From positions 186,001-250,000 of the forward strand of contig QPGO01000037.1 in the NCBI GenBank assembly GCA_008632985.1: a stretch of 64,000 nucleotides of DNA, written 5' to 3'. This DNA comes from Psammoneis japonica. Its lineage: Eukaryota. The notes beneath the pieces are model-generated. The model saw only the letters and a list, made by a program, of their open reading frames with translations, searched no databases and was not told the origin of the DNA. Positions within the stretch are counted from its first letter, which is position 1; each line of letters begins with the position of its first letter. The position numbers and the translations under genes are program-made. This document shows positions 1-64,000 of this stretch, one piece after another.

Positions 1-648
1 AAACGAGTTTCTCTTCACGAGCTGAATCTCCTTCGCCCTGCGCACCTGATTCTCCTCTGTGAGATGCTTGTTTTCGGTTCTAACCCGATTCAACTCAAGC
101 TTCATTTCCTTCATACTATCCCTGTAACTCTCAACAGCATAGTATGACGGCCTTTTCTTGAGCGCTTGGATGATTTCATCGGCAGTCGACGGATCGCTCG
201 TGGCGATGTCGATAGGGAGGTTTCCCCAGTTGTTCCGAACATCAAGGGAGTCGGGACAAGCAAGAAGAAGCCGGTAGATTACACCATATGATGCGCCATT
301 AGCGCAAGCATGGTGAATGGGGAGTTGTCCATCGGAGTCCTTCTCTCGGACACCGCTTGGATGGGCTTTGATCAAAGCAGCAATGATGGCCTCCGTGGGC
401 TGGTGCATGCACGCTTCATGAATGGGGAGACGCCAAAACCCACCGTACCCTTGGTGCTTCACCCAAATGGATGCCTCTTTTGGATTCGTCTCTAGAATGC
501 AGGCAGTGGTGCCCCACTTCTGAATCTCAATAGCCTTGAAAAGCTTCGTGGAAGCGGCGTCGTAGTCCTGGACGCTAGAGTGGGGGATTTCGGTTGTTTC
601 ACCAAAGGTGGGGCCGAAGCAACCACACGGAAAGAGAAGATCGGTCAT
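1..648 (-). CDS. Ankyrin-repeat-like + coiled-coil protein (copy 1; 3' end runs off the window)
   Basis: ATG at 648. Open frame MTDLLFPCGCFG...WRLPIHEACMHQP...DGQLPIHHACANGA...NNWGNLPIDIA (LPxH ankyrin-like repeats), then a charged helical tail to position 1. Clear paralog of 14218-14898. Absent from the ORF track because no stop falls inside the window. Confidence 0.8.
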   Translation of the reverse strand, partial: MTDLLFPCGCFGPTFGETTEIPHSSVQDYDAASTKLFKAIEIQKWGTTACILETNPKEASIWVKHQGYGGFWRLPIHEACMHQPTEAIIAALIKAHPSGVREKDSDGQLPIHHACANGASYGVIYRLLLACPDSLDVRNNWGNLPIDIATSDPSTADEIIQALKKRPSYYAVESYRDSMKEMKLELNRVRTENKHLTEENQVRRAKEIQLVKRNSF

Positions 649-3489
649 GATAAGGCCTTTCAATTGTCAGGACTCGAGAATTGTGAGACGTTGTGCGCTT
701 ATTTGGAAGCGTGTTCCGAAATTGAATTCGGCGAATGCCAAAAAGTGACGCTGGATTTATTGATTAATCACATATTTATTGGTGAAGCTTTTTATATATC
801 ATTAAATGCCGTGGTAAGGCCGTTGAACGGAGAGTTGGTTAATTAGTTATTCAGCGTTGTAGCGTTTATATTAAAATCAACGGACAAGCTACTGTACGTC
901 GATAATTTTTGGCGATCTTTTCTTTGGGACCATGGAATCCTCATCAGCATCGATCGATTGCTCCTAGAGCTAGCCTGGCACAAAGCCTTGAAAATCTGGT
1001 GGGGCAGGGTTGTCCAGGATCAAAAGTGATGGACAGGCACAAGTGTTGTGCAAACTCAGTCAGCTGCACGTCACAGTTGTTCTCAAGAAAGCGAGGGGAG
1101 GAAAAAACCAGATGCAATGTGGAAAAAGTCCCTTTTGTTGCTCAAGCCATCTGTGCTTTTTAAACCCCCGAGCAATGACATTTAAAATGTTTGCATTGTT
1201 GCTCATGGCTGCAATGTTGTCAATGGAAATTTCACAAATCTGGCAGCTTTGATTGTGACAAAAAAGACTGTGTGGGTTTGCACTGCACATGCTTTGCCCA
1301 CACCCTGTTTGGACTGTGTGTGACTCTGCCAGGTGTGCTGCAAAGCAACAGCTCCTTTGTAATTTTGAACAGCAAAATTTTTTAGATGCTTGGCTTGCTG
1401 TGTTTTCTCTAAGTCTTTTTCTTTGTTGATCTTTGAAAACCTCTTTTTGACTTTTTGGCTCAGAAAAAAGTCTGCAGTGCTGACATGAGAGAAACCCACA
1501 GTTCACATTGTTGAGCTTCGCACAGTGGGCAACTCTTTTAATAAAATTGCTGCCATGCTGTGGGCTAGCTTGCATTGGGTTGCCCTGAAAACAGAAGTTC
1601 TCTGAAACAAAATTGCTCAAGAAGGATCTCGCAAAGCATGGCGCAAAAGGACTGAGAAAGAAGCTGTGCCAAAACTCACAAAACAAAGCTCTGGACAAGG
1701 CCTGAAAAGCCCAGACAATAAAAAAGCAGAGAAAAAAGTGTGAGATGACAAGCAGCAGAATGACAAGCTTCCACAGCAGTGCAGCCTCCAGAACTTTAAA
1801 ATGTTGCAAAAAAAGGCAGGTGATGCACACCAAACACATTGTCAAAACTGCAAACTGTTGAGCTGGCAAGTTAATGCCACCACAAACAAATTCTGTTGGG
1901 GTTCCTGTGCTGTTCAATGTGCTTGCCTTGCAATCTGCAGCAGCCATGGGTTGACAAAGCTGTCAAGAATGCAACTGCAAACTTGCACAATGACAGCTGT
2001 CTGCAGACACCGCATGACAAATCTTGCAAACCAAGTTGTTTTCTCCAAAGAGTGAGAGATGAAAAACAAAGGTGAGAGGCAAATGAAGTGGAGCTCTTCT
2101 CATGGAGAGTTGCTCTGTGAGCCACATCAGCAGTCAAAATGTCTTTTCTTCAACATCTCATCCAGGTGCCTCACAACATCTGACCATTCTGCAACAGCAA
2201 CCAGATTGTCATCAGCCACTTCTGTCACTGCAGCACTGACACATTTTTCAAGTCAGAGTGACACAGATTGGCACACCATCTTGTCCATCAGAGAATCCAA
2301 ACAAATTGTTGAACAAGTTGGCAATTTTTTGTGCACTCTCCACAAAATGCCCAACGTGGGTGCAACAAATCCTCTCCTTTGGAATTCCACCACATGGACC
2401 AACAAGCAGGTCTGCAATCCTCCATCTCATTGATATCTCTTGGCAGTCAAATCAAAGAACTCCATCTGGTGACAAGTCCACTCCAACATTGGCTTGGCTT
2501 GGCCAACATCATGGTAAAAAATGATGCTGGCTTCTTCACACACCACAGACAACACACCATCTGTGTCCTGCACAAGTCCATGACAACTTGTTCCATCTTC
2601 AGGAAGATTGGTGCTGAGCTTCACAAGGGGATGACCACAAGCCCCAAGTTTGTTCATGCCACATGCAGAACAAGTGGCCATTGATTTGACATTCCAAGGC
2701 TGGCCGCAACTTTTCATCCCTGGATCCAGCAATGCACACCTCATCCTTGATGCACTCATTGCTCTTGTCATGTTGTCTGAGCTCACTGCAACATGTGTTG
2801 CCTTGCCTTGCCTTCCAGCAATCTGCCTCTGTTCCATGGTCATGTGTGCATGTGCCAACCATGCTGTGCAAATTCAGCTGATGTGCCCCAATCATCATGC
2901 TGGAAAAACATCTGTGTGGTGCTGACTGGTGGACACATGCTCACAAATCTCTGTGTTCCACAACTCTGTGCCCCCGCGCACATCTGCCATCATGTGGTGG
3001 TGCTTTTTCATCCACAGGACAGTCCACTTTGGTTCAAGGGATGGAAACTACCATGAGCAAACATGTGGCCCTCCCTCAAAACATCATGATGGACACACGG
3101 GTCATCACTCAATTGACTCTTTCTGCTTTCAAACAATTGTTCCACCTTGGTCCTTGCTGCTTGGAATTTCTCATTCTAAATTCCTTCCAACATCACATCC
3201 ATGTCCATTTGCAGCTGCACTCTGCTCTTGTCACATGTTGTCAACATGAATGTCATCTCATGCATGTCTCTCAGGTCTCCAAACTTGTGACAGCAGTTTA
3301 TGGCCACCACTGTGGCATCACATCATTTGGTGCATTTAACTCATCACTGGGTTCACCCACATTGTTGATCTTCTTGCTCACAGTTGACAGCTGTTTGGGA
3401 AGAACAAAATGCTGATGACAGAAATTGTGGTTGCTTGAATCTTAAAAATCCAGACACATCATGGGTTGCAGGAATCTTTCACCCACACT

Positions 3490-4350
3490 CATCAGAATTC
3501 TCATCTGACATCACCAACAGGAAACTTGGACTTGACAGTCCACAATGGCTTGTTTGAGCTTTTGAAACTTGTTGCCCTGCAATGGATCAGTCATGAAGTC
3601 TCCAAGCATGTCATTGGCCAGATGATGCTGTGCTCTGAGATTGCCCTTTTGATCTGGTCAGTGACAAAGAAGTGCAGAATGTTGAGTGCTCTGGTGGGCC
3701 ACTTTTCAGCCCTCCTGCACCCACTCATTTCCAAAACAGTGTGGCACTTCTGTTGTCCTGGCAAAGGACGTTCTTGTCAATTGAATGTCCCTGGTGCTCC
3801 ATGAACAACTTTGTCCACAGAGTCACGGCTGTTGCATCATCACCTTCTGTGAGTTCAGCCTCTGTGCTGCTTCAGGTGTTGAGCTTCCAGCGCTTGAGTT
3901 TGACCCACACTGCTCCATTGCCTGTGGTCACAGTTCCTCCTGTGTGACTCTTAAAATCAGGATGCACCACAAAAGACACTTTCACATGCTGCTTGATGCT
4001 CAGAGGTCCTTTGCACTTAGCACAGCAACTTCATTTTGTGTCCAATTCAAATGCTTGCTGCATTGTGCTGGCTTTGCCAAACCCTTTTTGGTGGGCTCTT
4101 TGTCTCATGTGTGCAAAACACTGCAACAGTGGGGTGTGCATCCATGCAGCCTCTCTTGGAAACAAGTGGTCCCTTGGCCACTCACACACAGAATGTCTTT
4201 GCTTGGTTGGTTGCCAATCTTGTCCCACCTGTGTTGTGCAGCAGCATCTGCACTCTTGATCTCTTCTGGGAAATGATCAATTGTCTTGTGAAGGCAGTTG
4301 GTCATGTTGACTTTCACCTTTCCCTCATGGCTGAAGTCCAAGACCATTGG
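3490..4350 (-). mobile_element. Degenerate Ty1/Copia (CoDi-type) RT C-terminus and RNase H
   Basis: Minus-strand fragments MVLDFSHEGKVKVNMTNCLHKTIDHFPEEIK; KLNT*SSTEAEL..DDATAVTLWTKLFMEHQG; TRALNILHFFVTDQIK..DMLGDFMTDPLQGNKFQKLKQAI. These match the Copia RNase H consensus (SSTEAE, IRYFF..D, D.MTKPL). Frameshifts and stops throughout. Confidence 0.85.
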
Positions 4351-6975
4351 ATCAATCAAAGCTAACCTGCAACAGCATCAACTGGAGCTCGGGATGCGAA
4401 CAAGACAATTTTTCAACAACGACTGTGCCAACTTTCACTGCCTGGTGACTTGCTCTTGGATCAAGGATGTGTGGAAGTTCCTGTGTGAGAACAACATCAA
4501 GATAGAAGTGAACATGCCCACCCTTGTCCTGTGCCAGGAAAATGACAAATTTCTCATCCAAGAGTTCCACAGAGCGGGATTCCACAGAGTGGGATTTAAA
4601 GGGGAAAAAATGGCCCAAATGAACCTTTGTCCACTGTTCCTGTGGGTGAGCACATTGTCTGATGTCACCACAGGCAATGGAGGAAGAGTCCTGAAAAACT
4701 GCTGGAACAGACAACTGCCAATGCACAACCCTCACCACATGGATTTCAATTGGCCGGTGCAAGGCAATCCTTCACAGGATGACTGGAGCGCTGGTGAAGA
4801 GAAGCTTTGGAAACTGTGGTTGGCCTGCAAAACTCAATTGTCCACAGCCCCTTGAGGAAGTGGACAGACAATTTATCAAGTGAATGGCCACACTTCTTGT
4901 CAGCATCAGAGCAACGGGTCTGTGAATGCCTCCCTGATGGCACGTAGAAATGATGCACCCCTGTCCCAGGTCACCCCACTGGAGCCAGTGCTCAATGCTG
5001 CCGCCATGCGGGGGAAACTGACAAAACCCCAGAGAACCTGACAAGAAGAAAGATCTGTGGAAATGACACTGCAACAGTGTCAACAGGCATCCAGCAGGAA
5101 GCAGAGCTCATGGAAGCTTGCCCTCCACAGAACTCCAACAGGCCATCAACAGGCTTGACCCAGATGTCAAGTGGTTGGTGGAAGATTTCAAAAATGATGT
5201 CAATGGTGAATCAATTGCTCAAGCAATTTCTGAAGGGATGGCCACAGCTGCATGCAATGGGTCGTGCTTGAAGAATGGCATGGGAACATTGGCATGGACG
5301 ATGCGGGGCATCCATGATGCACACAAAATCAAGGGATTGAACGTGGCAAGAGGCAACCCTTCCAACATGAATGCTCACCAAGTTGAGATCATTGGACAAC
5401 TTGCCACAGCAGTTGTGACACACGCAGTCTGCAAACTCCACAGTGTGACCCAGCGAGGCATCTCCATTGGCTGTGACAGTGATCAGGCCTTAAAGAACTC
5501 CAACAATCTTGACTGTGAACTCACTGCAAACCACAAACAGTGTGATGCATTGTTGACAGCTCACTCATGGACAAAAAATTGCCAGCAAAATGGTCCATGG
5601 TCAATGTCAAAGGGCATCTAGATGATCATGTTGCTCATGAGGACTTGGATTGCCCCTCTGGATTGAATGTTGACATGGATCTCATGGCCAAAGAACAAAT
5701 GACCAATGCCCGGGCATCCCGACCTGACAGAGAGTGCAAGGAGAGATGTGGTCACTCTGGATTGGGAACAGGAAAGTCAAACCAATGTGACAGACACACT
5801 CCGCTGTGCCGCTGAAAGCAGGAAACTCTTGCAGCAGTGGGTGGACAAGGGAAGTTTCTCTTCAGTTGCCATCAGAGAAATCAATTGGGGCCCCCAAGCA
5901 AAATCAATGTCAGATCTAAAGCAATCCAGACAATGGCGGGTGGCAAAGCATGCATCTGGCTTGTGTGGGGTTGATGAAATGCTGTGCTTGTGGGGCAAAT
6001 CCCCGGTGCAGTCCTGTCCCTGGTGCCTTTTCCCAGTGGAAGACTCAACCCACGTGTTGCGGTGCCAGGTGGAGAGTGCAGTGGAAAAATGGCATGAATC
6101 CCCAGACACACTCCAAGAATGGCTGCGCAAGACAGGAGCCAACCCAGAAATTGTGGAAATCATTCTGCAGAGACTTGGGGAATGGAAAGACAGCACCCCA
6201 ATGCAGCACATCCAAGCACAAGATGTGCTGGTTCAGTGTGCTGTAGACTCCCAAGATTGGACAGGATGGGGCAGATTTGTTGAAGGCTGCCTTTCACTTG
6301 ACTGGAAATTTGCACAGCATGCCTGCTGCCAATGTGGGCAAACTCACTCAGAGTGCAAATCAGCATGGTCAAAACCAGTGGCGCCATGGGAGCTGGCACC
6401 ACTTGTGCAGGTTTCCTCCCACTGACAACCAGCGCACTTTCTGAGTTTGCAAACCCTGGTTTTCCACTTGTGATTTCTCAACTCTCCCACTTGACGGTGA
6501 TTGTTTTAATCACACGGCGGGCCTTGTCATCACTGAACAAGGTGGATGTCTGGGGAGACATTGTGGTTTTCCACTCATGATTTCTCAACCAACTCCAGGA
6601 AACAAGGGCAAAGGTGGGTGAGATCACCTGTTGTCAAGGTCTGCAATGTTTCATGGGATCAATGGGAACACCGCAACAGCACAGTCTGCCCGGCCAGCAC
6701 AATGCTGACAGAAGCACAAACTGAAGCCATTTGTGGTTGGGTTTGAGGTGTGTGAGTTTGCTCTGGGCCCTCAGCAACTTCCACAAATCAACAGGAGGTT
6801 GTTCAAAGGAACCCAGGAGGAGCTGTTGTGCAGCCCCCCGGAATGCCTCCAAGCCTGACTGAACAACATGAAAGCAGCTTGCCAATCTCACCAACAACTG
6901 CAAGTGGAACAACAGCACCATGAATGTGAAATCATGTGGGACTGGCAGCAGAGTGCCAACAATGACATTTGACAT
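4345..6975 (+). mobile_element. 5'-truncated degenerate non-LTR retrotransposon (LINE) with RNase H and CCHC finger
   Basis: SWIKDVWKFL..STLSDVTTGNG (post-RT region); AACNGS..GTLAW..EIIG..IGCDSDQAL..VKGHLDD..LNVDMDLMAK (RNase H); CPWC...EDSTHVLRC (CCHC); QDWTGW..GCLSLDW..WDQWEHRN (typical stramenopile LINE C-terminus). Confidence 0.85.
6335..6590. repeat. ~250 bp insertion in the LINE carrying a 25-bp direct repeat
   Basis: LINE reading frame breaks after AQHACCQ and resumes at NSRKQGQRW. GGTTTTCCACT(TG/CA)TGATTTCTCAAC occurs at 6458-6482 and 6565-6589. Confidence 0.55.
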
Positions 6976-6979
6976 TTAT

Positions 6980-9900
6980 GCTGCGGGGTGGGATGCTTCA
7001 AACTTTGCTGTTCACATTTCATGTGGTCAATCCATGCCAGTCGGGTTACCTCTTCTGGAACTTTGGGCAACGTCAAAGCCATTTGGCAGTGCAACAAGCA
7101 TTGATCTTTGAGCCATTCGCTCATTTGAAGTCCAAGAACATTCCAAGTTCCAAGGTTGTCATGCCTCTTTTCTTCACCATGGCTTCCTCACACATCTTGT
7201 TGAGCCAGCTTGGGATTTTGTCATTTGCTTTTGAGTTCTTGTGGCTCAACCACAGGTTGTCTACATGGAATTGTGCATCATGCTGCTTGCAGTTGATTGG
7301 TCAATTGGCAATGCATGGATCATGTGGATTGAATTTGAACCCAGTTTTTTCAAAGTCCTTGCAAAATTGCTCACAACACAGCAGAGCTGCAACCAACATG
7401 CTGTGTGTGGCTCTGATGACTTGGATGTGGAAGAGGATTCCCTTTCCCTTTTCCATGACCCACACATGGTCTGCACATGTTGTGATCAATCCTCGCTGGC
7501 ATGCCAACCAACACTTCTGTAATCTTCATCATTGTCTGGTCTTCACACTCTTCAGGTTTCAGAATCAAAGTCTGGATGAATGCACTTCATGTGTCAGCAC
7601 TCATCACATCATGCTCTTCCACACAGTGTCAACAATGGCTGCCATTGGTGTTCTTTCCAATGATGCTGTCAGGCTGGTGGCTGAGTCTTCCTTGTTTCCA
7701 GCCATTTGCTGGTTGGTTTTCTGTTGCAAACCATTTTGCTTTTCCATCAGGAACATCAAGACAACCATGGCCTTGGCTCTCTTGGTCAGAGTCATGTGTG
7801 GAGTGGTGGTTGTCTAATCTCCTTCTCTGAGGCATCACACCCCTTCTGATCAAATGCTTTTAGATCTTTGTGTGCAGTGAATGCTGCTGAAGAAAAGAAA
7901 TGCCCTTTCCTGATCAGAGCTGGGTCAATTTTGCACATGAATTGTGCCACCATTCCTGTTTCTGCATCACACTTGATGTCATCCTCTGGGTTGGGAATCA
8001 TGTTTGTTCACAAATGATGACAGTGGTTGAGTCTGTTCTGTTGGCACTTCTCTTTTGCAGTGTCTGCCACTCCTGCAAAACAAAGTTTCTTGTGTTTCTG
8101 AGTGCACCATGGCATCATGGAAGGCTGTGCCTGACCTTGTTCTTCCAGGAGGCATGGCCCTTACCTCATCCTTCAGTTTTTCTCCTTGCCACCTTGCACT
8201 GGGTTTCATTGTCTTTTTCTGGCTCTTTGCCATTCTTGCTTTCTTCTTTGCAGTCCTTGTCATGATTTCATTTTGTTCCCTGTGCTGTTGATTTGGGCTG
8301 GATCCTTCATCTGCTGGGCAGGATCTCATTTGCTTCTTTGAGCTCTTCATCAGAGTCTGCTTTGTCGTCACAGTCTTCATCTTCTGAGTTGGTCATGATG
8401 TTTCTGGTTTCATCTTTGTTTTCTTCATTTGTGTCTTTGTTGTCACTTTTGTCATTGTTGCTTTCCACTCCTGCAGCCCAGTCAGCACCACGCAGGTTGT
8501 CTCTGCATTTGCCTGTAGATTTGACATCTTTGATGCCTTGTGTTGTGGCCATCTTTTTGACTGCTTGCATGTTTGTGTCAGTCAAGGGCACATGGCAGCA
8601 CAATTGCAGGCATTCAAAAGCTTGCCCACCACAATGTGTGGGTTCACAGTGCAGTGACCATTCTCAGGAATGTCAATGCACAGCCACAGATGTGCGCTGT
8701 CAATGCCGCACATGTCCATGGTGTTTGTTGGGTTCTTCTCAATGTGCGACAGGAAAAACTTGCCAAAGGCAAACTCAAAGTGCTTCTTGCAGTCAAGGTT
8801 TCTTCATGGCACAATGGTGTGTGGATTGCAAATGTCAGCAGAAATTCCTTCTTTCCACAGGCACATGTTTGACACGACAGTGTTTTTGATCATGGCTTTT
8901 GTTCACGGTGTGCTTGCATGTCAACTTGGGCAGCCTCTTGCATGGCAGATGGAGCACAGTGGTTTCAGTTTGCTCATTGATGGTCTCAATGCTCCTCTCA
9001 TCTTCAGGAACATGGTCGCTGGTGTTTGCTCACACAAGTTCTAAATTCATGCCATCAGCAACTTTTGCTGGCATTGCCTTGAGCTTGGGAGCACATTCAA
9101 CAAAGCCAACATTGAACAAAGCCATGCTGTGCTGTTGGAGAATCATGTCCAGTGCATTGCTTGCATCAACGTGCTTCTTGGGCCTTGGTCTCACACTCAA
9201 TCAGTGGTTGATCATTTTGTCTGTTGTGCACAGCAATTTGTGCACAGCAATTTGACTCCATGTGCTTCCATGACATCAATGCAAAGGATCACACACCTTT
9301 TCTCTGCTTCTTGTGCATCTCAGGTGGGACAGCCGCAATGTCATTCCTCTCATGGGCACAAGTGCATGCTTGGTTTTGCCTTTTAACATGTGTCTGTTGG
9401 TGGGCCCCATGTGGTCACCATCCTCTGTCCATGCCTTTGGGCATGATGGACAAGAAGTCATCCACCTGGTTTAGATGCAAAAATTGCTTGAAATCCCTCA
9501 CACTGGAGTTGCAGCTTTGCAGCATGGTCTGAGTGCTTGCTTGGTGCTTGCTGCCTCCCTCTTGGTGCAGTCAACAGCAGAGCTCTGTTTCATGGCTAGA
9601 ACCACAGTTCCAAGTGCACTCCTGTGATTGCTCTTTCTCTTGTTGTTTTTCTTTGCCTGACATGCAACTTGCTTTTTTGGAGTTTTTATGTCTGGCTTGG
9701 TGCAAAGGTGCATGGCTCAATCTTGTTGACTCTGAATGCCACAACTTGCTTGCCAGTCTTCTTGTCTGGCAGCCGGAGCTCATCTGTCACTCAGCCATCA
9801 TGTGTCTCATGGCACTTGCTCTTCACATGTCCTTTGGACTTGGGATGTTTTCATCATTGCATTTTCTGTTCCAAGGTTCACACACACCCCATCCAGGTGC

Positions 9901-11440
9901 AGTCTCAGTCCATGGTGCCCACTCTTGTGTTCATGGGTGGATCAATCTTGGTCTTGGCCAGCCACACATTGTGTGCCAATCTCAGCTCACTGCCACACTG
10001 AGGATGGAGCCATTGACAAGGATGACTTCATCTGTCTTGATGTCCAGATTGGCTTGGTTCATGCTTGTTTCTGGTCTCTCTTCCATCAGCTGCAACACAT
10101 GCCATGCAGCTCACTCCTGCCCCAGCTAGAGTGGGCTGATCAGCAAGATTTGGTGGAGTTGGCACTCATGTTGTCACTGTCTGCCAATGGATGGTCATCA
10201 TTCCCCACTCATGTCTGTGCGTGTTTCTGTCTCTCAATGTCCAGTTTCCTTCCAGCAATCTTGAGAGCCAATTGTCACACACAACATTCTTGCTGCAATG
10301 CTTGCAGTCTGTGGACTTGTGGTTTAGTTCACCACAGCAGCAGCACAATGTTCTTTCATCATTCTGGTTGCTCTTTTGGGCATGACTCTGGCCCTTCATG
10401 TTGTTGGACCAGTTGTTGCTGTTGTCATTGTTGTTGTTCCCATTCTTGTTGTCTCTGTGCTTGTTGTTGCTCCTCCTGTGTTGGTCACAAAGATCATCAT
10501 CTTTCTGATGGTTTGGCAGTCCATCCATTGCCTTCTCTGGAGTCCTTAGATGGGTGTCTTCACCCAGACTGCAGTCTTTCACAAAGCTCTTCTTTGAGCT
10601 CTTGCAGCAGCAGTCATTGCTGCTCTTCTCCATGAGCAGGTGTGTTGTCCATGTCTCAAATGATGACTCCTTTGGCTCTTGTTTGCAAGTTGCACTGCCA
10701 TGTTGGTGCTCCATGGTGTTGGGGGTGAATCCATCCAGCATTCTGTCCCCCCCCCCCCCCCCCAGCTCTTTCCTTGTGAGATTTTGCCAATTTTTGAATC
10801 TTGACAAGCAACTTTTCAGCATCTTGCTTGTTCTCTTGTTGCCTCACATCTGGAATGTTCTGCATGGCCTTGTTGGCAAGTGCATGGAATGGGTGTTGAC
10901 AGCTCCAATTGAGTCAAGTGCAGGGAATTGGATCATCTTCAGCAACATGATTGGGTCATTCCCAATGCTGCTGCAGCTGTGGTTGGCTTTTACAGCCACT
11001 CTCTTTTTCATTTGCTTGGGCAGCAGTTGTCTAAAATCTTGGTGAGTGGACTGCTTCACTTTCTTGTGGCAGCCACATTGCTCTGCTTTGCACTGGCATT
11101 CCAGCTCCTTGTCTTCACAGTCATTCTGTTGTGGTGCACTCTGGCAACCTGCAGCTGGTGTGTCTGATGGTGTGGCTGCCACAGATGTTTGTGAGGCGGA
11201 TCATGGGGTCAAAATTGATGCACTTCATGTCTTCTGAAGATCTCACCAAATGCACCCCTTGGCTGCACTCCTTCTGCAAGTGTCAAAGATGATTTTCTCT
11301 CCTTGACATCTTTGAGTGGCACATTGTGAGTGTTGCTGTTCAGTGAAGAAGGATGAAACTTCATCTCAGGCTGAAAGCACTTCTCAGTCTTGGTCTTCAG
11401 CCTTGGTTGTCATTTCTGGCATCTGGAACTCTTCTCTTTT
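6980..11440 (-). mobile_element. Degenerate Ty1/Copia (CoDi-type) gag-pol: gag, zinc knuckle, protease, integrase, RT
   Basis: gag-like KII..LQKECSQGVHLVRSSEDMK (~11300); knuckle CCCCGELNHKSTDC (~10320); protease-like VILVNGSILS (~10020); integrase-position region ~8570-9450; RT GILFHIQVIRATHSMLVAALLCCEQFCKDFEKTGFKFNPHDPCIAN and LGMFLDF (~7130-7450). No LTRs recognisable. Confidence 0.85.
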
Positions 11441-12249
11441 TTAACATCTCCAGTTGCCTCGCAATGTCCCAGATCTAGATGTTCCAACACAAACCATCAC
11501 AAACACAATCATTGACACCACCAAGAAGAGCAGATTGCAGCTTGCTTCTTGTTGCAAAAAGAACTTTGTTTTTTGTGCAGCAATTTTTTGATGTTTTGTG
11601 CAAGCTGAAAATTGGAGCCCCTGACAACACAGTCAGGCTGTTGACTTGCAAAAGAAACCAAGAATGTTGCAGAAAAAAGAAAACAAGAAAACAGCTGAAA
11701 CTCTGCAAGGTGGCGGGTGGGGGTTTGCTGCTGGCCTGTCACACTTCAGTGTGCAGAGAGCAAAAACATGATGCTCATGGGCGCACCCAGTTTTGAGACA
11801 TTTGCAGTCTCCATCAAGATGCAAAGTCATTGAGCAGATGTTGCAAAACCCAAGAGAAAAGAAAAAGACTGCAAGTGTTTGCTGCCATGTGAAGAATTTC
11901 ACACAAAAACAAGAAGAAGAAAGAGAAACCCCAAGAGAGACAAAAGCATTGCCACCAGCAGAGCTGCATCAAGCAGCTGCTGCAAGCTCAAATCACAAGA
12001 CTTGGAAGCAAGACCAAACAAGGAGTGTTGGGGCCTTAACAGCAGCTCTCACAGTCTTGATCCACAGCTGCAATTGTGGGTGGTGTGTGGTGGTGTGTGC
12101 TTTTCTTGAGGTCAACACCAACAAAGCTGGCCAATCTTGTTGCAGCACTGCTCTCTCAACTGTTCAGAGCTTGTGAACAAGCAAAACATGCTTTGTTGCT
12201 GACCAACCCTGCCAGATCATCACAGGTCCTGTTTTCAATTGCGCCTGTT

Positions 12250-13420
12250 GATGCGCGGTGCTTCTGTTGCCAGCACAAATCACTGACAATCAAACCTGCA
12301 TGTGTTTGCCCCCAAATTTGCTTGTTCCTGTCACAAAACAAAGTGCACAACAACAAGCAAAACTGAAGTCACACCCATCATTTCTGCCTGAATCTTCACA
12401 TGGTTGAAGTTCAAGAAGAACCAACCATTCTCTTGTCCTGTGATGTGGTGACTGAAACGTGCAAAACCTGAGGACAATGCTCACAAAGAATGTGGTGCAC
12501 ATGACACAAGAATCAAATGTGCCTTTTTTGGATTTCTTTGGAGCTCTCCAAAAAACTCTTCTGCACAGGAGGCACAAGCTCAGCACACACCATGGCTGAA
12601 GATGAGATGATGAGTGCGACTCTTCCCAACTCTGCCCCTCTTCCACTGCAGCAGCCACCCCACCAGCCACTGCCTCTTCAGCAGCCTCCTCATGCCAAAA
12701 AGCCTCCAAACCCTGGGACAAAATCTCATCTGGCAATGCAAGGATGTGTGGATCTTCCTCTCTTCAGCTCAGCTTTGATGCTGTGTTGGCTGTTTGCAGA
12801 GCTCATCAACCTGTGCACAAAGACTGCCCACCCACAGTGTGCTTTCTCCTGCTTTGACACAGGAGCTTGTGACAAATGCAATGGTGCCACCAGCCAATGG
12901 CAGTGGCAGATCAACTGCACTGAGCATCGCAAAAGAGCCCTGAAATTCACAAGCTCAACTTGCATTCTCCAATGGTCAGAAGAGTGGATTCAGCACACAG
13001 ACAAGCACCACAACAGCAAAGCATTGATGAGAATCTCAAGCATCAGGGTGGTGCACCTTTGGTGCTCAATTGTTGACAAAAAACCCACTCTTCTGCAGCT
13101 GGTGTGCCAAATCATCAGGGTCTGGGATGTGTTGGCTGGGTGGTGCAGAGTGGCATCACTGGAAACTCTGATTCTTGTGAGTTTGCCCACTGGTTTTGCT
13201 GCAAAACAAAGTGCACAACAACCAGCAAAATTGCAGCTGCAACCAACACTTTTCCTTGAATCACCAGGGTGTTGAAGTTGGCAAACCATGTCTCCATGAC
13301 ATGGTGCTTGAAACATGAAATTTGACAATGCCCACAAAGCACAAAAAACTCTTGATTTGTTCAAATGCATGATCTTTGACTTTTTTGGAATTGATGACAA
13401 CCAAAACAAGAGATGCCTTG
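12250..13420 (-). repeat. Diverged tandem duplication (~870 bp period) of a decayed coding segment
   Basis: CAAAACAAAGTGCACAACAAC.AGCAAAA at ~12334 and ~13202. Minus translations align: PKKSK..FQSPHH..LELQP.EDSG..GC..FACCCALCF versus PKKSK..FQAPCH..QLQHPGDSR..GC..FAGCCALCF. Confidence 0.6.
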
Positions 13421-14217
13421 ATCATTGACCAACCTTGCCAGATTTTCATCACCCATCACACACTTGTTGACACACACTTCTGCAGGTGCAAGTGCGGCAC
13501 CATTGGAGAAGACAGATGAGGGCACCTCCTCTTTCCCCAGCTCTGCCTCTGTTTTCCCAGTGCTGCAGCTGCCTGCCCTGTCAAGAGCCCCCAAAGCCCA
13601 CAATGAACTCACCTCTGGCAGCACAAGGATGCAGAGCTCTTCCTCTTCAGCCCAGTTTTGATCTCAAGCCATGTTTGGAGCTCCTTGTCCTTTTGTGCAG
13701 CCTGCAGTGCAATGATGCCCTCAGCCAACGGCAGCAGTGGGTCAATTCAGTCAAGCATTGCACAACACAAGAGCTTTGAAATTCAAAAGCATGCTGCTGT
13801 GCTCAGTTCTAGAAAGATGAAAGCACACTGCACAATTTTAGAAAGTCGGACCAGTTTCAGCACGCAGATGAATGCCACAACAAAGCATTGAGAAAAACCC
13901 AAAGTGTCAGATGTGCGGTTGGCGTGCAAATGGTTGACAAAACCCGCTCATTTCAGCATTTGTTGGGGCTTGGGTTATGGTCACTGGGTGTGCATTGACA
14001 ATGATGAGAGCACCACTTCAATTCGTCCCCATTACTGTCACAACAAATTGCACTTCAACAACCACAACAAGAAAAACTGCAATTACAATTTACTTTGCCC
14101 CATTTTACGGGGTTCAATTAGAACTATTTCCTATGATAATGTTGTGGCGCCTAAAACACGAAATCCAAGAATGCATGTATGTACCATGCAGCACACATAA
14201 GTCAATACGGCGGCACT

Positions 14218-14898
14218 TTACGTGTCCATTTTGGACTGCAAGATTTGCAACAGCTGTTCTTCTTTTTGAGCGTGAAACGAGTTCCTTGCCTTGCTTGCTT
14301 CATTTTCCTTCACGAGATTCTTGTTTTCCATTCTTACTCGGCTCACCTCGCGCTTCATTTCCTTCATACTATCCTGGTAACTTTCCACAGCATAGTACGA
14401 TGGCCTCTTCTTGAGTGCCTGAATGACTTCGTCGGCCGTCGACCGATCGCTTGTGGCAATGTCAATTGGAAAGTTTCCCCAGTTGTTCCGAACATCAAGG
14501 GCGTCAGGAAAGGCAAGAAGAAGCCGGTGGATTGCACCAAATGATGCGCCATTGGCACACGCATGATGAAGAGGAAGCTGGCCATCATTATCTCTCTGTC
14601 TGGCGCCCTCTGGATAGGCTTTGATCAAAGCGGTAATAATGGCCTCAGTGGGCTGGTGAATGCACGCTTCATGAATAGGGAGACGCCAGAACCCTCCGAA
14701 ACCTTGATTTTTCACCCAAATGGATGCGTCTTTTGGATTCGCCTCTAGAATGGAGGCACTTTCATCCCATTTCTGAAGCTCAACTGTCTTGAATAGCTCC
14801 GTGGAAGCGTCATAGTTCTGGACACGATCTTGAGGGAACTCGAAGGTTTCTCCGAAGGTAGAGCCGATGCAGCCAAACGGAAAGAGAAGATCGGTCAT
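14218..14898 (-). CDS. Ankyrin-repeat-like + coiled-coil protein (copy 2)
   Basis: 226-aa ORF with WRLPIHEAC, DGQLPLHHAC and NWGNFPIDIA. Paralog of 1-648. A possible 71-nt GTAAAG..TTTTAG intron at 14221-14151 could add a short last exon. Confidence 0.8.
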   Translation of the reverse strand: MTDLLFPFGCIGSTFGETFEFPQDRVQNYDASTELFKTVELQKWDESASILEANPKDASIWVKNQGFGGFWRLPIHEACIHQPTEAIITALIKAYPEGARQRDNDGQLPLHHACANGASFGAIHRLLLAFPDALDVRNNWGNFPIDIATSDRSTADEVIQALKKRPSYYAVESYQDSMKEMKREVSRVRMENKNLVKENEASKARNSFHAQKEEQLLQILQSKMDT

Positions 14899-15894
14899 GA
14901 GGAAGGCTTTTCAATCGTCAAGACTTTTGAGAATTGTGAGTATCGATGGGGGTTTCGAAAATCAATTCGGCGAACAAGCGAACTGGGGGCGACTTGTGTG
15001 AACGCCAAAAAGTGAGCCTGGTATTCGCCAATTAATTGCATATACGTGCCTTTATTTTATATATGATTTCTGAAAACCCTATAATCAAGTCGCTCACGGA
15101 AGCGTTGATCATTTCATAATCCTAAATGATAGACGTTTTCATACTCTTTTTCTCTCGCCTTACCGGCGCCCAACGGACGAGGACCGTTGCTTTCAATGCA
15201 GTTTTATAAAGCCTGAATAATTCAAATACAGATTCCCGACACATTCATAATCCTTGATTCCTTAGGATATTTATGCTCAATCTTGGCTAAGTAGACTCTA
15301 CGCGGGATGTACGTCCTCTTTCTTGATAGTGAAAAAGTGCTTTCCGTGTCGAGGAGTCGCGCTCGCCCCACGCCGCGCCGCCATCCACACTTTCACCACA
15401 AAGCCGCGGCAATCTCTGGGCAACACACGTTTTCCTCCTGGCGTCTTTCTGGTACCGTATGATTCAGACGCTTCTTTCACTTATCTTTTTTGGGAAGTTA
15501 TCAACAGACAACAATGCTTCGATCATCGGCAAACCTTGCTGCGGATGATGTAACAATAACATGCGTAAGTGCATTCAATACACGAGATGAGTTTTTTCCT
15601 GACCTGGCATATACTATTCATTGATGTATTCGCTATAAAATTTTCGTACTGGTTTGTACTTCTATGAACTTATTTGCCATGAAGACGAATATTCTTCCGT
15701 TACTAACGTCCAATCAAGGTGGAATTTTTTGCTCGTCTTGGATGGCGATGGACCGGCTTCCGATTCGCCAATGAACGTTCTTGGTGCTTTTCCTGTTCCA
15801 TCCATTATCTTTAATTGCTATCTTATCCTCGCCATGAGAATCTCTGACAGCTCTTTTGTATTTTCGTCTACGACACTTTTGTTACTCACTACAG

Positions 15895-17182
15895 AGGGTT
15901 CGTCGGTCAAAGTTTGCCGTGAACCCGACCTTTGGAGAGCCTCTCGAAATGTCAATCACGATGAGATATTGGCACCCTGAAGAGACATATCCTGCTGATA
16001 TCGACACAGCTACATTATCACATAGCAGATCAACCTCGAATTCCAATTTAATAGCTCTACTCGTCGGAGACGCGGAACAACATGATCCAGAGTTGGTCCT
16101 TTGTCCGCTGCTAGAGAGCCCGCTAGGAGGGGGCGGTGGTGGCCCGATTAGGCTGAGTGATCGCTTTCAATCCTTCGGAACAAATGATTCTCCAAGTTAT
16201 GGATCAGCCCCAAACTCGAGAAACCCGTCTGTCTGTCGTGGTAGACAATCTATTACATCCATAAGCAGCTCCAAACAACCGCGGAGCAGAAACTCATCCA
16301 GACAACGTAGTCGGAATGCATCCGGGATGTTTTCGACCGAGGACTTTAATCTAAAGCCTCCTGTTCCAATGCGTCAGAGGCCCTCTGTGGAGGAGAAACC
16401 CAAAGAGAATGAGTCTTATGTGATTTCTCTGAGCGATATTCTTGTTGTGGACGACTTTTCCAAACCGACTGGTGGCGTTTCTCGAAACGATAGCCGCATG
16501 ACTGTGACGACGCTCAACAGTGGATTTTTCGAATTTAGCTTTCAAAGCGAAATGACACACGACCTTTTGCTGGCCTTTCTAAAGGCCAACCTGAGCGAGG
16601 AGCGCATCACGGACGGCGTTGTCACTACCGCGGCAGAAGAGACCGATATTGCTCAACCCGCCATTTCCGCCTGCTGCAGCAAGGAGCTGTTTGATGCAGA
16701 AACACTGACTGCGAAACGAATGGAAGAGCGAGTTAAAAAGGAGGGAATGACCGAACGACTTCGAAGAAGGTTTTCACATTTTGCTACAAGAGTTGGTGAA
16801 CGTGAGTACCGCCTGTTGAATATGAGCGACGCTCTGGTGTTGATTGTGATTCTGTGCTTCGCTGAACGCCCTGCATTATTGTCTTTTGCCTCAAACAGTA
16901 TCAAATGACTTTGCCGACTGTGCATGCGGTCGTCAGGTTGCCCCTGACGATGTCAGCAAGCGACAAACTCCGGACAGACATTTTGAATTCCCGGCTGACT
17001 TAGAGCTATCCTACAGCCACCGTCATTTAGAAATGAGCCAAAGCAACATGCAAGCGACTGAGATTCAAAACAACAACAACAACAATAAGGGCCTATCGGA
17101 TGGAACTCCGGCGGTGGAAAAGATCAGTTTTGAAGACGACTCTGTATCCCCCGAAACTGAACCGGAACACGCCTTTGTATAG
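15895..17182 (+). CDS. Hypothetical protein (Ser/Arg-rich), spliced; 5' exon unresolved
   Basis: Long ORF 15856-16908. Intron GTGAGT..AACAG at 16802-16898 joins in frame (VGE-L-SNDFADCAC) to a last exon ending at 17182. Probable acceptor CTACAG at ~15894. Confidence 0.65.
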
Positions 17183-17535
17183 AAAGCGTGTTGCCGGTTC
17201 TGTCTTCTGCGTACTGTACCGTGTATTGAATCATCCGAGGACGAAGCGTCGATATGGCCCTTCGTAACCTCTGTGTCAGGATTATGATAATATTAGAGAA
17301 ACCGGCTATTATTACTCTTTTTCTCTGTAATGTCGAGTAAGAATAGTGTAAGGTGAGGTAGAATATCGAAAACGCTGTCTCTTGCAGTTGACGAGAATAA
17401 CCAAGAACGAGCTCAGATTGCAGTTAAAAAATATTTGTAGCCCCCACTGAAAGGTCGGGAACGAAATGGCAAACAAAGTGCCTTCTTCTTCATTGCTCAA
17501 TCGATGTGTTTTAAATCAACAATAGCATTCTTACC

Positions 17536-17736
17536 TCAGTTGTGAAGATACAGCTGGACCGCAACCCAATGTATGATGCAACCAAAAAGTGCCGGTACCG
17601 CCGTCAGAGGCAGCAAAACCAGAGGAGTCGAGTTGCTGCCTCCAATCAACGCATAAAACGCCGACGCTCCAAGAAGGAGAGCACACAGAATGAGTACCAC
17701 ACCTACGGCTGGAACTGTTCTGTTCCTCTCGTCCAT
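17536..17736 (-). CDS. PIGY: PIG-Y/Eri1-like small subunit of GPI-GlcNAc transferase
   Basis: 66 aa, two hydrophobic helices. LLPLTAVP..IHWVAVQLYLHN resembles the PIG-Y C-terminus LLLPITIP..WTWMGIKLFRHN. Confidence 0.65.
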   Translation of the reverse strand: MDERNRTVPAVGVVLILCALLLGASAFYALIGGSNSTPLVLLPLTAVPALFGCIIHWVAVQLYLHN

Positions 17737-18148
17737 TGCATGTCGTCAGAAAGAGCGCCGTAGCCGCTGTGCTTCACCTATCATCGGCAACAGTTTTAGA
17801 CTAAACGTCAAACACAGCTTTAGCCGAGCTGACAGCCAACGTGCGTCGTGCGCGCGATGCACCAGCCAATCAATCAATCAAAGCATGCAGTACCATACGT
17901 ACATGCGTCTGGCCGAGCATCCTTTCGAACGCGGCTTCCCGCTCTCTTCCACCTTGACCTTCGTCCTGAAAAGTGAAGCAGAGCGTTTTGTTACACATCT
18001 TCATCACCATGGGAGCAGCAATCAAGGTGAAATCATTTTGGAAAGTAAGCAGCTTTGTGCAGGTTGTGGCACTATCGGTACTAATGACGGACCGCTGCAT
18101 GGAAGGAACAGGATTGAGCTAGGTGGAATGTACAGCACTCGCGTTTCT

Positions 18149-19387
18149 CTATTTACTCAACTCCCGTGGTGGTCCCAGCTGTTTCCTTGCCGCAGAGTCT
18201 GCAATGTTCTGGTACTCCGCCAAAGTATTCCACGGATGATCGATGCACCGATTGGAGTCTACGGATGCCATGTCGCACAAGAGCAATCGAGTTGCTTCTA
18301 CTGTACTGATTTCCCTCCATTTGATGGGATGCCTTCTTAGCTGAAGCCCACTTCTCGGTGAGCGCTCTCCATCGTTTTCGCTTTTTGATGAATTTTCGTG
18401 TCTTTGAGATAAAAACGCTAACGCCTCTTGACTGAGCTGCACCCGAGGAGGTCCACCCGCAGCTTCCAATGGAATTTGACGCTGCAGTTTTCTTGCCTGA
18501 GACCAAGTACCATCGATTATAATTACGTCCCATTTGCCATTGTGATAAAAATCGTCTGAATCGAGCTGTTCAGTGGCTCTCGTAGCTTTTGTGTTTTCGT
18601 AGTATTCTTTGTCCAGCTCTTCAAATGTTCGAGCATCGTCAGCTGGGAAAAGGACAAGGCATTTTCTTCTCTCCGCGACATTTTTGAATGATTGTGGTTT
18701 GCAGTCTAGGCCCATGGCCGCGTTTAATTCTGCCATTGACTCTTGATACGTTGCATCTATTCCTCCGACAACAAGACGGCATTTGTCCGGAAAGGCTCTT
18801 AGAATGAGTTTTGCCGTGTCCACCACAAGCCCGACCTCCTTGTGGTGCATGAGCAAAAAAATTCGTCCGACATTTCGAGGTAGCTTTTCAATCGGCGGGC
18901 ACGTATGGCAAACACAGTGGGCTTTTTGCAACCAACAGCTCGTACAGTCCCCACTGCGATCCAACGCCTGCAAACGCGTATACAAGTTTCGAGCGACTCC
19001 GAGATTCTGTCGTTCCCTAGGATCGACGCTGAGAATGTCTTTGCTGAATGCTTCATTTCCATGGTTGTGGAGTACACGATCTACTGTCTCCTTGACTTCA
19101 CATATGAATCTTGATTCGGATTTCTCCTGCATTTTCTGGACCTGCATCGAGTACTTCTTGCCTGAACTATGCCTATGGCTTTGTCCAAAGCCTCCTATGA
19201 ATGCGCAGGTAACCACGGGATTCTCCCGTGAAGATGTTATTTTTGGAGGCATGTTTGACAAAGAGCCAATACATTCACTCGCTCTTTCGAAACGCAACAT
19301 CGACCCAGCCACTCTCTTTGGCATCGACGCCATGATGAACAAGCAAATCAATCCAATTCCACTGTGACTTAGACGCGAAAAGCTCAT
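18149..19387 (-). CDS. DTW-domain protein (tRNA-uridine aminocarboxypropyltransferase-like)
   Basis: CTSCWLQKAHCVC zinc motif, LMHHKE..DTAKLI, LVLFP, IIIDGTWSQARKL, ISTVEA. The N-terminal extension may be a targeting peptide. Confidence 0.9.
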   Translation of the reverse strand: MSFSRLSHSGIGLICLFIMASMPKRVAGSMLRFERASECIGSLSNMPPKITSSRENPVVTCAFIGGFGQSHRHSSGKKYSMQVQKMQEKSESRFICEVKETVDRVLHNHGNEAFSKDILSVDPRERQNLGVARNLYTRLQALDRSGDCTSCWLQKAHCVCHTCPPIEKLPRNVGRIFLLMHHKEVGLVVDTAKLILRAFPDKCRLVVGGIDATYQESMAELNAAMGLDCKPQSFKNVAERRKCLVLFPADDARTFEELDKEYYENTKATRATEQLDSDDFYHNGKWDVIIIDGTWSQARKLQRQIPLEAAGGPPRVQLSQEALAFLSQRHENSSKSENDGERSPRSGLQLRRHPIKWREISTVEATRLLLCDMASVDSNRCIDHPWNTLAEYQNIADSAARKQLGPPRELSK

Positions 19388-19617
19388 TTGTCGAAGTCGA
19401 ACTCTACTTGATACAAGTGTCCGTCATGAATTCACTCAAGCACAAGATCGACAGCAAAAATGTAGATAGCGCATAGCGCATGTCCAACGAAGCAAGCATG
19501 GTGTGTTTCTTGATTTGTGGAAATTGGAAAAATTCCAAAATTGTGTCAAATTTGAAAATTTCAAATTGTGCGTTGCAGCGAGCATGGTCCTTTCTCTGCT
19601 CTAGCTCTAGCACTGTA

Positions 19618-19657
19618 GAGAGGAGAGAGAGAGAGAGAGAGTAGAGAGAGTGAGAGG
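19618..19657. repeat. Imperfect (GA)n microsatellite
   Basis: gagaggagagagagagagagagagtagagagagtgagag. Confidence 0.85.
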
Positions 19658-19689
19658 GCCCCATTGCTGCTCAAGACAACCTCTGTCTC

Positions 19690-20900
19690 TAGCTGCAATG
19701 CATTCTAATCTCTGCCACAGGGCAGTGTTGCAAACTGTGTGTGAAGTCAGAAACATGGTGCCGCACCATCATTCCAACGAACTTGCTGCACTCTGCAAGA
19801 GATGACAACAGAGTCCAGTTGATTTTCTTTTGGACAAAACCAATTTTTTGACATTTCCTTTCATCAACTGAATGGCTGGCTGTGCACAGTGGCCAGACTT
19901 GGGGGGTTCTGTTGAAGAGAACTGTGCATGGAACGCTTCTCCGACTTGAAAACAACACGGCAGACAAGGTCCTGGTCACAAGGAATGCCAAAGCCCCGTC
20001 CAACACAGAGACATTCCACCCAATTTCTAATCCTTTTGAGCAATGCCCCACTTTTCAGCTGCAAAAACCACCACTGCACAATGCACCCACACGGCATTGT
20101 TGTTTTTCACAGCTCTTGCCGGTGGGGCCTGCCAAGTTGTGTCACTGGACCTCCTGCTGACAACACCACTTGTGACTCCATGTTGATTTCTTCACCATGG
20201 CACATGTCAGCCACAAAGCAGATTGCAAGAAGCAAAACGAAACAGGAGAATCTTTTGATCCAGTTGCACCCGGCAGCTTGAAGGTTTTTAGAGAAGGCAA
20301 GCACATGGCTCCATTGAACATAAAAATGCCTCCTCTCCTCCACATCCATGCTGGTGGTGAAAACCACCAAGTTGGGGATGTGTCAGTGTTTCCTCCCAAG
20401 CCTCTCTTTGAAGTGGGTGAAAAGGCTCTTTTGCTTCATGACAAGCATGTCATCACAGATTCCAAGACCAAAGAGCCCGTCTGTTTCATGAAGGAAAAGA
20501 TCATGGCATTGTTGGATGACATGCAAATTACATTGGACACTGACAGCAACAAGGTGCATCCAATGTTGGGAAACATGAAACAGAAGACTAAGGGCCTCAA
20601 GAATGAAAAGGGAGAAGACCACTGAGGGACTGTTCACTTGGGTGAAGTCCCTCTAACAAAGAAAAACACAGCTGGTGGTCAGTGCATTGCCAATGTAAGC
20701 AGCCAGCGCAAGTTCAGAACTTTGCAGGTGCAGAAGCGAGCCGAAAAGATCACTTGGTTCAAGTCGCTCCCGGGGTTGATTTGGCACTCATTCTTGCTTT
20801 TGTCTTGGCGTGCGAGAAAATGGCACAGATGTGTAGAATGTAATTCTAAGTAGATTAGTTTGCACCCAAGGTCACAGTCATGAGTGAAGCTTGTTACGGA
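19690..20900. other. Hypermutated (CpG/TpA-depleted) domain B
   Basis: Same TG/CA-rich, Tyr-free composition as domain A, lying between two normal genes. Confidence 0.8.
20197..20800 (+). pseudogene. Decayed LURP-one/Tubby-C-like gene
   Basis: LFEVGEKALLLHDKHVITDSKTKEPVCFMKEKIMALLDDMQI resembles the LURP-one-related pattern (K.LSLHD...I.D....P...MK.K...L). In-frame stop at 20625, no Tyr. Confidence 0.45.
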
Positions 20901-21255
20901 ATTTCGGCTCCTGCTAGCCCGGGATATCTAGCAAAGTTATAGTAGGTCTTTCTCTCCATGCCGCATCTGCAGCTCACGGTGGACATGACAACCTAGGTAA
21001 GAAGTGCTAGATACTTTGAAACGCCCTGGTCGTGGAGGGGAGAGCTACAAGTGAGTCATCAAGACAATACATATGCGACTACCATGCAATTTCTGATATC
21101 ACACTGTCTCTAGCGAATCGTTGTCTTCCGTCGCTCCCGACATGGGAGGTCTGTACGGTGTGGTCTTCCGTAGTAGGAGTAGGAAGCATGTGCTGACAGC
21201 TGCGTATTTAAATTTCTCTAGAGAAACGAGTACCACGACGTGATAGTCTACACGG

Positions 21256-22548
21256 TCAGTCATTGTTCGCTTCACGTGCTCTGAGCTGCGATAGAATATA
21301 CGCCATCTCTTCCTCACACCCATCCATCTCTGACACTTGATAGAAATTCCTTAATTCGTCCGTGGGAACGTCTTTACGATTAATCATTTGGAATTTGAGC
21401 ATGGACGTAATCGTGTCTCGCACCGTGTCGGCAACAGCGTGCCGTTTCAAACCCAACTTTTTCTCCGGATTTGACCAATGAGACTTGTCGTGAGTTGACC
21501 AATTGACTGACTCACCAGCACTACTATCAGAATACGATGCAGAGTCATCGCTGTTCTCAGATGAAGACTCACTGCCACTATCACTTCCTCCACTCTGGTC
21601 AATGTCGCTTTCATTGCTTGGAGGATCGGCAATCTGACTCGAGTAGTCTGAAAACTCTTTTCTCAGCAATTCAATCATGGCGGCGGGTGAAAGATACTCT
21701 TGATCGGGTGCTCCATTGTAGTATCGTGATCCATTCTCAACATTATCAGATTCTAGCATGAGTCGCTGTGTCTCTGCCACATCCCTTACATCGCACACGT
21801 TCCAGTGCATGCCGAGACAATACTTGCCACCAAACATTTCTCCCAATCGATGCTGATAGGTCATGTCGTGCAAGGGAGCGGTTAAAATGGGACCCAGCAC
21901 GTGTGTGGGACACGAAGAGCAGCAAATAATGCCATGAGCTTTTCCAAAATTGTAAATCAAACGCTCGCAATCGACCTTTCCCTTGCCATAAGCATTTTCT
22001 TCTACGGAATATTCGTCTCCAATATCGTCTCTTGTTACAAGAGGCCCTGCACAACCTGAGCTCGTGTAAACAAGCTTCTTAACCGTTTTGCTCTTTAAAA
22101 TTGAATTCAAAATATGCTTCATGGGCAACACATAACTGTCGTAAACCCCTTGATCGTAGGACTTGCTGTTGTTTTCGCTTGACTCTTTACCCAGAGCTTG
22201 ATCGACAGGCAAGGTTCGACCCGGTACATTGGTAGCGTCCATCCAACGCCGGTCAGTTCCAAAATTGCCACTGACGTGAAAAATAGCTTGGCAACCCGCA
22301 AAGATAGCATCATAACTACCCTCAATCATCATGTCGGCCTCGTGAATCTCCAAAACTCCCCCGGTATTCAGGTTGTTCATGTCTAGCAGATGGGAGGTGC
22401 GTTTGAGACTCTTCTTGTCACGAACACATGCTCGAACGGTATAACCATGTCGCACGAGCTCAAGGCAAACATGGGAGCCGATATATCCTGAAGCGCCCGT
22501 TACTGCTACAATTATTGTACCAGCGGCAGTTGCGAGTGACGACGCCAT
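21256..22548 (-). CDS. NAD-dependent epimerase/dehydratase (extended SDR, DFR/CCR-like)
   Basis: VAVTGASGYIG Rossmann motif, LVYTSS, YGKGK (YxxxK), DVRDVA. Acidic Ser-rich insertion near the C-terminus. First ATG at 22548. Confidence 0.9.
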   Translation of the reverse strand: MASSLATAAGTIIVAVTGASGYIGSHVCLELVRHGYTVRACVRDKKSLKRTSHLLDMNNLNTGGVLEIHEADMMIEGSYDAIFAGCQAIFHVSGNFGTDRRWMDATNVPGRTLPVDQALGKESSENNSKSYDQGVYDSYVLPMKHILNSILKSKTVKKLVYTSSGCAGPLVTRDDIGDEYSVEENAYGKGKVDCERLIYNFGKAHGIICCSSCPTHVLGPILTAPLHDMTYQHRLGEMFGGKYCLGMHWNVCDVRDVAETQRLMLESDNVENGSRYYNGAPDQEYLSPAAMIELLRKEFSDYSSQIADPPSNESDIDQSGGSDSGSESSSENSDDSASYSDSSAGESVNWSTHDKSHWSNPEKKLGLKRHAVADTVRDTITSMLKFQMINRKDVPTDELRNFYQVSEMDGCEEEMAYILSQLRAREANND

Positions 22549-23149
22549 GGTGATGCGCGAAAACTTCTGAAAAGCTGCGAGCTGCGAAAAGATCCAAAGA
22601 TCCAATGATTATTTTTATACGTGACTTAGAACTCGGTAATCCATTTCTGCAGCGGGTTTGCTGTCGTAAGCAAGCTCTTTCGTTTTCTCTCACTACTGTA
22701 GACTACGAAGTAAATTGAAAATTTGCCATTTGATCCAGACTATCTCTACCGGTAGAGCGATAGTTAGCACATTGCAGAACATGAAGTAACAGTTACATAT
22801 TAAAAAGCTGTTTCTGAAAGCCTGAACACCTGGGTGGCCCCAAAACAAGTTGAAATGCCTGGGTCGAGCGAAGTGCTGCTGTCCCGAGTTCTGCATGGCA
22901 AGACGCCTCCATTAATTGGACGTGCGTCTGTCCGATGGGTGTTGTGGTCGTTGCTGGTTGCCAGCTCTGCAACAAACTGATCAGTTAGAAGAGAACAACA
23001 GGGAACAATTTTCAACTGCTCACGACTTAAAATCGTACAAGTACGCCGTAGTTGACTCGTGGTTCAAAAGATCAAGTCGTGCCGCGTCCGACAAATGATG
23101 AAAGCATCGGTCCCGACAGAGCCATTATTTGTCCAGAGCAAATCTCAAC

Positions 23150-24496
23150 ATGGGCAACTCGGTCTCCTTCTCTAATTTAACCCAGTGGGCTTCATGGACG
23201 CGCCCAAACCCAAAGAAGCTGTTGATGCTTGGTTTGGATGCCGCAGGGAAAACAACCCTATTATATAGTCTCAAGTTGGGCGAGCCGGTACCCACAATCC
23301 CCACGATCGGATTCAACGTGGAAGAATTTAAAACCCAATCCAACATCTTCGTTGCGTGGGATGTGGGCGGTCGGAGTAGGATTCGAACCGTTCAACGTCA
23401 CTATTATAAAGATACGGATGGCATCGTCTTCGTCGTGGACTCGAACGACCGGGAGCGCATGGATCAAGCGAGAGATGAACTACACCAACTTTTCGAGGAG
23501 GAAGAATTGCGCGGAGTTCCATTTTTGATCATGTGCAACAAGCAAGATTTGCCCAACGCCATGTCGCCCAAAGAGATTCTTCTACAGTTGCTGGTTCCCA
23601 ATGATCAAGATGACTTGAAACGACCCTTGCGTGCTATGGGATGCGTTGCAAAAACAGGTCAAGGACTAGAAGATGGTCTGATCTGGTTTTCTGAAGTCGT
23701 CAAGATTGTACAGGATGACGTCTCAGTTGAGGCCAATCCTCAAGGCAAAGCTGAGTCCAACAAACCCACGTCCTCGTCGGTACAACATCTTGTCGAGCAG
23801 CTCGGTTACGACCCTTCTGACGCCAAGCGGAATCCTGTCCTCAAGAGTTTCCGTCCTATTCAGCTGGGGACCGAATGTCCTTTTGCAAAGGCCGCCAAAC
23901 TCTGGGGCGTCACGTCCGAGAAAATGGCAGTCAATGCTGAGGTCTTATCGGCTTTTGTGCAGCAGAGCCAGAAAGGTGACGCACTGGATGGATTTTGTGT
24001 CCAATTGCCTCCTGAGGCATCGTTAGTTTCTCACCCGAAACAATTTGGAACGTACGTGTACGACGCTCTTCGGCTCTTGTCTGATTTGGATCCATCAGGA
24101 GAACGCGTCATGCAAGTCAACTATATTGGTGCTCGAGGATGGCGCTTTCGATTCGCCAAGGAGGACTTTTTCGTCACGACATTTGCGCCGTGTTATCCCT
24201 CCACCTCAAGTCGATATGCATTTGGTACTGGCAAGGCATTTGTACTGCTACAACCAGAGCGTTCTTTCCATCGTCATAAGCTTCCTGATGATACACCCTT
24301 GACTATGGACCCACCACAAACGATCCGTGACAAGACAAGATTGGCTTTTCGTGAGGCCGGCCGTAGCTACAGCATTCCTGCTACGACCAAATACCCACCC
24401 GCAGAGCACATTGTCAAGCCCATTGTGGATGACGGTGTCGTTATCATTCGTTGGTGGGAAAGGGAGAGCAACAGCGAAACCAAGGAAGCAGGATAA
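23150..24496 (+). CDS. Arf-family small GTPase fused to a YqcI/YcgG-like C-terminal domain
   Basis: MGNSVS myristoylation motif, [21 protein letters not shown](R), NKQD. C-terminal half [41 protein letters not shown]. Confidence 0.85.
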
Positions 24497-25105
24497 TCAT
24501 AGTGTTTTTGATATTTTGTAAAGTTGAATAAGCCCTTGTATGCAATATAAAACAGTCTACCACGACCTTGTCTTTTTGGGAATCATGTAGGGCGTCAATC
24601 AGTTTATGAGCTGCGTCGCAGCCTCTTGGAGGATCTTGTACTTCTTTGTCCAAAGACACGTGCCGACTTTATACTGTTGCACAATCCGTAGCACCGTCCC
24701 AGTTCGCAACACATGCCGCCGTCATTGCGTCACATCAAGGGTATCACGAGCTGTAGTCACACATCGGCGAACTGTGGTAGCAATGTCTACACTGATGGAT
24801 CACCCTGGCTTGGCACGTTTCCAAAATTAACATTGCATGAAACGCTTCGTTGCATCTTCACGTGTACACATATCAGCTTCTTGGTTTCTATTAGGAATCA
24901 CAGCCTGGCCATCAACAAGTCAAGGTAATTCAGCAAGTGATGGTCTGTGTTACCCAACTCAAACTGCGGAGCAATTGGGTAACCGCGTGACAAACTCGTC
25001 ACCAGCCAAATTGGGATGAATTCCGTAGTTATCAGAAATCTGCTACTCACGCCCCGAATGCCACCGTCATGGCTCAAAACGCATCTGTATACCCCGTCCC
25101 GTAGC

Positions 25106-26156
25106 TTACTCAAGACCCAAAGCTTTGCGGTTGGCTGCCTTGTTACACCTGTACTAGCAAAATCATCAAAATCCCTGGAAGCTACGGGGATGATCCAGTC
25201 AGCAATGCGCTCAGCGCCTTCTTTGGCTCCAGCTGAACTGTCTTTTAGACAGCACTCCCATTCCAGGACAGCCATCCATCATAGTCATACTGGGCAAGCT
25301 TGCTAAAGACGGATTGGAAATCTACTTGGCCGTCGCCCACACTGCGGAAGCGACCTGCACGTCCATCCATGGCAGATATCCACCGTAGGCACCGGTTCGG
25401 GCATTCGGACGGACCTCAGCATCCTTCACGTGAAAGGCTTTAATGCGTTCATGATAGAGGTCAATGTAGCCGAGATAATCCATGCCTTGAAGCACGAGGT
25501 GTGACGGATCGTAGAGCACATTGGCACGCTTGTGTCCGCCCACCACTTTAAAAAACGTTCGAACGTGGCGCCGTCGTGAAGGTCCTCGCCGGGATGAATT
25601 TCATAGGCAACATCTACACCACAATCATCAAAGTGGTCGAGTATGGGCATCCATCGGTGCCCCAGCTCTTGAAAGGCTTCCTCTATCAAACCGGCAGGAC
25701 GTTGAGGCCATGGATACAAGTACGGCCAGGCAAGCGAGCCTGAAAACGTTGCATGCGCCGTGAGGCCCAGACGCTGCGAGGCTTGTCCCGCCAGTCTTAA
25801 TTGGTCAATGGCCCAATCCGTCCGAGCCTTTGCATTCCCATGTAAGTGTTTCGGTGCAAAGGCGTCAAATTGTGCGTCAAAGGCCGGGTGAACCGCCACC
25901 AATTGACCCTGGAGGTGCGTACTGAGTTCGGTAATTTCAATGCCGTGTTGGGCGGCAATGCCTTTGAGTTCATCGGCAGCATCTTGGCTGGACGCCACTT
26001 TTTCCAAATCATAAATCGACCGTCCCACGAAGGAATCTGAATGCCTTTGTATCCAAGCTGTGCGGCCCACTTGCAAATGCTTGGCCATGAGTTGAACGGA
26101 GCCACGTTGTCGGCAAATTGGGCAACAAAAATGGCCGGTCCTTTTAATGTTTTCAT
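25106..26156 (-). CDS. Bacterial-type sugar phosphate isomerase/epimerase (xylose isomerase-like TIM barrel), broken by ~5 frameshifts (assembly error or young pseudogene)
   Basis: Stitched frames: MKTLKGPAIFVAQF..GYKGIQIP / ELSTHLQGQLVAVHP..YPWPQRP..YEIHPGED / YDPSH..FHVKDAE / RAGRFRSVGDGQVDF / VLEWECC..FDDFA. No introns; metal ligands E, D, H, E retained. Confidence 0.85.
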
Positions 26157-26469
26157 GGTACAAGTAGAGTTTGCATTAAACTTTTTTGTAATATCCTGTT
26201 TGCATTTGTGCGTTGTGAGTTGTGTGTGCTGCATGCCACACCAACTTCCATGCCATGGTGATGCGAGACATAACATGGGGCGATGCGTGAAAGATCGCGA
26301 TGATCTGGATCCAGTCGAAAAATCCAAAATCTCAAGTTTACTGTAGCATACAGCGGCGCAGCCCTGATTCGATCGCGAGCGCACTGTAGCGGACACGAAC
26401 AGAGGTGTCGTCAACCAGCTGGCAGAGTGCCCAAGCTGCCGCAAAGCTCGGTTCCGATCCTGTGCCAAG

Positions 26470-28870
26470 CTCACCAGTGGCAAGATTGGAAAGAACAGCT
26501 GCAACGGACATGGAGAGTGCATGCAATGGCCAGAAAGACACGATGAACTGGTCTTGCAGCAAAGCCAGGGCTTGCATCAGAAGAGAGCTTGGCTGGCTCC
26601 AGAGCTGTGGCCAGCCCCCCAGCAGCTGCAGTTGCAGAGTGTGCTGGGCCAAAGAGCAGAAAAATGGAAATCAACTGATGCCTGTCATGTCAATCACATT
26701 GGATTTGTGTTCTTCAATGTTGCATCTGTGGTCATTGACAACAGCAAAGGCGCCCCAAAGTCATGTGCCTCACAGGCAGCATCATCAAGAACACGCCAAA
26801 GAGTCAGCCGGGAAGCACACTGCACAAATTGCAAAAAACAGCTTTGCTGTCTCGTTCCACCTCTGCCAAATGTGACAGCTCATGTGCATGGAGCATTTGC
26901 ATTTGAGCTGCATGACAGAAAATCCCCCCAGGGAATCCTCAAACAGACCAGCTGAAAACTCAGTGTGCAGCTGTCTTGGTTCTCTGACAAAGCACCCATC
27001 AAAGTCATTTCCAGTCAACTCCTGGATTGCAGAAAAATGGAAATGGAAGGATCAGGGGAGAACTTTGTGCATGGATCTGTGGGTGGCATTGGAATCAGCA
27101 GTGTTGGAGCTCCCGTCAGGCACAGCACAGGTGGAAGCACTGAAAATTGAAGCTGGAGGTCAAGCCCGATTCTGATGTGTTGGAGGTCTCCAGATGGTGG
27201 CTGTGCCATTGGCAGCCCAATTGGCTTCTGAGTGGCAGGAGGCACTGTCAAGAGTGATGTTGAAATCAGAGATGGAAGTGGGGACAGCAGAGACACAGGC
27301 GGGAGGACTGGACTCTGAGTTGAAGGTCGTGTGCTCAATGGTGGAGGAGACTTTGGAGGAAGAAGAGCAGGATCTGAGGTTTGAGGTGGAGACAGGAAGG
27401 ATTTGGCACAGGAGGAGGTGGTGTGAGGAGGGCAGGACTTCATGTTGGAGATGACACCAGAGGAAATGTGGGGCTTGAAGACAGAGTTGGAGACACAGAA
27501 GTGCAGGGCTGGTTGTTGGGGCAGGTGCTTTGGCACTGAGAACAGCGGAGTCAATGTGGGGGATTTGTTGGCTGGAGCTTCATCATTGACAAGTTGCTGA
27601 CAGAGCAGGAGAGGTTGTTGGAGGACAGGACATCAGCAGGCCAGTTTCTGAGGGAGTGTTTTGATGTTGCTTTGTCCAGGAGAAGCTCTCTCTTGTGATG
27701 GCCACTGCACCAGCTGTGGCACCTGCCAGAACAAAGGTCACAAGAATGCCTTGGCAAAGCAGTGGTGCATTTCACTTCCCAGTTGAGCAACAGGCTTTGT
27801 TGTCAGCAATTGCTTTATCTTCAGGATGTTGAAAGAGCTTGGCCATTAGAGCCAGATGTGCAGGTGACCACAACCTCTCCAGCTGCACTTCTTCTTTGCT
27901 GATGGCCATCCTCACAAAAACCAGCATCTCTTCATCATCAGTGCAGCCCAGATGCTCACATTGCCATCTTCTCTGTGAGTGTCAGGAAACACAGTTGGCT
28001 GCACCATCATGGAGTCAATTTCTTTCATCCTCTCACATTGCTGCAGTTGTTTGCAGATTCTTTGCTCAAGTGGCAATGGTCGCCTTCTTGATGCCTCTGG
28101 TCATCCTGTGCACCATCATTCTGGTCACTCACAGGATCTTCCAGAAACAGGTTCAAACCATCATGTGGCTTTGTCCTCATGTCATCATGCCAGTGTCACT
28201 CACAGCATTCTCTGTGTTGTGCTGACTTGCTGCTGCTTGAAAATGATGTGCAATTGTGTTGCTGAGACCTGTGCCCCAATGCAAGGTCCTTTGCTGCTTT
28301 GTGCCCGAGCCAAGTCTGGCATTCTCCCACAGTTTTTGTCAATCATTGAAGGCAGCAGGGAAGGACCAACCAAGTGGTGGGTGCAATGTGTGGGGCTGAA
28401 GGGTTCATTGCTTGCTCTAGATTGTTCAACTTTGCTTTGTTGTGATTTGGGAGGTGGAACAAGTGATGTTTTCTGCTGGCTTCACAGGTGGTTGGCGCGG
28501 CTTTGTCTTTTTTCAGGCCCTGTTTGTCGGCTGTGATTTCTTCCCGCACTTGTCAAAATTTTCTGAAAACCTTTCAATTTGTTTTTCTGGTCTTGCATTT
28601 GTGAAGTGAATGTGGAAGCAAGCAATGGAAACCATTGAATGCCTTGTCCATTTGTGTTTTTTGACTGCTCGCGGCTCTGCGCTTTTTCCAGCATCATCTT
28701 GTTCAGACAAAAAGTTGGGCCGCACAACCCACATTTTGTTGAACGACTCACAGCATTTCGTTGTTCTTCAGAGGTTCGATTGCATCGCTCTTGGAATTTT
28801 GTGGTGGTGGGTTTGCATCGCATGTCCTTCGGAAAGATGCAGTGGAAAAGCTCCTTGTTGTTGTGTGGAG
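26470..28870. other. Hypermutated (CpG/TpA-depleted) domain C
   Basis: TG/CA-rich with almost no TA or CG; CpG reappears gradually after ~28490. Confidence 0.85.
27015..27800 (-). pseudogene. Decayed leucine-rich-repeat protein gene with Pro/Ser/Thr stalk
   Basis: Minus fragments RELLLD..NIKTLP/PSETGLL..LSSNNLSCS match the LRR consensus LxLxxNxLxGxIPSEIGLL, followed by a long P/S/T-rich stretch. Confidence 0.45.
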
Positions 28871-29126
28871 TTGATGGACGGCGACGGAAAATTCAATCAA
28901 ATCGAGCGTGCATCCGTCAGTCAGCCGGCAGTCCTGGTTGGAGCACCCGGAGGTTGATTCGATCGCGCGCTTGCGGGCTCGGCCGGGAGATAAACAAATC
29001 AGAAACGACAAACTCAAAAAACTGAAAAAACGAGCACTGCCCCACAACAACAACAACAGAGAAACAAAGAGATCAGACCATGAAGACACCACCGATTGAT
29101 GTCAGTCTCTCATAGAACGTTTCGCC

Positions 29127-30155
29127 ATGCTATCTATTTCGGGCAACTTCGACAACGATGCATGCGCAGCTTTCACGATTGTGGCTTGGAGTAAATTTCT
29201 CACCACAGCCGACCTCGGACGATTGATGCTTCTCACCTGCAAACGTGTTTCGAAGGAGGCGTTCTATGACCACCAAGAACTTTACAAGTGCATGTGTGCC
29301 AGTGAATGGAGTTGGGACAATGTTGATGAAGTCATACAGTGGACGGGGATGACACCCAAGCAAATTTTCCGTATTCTGATGGGACCGAAGCTGACGGCAC
29401 TGCCACCGAAGTTGAACGTGGACCCACCGATTGGATCACGTTACGCGCGTGCGTCCACACCGCGGCTTCGGCGGAGGCTGCTTTCAGGAGCTTTGCCAGT
29501 TCCGCTGCGTCCTCTTCAGCATCGCCCGGAAGATTACCTCTTTGACCTAAGGATTACTCCCCATCTTGGCAGGTGCTATGGTAAACGGCCAATAATGAAG
29601 CTTGGAAGCCCGATCATTCACCAAACCATTCGGGGAGACAAGCTTTCGGATTTTTTCGAAAGTGGCGAGGCTGAAATCCACTTTGACCAACCCATTTTCA
29701 AGGTTCTGATTCTTCCCAAAGGGAAATGGTCTGGCTTTGACTATATTGCCGAGATTCAACTGTTGCGAGTTCCGGACTCTACTTTGATACCTGAGCTATG
29801 TTTCGCCAGCTATGTTGACAGGTTTCTTTCAAAAAGCCAAAGTGATGTTGTTAATGTGTATCGTGGAAATCGCTTGCACCACACATACAGTCGTCAGTAC
29901 CCCGTTACTTCCGAATACGGAGTTCGTCTCATGAGGCGTCACCTCCCTTTCTGGAAAAAATGTTTTTCGTTTGTGCCTCGACTTCTCTATCGCACCTCGA
30001 CCACAGAGGACTCATTTGAAGTCTATGGTTTTCAACTTTGTGCCATGGGTTGGGATGGATGCCACGACCAAATTTATCGAGTGAAGCATCAGGAAATGAA
30101 AGAGCAGATTCCTTTTGCTCATTTCTTGGAGGAAATTATGGAGCGTTATGCATAG
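29127..30155 (+). CDS. Hypothetical protein with F-box-like N-terminus
   Basis: 342-aa intact ORF of normal composition. FLTTADLGRLMLLTCKRV loosely resembles an F-box. Confidence 0.65.
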   Translation: MLSISGNFDNDACAAFTIVAWSKFLTTADLGRLMLLTCKRVSKEAFYDHQELYKCMCASEWSWDNVDEVIQWTGMTPKQIFRILMGPKLTALPPKLNVDPPIGSRYARASTPRLRRRLLSGALPVPLRPLQHRPEDYLFDLRITPHLGRCYGKRPIMKLGSPIIHQTIRGDKLSDFFESGEAEIHFDQPIFKVLILPKGKWSGFDYIAEIQLLRVPDSTLIPELCFASYVDRFLSKSQSDVVNVYRGNRLHHTYSRQYPVTSEYGVRLMRRHLPFWKKCFSFVPRLLYRTSTTEDSFEVYGFQLCAMGWDGCHDQIYRVKHQEMKEQIPFAHFLEEIMERYA

Positions 30156-30557
30156 ATGGTGCCATCGCAGTTGGCTTTTGCGCAAAATTTTCCAATTCTA
30201 CGGGGTGAATGTTTATAACTCTCCAAACGCTCTTCAACTCAGCTCCGAAGTCCTGTAGTTGCACTTAATTTGATGTGTAAGAGACTTATTGCTACCATGA
30301 CTGTTATTTGTACCGGGTCAGTTGGAGACAAGGCAATTTATTTTTGTAGCAGAGCTCAATGCTTCGCTTCCATGCATGATTGGACATGACGCGGTGCCTT
30401 GTATCCCTCGAGAGAGGGGCGCAAGACGAGCGTTTCAGTACGTAGTCCATTAGTCGACATGAAAAGTGCTTGACACAGGATAGAGATCTACTGCGTCACT
30501 CTCCACAACAGAGTAGGTTTAAGACCATCCACTCTAGGTGCTGTTGGGCTGTTTTTG

Positions 30558-30908
30558 TCATGCAGAAACTTTCACAACGAAGAGGCTGAGATGCCAACGC
30601 ACAACATTCTGCAGCGACAAACTCCTGCTTGCTGCTGATCGATGCGAATAGTTACTTCTCCGCCCATGCAAACGCTGGAAGACACGAGGATCGAAGTCGC
30701 TCTTCAGACCATCCCAGTAGAGAGCATTTATATCCGATTTGTTCTCCGGACTCAACTTGGAACACGCAAATTTGCTTGAGACCCTCCTCGTCAACACATC
30801 GTATTCTTGCGGCATGATGCGTGTAATTTCATGCATGCCTGGGCTCATCAAAAGACAGAGAAGGACAAGAAAGGTGACAAGTCTTGTGGCATGGCTGGCA
30901 TTCTTCAC
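30558..30908 (-). pseudogene. Truncated gene fragment with N-terminal signal anchor
   Basis: RLVTFLVLLCLLM hydrophobic stretch, then coding-like sequence with no long open frame downstream. Confidence 0.3.
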
Positions 30909-31870
30909 TTGATGATGTGGAGTGCTCCCTTGATCTCATTTTGTCAGGCCTTGTCGTTGTGAGAAGGAAAACGATGACAGAGATGGGAATGAAAGGGACA
31001 ACATTGAGAAAGGTTCACACTGTAAAAATGGCAAAAGGTGGAGAGGGAGGTCAGGAGGAGGGGCTGTTTTGGGAGATGCACATCAAAGCACTGCTGAAGC
31101 AGGGAGTGTCAGCCCTGTCAGCATTGTGAGGGGCAAGAGAGGGGTGGTCTCAAACATCACTGTGCTGGTCTGTTGCATTTTTCGTCTGTTTAAAGTTGAC
31201 AGCCACACAGGGGGGTTGTGCACACCACGTGTGGGGCGGCCCTGCCCCTGCTCCACATGTGCATGAATGCCAGGCAGGCACACAGCCAACAGTCTGACAT
31301 CAACACAAAAATGAGTGCCGAGCACAGGCAGCTGGAAACTTGTTCTGAAACCTCCCTCCCTCACAATCTGCTGGATTTTCACTGCAGCAACTCAACTTTT
31401 TGCCAGCTCAAGCACTGCCATTTGCAAACATTGTGTTGGCAGACCTGGCAGTTGGCAAATGGGCAGAGTCTACATCAAGCTGGCTGGGTAAAACAGCTGT
31501 CATGCACCACAAAATGTGTGTGAGGGAAAAAGTGGCAAAAAAGCAAAGCCATTTGCTGCCTGCCTCGGCTCCACTTTGAAGGCTGGTGTCTGAAGTTCTG
31601 GTTCAAACACAAAGTTGCACCCATGACTTCCAAGCAGCCCACAAGTTGGTGGTCATTTCAAGATCTTGCCAAATGCGTGGGTGCTCTGTGCCCTGCTCTT
31701 GTCATGCCAGCAGCACAAGCCTTTGTGGGCACAACACGAGTGAAAACACAGCTCAGAAAAACCGGAAGAGAGAAGCAAGAGAGTTTTTGAGAAGGCTAAA
31801 AATGCCATGCATTGGCACTGCAACAGCCAACACACAGAATGCCGACATCTCTAGCTCCTCTCTAGCTAGC
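30850..31870. other. Hypermutated (CpG/TpA-depleted) domain D
   Basis: Same composition; right edge ends at CTCTAGCTCCTCTCTAGCTAGC. Confidence 0.8.
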
Positions 31871-32028
31871 CGCCACCCACTGTTGCTGCCTGGTGGCTAC
31901 AGACCTCGCACTGGTGCAGTTGTCAGGTTGAGCGCGACCAACCACCGACTCACATCGCTGGAAGAGAATTACTAACATTCCCAAATGACGACAACCACCA
32001 ACGTTGGATTTGGTAACAGTTCTACTCA

Positions 32029-32085
32029 TGACGTCACAACGATCTTCGAAGAAGGGAATCGAAGAATTCTATTGCTTTCGAAAAA
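32029..32085 (+). promoter_or_regulatory. TGACGTCA bZIP site and GAA/TTC pentamer cluster (heat-shock-element-like) upstream of HSP20
   Basis: TGACGTCA at 32029-32036. nGAAn at 32050, 32055 and 32060; nTTCn at 32044, 32066 and 32076. Spacing is not a perfect canonical HSE. Confidence 0.4.
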
Positions 32086-32202
32086 TTGACACCAAAAAAC
32101 GACGAAAAGCAAACTTCATTTTTCTTCTCACAATTTGAAACAAAACGAAATTGACAGTCAACTGTTACTTATCGCATCAGTCAACCAAGCAACTACAGCA
32201 CC

Positions 32203-32700
32203 ATGTCGCTACGACGCTACGACCCTTTCTTCTCCAATGGCTTTGATGATATCTTTGAACCAAGCCCGGCATTCTTCTCTTCGGCTTTGGATCTGATGCC
32301 GGTATTGTCATCTCGCCGTACTGCTGAGCCCAACTCTATTCTTCGTAGAGCTTCTCCAGGATTCGAAATCAACGAGAATGATAAGCAGTTTCAGATCTCC
32401 ATGGACTTGCCAGGTGTCCGCCCCGACGACATGAAGGTCGAGCTTGTCAACAATGGACGCGTTCTAAAAGTTCACGGAGGCCGCAAGGTCGTCAAGGAGA
32501 ACAACGTTTCCGAGACCAAGTTTGAAAAGAGCTTCACAATTGGAGACAATGTTGACACGACCAAGCTTGCTGCGAATCTTGCCGACGGTGTTATGACCAT
32601 CACCGCTCCAAAGAAAGAGCCCGAAAAGCCAAAGACTCAGACGATCGCCATTACTTCCAACCCCCATCCACAGCTACTCGAGGAGAAGAAGGAGGAGTAA
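32203..32700 (+). CDS. HSP20: Small heat shock protein (HSP20/alpha-crystallin domain)
   Basis: DLPGVRPDDMKVE..VLKVHGGR..FEKSFTI..ANLADGVMTITAPK. Confidence 0.95.
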   Translation: MSLRRYDPFFSNGFDDIFEPSPAFFSSALDLMPVLSSRRTAEPNSILRRASPGFEINENDKQFQISMDLPGVRPDDMKVELVNNGRVLKVHGGRKVVKENNVSETKFEKSFTIGDNVDTTKLAANLADGVMTITAPKKEPEKPKTQTIAITSNPHPQLLEEKKEE

Positions 32701-33054
32701 AGTAACCGCAATCGGTTTTTTATGAAGAAGACAACGTTAGTATTGCAAGCCAAAAGCAAGAATGGGACCGCATTTGAATCTCTCCGGATATGATGCGGGG
32801 CCCCATGATAGCAGGTCTTAGTCATAAAGTAGATAAATCGACCGCTCAGTAGGATTGGATTTATATTCAAAACGAGTCCTTTGCATACATCATTCTACAA
32901 CTGGAACCATCATTGAACATTTGCGATCATTGAACATCGATCTCAGGGTAACCAAAACAACCAGCGAGGGCGTCGTTGCGGTCTTTTTGCAGTCGTTTCA
33001 TGCTTTTTTCTTTGTACGACTAGAGATGACGCTTTGTTGCTAATCAGTTTGTTT

Positions 33055-35203
33055 TTAATTTATTGCATTTTGACAGGCACAGCATGCTTCATTGGCTGTC
33101 TTTCCCAAATTGGCAAAGCCGTCTCCAAATTTCTCACAGCGACCTTCCTGCGCGTACCATTCACAATTAAAATCAGTTCCTTCACTGTCGTGCCACTTTG
33201 GGACGTCCTTGCAACTTGTAGCAGCTGAAGTGATAGTCCCACCACCACAAGCGCAGCAAGCGTCATCGGCTGTTTGCCCAGAGGCGTTTGCAAAGCCACT
33301 TCCATAAACCGCACAGTTGCTCTTTTGGGCATACCATGCGCAATCGAATGTGGCGCCTTCCGCATCATGCCATCCTGGGAAGTCAGTACAAGTTCCACCA
33401 CCGCCGCCTCCGCTACCGCCATTCAAGATTGTAAGAGCGGCATCAGCTTGAACGAGACCGTTTCCATACCTAATGTCCTTTCCGATTTCGCCCAAATCTT
33501 GTGCAGACTGCTCTAGAGCTCTTCTCAACTCTGCTCCAGTGGCCGAAGGAACAGCACTCTTTAGTAAAGCTGCCACGCCGGAAACATGAGGCGTCGCCAT
33601 GCTTGTCCCGTCGATGGCGCCGAATCCTTGTGTGTTTCCTCGGCAAATTGTACAACGGCCGACTGGAAACGTTGAGAGGACGCCGACCCCCGGCGCCACG
33701 ATATCGACTTGTGAATTGGTCTGGGAAAAGGAAGCCAGGCGCTTGGAGCGATTCACTGCTCCGACAGACATGACGGATGGATAACTTGCTGGAAAGGAAA
33801 AGCTCGAGTCACCGCCGTTACCTGCAGCGGCAACCAGCAAAATACCATCATCAGCGAGAGCTTTGAAAACGTTGTCTTCAAAGTTGGTTCTTCGTGGTCC
33901 GCCAAGACTCATGCTTATAATATCTGCTCCATTTGCTCGGCATATTCTTGCGGCATTGTATACACCCGTCGAAGAAGAAAATCCGCAATCATTGCCAAAC
34001 ACTCGAACCGTAAATATTTCTGCATCCGGGGCGACTCCAATAACCCCCAAGTTATTGTCTTTGCCGCTGATCGTGCCACTGTTGGTTGAGAAAACGAATG
34101 CAAAGCGGTGAGATTGTGTGTCAACGAGGCAACAGTTCGTCGGACACTGAGAAACTTACCTTACATGTGTCCCGTGGCCGCAGCCATCCTGGAACCATGA
34201 TCCGGCGCCACTCAAGTTGCTATTGACAAAGTCCGGATGGTCGGCATCAATCCCACTATCAATGACACACACTTTCACGCCTTGGCCTGTTGCTCCTTGT
34301 GCCCACAAGGCAGGAGCTTCTACCAAATCAACACCATACGGTCGCGTCTCCATCAAGTTGCGCTCATCAAACAAATGGGATATATCCGCGTTGCTATCTC
34401 GAATGGACATTGGGTAGCGTGGGACATCCTTTTCCACCGATAGCACATTGGGGTCGTTCTCGATTTCTTCAATCTCCTTTTCCGTGCCCGTAACGACAAG
34501 CGTGTTCAAGTCATCGAAGTCAAAATCAACCTCGACCTCTGGTTCGTCGGCTGCACGGTGGGCACTGGCTATCTTCATTACATCCATTGTCCCGGATTTA
34601 CATCCGTCCTTGTAGGTTACAATGAAACGTTCCGTTGCTGGCTGTTGTTTGGGAGAGGGAATGGATCGACGTCGTTGACGGGTGCTTGCGTTTCACTTGG
34701 AGGACATACTGGTCGGCGTCGTTGTTGGGGTCTTGCATTTCATGTGGATTGAGATAGTGATCGACGTCGTTTAATGGTTTGGTATCGTCTTGGATGAAAC
34801 CTGTAACATCGTTGACTTTCTCGTCGTTTGCTAGATGGCGATCCACTTTGTGATGACGATCAGCTTTCTCTTGCGGTGATACATGGTTTTCGGATTGGAT
34901 ATGGCTGTCAAGATGAACCTTGGCCGCGTTGGGCTTTGTGTCTTTTGTAAGGAGACGAATCTTGCTATTGTCGTTTACGGGAGTAGCTTCTTTTCTGTCA
35001 ATGTGGGAGCCGCCTCGGAGGCCAGAGGCCTGAAAATGGTACAATCAGAAGCCATGTTAGAACACTCAACATTTAAAAATTCCATTTACTCTGTATTGAA
35101 TCGTGCTAGTTACCTTTTCTTCGTGCTCGATTGCTGAGACGGATGTAGATTTCCATGAGGTCAATAGCGAAAATGCAAGGAAAGCTGTAGAACTGAACTT
35201 CAT
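33055..35203 (-). CDS. Secreted subtilisin-like serine protease (S8) with propeptide and two C-terminal Cys-rich repeats
   Basis: Signal peptide [14 protein letters not shown]; introns 35113-35030 and 34159-34079; triad VIDSG / HGTHV / GTSMATPH; oxyanion AAAGN; tail 2x C.D.P.WHD.EG..F.C.WYAQ..C..ACCAC. Apparent frameshifts at ~34590-34700. Confidence 0.9.
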
Positions 35204-36178
35204 TGAATGCTGGCGTTGGATTCGGATCGTGTGAATACACTCTTTGCTTACGTTTGCTCGTTGGGGTTGGAGCTTTCGATTTGGATTTTGAAAATAGTGA
35301 GAACAGCGATCGATCTGGATCGCCGAATCATGCTCTCGCCGAATTCGACGAAAAGAGGCCTGGGCTTGCCTGGGCTTGCATTCGTTCACGCATTTCGAGG
35401 TCATGGAAAAGTGCGACCACCTTCATCAAATGTACGATGTACATAAACGAAGTCCACATTTCTGAGTTTTTGAAATTTTAGTGGAATCAATACCAAGGGT
35501 ACGTGCGTACATTTTCGCGTGCTCTCTTAGTATATTTGTCGCTTCAATAGCCCTCTCGTCAGCAACACTTAGTGGAGTCACGAGTGTCGTTCAAGGCATA
35601 TAGACATGACTAAGTTTGCGGCACGATTCAACTTGAGGAAATGAGGCGGGGCCGGACAAAGCAGAAGAAATGTTGTGGGGTGCGTGATGGCGAAGATCCA
35701 ATTCATTCGGCCATGAATCGACGCCTCGCGGCACGACTAGAGAGAAAACGGCCTGAGATGAAATGAGCGGAAGAAAAAGGGCAAGCTGCAATAGAGCAAA
35801 AGCACGACTAAAAGTACGCCACACGCGCCGCCGCACAAGAGAAACCCTCACTACCCGCGCACTACCGTAAGCACCAATCATTCGCGCAGCGTAGCAACGT
35901 ATGAGATGGAATTTGATTGATGTTCCAATCTCCTTGTTTTCCAATCCACAGAGAGAACTCTGCATGAGTGCACCTTCACAAGAAGACTGAAACTTCCATT
36001 TATCGGAGCATTTACCTGCTACGTTTCTCTCCTCGCTAGTCTAGTCATTGCATTTTATTAAGAGACAGAATTTCGGCGAAAGCGTCGAAGAAGACATTGC
36101 GAGGAGGGACCTTAGAAAGGTTCGCCAACTCAGCGTTAGTCGCCGAGGGCGAAAAAGAAATAATGACTGCTATGTGTG

Positions 36179-39100
36179 TCATACAACGTCAACAAGCCGC
36201 GCTTTGATCTTCTTTAGTGTCCGCCCTTTTGTGTCGAGCGCGATGTCGACCACGTTAACATGTGCAGATACTTTGCGTGTTGTATTATTGGTTTCATCCA
36301 TACCCTCCAAGAGTGGTACTGGGACTTCAAGAGTTCTTCTTATTGAGAAGAACATTGTTTCAACCATCTCTGCTGTAAAGTAGACTTTAACTCTCAGCAC
36401 GGTTTGTTCTCCTTTAGCACGTGCTTCTTTTCGATTCTTGTAATCACCAAGTATTCGTCCTTTGCGGTAAACTCCAGAAGGCCCCACGTAAGGCTGGCGA
36501 AGAACATAGGCTCCGCCAGCCAGTGAGTCCCTCATGGCCACTTGCACCAGCAAGGGTTCGTGAATTGGAATGTACTTGGTCTGCGCATTGGCCGGGCTTA
36601 TGATAAGTTGCTGCGCGATTTGGTCCATGTAAGTAAGGGGGGCGTAACCTTGAAAATCGTTTGATATGCAAAAGTTAAGCAAGTAATCGGGTTCGAAATC
36701 GAATACATCACAATAAGACGGCATCGATTTTGTCAAGGCTTGATAGGCGCAGCATGTATATCGCTCGTTGACGGCACCAACCGGATTTCTCAGTAGTTCC
36801 ATGAAGGATGACTCTCCCACGTAGTATTTGTCACCTTGACAGCCGGGAATACAAGAAACTTCATCGTAACCCGGTAGGGAACGACCGATAAGATCGGACC
36901 ATTTCGAGCAGTCGCTAGTACCAGCACAGTTCGCTCCTTCATCTGTCCCTACGCCATAGTCATACTCGTCAACGAGTTCAAACAACGAGTGACCTAGCTC
37001 ATGAACTGCAATTTGTGCACCTTTTGGATGTGTTGACATGGTTGCGATGTTCTCGGCAGTGTAACCAGCTCCACCGTACTTTTCGTCATTATTATGAATA
37101 ACCACAGTCTGAAGGTTACCACTGCTACTCGCCGGAAAGCACTTTGAGGACAGCTCTTTTGACTTTTCGATATCACAACCAGCAATTTTGGTGAGCGTGC
37201 AAAGGTTAAGATCATTGCTTTGAAGAAAGCTCACGGTGCCACCAAAATTCAACTTACAGAGAAGGCGATCGATGCCAAAGCACCCAAAGTTGCAAAATGC
37301 TGGTTGTTTCTTGGCCGTGTCAACTCGAAAAATGTTGAGCTGATCCACGCTTTCACTAAACATGTTGTATCCCCTGAACGCTTCGTATGCTTGCGCAACC
37401 TCTCTTTCCCACTTCTTCCTGTCCCTCTTACTACCGGTAAAACCTGATCCAATAAAGACTTTGTTGATCCTGTTTTCATCAAAGGGAGTTCCAAAGTTGT
37501 GCTTGATAGGATGGCACTCAGAGGAAGCCATGCACACACCACTCCTACATGTTCCTGATACACATTCTCCGTTGTCAGAACACACCTTCCCTGTTTGACG
37601 ACGCGGGCTTGTTGGAGATGGTGTCGGCCAATTTGTCGGGTCGGGAACAACTGTGGGGGATCTCGTTGGTACCTTTGTTAGCCTTGGTGTTGGAAAAGAA
37701 GTGGGTCCAGCTGTAGAGGACACAGTAGGGCTCATGGTTGAAGAACGTCTTGGTATGTCGTTCGGAGATCTTGTTTGTTTTGAAGGAGCGACAGACGGGG
37801 AAGATGTTTGCGCAACGGTTGGCGGGGACGTTTGAGATTCAGTGGGGACGAGGCTTGGCCGCAAAGACGGCGATTTTGTCGGCTGTACTGTCGGCTCCAA
37901 AGTCGGTGAGGATGTTGGTACTATGGTTGGTATGGATGTTGGAAGCTCCGTTGGGGCCGAGGTTGGCCGCGACGTCGGTAGTTGCGTTGGCTGCTCTGTC
38001 GGCCCAAAGGTCGGGAAAGCTGTCGGCAAAGCTGTGGGAGCTTGAGTTGGATTGCTTGTCGGTCTAGTCGTTTTCTTTGCAAGAGCCATGGCTTTGTATC
38101 CTGAACATTCGACGAGTTTGCCACAATATTCGTTGCATTTCTCGACTCTTTCAACCGGGATACTTTCTGGAGAAAAGCAGCCAGCCTGCTCACAAGATTT
38201 GCACATCATGTCTTGAGATGGTGCAGTAGTTAGGAGAGCCGGAACGGGAGACGGCTGGCGAGTAGGAGTAGAAGTCGGAATTGATCGTTTTTGAGACAAC
38301 GAAAGTGGGAAAACGCCGTATCGTCGGCACCCCAGCATGGACTTGCATTGCATTTCTTCACACTTCTCGGAATCATTTTCGCTATCATAACATCCTTCTT
38401 TCAAGCATTCAATGCATTTCTTGCAGTCGTCCTCCTCGCTCTTGTAAAGTGTTTTGCAAGCTTTCTCAAGTTTTTCGTAGTAAGGTACCACAGGTATGTC
38501 GTTTTCACAACCTCGTAAGCGATCGCACTCGTGATTCTTACACTCTTTATCATCACGGAGTGCATTGTAACAGTTTTTCTTGAAACACGCCACACAATCT
38601 TTACAATCTTCTTTCTCTCCCTTGTCGTAAATTGCAGCACAGCCGCTCTCCATGTGTTTCAGAGACTCAAATGGATCATAGTCAACTTGTGGGACAACGG
38701 AAGCAATAGGAAAGACACCGTATCTCTCACAGCGCGACACGGTTTTGCATTTCAACTCGTCACATTTTCAGTAGTCAAACCCTCTATTTTCGTTGTAACA
38801 TCCTTCTTTTGAGCACTTTACACAATCGGTGCAACCGTCGTCACCTTTGTGGCGTGATTTGCAGGTTTCTTCAAGTTGTTCATGTTGCGGTACCAGAGGA
38901 ATGTGTTTATCGCAGTTTTCCAACAGCATGCACCCATTACTAATGCATTTATCTTCGTCACTGCTGCTGCTTAGGTCGATGAAACATTCATCTTTGTAAC
39001 ATTTGACGCATTGGTCACAAAGTTTCTTATTTGCCTCTTCATAAACCGCCTTGCAGCCGTTTGCCATGTGTTCAAGCGATGCGAACGGATGAGGTACATC

Positions 39101-39294
39101 GATTCCTTCACAAATAAAAACACGAGTATGGATGATAAATTAGCTGTGTGTTGCTTCTAGTCATGATTTTATGAACGTAAAACGTATCTCGACAATCAAC
39201 GAAGCCGAGAAAACTTCGACATGTACGCACCATTGCTCTTCCCTGCTAGCGACGCTAGCAACACTAGGAAGGAAATAAGCTGTAGATTATTCAT
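36179..39294 (-). CDS. Secreted multidomain protein: Cys-rich repeats, Pro/Thr stalk, peptidase M64-like zinc metallopeptidase
   Basis: Signal peptide MNNLQLISFLVLLASLAG; intron ~39230-39106; repeated CxxCxxC units; PT(A/S)xPT repeats; YGGAG..IAVHELGHSLFELVDEY (HExxH + DEY). One frameshift near 38770. Confidence 0.8.
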
Positions 39295-39605
39295 GGTCAA
39301 TGACCTTTTCTACGTTAGTGCATCAGCAATGACAAGGCTGGGCCGCTGCAGCTTTAGACGTGATGCCACAAATAGTTTCGTATGAATTGAAATTGTGAGG
39401 AGACGACGCAAGTTGGAGGAATTTGTGGAAGAAGTTCGCTTTCTCAAATGACTGTGACTGTCTCAACAACTGGAGGAGGACATTTTAGAACCTGTACTCG
39501 TACTATACATAATATTCAATTCTGAATGTAGAGGTACAGTATCAAACCTGGCAGGCAGAAACAAGGCACAGCAGATGATTCAAAATGATAGATTGATTCG
39601 ACCCA

Positions 39606-39633
39606 ACACACACACACACACACACACACACAC
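39606..39633. repeat. (CA)n microsatellite upstream of SIT
   Basis: Perfect ac run of about 14 units. Confidence 0.95.
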
Positions 39634-39881
39634 CCGCGAGCGAGACAGACATACACTGAGATCAATCTCAATTCTCAATCGTGTTGTCGCGGCGATGCCA
39701 AAAGAGAGTCGTTGCGAACATCTTCTTTACTGTACCATATCATGTCACATACCAAAGTTTCATTACACCCAATCTCGAGCACACGAGGTAAGAAGCGTTA
39801 GTCGATTGGTATTTGCGGTAGGCAAGCTGAGAAAGCTAACGTCGTTTGTTTCCTGGGCGTTTCGTTCAGGCAGGACTGACA

Positions 39882-42800
39882 ATGGACCACGAGATTGCGC
39901 AGGTTAGTGTTAGTGATGGAGTGCTGAATGACACGGTAGAATCGCAAGCAAAAGAAAGAATAATAGCAGATATTAAAGACTATGATGCGTTCGAAGAAGA
40001 AGCCGAAGATGGATTTTCCTCAGAAGATACCGCTCAGAGTAGCACTTGGACCTTTTCAGACAACCTTATTTTACCAGATCCACAGCCAGAAGAAAACACA
40101 ATAGCAAATATCAACCCCTACGCCGCTCAGCAACAGGATGATACTTCCGATGCAAGTGTGCGAGGAGATTTTCCTGAGAACCGAATTCTCCCAATTGCCG
40201 ATGAGTTTGGTCAGCCTTCTCACTACCCTGGCGAGCATGCATCCTATAGATCACAGAAGCAAGCCGAAGAAGTGAATGACTTGGACGCCCCTAGATCAAT
40301 CATTACTGCAGGGTTTGAATCGTTCAAGTACATCTACTCATTAGCGCTACTCGTATTCTCAGTTGTCGTTGTCATGGCGTCAACCTTCTCAAAACAGACA
40401 ACCGCGACACAGGATGCGAACATTCACCCCGCTCTCGCGTTTTTCATCTTTTGGTTCTTGATTTTCTGGCTTGGAATAATGGAAGGAGGACAAGGATGTA
40501 TTGTCGGTCTCAAGTCAGTTGATAAGAGTCTCTATTCTGAGAGTCATCCAAAAACGTTGAAATGCACGAGACTCGCTCACAAGGGAGACAACACCAGACG
40601 GTTCATTGTTGGGCGTCAGTTTATGGTGGTCCTGGTCGTTTTCATTTCCAACTTTATGTCCACCCCCATAGAAGGATCAAGTGTGCTGGGCATGTCAGAG
40701 GGTGCCACAGCCTTTTTCCTTGCATCCGGGCTTGCTCTCACCTTGACGACGATTATGATTGGTCAGCTTTCTGTCCAAATCAATGCCGCAAATTGTATGC
40801 TGGATTTCATCAACAACTACTTCATGGACTTTGCGACGTTTGTGTCGCTTGCAATTGAGTTCTCCGGTGTGATGCATTCGGTCTATCTAGTCCAAACCTT
40901 CTTTTGCTCGATCACTGGCGAGCGCATCGAATCAAATGAAGCTCCAAGAAATGTGCTTCAAAATATTTTCTTCTGGGCCAGGGTATTGCTTTCTACCGCA
41001 CTGCTAGGCTTTGCCTTTGCAGTCACAATAACGGCTCTTTTTGAAGGAAAGACTAGAATGTGGGAAGGCCTCCCGCCTGCCGCATCAGTGGTTATCTTCT
41101 TCTTTTTAATGGGCTTTGTTGGCATCATGGAGGGCATGCAGATTGCACTCTTTGCTTTTACGGACATTCCTACGGAGGCTCTTGAAAAGTCGAGTGTTGC
41201 CAAGAAGAATTGCGACCTAGTATTCAAGGGACAGAATTTGCAAGCAGTTTTGATTGGACGTCAAATCTGCGTTACCTCTTGCATGTTTGTCATTGCTCGA
41301 ATCACTACGCTCGATGTTGACGTTGATACTGAGGAGGATACAATCTTTGGTGTCTCGAATGGCCTACAAGAATTCTTCAACACCGGTTTGCTTGGAGCAG
41401 TCATTACAACGATTGTTGGGTCTTTGGCTTGGCGCGTAGTTGCTACGTCATTCCCGTTGGCTTTCTTGTCCAACCCTCTCACCTTTCTCAGTATCCGGCT
41501 ATGTTTGCTTTTCGAGGCCTCTGGACTATGTTCAGCTTCCTGGGTGCTCGCCCGGCTTACCAAGTTGCTCGTCGGCTTTCAACCTGATGAAGTTTACCTA
41601 AGTGGTGCCGAGCCGCACACCACCCAGCCTGTTACTCGTCGGGACAAGGACATCGACCGCACCTTGGCTGTTATTCGGTATCTGTATTCATTGTTACTGC
41701 TGGTGTTTTCTGTCGTTGTTGTCGTCGCGGCTATATTCTCCGAAAAAACCGTGGGAACCAAGGAGAAAGGCATTCATCCTGTTGCCGCTTTCTTTATCTT
41801 CTGGTTGCTGATGTTTTGGCTTGCAATGATGGAAGGAGGACAAGGTGCACTTGTTGGTCTTCAATCCATCGACAAGGAAGACTATAAAGGTACTCACCCA
41901 CGAACTCTCAGGTGTGCGACCCTTGCTCACAAGGGAGACAATATGGGACGATTTATTGTTGGAAGACAATTTCTTGTCGTCTTGGTGCTCTTCTTTTCGA
42001 ACTTGATGTCTTCCGCTTCGGAAGGGACCACCGTTCTTGGACTACCAGACGCCCTCAACGAAATCTTTTTTGCCAGTGGGATTGCGCTTTTCTTGATTAC
42101 AATCATGATTGGTCAGCTCACCGCACAAATCAACGCCGCATACTGCATGCTTGATTTCATTAACAACTACCTGATGTTGTTTACTACCTATGTTTCCTTG
42201 GGTATTGAATTCTCTGGCTTGTTGCACTCGGTGTACTTGGTGAAATCAATATCATCCAAGGTCACCGGAACCCGTGTTCCTACTAATGAGCCACCAAAGA
42301 GCGTTGCTCAGAGCATATTTTTCTGTGGGCGCATTATCGCCTCCATTCTTATTCTTGGGCTTTCCTTGGCCGTCACCCTCACCGCACTCTATCAAGGCAA
42401 GACAACGGCTTGGGACGGAGTCCCGAAATCCGTTTCTGTCCTTATATTCTTTGTCTTGCTATGCTTTGTTGGCGTGATGGAAGGTATGCAGATCGCGCTC
42501 TTTGCCGTTGTGAACATGGAAGAGGAGAAACAGGAACGCCACTCCATCGCGCATGCCATCTGCAAGTTGGTATTCAGTGGTCAGAACCTTCAAGCTTTTC
42601 TGATAGGTCGTCAGATCTGCGTTACAATTTGCATCTTTGTGATTGCTCGCATAACAACACTTGACGTCGATCTTGCCACCGGGGATACAATCTATGGTGT
42701 AAGCAATGGCATGCAAAGATTTTTCAATACTGGTATTCTTGGCGCAATTATCACAACGATAATTGGTTCGCTGACATGGCGAATAGCCGCTTCGACATTT

Positions 42801-44375
42801 CCCCTAACGTTCTTGTCGAATCCTCTTATCTACCTCATTCTTCGAGTATGCCATGTGGTTGAAGCCTCCGGGTTGTGCTCCGCGTCCTGGCTTCTCGCAC
42901 GCTGGAACAAGCTCTTCGTGAACTATCAACCCGATGAGGTATATCTGGAGGGAGCCGAACCTCATGGAAAGGAACCCGTTACAAAGCGCGACAAGGACAT
43001 TGATGTAACCGTGTCTGCCATCAAATACGGCTGCTCACTTGGTTTACTCATATTTTGTGTTTCGATTGTGATGACCGCAATATTCAGCTCGCAGACAAAC
43101 GTCGCCTTGAACACCCATCCAGCAGTGGCATTCTTCGCTTTCTGGTTCTTGCTGATCTGGCTAGGTATGATGGAAGGCGGCCAAGGGTGCCTTGTAGGTC
43201 TTCAGCTTGTTGAAAAGACACTTTACGTGGAGAGTCATCCTCGGACGTACAAATGTACTACACTTGCGCACAGAGGCAAAAACATGGAACGTTTTATTGT
43301 TGGACGGCAATTCTTAGTCGTCCTTGTTGTGTTCGTCACCAACCTGTGTGGTGCGGCTGTTGAAGATGCTAGTGTACTGGGTCTTTCAGACTCAGTGAAC
43401 CAGATCTTTTTGGCTTCTGGCGTTGCCATAATCCTGACAACGGTTATGGTTGGTCAGCTTGCGGCACAAATCAATGCGGCAAATTGCATGCTGGACTTCA
43501 TCAACAACTATTTCATGCTATTTACAATTTACGTCTCGCTTGCGATTGAATTCTCCGGGCTGCTGCACTCCGTGTACCTTGTCCAAATCTTCTTCGCTAG
43601 GATTGCGAACAAACCAAACGAATCCAACAAGCCGCCGCGCACTAAATGTCAGAATGTCTTCTTCTGTACCAGAACACTACTTTCACTGGTCATTCTCGGC
43701 TTTGCATTTGCCGTGACGCTGAATGCGGTTTTCAAAGGGCTGACAACCATGTGGGATGGTATTCCATCGGCCGTGTCAATTGTATTATTCGTCATTCTCA
43801 TGTGCGCCGCCGGTGTGATGGAGGGCATGCAGATTGCACTCTTTACGGTCGTCAATATGCCGGAAGAAGACATCTCAAAGTCCCCGATTGCCAACAAAAA
43901 CTGCAAACTAGCTTTTACGGGTCGAAACCTTCAGGCGTTCTTAATTGGGCGCCAGATCTGCGTGACTGTTTGCATGTTTGTTGTCGCACGGATTTCAACC
44001 CCCAACGTTGATGTTGACGCAGGAGAAGAAACTATGTTCGGCGTTCCACGAGGCCTCCAGGATTTCTTCAACACTGGCTTACTTGCAGCTGTTATAACGA
44101 CCATTGTAGCTTCTTTGGCCTGGCGTGTAATCGCCTCATCCTTCCCTCTGGCGTTCCTGTCAAATCCACTAATCTATGTCACCATTCGCATATGCTTGGT
44201 AGTTGAGGCGTCGGGTCTCTGTTCCGCTTCATGGCTGCTTGCCTCCGTTCATAAGCAGGTCGCTGGTTTTGATTTTGATGAAGTGTACGTCGGTAACTCA
44301 GAAGGTGTGGAGGAAGGAGAAGCTAAGCAGTCGGAAAGAGATGTAGAGATGGGGTTTGACGTTGTGTACAAATGA
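39882..44375 (+). CDS. SIT: Silicon transporter with three complete SIT units in one ORF (1497 aa)
   Basis: Three repeats, each with MEGGQG, VGRQF, GQL..CMLDFINN, MEGMQIA and IGRQ. Units at ~40315-41600, ~41660-42950 and ~43010-44290. Possible upstream intron 39788-39869. Confidence 0.97.
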   Translation: MDHEIAQVSVSDGVLNDTVESQAKERIIADIKDYDAFEEEAEDGFSSEDTAQSSTWTFSDNLILPDPQPEENTIANINPYAAQQQDDTSDASVRGDFPENRILPIADEFGQPSHYPGEHASYRSQKQAEEVNDLDAPRSIITAGFESFKYIYSLALLVFSVVVVMASTFSKQTTATQDANIHPALAFFIFWFLIFWLGIMEGGQGCIVGLKSVDKSLYSESHPKTLKCTRLAHKGDNTRRFIVGRQFMVVLVVFISNFMSTPIEGSSVLGMSEGATAFFLASGLALTLTTIMIGQLSVQINAANCMLDFINNYFMDFATFVSLAIEFSGVMHSVYLVQTFFCSITGERIESNEAPRNVLQNIFFWARVLLSTALLGFAFAVTITALFEGKTRMWEGLPPAASVVIFFFLMGFVGIMEGMQIALFAFTDIPTEALEKSSVAKKNCDLVFKGQNLQAVLIGRQICVTSCMFVIARITTLDVDVDTEEDTIFGVSNGLQEFFNTGLLGAVITTIVGSLAWRVVATSFPLAFLSNPLTFLSIRLCLLFEASGLCSASWVLARLTKLLVGFQPDEVYLSGAEPHTTQPVTRRDKDIDRTLAVIRYLYSLLLLVFSVVVVVAAIFSEKTVGTKEKGIHPVAAFFIFWLLMFWLAMMEGGQGALVGLQSIDKEDYKGTHPRTLRCATLAHKGDNMGRFIVGRQFLVVLVLFFSNLMSSASEGTTVLGLPDALNEIFFASGIALFLITIMIGQLTAQINAAYCMLDFINNYLMLFTTYVSLGIEFSGLLHSVYLVKSISSKVTGTRVPTNEPPKSVAQSIFFCGRIIASILILGLSLAVTLTALYQGKTTAWDGVPKSVSVLIFFVLLCFVGVMEGMQIALFAVVNMEEEKQERHSIAHAICKLVFSGQNLQAFLIGRQICVTICIFVIARITTLDVDLATGDTIYGVSNGMQRFFNTGILGAIITTIIGSLTWRIAASTFPLTFLSNPLIYLILRVCHVVEASGLCSASWLLARWNKLFVNYQPDEVYLEGAEPHGKEPVTKRDKDIDVTVSAIKYGCSLGLLIFCVSIVMTAIFSSQTNVALNTHPAVAFFAFWFLLIWLGMMEGGQGCLVGLQLVEKTLYVESHPRTYKCTTLAHRGKNMERFIVGRQFLVVLVVFVTNLCGAAVEDASVLGLSDSVNQIFLASGVAIILTTVMVGQLAAQINAANCMLDFINNYFMLFTIYVSLAIEFSGLLHSVYLVQIFFARIANKPNESNKPPRTKCQNVFFCTRTLLSLVILGFAFAVTLNAVFKGLTTMWDGIPSAVSIVLFVILMCAAGVMEGMQIALFTVVNMPEEDISKSPIANKNCKLAFTGRNLQAFLIGRQICVTVCMFVVARISTPNVDVDAGEETMFGVPRGLQDFFNTGLLAAVITTIVASLAWRVIASSFPLAFLSNPLIYVTIRICLVVEASGLCSASWLLASVHKQVAGFDFDEVYVGNSEGVEEGEAKQSERDVEMGFDVVYK

Positions 44376-44490
44376 ACGAAAATATTTTTTAACGCGACTT
44401 TCGTAGCGGGTCACGCAATAGACTAGAACTTAAAAAAAGAAAATCAACCGTTGGCTATTATCATCACACCCAACACCGTTGTCGTCAACA

Positions 44491-47400
44491 TCACTGTGCA
44501 TCTGACGTTCCCTCGGCACTTCCTTTCTCCATTAGCATGTGCTCCGCAGAGAGCGCCAGATCTTCACTGAGACTTTCCTCCATCCATCCTTCGTGATCAA
44601 GTAGACACCGATGAAGCCGCCACTAAAGGCATCGCGGAAAGTAGCATGACGAATAGCCTTTATTCCAAGTGCAATGGCTTCCTCTTCAGTCATGTCGAAC
44701 CGTCTCTCTGTGTCGAGAATGCCGAGTGCAAACGTACTACCAGAGCCAACAGAAAACAGATCACCGCCGATTCGGACACCAGTGTTGTCCACGTAAAATA
44801 TGCTGGGCCCAGAGTCTTGATCGAATCCCATGATCATCGTTCCGACGGACAAATCAAGAGCTCGATTCTCATATAAGGCGTTTGATAGAATGCGGGACGC
44901 ACGCGCCACTGGCATGCGGCGGCCCTCAGTCAGCTCGTGAAGCATTGCCTCTGCTTTCAGTCTTCGGATCCAAAAGCTACAATCTGCAGCACCTCCTGCC
45001 ATAGTCCCAAGCATGTGGCTGCGAAAGAGGGATGAAGCAAAAGCATCAGTATAATATCATAACTGCAATTGTCACCTTGCTATCGACTGCGGTACGTACT
45101 CATTGATTGGCAAGACCTTCTGCGTTGTTTTCGAGCCCACAAAATTTCCAATACTAGCTCTTGAATCAACCGCCGCAATAATCCCACCTTGGAATATAAA
45201 GGAAAGTGTTGTGGTACCATGGTCAAACTCAAGTGGCGGAGGGGAGACGCTGCCTAGCATGTCGCCTTCACCCCGAAAATCAACATTGATTTCATCATGA
45301 CTTCCTCCTCTGAGATCGTCAAGGGTACTAGGAACGGAAGACGGTCGCGTGGGAATTGTCCGAGGAGAAAAGATCCCATTTGTTCGGTCCACAAAGAATG
45401 CCATTGCAGCTGCGGCGCCCAGTATGAGCCGACCTCGAACATTATTTGAAATCGTACGGCCTGCGCAAGTGTGAGCGCTGCGATTCAGAGTGGTATAATT
45501 ACGCCTCGTACCGGAAGCTGGGCGAACTTGTTTCACAATGTCTCTCACAACTGACGGCCCGCCAGCTTGAGGAACTGCATTTTGTACGCCCTTGAAGGGC
45601 GTAGAAGCCACAACTGGATCTGATCTGCTGCCACCCGTCGGCGACAAAGAACTGGCAACTACAGCTGTAACCGGCGGAGGAACAATGGTTGACGGACCGA
45701 CGCCAACGGATATCTTTCTTATGTCAATACGAGGGGCCGAGGATTCAAAACTATTCCCTATCTGCGAACCGACATAGTTCGATCCATTCATGGGAGCACC
45801 TGCTGATTCGTCTGACGATGCCACAGCCGGAGAAGACGCATTCACAGCTGCCCTGCTATTCGCAGCTGCACCCAAGGGAGATGTAATCTGACCTGCATTT
45901 TTCTGTGCGTTGGAGAAGAAAGGGTCCTTTTCTAGGCGAGCAGGCACTCCATCAAATCGAATATCACGGGCTGAAGGTGTTAGTAGAGCTGCGTCGATTG
46001 GCACCTCAACCTCAAACTTTGCAAAATGTTTGAAAGATGATCCGTCAGGAAGCGTTTTGACACCCTTCAAGGGTCTGACTGAAACTGTTGTTCTACTTGA
46101 CGGAAACTTTAAACCGCCAGTTCCACACAATCCCTCACCGGCTGTAGCCTTTTTCAGAATAGTCTTTCTTGTTTGATCCCAGTTATCCTTTTCCTCTTCT
46201 GTCCAATTTCGGGAAGGACTTGCACCACGTACTGTAACCTCGCCGTCTGAAACAGCAGTGACGAAGCCTTCGATAAAGTATGGGTACCCTATGAATACCG
46301 TGGTGCCAATAAATTCTGGTCCGAGGACAGGAACAGGTGGTAGAAAGCCCTTACTATCAGCCACCTCCAGAATAGCTGTTAGGTATCGGCTTCTCAAACC
46401 AAACACGTTGATGCCTAGTCGTCGACGCGACAGGCTTTGAATGGGAGCGTCTTGAAGCGTCGGGAAACCGGCTTGTGGAGAGACAGCGTCCTTGGCCGGT
46501 AACTTGGGACGAAACCGTTCATTTTCACTCTGTTGCTTCACATCCCATTCCGTCGAATCCAGCGTCTGCATCTTTGCTGTACAAGCCTCAATCATTTTAA
46601 AGTACTTTCGACCTTCTGTGCCGACTCCCATCACATTTTCTTCGACGTAATGGGGATCGTGTGCAAACACAAACGGTTTCCCGATAACGTTCCTTTGCTG
46701 TTCTTCCTCCGACAACATGTCGTTGGTTACAGACGTACGCGATGCATCCAAGAGACGCCGGGAATCAATAAATGGTAAAAGAACAACGGCCTCCCAAGGC
46801 CATCGCTTTCCATTCATATCGACCGTAAACGATCTGGGGTAGAACTCTGCAATCGGTGACGACTTTTCTGTCATAAGCCATCGATACGGCTTTGGCACAA
46901 GATGAGCGTTTGAGGGCGGAAGACATCCCATGAGTTGCTCGAATGGTCGCAGGGGTTCACCTAATTCATCAAAGGAAATCTCATTCAACATTTCGTCAAC
47001 GTCAACTAAATCGCTTAGCATCGGACCTGCGCGAAGGAGGATTTTGGCAGTCACGAGTCAAATACCGACACGAGTTTCCGAACATGGTTAGCGTCTGCCG
47101 TCCTTAAACCGCCACGAGAAACGACAAAACGAACAAACCAATCTCACCGTAATGATAAGGGTAATACCAGTCCCACGACACACAGCCTTCATAGTAGTAC
47201 TTAAGATTCCAAACGAGTCCTTCAATATAAGCTTTCCGAAGCGCCAGATGCTTTTCAGCATCAAAAGGAGTGAATTGGAACTTTCCAAAGTAGTACCGTC
47301 CCTTCAGATCATCTTTATTCACAGAGTCGGAAATCAAGCTCACGGTACTATCAGTTGCGTCATTTGATGGAGCGGAATACTCAAGAAGCTTTGAAAAGAG

Positions 47401-49166
47401 GCCCTTCTCCGGCTCTTCCTGAGCTTCGGGTATAAATGTGTCTGGCGCAAACTCATCCGACAAGACTGGAGCAAAACCATCTTTTCCGGATGCCTGCTCC
47501 TGCACAACAGACTCCAACATTTCAAGATACTCCTCACGGTCCGCCTGCGCTTTGGACTCCAACACAAAGTCACTCGGAATCGTCGACTCTCGATCTAGAG
47601 AATTCAAAAAACAAGCGTCAGGCACAAGCCCGAGGAAGAGACAAGCAAAGCCACCAAGCGTCGTCTATGCATATACGTACTGGCTTTAAGATCTTGTTTT
47701 CTCCATCGTTCGTTATCACGACTGGCGGTCATCTTCTTGTTGTCGTAATACACGGTTTCGTGCGCACCAAGTGTTGTCATGAACTCTTGAAGGCGTTTAC
47801 CCGACACAATTGATCCTGAATCCGTCAAGTAGGGGAGTGGCCCACCCTTTTTCTTTCGCCACCTGGTTCGGAGTTGTTTGTATGTATAAAACAACAAATC
47901 AAAAGCTTCATCGGCAATATCGAGTGCAGGCATGTGCGGCAAAAAGTCGTTCCCTACGAAAAAGGTCATAAACACAAAGTCATCAATGGTTCGTTCCAAG
48001 TCCCACTTGTTTTGGGGAACAACATTTCGAGTCTCGAATTCGAATGCCAAGTAGTCTCTTAAAATACCCATGTGCAGGAATTCAAAATTGTGGTTGTGAA
48101 TGTACCGCGACAAGGCCACGCCGGTTGCCGATGAAAACACATCGCCATCGCTTTCCAGCGTGGCGGCTGCGGACAAGCGTTTTTGTCGTCGTAAATCAAA
48201 CACGACTTCTTCTCGCAACAAGACCAAATTGTGCTCATGTGTGGCCAAACCCAGCATGACCAAATCACCGTCTTGTCCCATGATGCAATGGCGAAGGTTG
48301 GGATGGTACCGTTTTCCAACATGTTGTTCCTTGCGAATAAAGTCCATAATTTTGTGTTCTCCCTCTCCGGGAACGTTGGGACCGGAAAACACAATGGTCA
48401 AGTGTTGCCACTTTGGGTCGTTGGTGAGCTTGTATTTTATGAAATGTTCCAAATGATTGATGCAATTGGTAAAAAAGGGTGTGCCCGGCGTAATTTCATT
48501 GGAACTAAAGGGTGCGCTGCCGTCCGCGTACGCAGAGTCGGACGATATTGGTTCTTCTGTATCTTGCGTTTCAAACGTTCCAGTAAATCGACCAGGTTCC
48601 ACTTCCTCCAAAACACTGTCGGTTTCCTTGGAGTATGAATAGGATATATCATCTTCTCGGATCCTGTCATCACCGTCTTTTAATTTCTTTTCTCGTTCTT
48701 TTGCCAAATGCGCTTCATAGACGGTCCTCTCAATTTCTCCTTCCTTTCCACTACGGTATCGTCTAGAACGTTGCTGATTTAATTTAGCACGAGGTGCGAC
48801 TCCGTCAATCGCCATGTACACCAACTCGGTAGGCTGTGCCATGTCACGAATGATGCGATCGAGATAATAACAAACATTGTTGAAAATTTCGTCATGCGTC
48901 ACGCCCTCTGCATCGCTTCCGTTTTCGTCGTCCTCGTTGTTATTATGACTGCATCCGTGAATAATACCATTCATATCAATGTAGAGACGATCAATGGGTG
49001 GTGCCTTGCTGACGGTTGCCATGGGATCGGGTGGCTCGACGGGATCGGGAGGTGCATGGCCGTCAAAGTGCTCTTGGTAGGTTTCCACGCTTGGAACAAA
49101 CGCCACGCGTTGATTTATTTTGGGATATCGTTCCGATAACCAACGGAAAAACTTTGGGACACCCAT
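44491..49166 (-). CDS. XRN-family 5'-3' exoribonuclease fused in frame to a proteasome beta5-type subunit (~1460 aa)
   Basis: XRN: MGVPKFFRWLSERYP, LYIDMNGIIH, AIDGVAPRAK, GEGEHKI, GQDGDL, GNDFLP, WYYPYHYGP, PFEQLM, WEAVVLLPFID. beta5: HG/TTTL..DSRAS..K..GTMAGGAADC..VGSGS..RDAFSGG. Introns 47680-47595, 47147-47027 and 45099-45019 all keep the phase. Likely 1-bp error near 44570 (track ORF stops at 44532; corrected stop 44491). Confidence 0.85.
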
Positions 49167-49617
49167 AATGATGTATCAACAGAGCGTGTGTGTTGCTTGT
49201 CGATCCAACAACGACAACGACCGATCTTTGTCAGCAACGGAAGATGCGGTTGTGCGAAGCGTTGATGAACGAACGTGTGGGCGGCGGCGGTTCCTCAATT
49301 TCGCGGGGTTTTGTCCGTTCGTCTCACGTTTGGTGGCGCCTCCAGTCCCGGAGCGAGCCACTGATCCAACGACCGTTTTTCTCACATTGATGCGGCAATC
49401 CCACAAGAGTAACACGTTTCATCACACTCAAGAGTGTATTTTAAGTGCATCGTTTGGGTCCTTGCTGCAATTGAAAGGCAGCGGTTATTGTGAAAAGTGC
49501 GATATACAAGAGGGAATTGCTAAACCAAAGGAAAACGACAAATCATTGGAAGCTAGCACCACGCAACGACCAATACTTCATTCTGCCGTTACCGACGTGG
49601 TGAACCACCACAATACA

Positions 49618-50313
49618 ATGCGTTGGCGATCGTTCGTGTGTATCTTGTCGTTCATCACGGTCCTGATTTGTGGTTGTGGGGCCTATTGTACCGGTTGTTT
49701 GAGAAAGTCACGATTTGTTCGAGAGCATGGATTTGTTGATGGCGTACAAAAGACCAAGAACGGACAGAACGGCAACTCATCGATATCTGCGACACATACT
49801 GAACGCTTCGATACCACAGAATTGAACAGATCAAGACCAACCAGCTACAACAATACAGTGGTGACTCGAAGCAAGAAGACATTTCTTCGACCTTGGAATA
49901 AAACTCAACTTGGTCGGAGACTGGACTCGAGAAAGGTGGAACGCGGAACCAAGCTATTCATTTTGGGTGGCGTTCTCGTTGCAATCTTTGTCTTGGGACT
50001 CATCCTTATGCACGTATGCAAGCGATGCGGAATTTGGTACAAGCAAACCAACATCAAAATCAATACGCTCCGAATTGAAAAAGTCAAGGTTGCACCCAAC
50101 GTACCAGCCACAAAGAAGTTGGAGCCTCACGTTCGAATACAACACTTGTTTCGAGCCATGGTGGTGGTGACCAAGATCCCTGAGCAGAGCAAAGCCAAGT
50201 GCACGCCCGTCAAGGTCAAGGCACGCAATCCACCCATTGCGAGAATAACCGTAGTGTTGGATGCGCCGCCGACAAAAGAGCTATCCAAAGAAGAACAAGA
50301 ATCAAAAGTGTAG
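49618..50313 (+). CDS. Hypothetical single-pass membrane protein with signal peptide
   Basis: MRWRSFVCILSFITVLICGCGA signal; TM LFILGGVLVAIFVLGLILM. Divergent from the XRN gene across ~450 bp. Confidence 0.6.
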   Translation: MRWRSFVCILSFITVLICGCGAYCTGCLRKSRFVREHGFVDGVQKTKNGQNGNSSISATHTERFDTTELNRSRPTSYNNTVVTRSKKTFLRPWNKTQLGRRLDSRKVERGTKLFILGGVLVAIFVLGLILMHVCKRCGIWYKQTNIKINTLRIEKVKVAPNVPATKKLEPHVRIQHLFRAMVVVTKIPEQSKAKCTPVKVKARNPPIARITVVLDAPPTKELSKEEQESKV

Positions 50314-50706
50314 CACAAAATATAAGTTATTTCTAGTATAGACTCAAACAATGGTACTCGTTGTTCCATCATACAAGTAGCTCACCCGTCGTCATTGTCA
50401 ATCGTTTCGTGTGCTTCGTGCCGATGAGTGCCGATGAGCGGAGCTTTTTTCTGGCATTGCAAAGATCACACGCCCAAGACAAATAAAAGGAGCGCGCCAG
50501 CTTTTCTGGCTTTTCAGCTCACCGGACACACGTAGATTCTACGTACCCCTGGTATATATTGAATTCAAATCGGTCGAAAAAAATCGCACACTCGACGGCC
50601 GACGACAAACACCACACACAACGCACAACGCAACGCACACCAAAAAACAACAACAACGTCGTTGATTGACGACAGTCTTCTTGCAAAACAACAACGACAT
50701 CATACA

Positions 50707-51556
50707 ATGCCTTCCTATTACGACATTGATTACATTCTCGCACAAGAGGAACTCATGCCATGCACAACGTCGTTTGATTTTTCACGACTCGCTCATTTAT
50801 CGACAACGTCGGTCGGCAACAAGCAAAAGCACTATCTGGAAAAAGGTACACAAATCAAAATGCCGCTGTGGGCAATCGATAAGTGGGCGCCGTTGGGCTT
50901 TGTTCGAATGACGCTACCAAAGCATTACGGCACCAAGGCACGACAACGACTACAAGCCGATCCGGCACAGGCGAATTTGAGGTAAGTACATATGAGTGTA
51001 AACGATATGCAGCGGTATGTTTCTCGCTCATGGTATTCTCACTTTATCGATTTTTTTGGTATTGTTCAGAAAACAAAACGAATTCTTCTTCTTATCGGGA
51101 CGATCCTTGATTGATTTGGTAGACCGATGCGCCTCTCAAGTCAATCGAAAGGACCGAAAGAGTGTTGCAGCCATGACTCTGCTTTCCAATCAGGTGACGG
51201 AACTGAAACGTACACTGTTGCTGGTGAGCATCTTTATATAGTGAAAGTTCTTTTGTTTCATACAGATACACAATAAGCTCACAAATCACCGTTTCCGTTT
51301 CTTACAGACCTTTACGGGCGAACGCTTGGAACGCTCTCTGGATTTAATGTTGTCGGGGTACGGTCAAGATTTGACGCATTATGCGCGACTGCTGGATGAA
51401 ATGGAGGTTCAATTGCTCATGCGGGGAGTAGCATCGACCGCGGCACACGAGAAATGGAAGAATTGTACGCATGGACGGATTCAAATCCCACTCTATTTGC
51501 GAGCCGTGACTCCGGATAACAATTCGTCTTCGAATAAGCGTCAGAAACTGGAATAA
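50707..51556 (+). CDS. PSF3: GINS complex subunit Psf3
   Basis: MPSYYDIDYILAQEE..MPLW..LQADP..NLR; introns 50982-51069 and 51224-51307; C-terminal LDEMEVQL. Confidence 0.9.
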
Positions 51557-52479
51557 CAAAAATACGAATAAATATTAGAACGGGGGTTTTGTTGGCTGAA
51601 GAAGAAGAATCAGGTAGTTGTTCTACCTGTGTTACTGTATGTTCGACTGTGTTTTGCGTGGGTTTGTTCCCGCTCAAGCCACGCAGAATTGACAAAATGT
51701 AGCACGACAAGTGATAACGGTGACCAAAGACGATCTCTGTACAGTAATTTGCAGTTCAATTATTTGAACCGAAAGTTACAACAGGCCTGCGGCAGCTGTG
51801 CCAGGGCCTGGAGAGGCTGAGGTACAAGCAGCATGCCTGATGGACCACCTCCCAACTGTTGTGCACGACTCTCTTTGTGATCGCCTTTTGAGTCTCCATC
51901 TTGAAAAAAAAAGACCACAGACAAGTGATCTGGGCAGGAGTTGCCATTGTTTCATCTTGGAATGTCCCCACATCATTGAATCGTGATCCAGTGTGGTGTT
52001 GTGAGTCAACAGAAATGATGGCCACATGAGGTGTGCATTCTTGTTGCTTGAGGAAGGTTTCAAGAGCAGCTGGGAGGGTGGGTTGGTTCTTGGAGAGTGG
52101 AGCTTGCTTGGGGCTTGCCTTTTCATCAACACCTCCAATGACAACATGAGTGAGTGCCCAGTTTCTGCTTGCTTCACATGTGGTTGCAGATGAACACATT
52201 GAATGATTTCAAGCCCATGTGCCACCCGTTTCATGCACTCAAAAAAAAACTGGTGTGTTCCAAACTGCTGACAAACACAACACCAGCTCAGTCATTTGCA
52301 GTGGGAGGCTGAGGGCTGCTGCTTTTTTGCACCCAAGAAACTTGCTCAACACCAATGGCTGACATTTTCTTTGTTTTCCTGCACCATCAAGCACTCCTCA
52401 AATTGTGGTTGCAAAACAAAACTCCTTTGTGTTGGCAGCTTTCTGGTCCAGAGGCATCTGAAATCAAAGGACAGCCCTT

Positions 52480-52740
52480 CATCTCTCTGACATGACTGGG
52501 TTTCTTGGCCCAGCCACCCCACCTGCAAAAACAAGAATACCATCTCTGTGACAGTGCGAGTGCTCTGTTGTCTTGGGGTGGCCTTGGATGACTTGATCGG
52601 GTCCCAGAGAATGCAACACCAACAATGATGGGAAGCAAAGGCCTTGTCTTGTGTCAGTGTGGCACCTTGTCTCTCTGGCATGACTGGGTTTGGCCCATCC
52701 AAGAACTGGAATGACTGGGTTTGGACTAGCCAAGAACCGC
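52480..52740. repeat. Short diverged direct repeats
   Basis: ATGACTGGGTTT..GG(C/A)C..CC at ~52492, ~52680 and ~52711. Confidence 0.6.
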
Positions 52741-54139
52741 AATGCTGCAAGAAAGACAAGGGAGCTGTCTGTGTGACAGCGCAACCTCTGGCTGAGGATC
52801 AAAATGTTTGTGGATGCTGCAGCGCAGCTCCCAAAAATTCCAAAACATCACGTCATGCACAATCTCCTGCAAGAGTCTCTGTTGGAAGCACAGTGGTGCA
52901 ATGCACAAATGAATTGTGCCATTGGAGATGGATGACAGCTGGATGCCAGGAACTTCATCAGTGTGCTGAGCAACACAGGCAAACCTGTGGCTCCAAAAGC
53001 AAGGGGCATCTCTCTCACACAAGAAGAAGGAGAGAGAAAAAGAGACAACAGATGTGCAAGATTGGACTGAATTGTTGTGCGCATTCCCCACCAGCTGCAC
53101 CAGATCATTTGTGGACAACCCAAGCAATTGTCAAGTTGGTTGAAGAGGCCTGTGATGAAGATGCTGATGATGATGAAAAACACTTTGCAAGAGAATGCTG
53201 TGCCCCAATGTTTTGTGAGTTCTTTGCCTGGGGTGGTGGCTGCCCCAATCTGTGGTTGTTTGCCGGCAACAACATTCAATGGAAGTGCACAAGACTGTTG
53301 AGGCAGCAAGTCAATGTCACCAAAAGGGAATCCTGTTGGGCTTCCTGTGCCACTCATTGCACTTGCCCTGGTTGATGTCATGCATAGAAGAACATGCATC
53401 AGTGAGATTGTCAGGTGTCAACAGATGCCACTTGTTGTTGTTGAACCAGACAATTCACTCCAAAGAGTGAGCATGAAAAGTTGGCAAGATTGCAGCCAAT
53501 GACAAAGGACATTCTCCAAAGAATAGTCATCAGTGTGCCACTTCAGGGTTTAAAAGACATGACTTCATCTCCGGGTCATGCCACTGTGTCCCTCAAACTG
53601 GATGCTCCAAGACACTCCTGCCACTCTCACTGATGTTCAAGAGACTTGGAATGAGAAATTGAACAACCTTGTCTCCCATGACGCCACTCGTCCCATCAAT
53701 GCTTTCAATGTCTTGGTTGCCATGACACAGATTGGCATGATGTCCTTCCTCCAAGAAATCGATCATGTCATCGAATTTGGTTGTGCAGTCCTTCACAGCT
53801 GCCAAGAAATGCCCAATGAGGGCATGACTGATGCTTTCTTTAAAATGATGTCATCTGGCAGATCAATGGGCAGTTGCTTGACCCAATTGTCAATTCTCTC
53901 TGGGAGCAGTTCTGGGAACTCCATTCTTTGACATGTCCATGACATTCCCAGTCTTGCAACCTTGATGTTGCAATGGAAAAATGTCGCCACTTTTCTGGCA
54001 TTGAAGGTCCCTCTGGCTGGGTCCCCAACCAGTTTGCATTGGTCTTGGGTTCCACCAGCTTCTCTTGTGACTCTGTTCATCAAGGAACCACAGCTCCCTT
54101 GCATTTTCATGAGGGACAACCAGCTGTGCTGCAATCACA

Positions 54140-54560
54140 CAGCCAGTCCTTGACTTTGCAACTGAAGGGTCTTCAGGGTGTTCAGAGCCCCACAAGCCAC
54201 AAAAGTCAGCATCAACCCAACAATCAATTTGGAATCTAGAGTGAAAGCAAAAGGTCAAACCATGGTCCCTTGTGCCCTTCAAATGCCTCAGGATCCTCTT
54301 GACTGCTGTTGCATGACATGCCATGGGATCGTGAGTGAATCTGGCCACTTGGTGGATTGCAAAACGACAATCTGGTCTTGAATTGCTGGATGAGTGCAAC
54401 AGCATGCACACAACTTGTGGACAGCTCCATGGTTCCTCAAACAATGCGCATGAGTGGTGTTGCAAAGCTGGTGCCCTCTGTTGAAGCAAGGACATCACCA
54501 CAAACTGCCTGCACACAGGCAAAGGTCCACACAACAACAGCTGCATCTCAAGCAATGGCA
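54140..54560 (-). mobile_element. Degenerate Ty1/Copia RT-RNase H junction fragment
   Basis: SNSRPDCRFAIHQVARFTHDP..HATAVKRILRHLKGTRDHGL..CWVDADFCGLW..SRTGCVI (consensus RYLKGT, YVDADF, SRTGY). Confidence 0.9.
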
Positions 54561-55159
54561 GTGCTCAGCATCTCACCACCACCACCCACCCAACTGTCAT
54601 TGAGAAAGCCATTTTGTCACAAATTGTGAATTTGTGTGAGGAGCAGGTCATGTGAATGCAAAGACAGAGCAAGCAAAACATCTGAAACTTTGGCATCTGA
54701 CATGGTTGACATTTTGTAAACACCAAGAATTGCCACTCCCCAGGCAGCTCAACAAGCATCTCAAACAGACAAACCCCCATCCAATGTGACATCATCTTCT
54801 GACAACAGATGTGCCTCATCATCCATGTCTTGCTCCTTGTGAAGACTGTCACCAGCACAGTCACCATCCTCAACTTGTCCATTGTGATTTTTCACTGTTT
54901 CTTCCTTTTGATTGCAACACCTTTCATCCAGTTGCACTGACAAGCATTCTTGTTTCTCTTGTCCACACACTCCAAAGCAGTGTGGGTTTCTGTTGCTGTT
55001 GTCTGCTCTGCGTTTGGGCACCAATCTTTTCCACCAGCACACTGTTGCTCAAACTTGAGCAGCACCTCAAATGAAGCAAGGAACAGGCAACCAAAAAAGA
55101 GTGGTGATTGATGGGCCAAACATGTCAAACTTTGTTGCATGTGTGCTGCTCCACACCTC

Positions 55160-57450
55160 TCAGTGATCCATGCAAGTGCACACAGTTAGATCATCAACCC
55201 AAAGGTGGTGATCATCATTGTGTCTCTCCTCCTTCATGTGAGCCACAGTTCTTGCAAACAAGTGGTCATGATCTTCAAGCTCAGTCATTGGCCTGTCCAG
55301 CAAACCAAGTTGGTTGAGACCTCCAAAGAGCACAACAAAGTTGTCCACTGGGCATGTGTTTGTGATTCCTCTGCATGATGGTGTGCCTTCCACACCCCTC
55401 CTTGGTGGATCAAACATCCTTGCCAGGATGGCACTGCTGTCATTGCCAGAAACGAAGCATGTGACTGCTTTCTGAACTTCTCTCTTGCTTGCAGTGGTTG
55501 GTGCTGCTGTTTTAGAAAATTTCCATGCATGCTTCTTGAGCAGCTTCTGAGATGTGTCAGGTGCTCTCCAATCATTTGTTAATTTGCACCTTTTTCCCTT
55601 GCTCTGTGGCTTGTTGCAGCCACTTTGAATGGCCACAAATGAGCCATGGCAAATGGAGATGCCTGCCTTCACCATCCTCCTGTCCACTTTGTCAGAGTTG
55701 CAGAACATCCACATGCGAAGAAGTGCTTGTCCAATCATCATTTTTTTTTTCCAACACAGTGCAGCTTTTAAAGTGCCTCCCAACATTTTCTTGAGCATTG
55801 GTGTCACTGCAAAGCCTTGAGCTTTTTTGGTTGCTCATCACTGAGATTTTTGCAAGTGTAAAAAAAAAAGAACCATTGCTTGCTTTGGGTTGAGACACCA
55901 CTTCAGCACAAGAAGCAGCATTTGGGAAGGTGCTGAAAAGCATTTGGCAGCAAGTCTCAAGTTTTTTGAACTCTCCTTGGGCAAATGATCTCATCTCATT
56001 AACCTGGCAGTTGAACTTGCCTTCCAAGTCAGCAGAGACAACGCCTCTGTTGCACGCAACTCTTGAGTGGGAATTTTCAAAATGAACATTGCTGAATTTG
56101 CAGAAGTGGCTTGTGTTGTCAACTGCCACCCTTGAGATTGTTAGACTTTTCTTTTGCAAATGCTTTCATGGCTAAAAAAGACTTTTCCACAGGGCTTCTG
56201 AGAAGTTGCTGGTGTTCCCAGGAAATTCCTCCACAAACTGGGGCCATGACTGAGCTCTTGTGCACCTGAGCCCTGAGCACAGCCTGCCAGTGCACTTTGC
56301 AGTGCACTGCTGTTTTCCCAAACAGAATGCTGATGCAGAGAGAGGCTCACATTTGCAGGGTGAGGTCAAGCCCTGAGGTGAATGTGATGTTGATCTGGCC
56401 CTGAAATTTGGGGTCAAAAATGAACTCTTCTGCAGAGTCTGTCTGCAGGGGAGTGTCACCTTCTTTCAACAGCTTGACTACATTGTCATTGTTGTCGCAC
56501 AGTGATGTGTTGGCTGTCTGTGGCAAGTTGTTCACTTTGAATGAAGGAGCTGTCCATGTCATTTTTGAAGTTTACAAGCTCTGCAATTGAAGACCAAACA
56601 GACAGAGGCTTCAGGACATGTTGGCACAAGGTTTTCACTCTGTCCAAGTTGTGCAGAGCTGGGTGGAGCTTTGAAACTGGGGCCCTGGTCTCATTGCCAT
56701 CCCTCAGCTGTGATGGAGTTGCCTCTGGTGTGAGCTGCACAAGGAGATCAAAGTCCTGCTGTGCTTGATGCATCAGCATGGAGGGTGGTGGTGGAGACTT
56801 GAGTGTTTGTGCATTCCTTTGTGCTGCATGAGCCAAGCAGACCCTCCTGCATTTGTAAAGGTCATTGTGCACATGCAAGGAATGTGCTTCATTGGCAGCA
56901 GCTTCCCATCTGGGTCTCTCTGGCAGATGGGGCAAACCAGCTTTGATGACATGGGGGGCCCAAACTTCTTTCATTTGCCTTGTGTCTGGCAGGGCCTCTC
57001 AAGAAAAATGGCACAACTTGAGCAAACACAGACACCCAGGCAGTGCTTGTAAATTGTCTTTTTGTTGCCTTGCTCAACACTGGAGTGAAAACACTGGAGC
57101 AAACACACATTGCCCAGCCAACAACTGGGTGGCAATCTGGCAAGCCTCCAGCAACAGCCTGCTCTCAAGAGGATCTGGGAAACTTGGGGAAGCCTCCATC
57201 TGTGGAGCCATCTGTGGCAGAGAAGCCTGGGACCAAGATGAATGATGGGGCTTTGTTTGAGGACATGGGGAAGCTTCTGGCAGGAAAACTTGCCCAACTC
57301 ATTGCCTGGGTGCTTTTCTGCCAATGGAAGATGGTGACAGCTGCAACACCTGGGCTCTTTGAGCTGCAGTTTTGCTGGTGTTGTGCCCTGTCTGCAAGAA
57401 ATTTGCAGGAGTGCCAGCAGGCCAAGGTCCAGCCAGGTTGGGAGGCACAA
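55160..57450 (-). mobile_element. Large decayed ORF, possibly DNA-transposon derived
   Basis: Coding-like minus fragments (KEVWAPHVIKAGLP..NEAH; CKC..H; GITNTCPVDNF) loosely suggest transposase / Zn finger / cysteine-protease order. Family not securely recognisable. Confidence 0.25.
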
Positions 57451-60400
57451 AGCTGGTGCCTGTTGTGCTGTTGACCATCAAAAGCAAGTCTCCATTGTGC
57501 TGTTAGAACTCCATCCTCTCCAGCAAAAGCTCAGGCTGCACAAACTGAGCAAAGAAGCCTTGCTGTGCTTGAGCAGGGTGGCTCAGTTCATGGTGCTTTT
57601 CAAAAGTGCAAACTCTGTCAAAAGACCTTGAGCTGAGATTTTCTGTTTAAAAAATAAAATTGGGCTGCCATGTCCGGCAGGTGGGTCAGACTTCACTTTG
57701 AAAAAATGCAAAGTGCAGAAGAAAACAGCAAAGCAAAGATGGAGCTCACCAAGCAGAGGCTTGCAACGGGGGCTCAGTTCTGAACAAAAAACTTTCTCAG
57801 GCTCTTGCAAAGCAACCTTGTGCTGGAGAGGAGCAGGGGACCTTCTGGAAAGTGGCAGCAGCAGCAGGGTAGCCTCAGCTTGCTCTGTGAGAAAAGTTTC
57901 TTGAAGCAGAAAAGAGCTCCAACTTTTTCTAAGCTGATGATGCCTGTGGCTCTCTCAAACTGACAGCAATGCTCCCAATGCTCTGAGTGAATTAACTGGC
58001 CACCAGCAAATGCAGAAGCAGGGGCAGCAAGGCGTTGCCAGTTCTCCATGCAGAGTTTGCTCTGGGGCCCCTGCAAAAGCAGTTTTGGGCAAAACTTTCC
58101 AAACACAAGAGCACAAAGAGAGCATTCAAATTGTCAGTGCAGCCAAAAATTCAAACAACACTGGGAGTGCTCTGGATTGAAAAATCGGCCAACAGCAAAG
58201 CAAGATTGGCTAAAACCAGGTGTCTGCACAGAGTTTGCACCAGGGTCATCCTTGCAGCAGCAGTTTTTGGGGCAAAACTTTCCACACACAAGAGCAAACA
58301 CAATGCCGTTAAATTCTTTGTGTTGCCCAAATTTGGCATGAACTCAGGTGATGAGCAGAAACAAGGAGAGAAAAAGAGCTGGGTGTGGCAGAAACTGTGC
58401 AATTGTTGATCGGCGTTTGTTTGATGTTTTGATGTTTTGTGCATCGATGTGGTGCAAAAGGCATTGATTCAATGCAGAGCACAGAATTCCATGCAGTTTG
58501 TGCTGTGGACTTTTGTGGGATTAACCAAAGAAATTCTGGCTGTGCAGATGTTGGCACAAATTGTTGCACAACACAATTCTCCCTTTTTGCCATCAATTTG
58601 GTCATGAAGTGCATGCATTCTACATTCTTGCACCAGGGGATGGTGGTTTGGGCATGTCAGGGGCAGCACAAATGGCAACTCAGGTGTGTCAGTGGGGGTG
58701 TCACCCTTGTGCATTCAGGTGTGTCACCACAAGCAAACAAGTGTGTGTGACCCAGGCATGTTTTGTGTAGAGTCTACATGAGAGTGTGGTGATTTGACAC
58801 ACTTGGTCCAGAGGCTGCACTTCTGCTCTTGAGCCGCATTGTAGTTTGATGCCAGAGAGGGACCTGGAGTTGGTCAATGATCAAATGACAACTTGCAATG
58901 CCCTGAGTCATGTCAAACACAGACCTGGCCCCAAACAAAAAACAATGTTTTTTGACAACATCTCGAAAAGTCAGCATTGACTTTTTTAGATGTTCTTGGC
59001 ATGTTGGGAGCATCAGATGGTGGCTCTTCTAATGCAGAGAAACTGGCACCTTCATGATCTCATTTTTAAGATGCTTCATGCTTTGGCACTGTTGCAGCCA
59101 TCACACCATCATGTCACTGTGGCTGTTTGTGCTCACGTGGGGCTCGGGTGTTTTCAAAGTGGCCAAACACATTGCATGACTTCTGCAGTTGTTGACTTTC
59201 ATGCCATCAACAAAATGACTCTGGATTTGCCATGGACTGATTGTTGCCATTGCTGTTAAGTGTGTCATGTTGTTGGCACATTGCAGCTGACCATGGCAGG
59301 AAATTGACATCGGCAAAGAGAAAGCAACCCCACAATGGAGGTGCACTTTGATTGAGTTGAGTTGTGAGTTTGGAGAGTCATGGTCATTTTCAGCAGTTTC
59401 ACAATTCAACAACCACAGACAAATGTGCAGCCATGTGCGTGCATGACACACGGCGCAATGCAAAAAACTCTTGATGTCACAGTTCAGCAGCACGAGGTCC
59501 CACCCAGCTGGCAAAGCTGGAGCACATCGAAAGTTGCTTTCTTGTTTCCAAAAAAGAGAAGGCACATTGGTGGAAAAACAAAAAGATCAAGAGCAGGGAA
59601 CAGAGAACACAACAATGGTGCCTCAACTGGAGTCAACGAAGCAAGAGACAACAACAAAAAATGGCAAAAAGAGCAACACTCTGATGCTTGTTGCCCCAAA
59701 TTGAGACAGAGGCAGGTGTCACAATGAGAACAATGCTTCGTGCTGTTGTGTTTCTCAACAATTCTCCTCAGAAATGCCCCAGTTTGAATCCTGCAATTGT
59801 TTGTTTTTCAGGTCCGCACTAAGATGTGGCACCATGTGGTGGGTTTAATTGACAGTGATGAGTGGGGAAGGAAGAAAGCAGTGCAACATGTGAGAAAGAC
59901 AATGAGCAAGATCGGTGCAACCTCAAAAGCACCTCAAGAGGATGAGAGGAGCAAAGGCAAAGTGAAAGGTGAATTTTGACTTTGAAAGTCAAAAAAGTGT
60001 TCTGATTTTTTTGAAATTTCAAATTGTTCAGTCAAGTGCACCAATGACAATGTTCAATGGAAATGGAAGAAGAGCATCTCCAATGCAAGGATCAGCAAAC
60101 CGTTCACCCAACCACCAGTGGAACAAAGCCTCTGTGTGCTTTTTGAAACATTTTGTGGGTTTCATCCTTTTGTTGAAAAATAGAAAAAATGGGAAAGAAA
60201 AGCAACAAGAACAACAACAAGCAGAAGAAGACTTCCCACTGTGATCACGTGCCTCCATCGCAACAAAATGATGACAGCAGCAGCAGCGGTGGCAGTGGCA
60301 GCAGCAACAACTCCAGAACTTCCACAAGCAGCAGTGCCAACAGCAGCAACAATCACTCCACCAACTGTCAAGGCATGTTTCCTGAAATGTCATCAACAGA

Positions 60401-60912
60401 TGCCACAACTCCTGTGGAACCCATTGCCAAGTTTAAACCGGACATTCGGGAAGGAATGTTTCCATTTGCAGAGTGCACTTTAGATCATTTTGCTGCAGAG
60501 TTGGACAAGGCCCACAAGATTTTTCTCCAAGGAGTTCACCCACAGACAACACATCTTTGGCCTCGGAATGCGTTTCTGCAGCATGATGTCACTGTCCAGA
60601 CGTTGTGGTTCTTTCCAACAATCACATTGATGACATGCTTCAAACTGTGTTTAGACACGGAAATGGTGGAAAAACTGTGTCTCTTTCATCAGCCATTTCA
60701 GCTGTGATTTTGGCAATGTCAAGGCCTTTGATCCATTCCAACCAAGATGCCACTGCTTCTGTTGCACTGGATGGTCTCACTTCTCTTTTGGAGGCGGATA
60801 CTCCTGTGGGCTTGGAGGCTACATTTCCAGGTCAGTTTGGTGGCGTAACACACGCAAAAGTTCACCATTGGCGAGGAAACTTGTACCAGAAAATGCGCAA
60901 TGGAAAAGCCGA

Positions 60913-61138
60913 CGGTCGAAGTTCTGGTTTGCCACTGAAATGAAAACAAATGCCGGAATTCATGCGGAATGCTCTGGAGGGAGTGTTTGGAAAGGCGGCT
61001 GTGAGGTCTTTCAACAAAGCCCTTGAACTGGGTCCAACACTGGCCATTGCCCAACTGGCGCGGTTGAAGTTCTGGTTTGCCACTGAAATGAAAACAAACG
61101 CCGGAATTCATGCGGAATGCTCTGGAGGGAGTGTTCGG
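60913..61138. repeat. 78-bp near-perfect direct repeat (period 148 bp)
   Basis: 60913-60990 versus 61061-61138; three mismatches, all CG versus TG. Confidence 0.95.
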
Positions 61139-61292
61139 TGGCAGTTGGACAGTGCCAAAGGGCAACTCCCAAATGACATCAGCCAAAAGCGAGTGCCTCG
61201 CGTGCCATTTCAATCGAATTTCCTCTTGGGGGTCAAAGACTTTTTCTTTCTCTTTCCATACAACGACTCCAATCACAACAAAAACTCAAAAA

Positions 61293-62048
61293 CTAATTAC
61301 CATTAGGCTTGCGCTTCTTGTAGGGGTTGACCTTGTCATACACGGGCTTGGACTTCTTCCTTATTGAAATCTCGGGCCCGGCCCGTGTCCACAAGTCGTT
61401 AAGCTCTGCCAAAAGGCCCGATGTATCATGATCTCCACCAAGAAGCACACCGTGTTCAGTATGACGGAAGCGGGATGCATAGGTGTAGTTGTATGACCCG
61501 ATCATAGTTCCAGCAGTGGTCACCATGACTTTAGAATGAGAATACTTCGAATGGCTGTCCGCCTCATCTCGACCATATCTCTTGATGTGTAGACGAGCGA
61601 CAGCTTCCTCACGGCAGGAATCTTCGCCCACAAACGATTCGAAACTTTCAATCACCCAGGTCTTGGGGCCTAGTAGGATGTTTACGTGAAGGTCCGAGAC
61701 ACTTGCGTCAGCATAGTGACAAAGTTCGTTGATTACCATAAAATCAGTTAGGAAGGGAATGGATATAAAGACAACGGACCTCTTTTCGGCAGCTTTCAGC
61801 AGGTGCACAAAAGCGACAAAGGGATGCTGTTCATGAGCATAGGATTCGTCACTGGGAGTCCAACGAGCTCCAGTATGAAGAATAAGGGGACGATCGGCTG
61901 CGACAACAACCTCGTGAGCAGTTTCACCGTTTAAGAACATCCAATTCCGATTCACAAAATGGCCGTCTCCAACCCACTCTGTTGCTTCTTGCTGTTCTCT
62001 TTCGTATTCGAGATCAATAAACTGGTCTGCTTCCGAACGGTCCTCCAT
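61293..62048 (-). CDS. Single-domain phospholipase D-superfamily (HKD-type) protein, putative nuclease
   Basis: YSHSKVMVTTAGTMIGSYNYT..RHTEHG fits HxK(x4)[D->T](x6)GSxN..E. Basic C-terminal tail. First ATG at 62048. Confidence 0.75.
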   Translation of the reverse strand: MEDRSEADQFIDLEYEREQQEATEWVGDGHFVNRNWMFLNGETAHEVVVAADRPLILHTGARWTPSDESYAHEQHPFVAFVHLLKAAEKRSVVFISIPFLTDFMVINELCHYADASVSDLHVNILLGPKTWVIESFESFVGEDSCREEAVARLHIKRYGRDEADSHSKYSHSKVMVTTAGTMIGSYNYTYASRFRHTEHGVLLGGDHDTSGLLAELNDLWTRAGPEISIRKKSKPVYDKVNPYKKRKPNGN

Positions 62049-62399
62049 GGTGCAAAAGCGAGAGGTGAACAATATCTTTCGTTGTTGCTGTTGTTGGCTC
62101 GAGAGAGAGGCTGTTGCTGACTGTGAGACATGTTTTTAGGGCCCTAGTAATTTGGAAATTGGAATGCTATGCAGAATTCGTTCGCGAACGTTCAGAATGG
62201 GTTGACATTATTTGACATCGTCCTTCCGTTGATTGCATAGACTTCCTACCGTGGCGTGTACCGTATGTATGCAGGAAGTTCTTTGGAGACACTGCGCACG
62301 ACTGACGGACTGATAGATGGACGGACGGGCGGGGCGGGCGGACTGGGCAGTCAGTTTTTTCCTGCTAGCTGCCTGCCTCTGCTGCCACTGGTAGACCTA

Positions 62400-64000
62400 G
62401 CTGCTAGTAGCTAGCTAGTGGTAGAGCATGACAGTGAGAGTCACAAGGTCCACCCTCGAAAACATGCTCTTTGTCTGTTTGCATCACCACAGCAGGAGAG
62501 GGAGTGGACTGGTGTTTGGGGGGGAGCACGACACACAACACATGGCGAGCAAATGCAAGGGGTGTGTGTGTGTGTGTGGCAAAAAGCTGGAGCCACAGAG
62601 GAACCTGAGTTTCCCTGAGCCCTGGCCTTTTGGTGTGGGAGATGGCACCTCAGCCCAAGGAGTGGGAGGGTGGGTGCTCAAGCTGTGCATGCTGTGGTGA
62701 AAGCCGACTGCTGATCCAGACAACGACCCTCACAGTCGGCTTGTCCTTGTCTGTCCATCTGTTCTGTCATGTGGGGCATCTTCAGGCTGCTCTTTGCTCC
62801 ACACTCAGCAAGCAAGCCAGCTGGCCTGCTCACCACTCCAACCTCCTCAACAAGGTCCACCCTCAAAAACATGCTCTCCATCTGTTTGCATCGCTGCAGC
62901 AGAGAAGGAGCAGACCAGTGTTGGGGGGGAGGCCACACACTGGGGAAAGAACACATGACACACAGTGAGCAAATGCAAGGGGCATGTGTGGTGAAAAGCT
63001 GGAGCTGGAGAAACCTGAGCTCTCCCGCAACCCCAGGCCTTGGTGTGCAGGTGACAGTGCCTTGGCCATGAAGGTGCATGGGTGGCGGTTGTCAAAAAGG
63101 ACAAAAGACACAAAAAGTTTGCTCGTGACACTGGCAACCCTTTCAACCATTCCTCAGTGCATCCTTGTGGAAATCTGCAAGATGCAGAAGACCATGAGGA
63201 CAGAAGAAGAAGAAAAAGAAGAAGAAGAAGGGGCAGCAAAAAACAGGTGACAAACAGCATGAAAGAAAATGCTCCTGTTGCTGCCTTTGCCGTTGGCTGT
63301 TCAAGATTGCTGCAGATGAAAAGAAAAAATTTGCAAGATGATGACAAAAAAGACACAATTGAGAAGGAACCTTTCTGTGAATTTTTGCAAGAAAAAGACT
63401 GCTTTTTCATTTTGGATCCTCAGGATGAAATGCCAAAATGCAGACATGATGCTTTTGGCAGAAGACGCAATGACGTTGTGCTCTCTCACAGAGTCAAATG
63501 TGTGAGAGGAGAAGGAAGAAACTGTTTCTCTCTGTTGCTTTCACACTCAGATGTCTTGACACAACAGCCACAGTCAACACAACCACAGACAAAGTTGCAT
63601 CAGAAAACCCCCAAACAGACTGTGAGAAAGAAAAAAGGAAAGAAAGCACACTGATCAGGCAAGAAGATGCAAAAGAGAACAGTGGAAGAAGTGCAACCTG
63701 AATGGATCAGACTCACAAAGCCAAAGGATTGGATGCAAGCAGCTGGCTTTGTTGAATCACATGTTGGAATTGAGACACAACAGATGCATTAAAAGGCAGA
63801 AACAAAAGAACCAAACAATGTTTTTTTTTCACACTTTAATTTGGGTTGCTGCTTTTGGAGCTGTTGAGTTCTGCTTTGCAGTGCTCAAAAAACATGTGCT
63901 TTTTTGAATGAATCATTGAGTGCACAGAAAAACATTCCCGCGGGAGCAAGGAAACTGAATTTGAGGACATTTTCCATGGTCCAAAGTGTGGTGCAAAGGG
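62400..64000. other. Hypermutated (CpG/TpA-depleted) domain F, runs off the window
   Basis: Starts after a dense CTAG cluster; TG/CA-rich. Confidence 0.85.
62444..63050. repeat. Diverged ~190-bp direct repeat (period ~407 bp)
   Basis: CAAGGTCCACCCTC(G/A)AAAACATGCTCT..GAGCAAATGCAAGGGG..AAAAGCTGGAGC..AACCTGAG at ~62444 and ~62851. Confidence 0.85.

Follow-up and report, generated by a model that had tools for sequence, protein, structure and literature searches.

The closest precedent for the pattern described here is the chlorarachniophyte Bigelowiella natans, in which a TpA-only A:T to G:C hypermutation was measured in mutation-accumulation lines, and in which reverse transcriptase and DDE domains are overrepresented among TpA-poor coding sequences (Mettrop et al., bioRxiv 10.64898/2026.01.13.699255); on the available text of that preprint, the direct measurement means that a targeted TpA process of the kind proposed below exists. 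According to the same text, only TpA is changed, with TpG or CpA resulting according to the strand; the changes fall in bounded foreign or mobile regions and leave TpA depletion with a gain of CpA and TpG as their long-term signature, and all of this is shared with the diatom locus reported here. However, B. natans is a rhizarian whereas Psammoneis japonica is a diatom (stramenopile); its hot regions, an integrated giant virus and a virophage, still hold TpA at 3.3% and 9.2% of dinucleotides, whereas the diatom transposon islands are near-saturated (TpA observed/expected (o/e) 0.02-0.14); and mutation rates were measured in B. natans, while for the diatom domains we infer them. The words "CpG", "context", "flanking" and "trinucleotide" are absent from the preprint text as available, and the diatom domains differ from its account in also losing CpG and in following a TAY>TAG>TAA rule. 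No report of TpA hypermutation in diatoms was found in the literature searched.

In Phaeodactylum, methylation disappears and young transposable elements are de-repressed when DNMT5a is lost (PMC9998398), a source whose accessible text mentions neither deamination nor TpA. The locus resembles 5-methylcytosine CpG decay in its CG to TG/CA changes, their restriction to transposon DNA and their greater strength at A/T-flanked CpG, but such decay accounts for only half of what is seen and has no way of removing TpA. Fungal RIP, a C to T process with CpA as its main target, increases TpA and reduces GC; it is similar in that bounded blocks of mobile DNA accumulate dense context-specific transitions that end in the loss of coding capacity. 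The animal APOBEC3 and ADAR families, acting on cDNA and double-stranded RNA, respectively, likewise disable retroelements by context-specific deamination, and Pol eta WA mutagenesis (the second phase of somatic hypermutation) also yields A:T mutations after C deamination, with TA as a hot motif.

The window analysed here is a 64,000 nt stretch of P. japonica (GCA_008632985.1, QPGO01000037.1:186,001-250,000, forward strand). Sliding windows and segmentation showed that CG and TA are jointly depleted in six sharply bounded domains comprising 28,023 of the 64,000 bp (Table 1), with the transition at the edges taking place within 100-200 bp. The pooled domains had o/e values of 0.14 for CpG, 0.06 for TpA and ~1.8 for TpG and CpA, compared with 0.99, 0.55 and ~1.2, respectively, in the remaining 35,977 bp. 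By domain, values ranged over 0.11-0.18 (CpG), 0.02-0.14 (TpA) and 1.56-1.97 (TpG and CpA), and GC content (0.47-0.50) was equal to that outside the domains. This confirms that the dual depletion, first pointed out in an earlier note on this DNA, is real and extreme. If the ancestral composition of the domains is assumed to approximate that of the rest of the window, the differences per kb (CG -48.8, TA -33.6, TG +40.1, CA +35.7) amount to a CG+TA deficit of 82 against a TG+CA surplus of 76.

Table 1 Features of the 64,000 nt window
Feature	Position	Strand	Length	Description
Ankyrin-repeat gene copy A	61..687	-		34 CG, 17 TA; normal
Domain 1	1048..13998		12,951 bp	82 CG (o/e 0.11), 54 TA (o/e 0.06), TG 1.84, CA 1.86
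Probable RNase H-side relic	3695..3958	-		KSHTGG..SSTEAEL; weak, tblastn E 2-4, 12 matches
Probable copia reverse-transcriptase relic	7211..7414	-		RATHSML..GFKFNPHDPC..FHVDN; interrupted by stops
Probable gag zinc-knuckle relic	10304..10474	-		CCCCGELNHKSTDC; weak, tblastn E 0.013-2.4
Ankyrin-repeat gene copy B, partner of copy A	14314..14940	-		31 CG, 15 TA; normal
Domain 2	19618..20700		1,083 bp	CpG o/e 0.18, TpA o/e 0.14
Domain 3	26501..28757		2,257 bp	CpG o/e 0.16, TpA o/e 0.02 (3 TA)
TA-only zone	28450..29000			Right edge of domain 3; 29 CG (o/e 0.91), 1 TA (o/e 0.03), TG+CA o/e 1.34
Domain 4	30869..31817		949 bp	CpG o/e 0.17, TpA o/e 0.09
Domain 5	51851..61109		9,259 bp	74 CG (o/e 0.14), 47 TA (o/e 0.07); best-preserved copia relic inside
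Ty1/copia polyprotein C-terminal (RNase H side) relic	54130..54459	-		In domain 5; phmmer and profile search
Domain 6	62477..64000		at least 1,524 bp	Runs off window end; CpG o/e 0.16, TpA o/e 0.02

Outside the domains, normal values (CpG 0.82-1.35, TpA 0.52-1.10) were obtained for two introns and for all 12 stretches lacking long ORFs; normal introns and spacers together with sharp edges support a TA to TG/CA process that is aimed at the islands and not at neutral DNA generally. The two ankyrin-repeat gene copies are a direct duplicate flanking domain 1 (81% over 630 bp) that is free of hypermutation and serves as an internal control. Fungal RIP was rejected as an explanation of the domains, in agreement with the earlier note: TpA is removed rather than made, GC is unchanged (0.47), and the duplicate is untouched.

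Ty1/copia relics were recognisable in two of the six domains. The C-terminal polyprotein relic of domain 5 gave 7421 phmmer matches at E<=1e-3, the best of which share 50-61% identity over ~105 aa near the C-terminus of ~1400-aa polyproteins, and scored 150 bits in a profile search. Domain 1 contains nested degenerate copia-type relics and is also repeated elsewhere in the genome. Its reverse-transcriptase relic was matched weakly (hmmsearch i-Evalue 0.53; tblastn E 0.055-4 with 11 polyproteins) and had no Pfam match even at E<=1; the gag zinc-knuckle relic lies upstream of it on the same strand, which also carries the RNase H-side relic. No credible Pfam match was obtained for any of the 98 stop-to-stop ORFs of at least 70 aa in domain 1, or for any of 226 ORFs, and the frames are full of stops.

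All six motifs quoted in the earlier note as altered retroelement signatures were located on the reverse strand: NPHDPC (7313-7330), RATHSML (7394-7414), ILHFF (3666-3680), CCCCG (10331-10345), RHLKGT (54271-54288) and SRTGC (54139-54153). A further CCCCG occurs at 29041-29055, beyond the domain boundaries. The tyrosine replacements read from these motifs are solid for RYLKGT to RHLKGT and SRTGY to SRTGC, whereas those of the reverse transcriptase, where three consensus Tyr read H, C and H, depend on weak alignments (i-Evalue 0.53, tblastn E at least 0.055). In the domain 5 relic, four conserved Tyr columns have become Cys, His, His and Cys, and the W in a fifth column is native to the subfamily. 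Polarity in this relic was scored wherever a dinucleotide was common to 46 intact environmental relatives. None of the four ancestral TA sites was left (two TG, two CA), while ancestral TG was kept at 5/6 sites and CA at 3/3; leave-one-out scoring of the intact relatives showed TA kept in 276 of 314 cells and TG/CA in 13 (Fisher p = 5.7e-6, the well-aligned test comprising four sites in one relic). As TA sites were lost while conserved TG and CA sites were kept, the change is directional. These results support a second, directional TA to TG/CA process that is separate from CpG decay and operates only within bounded retroelement-relic domains. The domains are probably degenerate LTR-retrotransposon islands hit by two near-complete transition processes, CpG decay and a targeted TpA A:T to G:C hypermutation.

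The same signature was found in other sequences. Among 80 environmental copia loci, seven combined strong CpG depletion (o/e < 0.35) with normal TpA, three were depleted in both CpG and TpA, and none in TpA alone. The related environmental loci L001, L002 and L070, which have long open frames, showed CpG o/e of 0.10-0.20 and TpA o/e of 0.04-0.18, with TA retained as Tyr codons in 6/9, 9/12 and 5/5 cases and Arg coded by AGR in 13/14, 16/18 and 15/16 cases, respectively. As these loci keep TA mainly in Tyr codons, living element lineages are shaped too, and the process reaches beyond dead copies. Part of the signature of the relics may therefore be inherited, the elements having been TA- and CG-poor already at insertion. 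It is rather unlikely that inheritance accounts for all of it, with lineages selected to be CG- and TA-poor (for example, to evade host CpG/UpA RNA recognition) and relics keeping that composition with no mutator involved. The depletion within the long frames of these loci, with TA confined almost entirely to Tyr codons and AGR used for Arg, fits such selection. So does the word depth in X1, a public run of one sample that may be the data behind the assembly itself: depth was 64-444 in domain 1 compared with ~63 in the flanks, up to 7 times that of single-copy sequence, indicating that already depleted sequence was multiplied or is common to several copies. However, needed conserved Tyr were lost from the window relic (0/4 left), the frames are stop-filled with no credible Pfam match among 226 ORFs, and TA loss reaches 550 bp past a CpG-depleted block; lost TA and CG also return specifically as TG/CA, whereas selection would permit any replacement. 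Observed/expected values of 0.02-0.06 are far below the suppression that selection drives in viruses. In addition, the public polyprotein P0193 (2061 aa) is without Tyr; its 16 conserved Tyr columns read C (10), H (5) and W (1), while conserved His (15/16), Cys (9/9), Trp (16/16) and Arg (18/24) are kept, and control proteins retain 10-14 of 15 Tyr.

TA survival in the domains fitted a per-strand multiplicative model (TAA 0.82, TAG 0.50, TAC 0.15, TAT 0.08; goodness-of-fit p = 0.13, versus p = 2e-34 for uniform loss), giving the rule TAY >> TAG > TAA. Context counts bore out the reported concentration of residual TAs in TTA, TAA or CTAG (99 of 121 in the domains versus 604 of 1365 outside). 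Some surviving TAs in YTAR contexts could be newly made and not resistant. CpG survival was lower with A/T flanks (TCGA 0.04 versus GCGG 0.34). Because TA is its own reverse complement, sequence alone cannot tell whether A or T was attacked, and T to C at R-T-A fits the data as well as A to G at T-A-Y. A targeted process based on modification or oxidation of the thymine (for instance TET/JBP-type chemistry yielding 5-hydroxymethyl- or 5-formyl-uracil), with the product mispairing with G and giving T to C, is nonetheless unlikely. 5-formyluracil does mispair with G, and modified thymine at TpA is present in some protists, but nothing points to an enzyme or base of that sort in this diatom, and the sole experimental precedent, B. 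natans, is read in the available preprint text as adenine deamination, a reading that is itself unproven.

The earlier note's candidate of Pol eta-like repair makes TA loss a by-product of CpG decay, with T:G mismatches repaired by a Pol eta-type polymerase that introduces A to G at WA motifs. CG and TA depletion do coincide along the greater part of all six domains, but we consider this origin quite improbable. AA, the other half of WA, shows no depletion (86.0 per kb inside the domains versus 76.8 outside), and the TAY>TAG>TAA rule differs from the context pattern of Pol eta. At the right-hand boundary of domain 3, TA loss outruns the CpG-depleted block by ~550 bp, in a zone where CpG is kept and at most one TA would be expected with a Poisson probability of 1e-7 at the normal TpA level of the window, although long repair tracts from the adjoining block might conceivably contribute. 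The seven environmental loci with strong CpG loss and normal TpA also argue against it, albeit from other organisms. The context rule, the sparing of AA and the overrun thus separate TA loss from CpG decay.

Editing of an RNA or cDNA intermediate by ADAR- or APOBEC-like enzymes, fixed at each insertion and not arising in chromosomal DNA, is highly improbable, even though the affected sequences are retroelements and selected element lineages show the depletion. APOBEC3 and ADAR hit one strand of an intermediate in strand-biased tracts, whereas both strands of the domains are affected alike, with equal TG and CA o/e in domain 1 (1.84 versus 1.86) and no strand-coherent runs of TG/CA products in the domains (z -0.75 and -1.34). 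The TA-only zone, moreover, adjoins the CpG-depleted block and does not lie within it. ADAR prefers a 3′ G, whereas the domains favour a 3′ pyrimidine, a difference from both editing families. Further evidence against an edited intermediate is that X1 contigs at single-copy depth depart from the window preferentially at TA/CG sites. Of the 5′ neighbour, it is reported that ADAR favours U (bioRxiv 10.64898/2026.01.13.699255). X1 contigs of 3.6-7.7 kb (word depth ~63) cover domain 1, with 7, 15 and 16 letters departing from the window across pieces 3616, 3690 and 7704 bases long. Among the differences listed (40 of 78, some of which could be assembly errors), 32 are in domain 1, and 6 of these 32 fall on window TA/CG positions, which make up 2.1% of positions (binomial p = 5e-5); 15 of the 32 are changes between CG/TA and TG/CA, including two CA/TG double changes. 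This enrichment at TA/CG sites argues for recent or ongoing change in place. That the pattern arose in sequencing or assembly, for instance through systematic miscalling of modified bases, is hardly credible: X1 deviates from the window in single-base insertions plus a small number of substitutions and has no recorded library type, but its read-built contigs reproduce the depleted sequence of domain 1 (~99.6-99.8% identity, 0.91 of sampled words present), flanking genes in the same contigs have normal composition, and the signature recurs in unrelated metagenome contigs and public proteins.

The two-process reading of the domains can be set out as follows. The first process would most likely be deamination of 5-methylcytosine in transposons that are presumably CG-methylated, converting CG to TG/CA. 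The second would be a TpA-specific A:T to G:C hypermutation converting TA to TG/CA on each strand independently, most plausibly by enzymatic deamination of adenine in DNA to hypoxanthine, which is read as G, with a 5′ T being needed. Tyr codons (TAY) would be the best targets, and TAA and TAG stops would be removed and not created; this would account both for the abundance of long spurious ORFs and for the replacement of Tyr by His or Cys. We infer a link of the TpA process to chromatin, an enzyme behind it and a function in defence. Dead copies would then be mutated to saturation, whereas living lineages, under selection, would keep TA only where Tyr is needed.

In 1-kb windows, positions ~1000-13500 had observed/expected (o/e) ratios of 0.02-0.22 for CpG and 0.00-0.14 for TpA, with TpG and CpA rising to 1.75-2.1, and a simple segmentation delimited six domains with a total length of 28,023 bp. 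Pooled, the domains had o/e values of 0.14 (CpG), 0.06 (TpA), 1.78 (TpG) and 1.80 (CpA), compared with 0.99, 0.55, 1.16 and 1.21, respectively, in the other 35,977 bp of the window; CpG o/e was 0.11-0.18 in the individual domains relative to the 0.99 found elsewhere. Domain edges were sharp (100-200 bp wide), and GC content was equal inside and outside (0.47-0.50), as would follow from CG loss lowering GC and TA loss raising it. Outside the domains, two introns and all 12 of the 12 stretches free of long ORFs had CpG o/e of 0.82-1.35 and TpA o/e of 0.52-1.10, and these normal introns and spacers show that neutral sequence in the P. japonica genome is not depleted in general. Both segments are probably introns as judged from gaps in the contigs of a public sequencing run (X2), which skip them as spliced transcripts would, and their CpG and TpA are normal; X2 contigs are confined to 15.3-19.4 kb and none lies on domain 1, a blank that is not evidence of silence. 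Sliding windows, segmentation and the normal flanks, introns and spacers confirm the dual CpG and TpA depletion claimed in the earlier note. The mass balance of the domains minus the rest, per kb, was -48.8 for CG and -33.6 for TA (sum -82.4) and +40.1 for TG and +35.7 for CA (sum +75.8), with all remaining dinucleotides shifting by at most ~10; if the ancestral composition was close to that of the rest of the window, the extra TG and CA amount to 92% of the missing CG and TA.

Coordinates of the depleted domains, element pieces and neighbouring features within the window
Feature	Position	Strand	Remark
Domain 1	1048-13998		segmentation
Domain 2	19618-20700		segmentation
Domain 3	26501-28757		segmentation
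Domain 4	30869-31817		segmentation
Domain 5	51851-61109		segmentation
Domain 6	62477-64000		segmentation
Gag-like piece	~10.3-10.5 kb	-	weak match
RT-like piece	~7.2-7.4 kb	-	weak match; profile i-Evalue 0.53
RNase H-side piece	~3.7-3.96 kb	-	weak match
Relic ORF	53893-54564	-	224 aa
Ankyrin-repeat copy	61-687	-	
Ankyrin-repeat copy	14314-14940	-	
Probable intron	15565-15894		
Probable intron	17325-17534		
Arf-YqcI/YcgG fusion	23150-24493	+	
Pro/Thr-rich ORF	36179-38767	-	862 aa
Triple SIT ORF	39840-44372	+	1511 aa

The removal of TAA and TAG stops by TA loss left 226 overlapping stop-to-stop ORFs of at least 70 aa on both strands of the six domains, none of which had a credible Pfam match; the sole matches, to MerB (E 0.009) and DUF3172 (E 0.005), were weak and are attributed to chance. 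Nothing was found in Pfam at E<=1 for either the RT relic of domain 1 (stops read as X) or the 224-aa ORF of domain 5. An exhaustive phmmer search with this ORF returned 7421 proteins at E<=1e-3, the best of which match at 50-61% identity over ~105 residues near the C-terminus of ~1400-aa polyproteins, and these matches to copia polyprotein C-termini identify the ORF as a Ty1/copia relic. When the six-frame translation was compared with two profiles, built from 26 full-length polyproteins and from 80 environmental RT-RNase H segments, only 54130-54459 was significant (the RT relic had an i-Evalue of 0.53). Searching proteins through a word index with the RT relic read through its stops, longer lengths included, gave 94 candidates and 0 significant matches. 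The three pieces of domain 1 (gag, RT and RNase H side) follow the expected copia order along the minus strand, but all three matches are weak. Confinement of the signature to bounded regions with a normal remainder holds for all six domains; copia relics are evident in domain 5 and weakly supported in domain 1. Self-comparison of the window found no LTR pair and no repeat common to different domains. A weak similarity to M64-type peptidases (E 9.7e-9) and an extended Pro/Thr-rich repeat region characterize the Pro/Thr-rich ORF, to which polyprotein linkers aligned spuriously in tblastn.

Two further genes of the window have unusual or recurrent architectures. One ORF carries three tandem silicon-transporter (SIT) domains (Pfam Silic_transp, 3 stretches, 1636.8 bits) with ~65-68% DNA identity between the internal repeats; three SITs in a single polypeptide are unusual, and they confirm that the window is of diatom origin. 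The other fuses an Arf-family GTPase to a YqcI/YcgG domain, an architecture also seen in numerous proteins of diatoms and marine eukaryotes; the closest named relatives are from Triceratium, Odontella, Epithemia and Cylindrotheca (43-49% identity), and the top matches overall reach 52-56%.

The pattern persisted in a public sequencing run (X1), which is possibly the assembly's own sample and in which a fraction of 0.91 of the words sampled from positions 9000-17000 occurs. X1 contigs with a word depth of ~63 span domain 1 and its flanks and reproduce the domain, differing by 7, 15 and 16 letters in 3616, 3690 and 7704 bases, respectively; words at this depth need accurate reads, and the signature is therefore present in the reads, which speaks against the artefact that the earlier note had allowed for. 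Word depth in X1 was 64-444 within domain 1 compared with ~63 in the flanks, indicating that the domain is repeated elsewhere in the genome; among the 258 X1 contigs on positions 1-20000, 141 are 90-95% alike and 65 are 95-99% alike. Forty of the 78 differences between X1 and the window were listed, with 34 rows, corresponding to 32 events, inside domain 1. These listed events comprised three changes from window TA to TG or CA, three from window CG to CA, four from window CA or TG to TA, three from window CA to CG, two double changes from CA to TG, and 17 others. Six of the 32 fall on TA or CG positions of the window, which make up 2.1% of positions (p = 5e-5), and this excess, an indirect hint of a raised mutation rate, fits ongoing in-place loss since a haplotype or strain split. 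The differences may instead be assembly errors.

The direction of the TA change was read from the relic of domain 5. Five alignment columns are at least 60% Tyr among 149 homologs; in the relic they carry C, H, H, W and C. The W is common to the closest homologs and native to the subfamily, leaving four true Tyr columns, all four of which are now His or Cys (codons TGT, CAC, CAT and TGT). In a codon alignment of 80 environmental copia loci, a site was scored if the same dinucleotide occurred in at least 60% of 46 sequences of intact composition. At conserved TA sites, small in number, the relic kept 0 of 4 (2 TG, 2 CA), and it kept 5 of 6 conserved TG and 3 of 3 conserved CA sites; in a leave-one-out comparison, the intact sequences kept TA in 276 of 314 cells and had TG or CA in 13 (Fisher p = 5.7e-6 for relic relative to intact TA retention). 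Conserved CG sites carry no information, as every relic codes Arg by AGR, and the 58-63% DNA identity of the relic to its environmental relatives L001, L002 and L070 is too distant for a DNA-level spectrum. The RT relic, in a weak alignment, reads H, C and H at three consensus Tyr positions, the third of which lies in the vyvDD box of the relatives' profile, a box that has become FHVDN in the relic; these changes are suggestive of TA loss. The peptide motifs quoted in the earlier note are present in the window, and its claim that conserved Tyr residues have become His or Cys gains the four Tyr columns of the domain 5 relic, with the RT motifs no more than suggestive.

The two depletions are separable. 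The right-hand margin of domain 3 (28450-29000) has 29 CG (o/e 0.91) with a single TA (o/e 0.03; P = 1e-7) and an intermediate TG+CA of 1.34, and 60800-61150 is a weaker case (CpG 0.72, TpA 0.14). CpG and TpA depletion vary independently within domain 1, with CpG ~0.2 and TpA ~0.05 at 4.5-6.5 kb and CpG ~0.03 and TpA ~0.07 at 9.5-10.5 kb. Among the 80 environmental loci, seven combined strong CpG depletion (o/e < 0.35) with normal TpA, three were depleted of both and none of TpA only. This separation points to two processes, not one. As the earlier note had observed, residual TAs sit mostly in TTA, TAA or CTAG (99 of 121 in the domains compared with 604 of 1365 outside). Survival of TA in its xTAy context, measured against the rest of the window, was described by a model in which the strands act separately and the base 3′ of the A decides: survival factors were 0.82 for TAA, 0.50 for TAG, 0.15 for TAC and 0.08 for TAT (goodness-of-fit p = 0.13; p = 2e-34 relative to uniform loss). 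TAY, which encodes Tyr, is the preferred target, and the stop codons TAA and TAG are hit least. CpG survival was highest in G/C flanks (GCGG 0.34) and lowest in TCGA (0.04). TG and CA products were equal, and no strand-coherent runs of TG or CA products were found beyond controls (z = -0.75 and -1.34 in the two large domains), indicating single events that strike both strands alike.

Several known mutational processes were considered as the source of the TA loss. Mutagenesis by Pol eta at WA motifs, a candidate raised in the earlier note, would affect both TA and AA and needs nearby C deamination; it is disfavoured by AA being undepleted in the domains (86.0 per kb compared with 76.8 outside) and by TA loss where CpG o/e is 0.91. 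ADAR-type A-to-I hyperediting fixed by retrotransposition would leave one-strand clusters with a 3′ G preference, at odds with near-equal TG and CA, the absence of runs and the stronger effect of 3′ C or T than G. Fungal RIP, with C-to-T change at CpA that enriches TpA and reduces GC, is rejected by the domain values (TpA 0.06, CpA 1.80, GC 0.47 as in the flanks); RIP makes TpA, whereas TpA is removed here, and the earlier note was right to set it aside. The ankyrin-repeat copies that flank the 13-kb domain 1 form a direct repeat with 81% identity over 630 bp; this duplicate is unmutated, with normal CG and TA, and 81% may fall below any homology threshold.

Dual depletion was seen in three of the 80 environmental loci (L001, L002 and L070; CpG 0.10-0.20, TpA 0.04-0.18), two of which, L001 and L002, are the closest of the 80 to the relic (62-64% amino acid identity). 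Their open frames are long (325, 384 and 429 aa for L001, L002 and L070, respectively), with 6 of 9, 9 of 12 and 5 of 5 of their TAs inside Tyr codons, relative to 31 of 118 in L003, an intact comparator, and with AGR used for 13 of 14, 16 of 18 and 15 of 16 Arg codons. The location of TA mostly in Tyr codons and the coding of Arg as AGR imply that selection kept essential Tyr and mutation pressure cleared the other TA and CG, and on this codon usage the three loci look like living element lineages adapted to CG- and TA-directed mutation. Four of 150 public homologs are Tyr-free proteins: P0193 (a predicted copia polyprotein of 2061 aa), P0125, P0247 and P0231. At 16 conserved Tyr columns, P0193 has 10 C, 5 H and 1 W, and of the other conserved residues it retains 15 of 16 His, 9 of 9 Cys, 16 of 16 Trp and 18 of 24 Arg; three control polyproteins kept 10-14 of 15 Tyr. 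This residue pattern indicates a fast, clean, TA-specific strike on an otherwise young copy.

An experimental precedent comes from mutation-accumulation lines of Bigelowiella natans, in which two integrated viral regions are reported to mutate ~1000x faster, almost only by A-to-G or T-to-C change and always at TpA; RT and DDE domains are enriched in its TpA-poor coding sequences, and an ADAT2-like adenine deaminase is proposed as the agent, as a hypothesis only (Mettrop et al., bioRxiv 10.64898/2026.01.13.699255). The words 'diatom', 'CpG', 'context', 'flanking' and 'trinucleotide' do not occur in the preprint text (bioRxiv 10.64898/2026.01.13.699255). Like the Bigelowiella system, the changes in the window hit TpA and yield TpG or CpA, as seen from the relic sites and mass balance, and affect bounded regions with the rest normal, the regions containing copia relics here (in domain 5 and, from weak matches, domain 1) and viral DNA there. 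A scan of 16 ORFs of the window revealed no deaminase gene. The domains also resemble CpG decay by 5mC deamination in losing CpG and gaining TpG and CpA. In Phaeodactylum, DNA methylation is removed and young transposons are de-repressed when DNMT5a is lost (PMC9998398), and because of this result 5mC deamination is the natural reading of the CpG half of the signature; we infer that the window domains would be CG-methylated. The second, targeted A:T to G:C process at TpA proposed in the earlier note is supported by the direction of change, the mass balance, the context rule, separability from CpG and the precedent in another lineage. Its chemistry may be adenine deamination or thymine modification, and a share of the signature may have been inherited from elements purged before they inserted rather than acquired in place. 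Full-text searches of the openly accessible literature found no report of TpA depletion or TpA hypermutation in diatom transposons.

We regard it as a serious possibility, if somewhat short of probable, that diatoms, like Bigelowiella, carry out enzyme-driven, domain-targeted editing in transposon chromatin that turns A into G at T-A-Y of either strand, which together with decay of methylated CpG would amount to a two-pronged, RIP-like permanent killing of mobile DNA. Such editing would erase Tyr codons, including that of the Tyr beside the RT catalytic Asp-Asp, and create no TAA or TAG stops; elements would have responded by purging TA except in essential Tyr codons, and occurrence in both Stramenopila and Rhizaria would point to an old defence of the SAR supergroup.

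Islands without Pfam matches and with many long false ORFs mislead gene and repeat annotation and inflate gene predictions, and a dual dinucleotide index offers a cheap detector of them. For base editing, an enzyme that acts on A in DNA within a defined motif would be of interest. New beyond the preprint are the near-saturation of transposon islands, CpG decay that runs alongside yet is spatially separable, the three-letter target rule TAY, and a counter-signature in living elements, in which TA is retained almost only as Tyr codons. In the literature searched, no such system is on record before the 2026 preprint on one rhizarian alga; if true, the reading set out here would place a mutational genome defence with A:T to G:C chemistry in diatoms, major marine primary producers.

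Follow-up and report, generated by a model that had tools for sequence, protein, structure and literature searches.

An Xrn1-type exoribonuclease and a proteasome β5 paralogue share one reading frame in diatoms, with a signal-peptide-like segment between them

A locus of the diatom Psammoneis japonica raises the question of why one gene would encode both a 5'-3' exoribonuclease and a catalytic proteasome subunit, and of how the two enzymes would come apart. The window analysed here is a stretch of 64,000 nucleotides of contig QPGO01000037.1. A sequence-only reading of it described a stop-free frame leading from an XRN domain through a linker into LEFDHG/TTTL, in a gene kept in phase by three canonical introns. 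Translation of the open reading frame confirmed the first point: in the ORF at 45072..47057 (minus strand, 661 aa) no stop interrupts the passage from the XRN helical region (PFEQLM, WEAVVLLPFID), over a stretch of low complexity, to LEFDHG/TTTL. Reconstruction of the splice sites and frame confirmed the second. The gene occupies 49166-44532 of the minus strand, with four exons and three GT..AG introns, all in phase, and as the window reads its 4347-nt coding sequence encodes a product of 1448 aa. This product consists of XRN_N, XRN_M and Xrn1-D1, then an unconserved linker of about 150 aa, then a complete proteasome β5 domain (hereafter β5'). The XRN–β5 fusion is one gene in one reading frame, with the following features.

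47681..49166, minus strand: exon 1, ATG at 49166-49164; XRN_N catalytic domain and start of XRN_M, aa 1-495 plus one base
47595..47680, minus strand: intron 1, 86 nt, GTACGT...CTCTAG
47148..47594, minus strand: exon 2, middle part of XRN_M (PF17846, 1.5e-20)
47027..47147, minus strand: intron 2, 121 nt, GTGAGA...GCGCAG
45100..47026, minus strand: exon 3, a single open frame with the end of XRN_M, D1, the linker, the signal-like segment, the pro-region and the first 39 aa of mature β5'
45954..46481, minus strand: Xrn1 D1 domain, aa 827-1002 (PF18332, 1.1e-17)
45438..45899, minus strand: linker, aa 1021-1174, Ser-rich, basic and unconserved (identity to orthologues at most 0.19 per 20-aa bin)
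45390..45437, minus strand: signal-peptide-like segment RGR-LILGAAAAMAFFV, aa 1175-1190, a basic n-region and a hydrophobic h-region in the translation
45216..45389, minus strand: pro-region, aa 1191-1248, first hydroxylated and basic, with LRGG at 45303-45311, then an acidic part ending PPLEFDHG
45213..45215, minus strand: codon of β5' Thr1, aa 1249, after Gly-1; both residues invariant in 53/53
45019..45099, minus strand: intron 3, 81 nt, GTACGT...TTCGCAG, within the β5' domain, after ...PIN(D) and before HMLGTMAGG
44532..45018, minus strand: exon 4, the remainder of β5' as the window reads, stop TAA at 44534-44532 (PF00227, 2.2e-35)
44491..44574, minus strand: shifted frame with the conserved C-terminus SEDLALS...DAQ and stop, from orthologue comparison; apparent 1-nt deletion near 44568-44573

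By chance a 200-codon linker would stay open with a probability of about (61/64)^200, roughly 7e-5; 91 of 91 database relatives keep the frame open, linker included. At the 3' end the window frame terminates in ...DGWRKVSVKIWRSLRSTC with its stop at 44534-44532. The gene end first given, 44491, proved to be where a frame one base out of register, reading ...SEDLALSAEHMLMEKGSAEGTSDAQ, terminates. Because orthologues read DGWRKVFSEDLA at the corresponding C-terminus, the window appears to lack one T in GTC-TTC-AGT near 44568-44573. Whether it stems from an assembly indel or is a genuine frameshift, this 1-nt shift deprives β5' of its conserved C-terminal helix.

Such a frameshift would fit an artefact, in which neighbouring genes were mis-merged or the gene is a pseudogene. 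However, PF00227 and XRN domains occur together in 87 of the 120 homologues listed, 85 of which also have PF03159. Every named fusion homologue among these 120 is from a diatom, the range extending from Corethron to Nitzschia; seven are MMETSP transcript ORFs. In P. tricornutum the fusion is Phatr3_EG02257, a 'Merged' model named 'Proteasome subunit; XRN N-terminus' that has measurable expression; the RNA-seq-guided Phatr3 annotation joined two Phatr2 models into it. Its N-terminal sequence differs from that of the window protein. Since both active sites are also invariant, the artefact reading is effectively refuted, and the fused orthologues that had been proposed as a check in other diatoms exist, RNA-derived ORFs among them. 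The remark that no characterised example was known agrees with our literature searches, whose listings gave no paper describing an XRN–β5 fusion; fused gene models are nonetheless already in public annotations. The PMC6779911 supplements contain nothing on proteasome or XRN, and the available parts of PMC3143110 and PMC7445176 were unrelated to the fusion. Even on a conservative reading, the nuclease–protease fusion is obligate and occurs across the diatoms sampled. It is present in databases under automatic names.

We found that the XRN half matches XRN_N (PF03159, 5e-82), XRN_M in three pieces (8e-25, 1.5e-20 and 2.8e-37) and XRN1_D1 (PF18332, 1e-17). Thirteen XRN residues are invariant in 53/53 full-length fusions. 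These fusions keep all seven acidic metal ligands (D64, D121, E268, E270, D299, D301 and D407) without exception, which upholds the earlier statement that the metal-binding motifs are intact, and the 5'-phosphate pocket (K128, Q131, R135, R136) is conserved. The N-domain scores equally against Rat1/Xrn2 and Xrn1. In its domains, ligands and pocket the fusion is like Xrn1/Pacman. In contrast to Xrn1, which has D2-D3, SH3-like domains and a long tail, the fusion gave no Pfam match to D2_D3 or SH3_12 and has no long C-terminal tail. Diatoms also encode a separate full XRN1 paralogue (P0094-P0120) with D2_D3 and SH3_12. The N-terminal ~1020 aa are best read from these motifs as an active Xrn1-type 5'-3' exoribonuclease paralogue without D2-D4.

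The other half matches Proteasome PF00227 (2.2e-35, plus an N-terminal piece), and the best PDB matches to the fused domain are all β5 or β5i chains, from 3.4e-48. Mature β5' is 55-60% identical to yeast, plant and human β5. Eleven β5 residues are invariant in 53/53 full-length fusions; Gly-1, Thr1, Asp17, Lys33, Met45, Ala49, Ser129, Asp166 and Ser169 are invariant in these 53 and present in the window. Gly47, GSG, RDAFSGG and FWIRRLKAEA are likewise found in the window translation, so that every catalytic feature named by the sequence-only reading (Thr1 at 45215-45213, Asp17, Lys33, Met45, Gly47, GSG, RDxxSGG) is there. The AF2 model of an orthologue (P0001) has a normal β-subunit fold, whereas its linker stretch, residues 714-948, has pLDDT <50 and is taken to be disordered. 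The best reading is that the C-terminal ~200 aa form an active β5-type proteasome subunit.

Is this the β5 of the diatom proteasome? In P. tricornutum the K02737 gene, the constitutive β5 of the host, is not the fusion EG02257; it is Phatr3_J20007, which supplies the separate canonical β5 that was also to be sought in another diatom. Canonical β5 mRNA is ~9-19 times higher (251/1887 for J20007 vs 29/98 for EG02257). The two genes lie in different PhaeoNet modules, J20007 in darkgrey and EG02257 in steelblue, and among the PhaeoNet genes listed EG02257 shares its expression pattern with ribosome and tRNA biogenesis genes and with no proteasome set. In a FastTree phylogeny of 101 mature β5 domains (~200 aa), the fused β5s and stand-alone forms bearing signal peptides make up one clade (SH-like 0.995), and canonical β5s, the ochrophyte P0357 among them, group away from the fused forms. 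A stand-alone 'group A', placed as sister of the fused clade in a first tree, fell among canonical β5s with wider sampling. A homologue search from the canonical β5 P0233 centred on Amoebozoa and was uninformative for diatoms.

Because a separate and far more expressed canonical β5 exists in P. tricornutum, the fused β5 is a paralogue, and the tree indicates a distinct family that is not the cell's main β5. The suspicion of a paralogue was borne out, and the idea that the fusion holds the sole diatom β5 was dropped on account of the K02737 gene. The suggestion that one transcript supplies the core enzymes of RNA and protein degradation did not hold: the XRN lacks D2-D4 beside a retained full XRN1, and the main β5 is encoded elsewhere with ~9-19 times more mRNA. 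β5' shares with canonical β5 (PSMB5, yeast Pre2, Phatr3_J20007) the Ntn-hydrolase fold, PF00227 and the catalytic residues, but differs in its separate clade, the signal-like segment upstream, the XRN in front and, in P. tricornutum, its lower mRNA. Vertebrates have in β5i/LMP7 and β5t a second catalytic β5 beside the constitutive one. These resemble β5' as extra catalytic β5s; unlike the fusion, they are unfused, lack a signal peptide and are built into the same cytosolic 20S as the constitutive subunit.

We then considered what lies between the halves. Upstream of Thr1, at a median of 73.5 aa, all 92 members of the set have a basic-then-hydrophobic segment resembling a signal peptide. Its uncharged hydrophobic run is 11-28 aa long (median 16), and the preceding 10 aa have a net charge of at least +2 in 92/92; the window's own run, of 13 aa with hydropathy 1.83, is a short one. 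When the best 15-aa stretch is scored, its hydropathy reaches 1.5 or more in 56 of 60 clade members vs 1 of 37 other β5s. The signal-peptide call is heuristic, combining hydropathy, charge and a home-made -3/-1 rule. With this crude rule, a residue other than F/W/Y/L follows the predicted cut in 76/87, and the next 25 aa by the same heuristic are 20% S/T, with K/R (9.6%) exceeding D/E (6.2%). The protein has no N-terminal signal peptide, as the window protein begins with the normal XRN start MGVPKFFRW. For EG02257 the PhaeoNet predictors, which work from the N-terminus, call neither a plastid nor an ER signal, and such predictors are blind to an internal signal. No further Pfam domain was found in the linker and pro-region, and a 2A-like NPGP skipping site occurs in 0/66 linkers. 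A universal [LI]RGG cleavage motif was rejected, as [RH]GG stands 20-60 aa before Thr1 in only 47/92. The conserved segment between the halves may offer a cleavage route other than β5 autolysis.

The stand-alone sisters P0381, P0399, P0431, P0439 and P0417 start with classical signal peptides that match the internal segment of the fusion in position. Short forms nested in the diatom clade (P0194, a 'complete' MMETSP ORF, and P0215, P0361, P0370, P0374 and P0381-like forms) begin with a Met just before the hydrophobic segment. These might suggest that an internal promoter or initiation site yields a short mRNA or ORF for a signal peptide–β5' precursor, with the long form serving mainly as XRN. 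The window does have a Met at aa 1186, though inside the run. However, the contigs behind many of the short forms measure ~1-2 kb, and those calls may be truncated; the start codon, moreover, is not conserved. A Met lies within 40 aa upstream of the run in 54/92 (58% expected by chance), and 17/92 have none in the 100 aa before Thr1. Because upstream Met is as frequent as chance predicts and these 17 have none, no internal start appears to be selected; a conserved internal Met is not supported. Internal initiation would also leave the open frame over the linker with no need of maintenance. We regard it as very unlikely.

Could the fusion instead remain uncleaved, with the segment as a membrane anchor or buried helix and β5' acting in cis, for example as an oligomerisation or protease module on the nuclease? 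The open frame through an unconserved linker in 91/91 relatives and the co-expression with ribosome and tRNA biogenesis genes, which fits an RNA-processing role of the whole protein, would agree with this. However, Ntn-hydrolase activity requires a free Thr1 amino group, and Gly-1 and Thr1 are invariant; to our knowledge no β subunit is active outside the ring, and an uncleaved type II anchor would split the halves across a membrane. This reading seems unlikely.

Alternatively, in the model of the sequence-only reading once it is adjusted for paralogy, β5' could replace the usual β5 in a host 20S, cytosolic or nuclear, with autolysis between Gly-1 and Thr1 during assembly freeing an XRN–linker–propeptide and the hydrophobic segment acting as an assembly anchor. 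Consistent with this, the catalytic set is invariant throughout, Gly-1 and Thr1 included, the 55-60% identity to yeast, plant and human β5 is as expected if β5' still fits a 20S ring, and the median of 73.5 aa between segment and Thr1 is near canonical propeptide length. In published work on human half-proteasomes, the N-terminus of the canonical propeptide anchors inside the half-particle: the β5 propeptide has its residues 2-8 buried at α6/α7/POMP, 60 Å away from β5 itself, and is cleaved after the two halves have joined. This burial also makes an N-terminal extension of 1248 aa topologically awkward, as a folded extension of 1170 aa would need to exit a closing chamber. Against a host role stand moreover the N-terminal signal peptides of the stand-alone relatives, which make no sense for a host 20S subunit, and the separate, far more highly expressed host β5. 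We consider this reading rather unlikely.

Diatoms have a second 20S proteasome, in the periplastidal compartment (PPC), and the available part of Moog et al. 2011 gives a subunit list for it that lacks β5. There PPC versions were predicted for α2, two α7, β2, β3, β6 and β7, and GFP fusions placed α7-1/2, β2, β6 and β7 in the PPC, in a screen that demanded an N-terminal signal peptide. PPC-type signals are described, in the portion of the literature covered, as requiring that the residue after the signal peptide not be F/W/Y/L, and the 20S-only proteasome is viewed there as minimal or degenerate. Among the PhaeoNet rows listed, P. tricornutum, from which the evidence on canonical β5 and PPC subunits is drawn, has a second, lower-expressed 20S gene set, several members with predicted signal peptides. 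In these sources sα7-1/2, sβ2, sβ6 and sβ7 are like β5' in being divergent second copies that carry signal peptides, with no 19S cap. In contrast to the fusion, whose signal-like segment is internal, behind ~1170 aa, and known from sequence, they have N-terminal bipartite signals and are GFP-localised. The vacant β5 slot of that list could be filled by β5'.

Our preferred explanation, to which we give about even chances, is that β5' is the missing periplastidal β5 and that cleavage at an internal signal peptide, not autolysis alone, separates it from a cytosolic XRN. We infer its targeting, cleavage site and compartment as follows. The polyprotein made from one diatom gene would combine two enzymes with separate sites of action. 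The XRN half would be translated and folded in the cytosol, and the emerging basic and hydrophobic segment would target the ribosome to the (chloroplast) ER and insert with its N-side cytosolic, so that the β5' part is translocated. Signal peptidase would cleave behind the hydrophobic core, and β5' with its transit-like pro-region would continue into the periplastidal compartment, fill the β5 position absent from the published 20S list and mature by the usual autolysis between Gly-1 and Thr1. XRN would remain cytosolic, either anchored through the hydrophobic segment or released.

The more specific proposal is that signal peptidase splits a cellular polyprotein into an Xrn1-like nuclease tail-anchored on the chloroplast-ER surface and the catalytic β5 so far missing from the periplastidal 20S, which is imported into the relict endosymbiont cytoplasm, an arrangement kept from Corethron to Nitzschia; this we put somewhat short of even. 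Host signal peptidase cuts the structural regions of flavivirus and hepacivirus polyproteins at internal signal peptides. The likeness is that an N-terminal product in the cytosol and a C-terminal one that is translocated come from a split at an internal signal sequence; unlike these, the fusion is a cellular gene and its cleavage is hypothetical. We know of precedents for an internal cleaved signal peptide behind a folded domain of 1170 aa in viral polyproteins and of none in cellular genes.

If the preferred explanation is true, the fusion would be a cellular case of this virus-type separation of two unrelated enzymes, and screens for N-terminal signals would miss such internally signalled cargo. 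An Xrn1-type nuclease would sit at the membrane surface where plastid-bound proteins are translated. The 20S-only proteasome of the diatom periplastidal compartment would gain a bona fide active-site subunit, which bears on whether protein is really broken down in that compartment.

The fusion gene lies on the minus strand, and its four exons are joined by three introns of 86, 121 and 81 nt with GT donors, AG acceptors and the phase kept at all junctions.

49166..44532, minus strand, four-exon fusion gene, spliced in phase
49166-47681, minus strand, exon 1
47594-47148, minus strand, exon 2
47026-45100, minus strand, exon 3
45018-44532, minus strand, exon 4

After splicing, the CDS of 4347 nt encodes 1448 aa. 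Pfam recognized XRN_N (5e-82), XRN_M in three pieces, XRN1_D1 (1e-17) and Proteasome (2e-35) in the protein. In exon 3, which belongs to a 661-codon ORF, one open frame leads from the XRN helical domain across D1 and low-complexity sequence to ...PPLEFDHG/TTTLSF. The codon for Thr1, the catalytic first residue of the mature fused β5 (β5'), lies at 45215-45213, the position assigned in the sequence-only reading. The end coordinate of that reading, 44491, has to be replaced: the frame in the window stops at 44532, after ...DGWRKVSVKIWRSLRSTC, and 44491 is the stop of a frame shifted by one base, which reads SEDLALSAEHML...DAQ.

We found that orthologues read DGWRKVFSEDLA at the site of this shift, and therefore one T is missing in the window near 44568-44573. 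Compared with all orthologues, the site (GTC-TTC-AGT, 44568-44573, minus strand) seems to have lost 1 nt, and the frameshift swaps the C-terminal helix of β5', which has the conserved sequence FSEDLA..., for 12 unrelated residues. The missing T is either an assembly indel or error, or a genuine lesion in a damaged allele. It would cost β5' its C-terminal helix, which AF2 predicts for an orthologue.

The fusion gene is convergent with a triplicated silicon transporter (SIT) gene; roughly 120-160 bp separate the SIT stop from the 3' end of the fusion. A further ORF in the window has an unusual pairing of an Arf GTPase with a YqcI/YcgG domain.

39882-44372, plus strand, triplicated SIT, 1497 aa in one ORF, containing three complete silicon-transporter domains (PF03842 in three stretches, 1637 bits)
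23102-24493, plus strand, one ORF with an Arf-family GTPase (2.7e-54) and a YqcI/YcgG-family domain (4e-8)

The XRN-β5 fusion is real and conserved. We searched long proteins with exon 3 and took the best 120 of 147 matches at E ≤ 1e-3. The fused architecture proposed from the window is kept in 87 of these 120 listed matches, which combine PF00227 with XRN domains; XRN_N is present in 85 of the 87. Five of the first 93 matches have no Pfam proteasome label; in these the Thr1 motif is present and the sequence breaks off about 30-45 aa later. Named sources among the 120 listed matches are diatoms throughout (Corethron, Skeletonema, Thalassiosira, Conticribra, Detonula, Pseudo-nitzschia, Nitzschia, Cylindrotheca, Fistulifera, Seminavis, Amphora and Mayamaea). 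MMETSP transcriptomes are the source of seven of the listed ORFs, and therefore a single mRNA covers both halves. A divergent homologue, P0093 (30% identity), is a 1549-aa XRN on a 1-Mb contig with a hydrophobic segment and PPLLFAHG/TTTLAF before the model ends, and may be the deepest fused lineage. Separately, some fused orthologues also carry a SAP domain (PF02037; P0027, P0030, P0038 and P0061), with PF13297 too in P0027 and P0038.

In an alignment of 53 full-length fusion members, the seven acidic residues, the 5'-phosphate pocket and H271/K272 of the XRN half are invariant in 53/53, as are Gly-1 (the residue before Thr1), Thr1, Asp17, Arg19, Lys33, Met45, Gly47, Ala49, Ser129, Asp166 and Ser169 of the β5 half. 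Identity to orthologues across linker residues 1021-1160 is at most 16% per 20-aa bin, and the linker between D1 and Thr1 measures 142-393 aa (median 202.5; 66 members with a locatable D1 end). In an AF2 model of the orthologue P0001 (73-row alignment), pLDDT stays below 50 over residues 714-948, and the part after Thr1 folds confidently as a β subunit. Selection acts on both halves and not on the linker, and by residue conservation both enzymes are intact. That they work as one uncleaved bifunctional protein seems to us decidedly unlikely.

The sequence-only reading had suspected that the fused β5 is a paralogue, and it is: Phaeodactylum tricornutum, which carries the fusion as Phatr3_EG02257, has a separate, stand-alone β5 of canonical type, Phatr3_J20007, entered in the PhaeoNet gene table as K02737, "20S proteasome subunit beta 5" (PMC7596299, supplement file 2). 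By analogy with this different species, a separate canonical β5 is probably also present in Psammoneis japonica. In the Rastogi table, J20007 is expressed at 251 and 1887, and EG02257 at 29 and 98. PhaeoNet places J20007 in the darkgrey module with other canonical 20S genes and EG02257 in steelblue, a module enriched for ribosome and tRNA biogenesis and nucleotide metabolism (PMC7596299). The XRN half is likewise a paralogue: diatoms also have a longer Xrn1 that includes D2_D3 and SH3-like domains (P0094-P0120, among the listed matches), and Phatr3 contains five XRN_N genes.

We scanned 1.84 billion representatives exhaustively with HMMER and obtained 1849 matches, 137 of them at E ≤ 1e-30, which added stand-alone relatives. 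In a FastTree of 101 mature β5 domains, the diatom fused forms, short forms nested among them and a stand-alone sister group (266-377 aa) make one clade with a long stem (SH-like 0.995). Five of the six sister proteins start with classical N-terminal signal peptides. A 15-mer with hydropathy of at least 1.5 lies upstream of Thr1 in 56/60 clade members versus 1/37 other β5s with at least 30 aa there. Therefore the internal segment of the fusion matches the N-terminal signal peptide of an ancestral stand-alone β5' in position.

45437-45390, minus strand, translated signal-peptide-like segment of the window, RGR-LILGAAAAMAFFV

We surveyed this segment in 92 sequences, namely the window protein and the database relatives P0001-P0093, minus two without the Thr1 motif. 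In all 92, a hydrophobic run free of charged residues and 11-28 aa long (median 16) lies upstream of Thr1, preceded by a basic stretch with a net charge of at least +2, typically RGR. The run is situated a median of 73.5 aa before Thr1, and small residues follow it. The segment is a putative signal peptide, called by heuristics. A Met precedes the run in 54/92, no excess over the 58% expected by chance, and in 17/92 the 100 aa leading up to Thr1 contain no Met at all; hence no internal start codon is conserved. Six stand-alone β5' that start with Met and the hydrophobic segment (P0194, P0215, P0361, P0370, P0374 and P0359) are nested inside the diatom fused clade and could stem from a secondary fission of the gene, from internal transcripts or from gene calls that were cut short. 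We consider it very improbable that an internal transcript or initiation site separates the halves. The pro-regions also contain an [LI]RGG-type motif resembling the ubiquitin C-terminus, 20-60 aa before Thr1 in 47/92 members (window copy 45303-45311, minus strand).

In P. tricornutum, Moog et al. 2011 (PMC3101018) predicted periplastidal compartment (PPC) versions of α2, two α7, β2, β3, β6 and β7 and localized α7-1/2, β2, β6 and β7 there; their account, from a screen limited to Phatr2 models with an N-terminal signal peptide, has neither a 19S cap nor a β5 for this set. A later review describes diatom periplastid 20S proteasomes as capless and degenerate (PMC5756292). A signal-peptide-bearing β5 paralogue is what the periplastid 20S particle, so described, lacks. 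The defining mark of a PPC signal is a transit-like part that starts with a residue other than an aromatic one or Leu (PMC3101018), and by a crude site rule the residue after the predicted cut is other than F/W/Y/L in 76/87. The P. tricornutum tables of PMC7596299 hold a second, lower-expressed and more divergent 20S-like gene set (among others β2-like J14571, β3-like J12731, β6-like J14449, β4-like J11795, α-type EG00657), several members of which have predicted signal peptides. The periplastid 20S set may be more complete than published. Predicted signal peptides occur in J11795 and EG00657, and β4 is missing from the PPC list of Moog et al.

Taken jointly, we hold it an evenly balanced proposition that the emerging segment would direct co-translational ER targeting, that signal peptidase would cleave behind its hydrophobic part, that β5' would enter the PPC and then mature by autolysis at Thr1, and that XRN would stay on the cytosolic side. 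The sequence-only reading had autolysis alone freeing XRN from β5. This is topologically awkward for propeptide placement, because in human assembly intermediates, as described in 10.1101/2024.01.27.577538, the half-particle encloses the anchored N-terminus of the β5 propeptide, and the cut is made after the halves have fused; we regard autolysis alone as unlikely. A full-text literature search for an XRN-β5 fusion found no paper describing one, and fused models are already in public annotations under automatic names. With targeting through the internal segment, the fusion would give a 20S subunit of the periplastid type whose fused architecture would be without precedent.

Follow-up and report, generated by a model that had tools for sequence, protein, structure and literature searches.

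Flavivirus C-prM and hepatitis C virus core-E1 are polyproteins which host signal peptidase splits at internal signal sequences, and ubiquitin-ribosomal protein fusion genes are single cellular ORFs for two unrelated proteins which are cut apart after translation, with ...LRGG beside the cut. For the periplastid compartment of diatoms, the passages of Moog et al. 2011 on the 20S proteasome (PMC3101018) list alpha2, two alpha7, beta2, beta3, beta6 and beta7 from Phaeodactylum tricornutum, several of them placed in that compartment by GFP; no beta5 is on this list, and these passages report no 19S cap there. The 2011 list also leaves the periplastid 20S without alpha1, alpha3-6, beta1 and beta4 (PMC3101018). 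As it holds neither a chymotrypsin-like catalytic subunit nor a cap, the periplastid proteolytic capacity has stayed unclear. The preliminary description of the present locus had taken 20S subunits to be known from the diatom periplastid compartment, which is documented for P. tricornutum in the same passages (PMC3101018). Our searches of the literature for an XRN1-proteasome fusion in diatoms and for an internal periplastid signal yielded no description of the fusion.

Layout of the fused reading frame

The window, that is, the whole stretch of 64,000 nucleotides of Psammoneis japonica DNA that was analysed, carries on its minus strand (49166..44532) a four-exon ORF of 1448 codons which leads, uninterrupted by any stop, from a canonical XRN1 N-terminus to a proteasome beta5 whose catalytic site is intact (Table 1). 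The spliced CDS of 4347 nt has one stop, which is terminal, and by Pfam and ORF translation a single open frame leads from PF17846 and PF18332 of the XRN part into PF00227. Full-length fused homologues align with their first residue at position 49166, and a stop lies three codons ahead of this Met. The XRN_N, Xrn1 helical and Xrn1 D1 domains (PF03159, PF17846, PF18332) are present in order and collinear with the full-length fused homologues, and by these profiles the predicted N-terminal part is an Xrn1-type 5'-3' exoribonuclease. Frame comparison pointed to a probable single-base frameshift near 44570 in exon 4.

Table 1. Features of the fused gene, in the order of transcription (positions within the window).
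Feature	Position	Strand	Basis
Exon 1, XRN 5'-3' exonuclease N-terminal domain, begins MGVPKFFRWL	47681..49166	-	PF03159, E 5.6e-82
Intron between exons 1 and 2, 86 nt, GT-AG	47680..47595	-	
Exon 2, XRN helical domain	47148..47594	-	tblastn of P0128, P0138 and P0130 and reading of the sequence; spliced CDS open
Intron between exons 2 and 3, 121 nt, GT-AG	47147..47027	-	
Exon 3, first part: remaining Xrn1 helical domain, Xrn1 D1 domain, low-complexity tail without closing stop	45438..47026	-	PF17846 and PF18332 in stop-to-stop ORF 45072..47057
Basic n-region RGR, adjoins hydrophobic stretch	45429..45437	-	translation; at least 2 K/R within 10 residues before the uncharged stretch in 112/112 proteins
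Hydrophobic h-region LILGAAAAMAFFV, 13 residues, residues 1178-1190 of 1448	45390..45428	-	KD13 2.49; conserved in 109/112
Transit-peptide-like stretch DRTNGIFSPRTIPTRPSSVPSTLDDLRGG, ends in LRGG (45314..45303)	45303..45389	-	translation; RGG in 69/112 relatives
Acidic beta5 propeptide SHDEINVDFRGEGDMLGSVSPPPLEFDHG, ends at Gly-1	45216..45302	-	RGG-to-Thr1 net negative in 69/69
Thr1 codon of mature beta5	45215..45213	-	translation
Mature beta5 start (Thr1) to end of exon 3	45100..45215	-	PF00227; Thr1, Asp17, Lys33 present
Intron inside beta5, 81 nt, GTACGT...TTTCGCAG	45019..45099	-	spliced product ...KVLPINDHMLGTMAGG... agrees with homologues
Exon 4, remainder of beta5 and stop codon	44532..45018	-	PF00227, E 1e-35

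The fusion is widespread among relatives. XRN and proteasome Pfam domains occur together in 101 of the 120 longer relatives listed, a list biased towards long proteins, and 40 also have the XRN N-terminal domain. Named genome predictions of the fusion come from Cylindrotheca closterium, Thalassiosira sp. AJA248-18 and Conticribra weissflogii, while four fused relatives are transcriptome-assembly ORFs: P0161, P0198 ('Detonul...'), P0228 ('Skelet...') and P0234 (Skeletonema menzelii). That two separate genes merely abut in frame was rejected, given that 101 of these longer relatives, transcriptome-assembly ORFs among them, show the same open fusion.

The segment ahead of beta5 and its conservation

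The minus-strand translation of 45072-45560 reads ...NNVRGRLILGAAAAMAFFVDRTNGIFSPRTIPTRPSSVPSTLDDLRGGSHDEINVDFRGEGDMLGSVSPPPLEFDHG/TTTLSF..., just as the preliminary description had quoted the linker, and from the coordinates of LRGG, RGR, the h-region and Thr1 the span it had given, 45213..45445, corresponds exactly to NNV through Thr1. The basic n-region and hydrophobic h-region which it had recognised are clear in the window, where RGR precedes the most hydrophobic 13-residue Kyte-Doolittle window (KD13) of the entire 1448-aa product; a length of 13 residues suits a predicted signal peptide better than a segment spanning the membrane. It had seen no in-frame Met directly ahead, the nearest being some 115 codons upstream; we measured 118 codons, and noticed one in-frame Met inside the h-region (MAFFV, 45404..45402), on which it was silent and which is the only one nearby. 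The signal-like segment begins at residue 1175 of 1448 and so is not N-terminal, the true N-terminus being the canonical XRN start MGVPKFF. This end of the fusion has no hydrophobic presequence (the highest KD13 window starting in the first 28 residues scores 0.28), and entry of the whole fusion into the ER through an N-terminal signal was ruled out because of the canonical XRN start with KD13 of at most this value.

Conservation was assessed in 112 proteins, the window's own and 111 from databases. A stretch scoring at least 1.8 was found 48-107 residues before Thr1 in 109/112 and one scoring at least 2.0 in 104/112; among the three proteins failing 1.8 is one from a fish, which does not belong to the clade described below. 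In control stretches, taken from the next 300 residues upstream, the same thresholds were reached in 8/105 and 1/105, and none of 100 canonical beta5 precursors has a stretch of at least 1.8. These counts argue that the basic-plus-hydrophobic segment is not a matter of chance. The preliminary description had named beforehand the lack of a conserved hydrophobic segment in orthologues as an outcome that would count against its proposal, which came through on this point because the segment is conserved.

The junction PPLEFAHG/TTT recurs across the listed homologues. The RGG motif, missing in 43/112, has a median distance of 26 residues to Thr1 where it is present, and there it separates a mildly basic transit-like stretch (h-region to RGG, median net charge +2, 4.9% acidic residues) from an acidic propeptide (RGG to Thr1, median charge -4, 21% acidic). 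Stand-alone members of the same beta5 clade, such as P0079, P0090, P0027 and P0126, have this segment directly behind their initial Met, where it resembles an ordinary N-terminal presequence. Met near the segment is barely enriched overall (51/112 vs 34.5% in control windows); with a frequency this close to chance, and with no such Met ahead of the segment in the window, these sequences give no support to a conserved internal AUG start.

Cleavage sites were scored with a crude (-3,-1) heuristic of our own, which is neither SignalP nor ASAFind and has no control. By this heuristic a small-residue site follows the h-region in 124/127 relatives (score at least 4), while the best site in the window, TNG/I, scores 3.5 and is one of only 3/127 below 4 under this ad hoc rule. 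The residue at the predicted +1 is other than F/W/Y/L in 108/127 and one of these four in 19/127; at the predicted cut in the window it is Ile. The first 25 positions after the predicted cut hold medians of 2 acidic and 2 basic residues across the 127 relatives. In the parts of ASAFind 2.0 on presequences, those of the periplastid compartment are described as lacking F/W/Y/L at +1 and as carrying charges of both signs early, the stromal pattern being different, and acidic residues early are described there for periplastid and not for stromal presequences. The +1 pattern of the relatives is thus roughly of the periplastid rather than the stromal type described for ASAFind 2.0. An alternative cut in the window, AMA/FF, would place Phe at +1, which is the stromal pattern. 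The transit-like stretch of the window contains no lysine, and only 69/127 relatives have a lysine in the first 25 residues. In the supplements of ASAFind 2.0 'proteasome' occurs 12 times, always in rows of lipid-droplet proteomics, and 'XRN' and 'exoribonuclease' 0 times.

Identity and relationships of the beta5 part

The best solved-structure (PDB) matches of exon 4, among those listed, are all beta5 or beta5i, with a best E of 1.1e-48. HG/TTT, D17, K33, GSGS and RDAFSGG are all present in the window; Thr1, Asp17, Lys33, the Ser of GSGS and Asp168 are kept in 144/144 rows of the clade, the final Ser of SGG having been checked in the window only. Ala20, Met45, Ala49 and Cys52, which form the chymotrypsin-like S1 pocket, are all in the window, and Ala20, Ala49 and Cys52 are kept in 144/144 and Met45 in 143/144 clade rows. 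By these matches and residues the C-terminal part can be assigned as a proteasome beta5 with intact active-site residues.

In an unrooted, subsampled tree with no beta5 from red algae or cryptophytes and no named cytosolic one from a diatom, a single branch divides the 61 sampled rows of the clade from the canonical beta5 sequences, which include those of plants, fish, a euglenid, a rhizarian and a metamonad (SH-aLRT 100; stem length 0.82 changes per site). The nearest relatives of the window's protein in this tree include P0126 and P0137. No named diatom was found on the canonical side: cluster look-ups of 20 canonical-type matches named only Paulinella micropora and Ploeotia vitrea, and a profile search with 5 canonical beta5 sequences gave no diatom name among the 120 proteins listed. 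ESM Atlas look-ups of a canonical beta5 sequence and of exon 4 returned generic proteasome clusters only.

A polyprotein reading, its rivals and known systems

What the data show directly is a fused frame that stays open and is widely conserved in diatoms, transcriptome-assembly ORFs among them, a linker with conserved signal-like anatomy, an active site that is intact and a clade of its own. We infer from the sequences that a periplastid destination of the beta5 half is the best explanation, and we give about an even chance to the reading that the gene encodes a polyprotein composed of a cytosolic Xrn1-type exoribonuclease and a second, diatom-specific beta5 whose bipartite periplastid presequence has been retained at an internal position of the ORF. 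At the level of sequence the preliminary description has held up, as the segment is conserved, stands at the N-terminus in the stand-alone relatives, has by a rough heuristic a periplastid-like predicted +1 in most relatives, and belongs to a distinct clade. In the proposed course of events the ribosome would make Xrn1 in the cytosol until residues 1175-1190 emerge, whose basic-plus-hydrophobic segment would be recognised as a signal sequence, and the remaining ~260 residues would be threaded into the chloroplast ER. A signal peptidase cut behind the h-region would then separate the halves, the transit-like stretch would carry pre-beta5 over the next membrane into the periplastid compartment, possibly with trimming at RGG, and the acidic propeptide would be shed on assembly by beta5's own Gly-1/Thr1 autolysis. 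To a fuller version we assign somewhat less than even odds: one mRNA would yield an enzyme of RNA decay in the cytosol and also, by way of an internal cleavable signal and a transit-like peptide, the catalytic beta5 that the periplastid 20S lacks, the product would be a cellular polyprotein which signal peptidase divides across the ER membrane, RGG would be a further periplastid processing site and Xrn1 would stay tethered, for a short time at least, to the outermost plastid membrane.

The same destination could be reached by another route, if a shorter mRNA (from an internal promoter, an alternative first exon, or initiation that is internal or at a non-AUG codon) gave a pre-beta5 with an N-terminal presequence and the long fusion, due to loss of the XRN stop codon, were a by-product that the cell tolerates. 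The stand-alone relatives, with their Met just before the segment, speak for this; P0079, P0090 and P0126 are transcriptome-assembly ORFs marked complete, two of the nearest relatives in the tree are P0126 and P0137, and a Met stands at the same place in 7/15 sequences with the motif xARRG..PR[QR]R, like a retained start codon. But the window has no in-frame AUG from 118 codons upstream to the middle of the h-region, a start at MAFFV leaves a hydrophobic remnant of only 5 residues, the overall frequency of Met near the segment hardly departs from chance, and a frame kept open over a variable linker in 101/120 listed relatives, even from a long-biased list, is hard to explain if read-through has no role. 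We regard this route as unlikely.

Less probable again is a purely cytosolic polyprotein, whose beta5 would join ordinary proteasomes while Xrn1 and the linker would be freed by Gly-1/Thr1 autolysis, the h-region serving as a membrane tether or assembly element. Every beta5 precursor, as an Ntn hydrolase, sheds everything N-terminal of Thr1, which counts in its favour along with the invariant autolysis residues and with the solved-structure matches, all of them to beta5 or its immunoproteasome form. Were the fused beta5 the sole beta5, it would have to serve the cytosol, and no named diatom canonical beta5 was met among the sequences searched. Against it stand the absence of such a hydrophobic stretch from canonical beta5 precursors (0/100), its appearance in stand-alone clade members as a textbook N-terminal signal peptide, the long stem apart from the canonical beta5 of the five groups named above, and the expectation that a folded extension of ~1170 residues would hardly fit in a closing half-proteasome. 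That the signal is real and the beta5 half ends elsewhere, in the ER lumen, the chloroplast ER only or the plastid stroma, is very improbable. The cut AMA/FF with its Phe at +1 and the 19/127 relatives with F/W/Y/L at the heuristic +1 would suit the stroma, but the +1 is neither aromatic nor Leu in 108/127 and acidic residues come early in the stretch. Moreover, we know of no other proteasome subunits from any of these three places. Periplastid 20S subunits, on the other hand, are documented in the passages cited above (PMC3101018).

If the periplastid polyprotein is real, a hidden beta5 would supply the catalytic centre to a periplastid proteasome whose 2011 list shows neither a chymotrypsin-like subunit nor a cap (PMC3101018). 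The preliminary description had foreseen that a search of N-terminal presequences would miss such a protein; a signal ~1175 residues from the N-terminus would indeed escape it, and beta5 is absent from the 2011 list (PMC3101018). This would explain why screens reading N-termini missed beta5, and would mean that, for algae with complex plastids, predicted organelle proteomes can lack proteins which are encoded as the rear part of a fusion with another gene; further periplastid subunits regarded as 'missing' might be concealed likewise behind genes unrelated to them. It would also be a rare cellular example in which an internal signal lets a single ORF supply two compartments, and transformable diatoms which have the fusion offer a direct test of the idea.

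Compared with the canonical beta5 precursor (PSMB5, yeast Pre2), the fused protein shares the PF00227 fold, Thr1/Asp17/Lys33, the pocket residues and a propeptide ending at Gly-1, but differs in its hydrophobic presequence, absent from 100/100 of those precursors, in its position on a separate stem of 0.82 and in being joined to Xrn1. Like the viral polyproteins, it would give from one ORF a cytosolic N-terminal and a lumenal C-terminal product parted at an internal signal peptide, here proposed; unlike them it is the product of a cellular nuclear gene, unites two unrelated housekeeping enzymes, and would need an extra periplastid transit step after the predicted cleavage. With the ubiquitin fusions it has in common a cellular ORF for two unrelated proteins and a conserved ...LRGG, RGG being a putative cut site here, whereas the h-region and RGG are only ~34 residues apart; these are too few for a ubiquitin fold, for which reason a ubiquitin-like domain before LRGG was ruled out. 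The subunits in the cited passages of Moog et al. 2011 (PMC3101018) are extra core subunits with a signal peptide and a transit-like peptide, as is predicted for this one; in contrast to them, the subunit here is a beta5, known from its sequence, and its predicted presequence stands behind ~1175 residues of Xrn1.

Structure of the fusion gene and its linker

On the minus strand one reading frame stays open for 661 codons from stop to stop (47057..45072); it encodes the helical and D1 domains of Xrn1 and closes with the beginning of a proteasome subunit. Upstream of this frame on the same strand we found the N-terminal domain of XRN (PF03159, E 5.6e-82), and downstream, beyond a short intron, the remaining part of PF00227, the proteasome domain (E 1e-35). 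Full-length fused homologues aligned collinearly to the window from 49166 to 44571. The three GT-AG introns read from the sequence measure 86, 121 and 81 nt, and the spliced coding sequence of 4347 nt comprises 1448 codons with one stop, which is terminal. The protein begins with the canonical XRN start MGVPKFFRWL, with a stop three codons 5' of it, and hydropathy of the product revealed no hydrophobic presequence at this N-terminus.

Features of the fusion gene and its linker (window positions)
Feature	Position	Strand	Basis
exon 1	49166..47681	-	homologue alignment and GT-AG introns
exon 2	47594..47148	-	homologue alignment and GT-AG introns
exon 3	47026..45100	-	homologue alignment and GT-AG introns
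exon 4	45018..44532	-	homologue alignment and GT-AG introns
RGR	45437..45429	-	translation
hydrophobic stretch LILGAAAAMAFFV	45428..45390	-	translation
LRGG	45314..45303	-	translation
Thr1 codon	45215..45213	-	translation

At the beta5 C-terminus, about 44570 (minus strand), the annotated frame ends in ...GWRKVSVKIWRSLRSTC and a stop, and an alternative frame reads SEDLALSAEHML..., matching the homologue tail ...GWRKVFSEDLA...; a single-base indel near 44570, either a genuine frameshift or a fault of the assembly, would alter the last ~20 beta5 residues. A neighbouring plus-strand ORF of 1497 residues (39882..44375), in which PF03842 matched three stretches with a combined 1636.8 bits, encodes three silicon-transporter domains in tandem; it converges on this 3' end, and ~157 bases separate the stop codons.

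Translation of the minus strand gave a linker identical to that of the preliminary description, which had also placed no in-frame Met right before the segment and the nearest one ~115 codons upstream; we located the nearest upstream Met 118 codons away. One in-frame Met (45404..45402, minus strand) lies within the hydrophobic stretch itself, which is the top 13-residue Kyte-Doolittle (KD) window (2.49) across all 1448 residues, and the transit-like stretch that follows has no lysine.

Conservation of the segment and of the fusion

Absence of the hydrophobic segment from orthologues had been named beforehand as evidence against an internal presequence. From a pool of 241 proteins (the window and 240 relatives) we dropped 87 without the Gly/ThrThrThr junction motif and 42 with fewer than 135 residues before Thr1, and assessed the remaining 112. 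A 13-residue window of KD at least 1.8, lying 48-107 residues N-terminal of Thr1, was kept in 109/112 (at least 2.0 in 104/112). Two diatom proteins, at 1.67 and 1.73, and a fish protein that does not belong to the clade fell short; all 112 had at least two K/R within the ten residues preceding the uncharged stretch. As controls, the adjoining 300 residues further upstream in the same proteins reached 1.8 in 8/105 and 2.0 in 1/105, and a separate profile search supplied canonical beta5 precursors, of which 0/100 reached 1.8 (median 0.77). By these counts the segment is a real, conserved feature.

An RGG follows the hydrophobic stretch in 69/112, with a median spacing of 26 residues to Thr1. 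In these 69 relatives the part leading to the RGG has a median of 34 residues, a net charge of +2 and 4.9% acidic residues, and the part from RGG to Thr1 a median of 23 residues, a net charge of -4 and a median of 0 basic residues, being net negative in 69/69. The motif itself, [LIVM]RGG followed by acidic residues, resembles the end of ubiquitin and is a putative processing site. Applying a crude (-3,-1) small-residue rule of our own, used without a control and distinct from SignalP, we noticed a site ~ten residues or less from the hydrophobic core in 124/127, with F/W/Y/L at the heuristic +1 in just 19/127. The available text of the ASAFind 2.0 paper states that periplastid presequences retain the signal-peptide cleavage motif without Phe or similar at +1, and that early acidic residues are tolerated in them but not in stromal presequences. 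The linker appears to fit this description, as far as that text gives it; by our rule the window's own predicted site, TNG/I, is weak, and the alternative AMA/FF would put Phe at +1.

Unfused clade members, e.g. the database proteins P0079, P0090, P0126 and P0027, start with a Met and then have the same kind of segment, the first three being marked complete in transcriptome assemblies. The start of P0027, MARRGSPRQRLVGIGSVGAMAMSAFFF, is similar to the window's RGRLILGAAAAMAFFV, which indicates that the residues preceding the window's internal Met are part of the presequence. In the xARRG..PR[QR]R group (P0198, P0204, P0206 and others) Met stands directly before the basic motif in 7/15, with I, L or A elsewhere, and looks like a retained, fossil or optional start codon. 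For the whole set, 51/112 had a Met no more than 25 residues upstream of the segment vs 34.5% of control windows, a weak enrichment. P0126 and P0137, among the window's nearest relatives, are unfused and have the hydrophobic segment ~45 residues after the first Met, a layout suggesting that the fusion split secondarily or that another first exon is used.

Among the matches listed, identity to the beta5 part peaked at 83-86%, window-like matches bearing organism names were all diatoms, and XRN and proteasome domains occurred together in 101/120 proteins longer than 305 residues (our count from precomputed Pfam domains), 40 of the 101 also having the XRN N-terminal domain. Fused genome predictions came from Cylindrotheca closterium, Thalassiosira sp. 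AJA248-18 and Conticribra weissflogii, and four fused ORFs from transcriptome assemblies (P0161, P0198 'Detonul...', P0228 'Skelet...' and P0234, Skeletonema menzelii); therefore fused mRNA-level ORFs occur in pennate and centric diatoms. Two fish predictions, P0148 and P0250, have a beta5 domain within 663- and 510-residue proteins without XRN domains and form long branches in the tree; they are probably gene-model artefacts or paralogues unconnected with the diatom fusion.

The beta5 half and its phylogeny

The best solved-structure matches were all beta5 or its immunoproteasome form. Thr1, Asp17, Lys33, the GSGS serine and Asp168, as well as Ala20, Ala49 and Cys52, were present in 144/144 clade rows and Met45 in 143/144, residues which we take to be functional in beta5. 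We therefore conclude from residues and structural matches that the fused beta5 is under constraint as a subunit of the active type. In a maximum-likelihood tree of 113 rows (clade members and canonical matches each thinned to every third, with named rows and a few chosen rows added), a branch with SH-aLRT 100 separated the 61 diatom-clade rows from the others, on a stem of 0.82 changes per site vs a median canonical-to-canonical distance of 0.5. Fused forms occur across the whole clade, with stand-alone forms scattered between them. Being unrooted and composed without named red algal, cryptophyte or diatom cytosolic beta5, the tree has no bearing on symbiont vs host origin.

Proposed targeting route and the known periplastid proteasome

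The mechanism best supported by sequence anatomy and conservation is that of the preliminary description, in which an internal signal would split Xrn1 from a beta5 bound for the periplastid compartment. Xrn1 would be synthesised in the cytosol, the signal would direct the ~260 remaining residues into the chloroplast ER, and signal peptidase there would separate the two halves; pre-beta5 would then reach the periplastid compartment by means of the transit-like stretch and shed its acidic propeptide through autolysis at Gly-1/Thr1. Production of beta5 alone from a shorter mRNA is a weakened alternative, because no in-frame AUG closely precedes the segment here. A wholly cytosolic, self-cleaving polyprotein would agree with the lack of any named canonical diatom beta5 among the canonical-type matches listed (profile search and cluster look-ups), but it is likewise weakened, since canonical precursors are without the segment and stand-alone clade members have it as an N-terminal signal. 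Delivery of the beta5 half elsewhere, to another secretory-system site or the plastid stroma, stands as a rival.

The feature is best described as a putative periplastid-type bipartite presequence stranded within an Xrn1–beta5 fusion ORF, and it merits experiment. In the literature searched, which lay mostly outside subscription journals, we found neither a fusion of XRN with beta5 nor a periplastid signal in an internal position described. For Phaeodactylum tricornutum, the available text of Moog et al. 2011 (PMC3101018) predicts only alpha2, two alpha7, beta2, beta3, beta6 and beta7 as periplastid subunits, reports no 19S factors for the compartment, and places alpha7-1/2, beta2, beta6 and beta7 there by GFP; a 2017 review restates that diatom periplastid 20S proteasomes are without a cap. 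Beta5 is missing from this list of 20S subunits.
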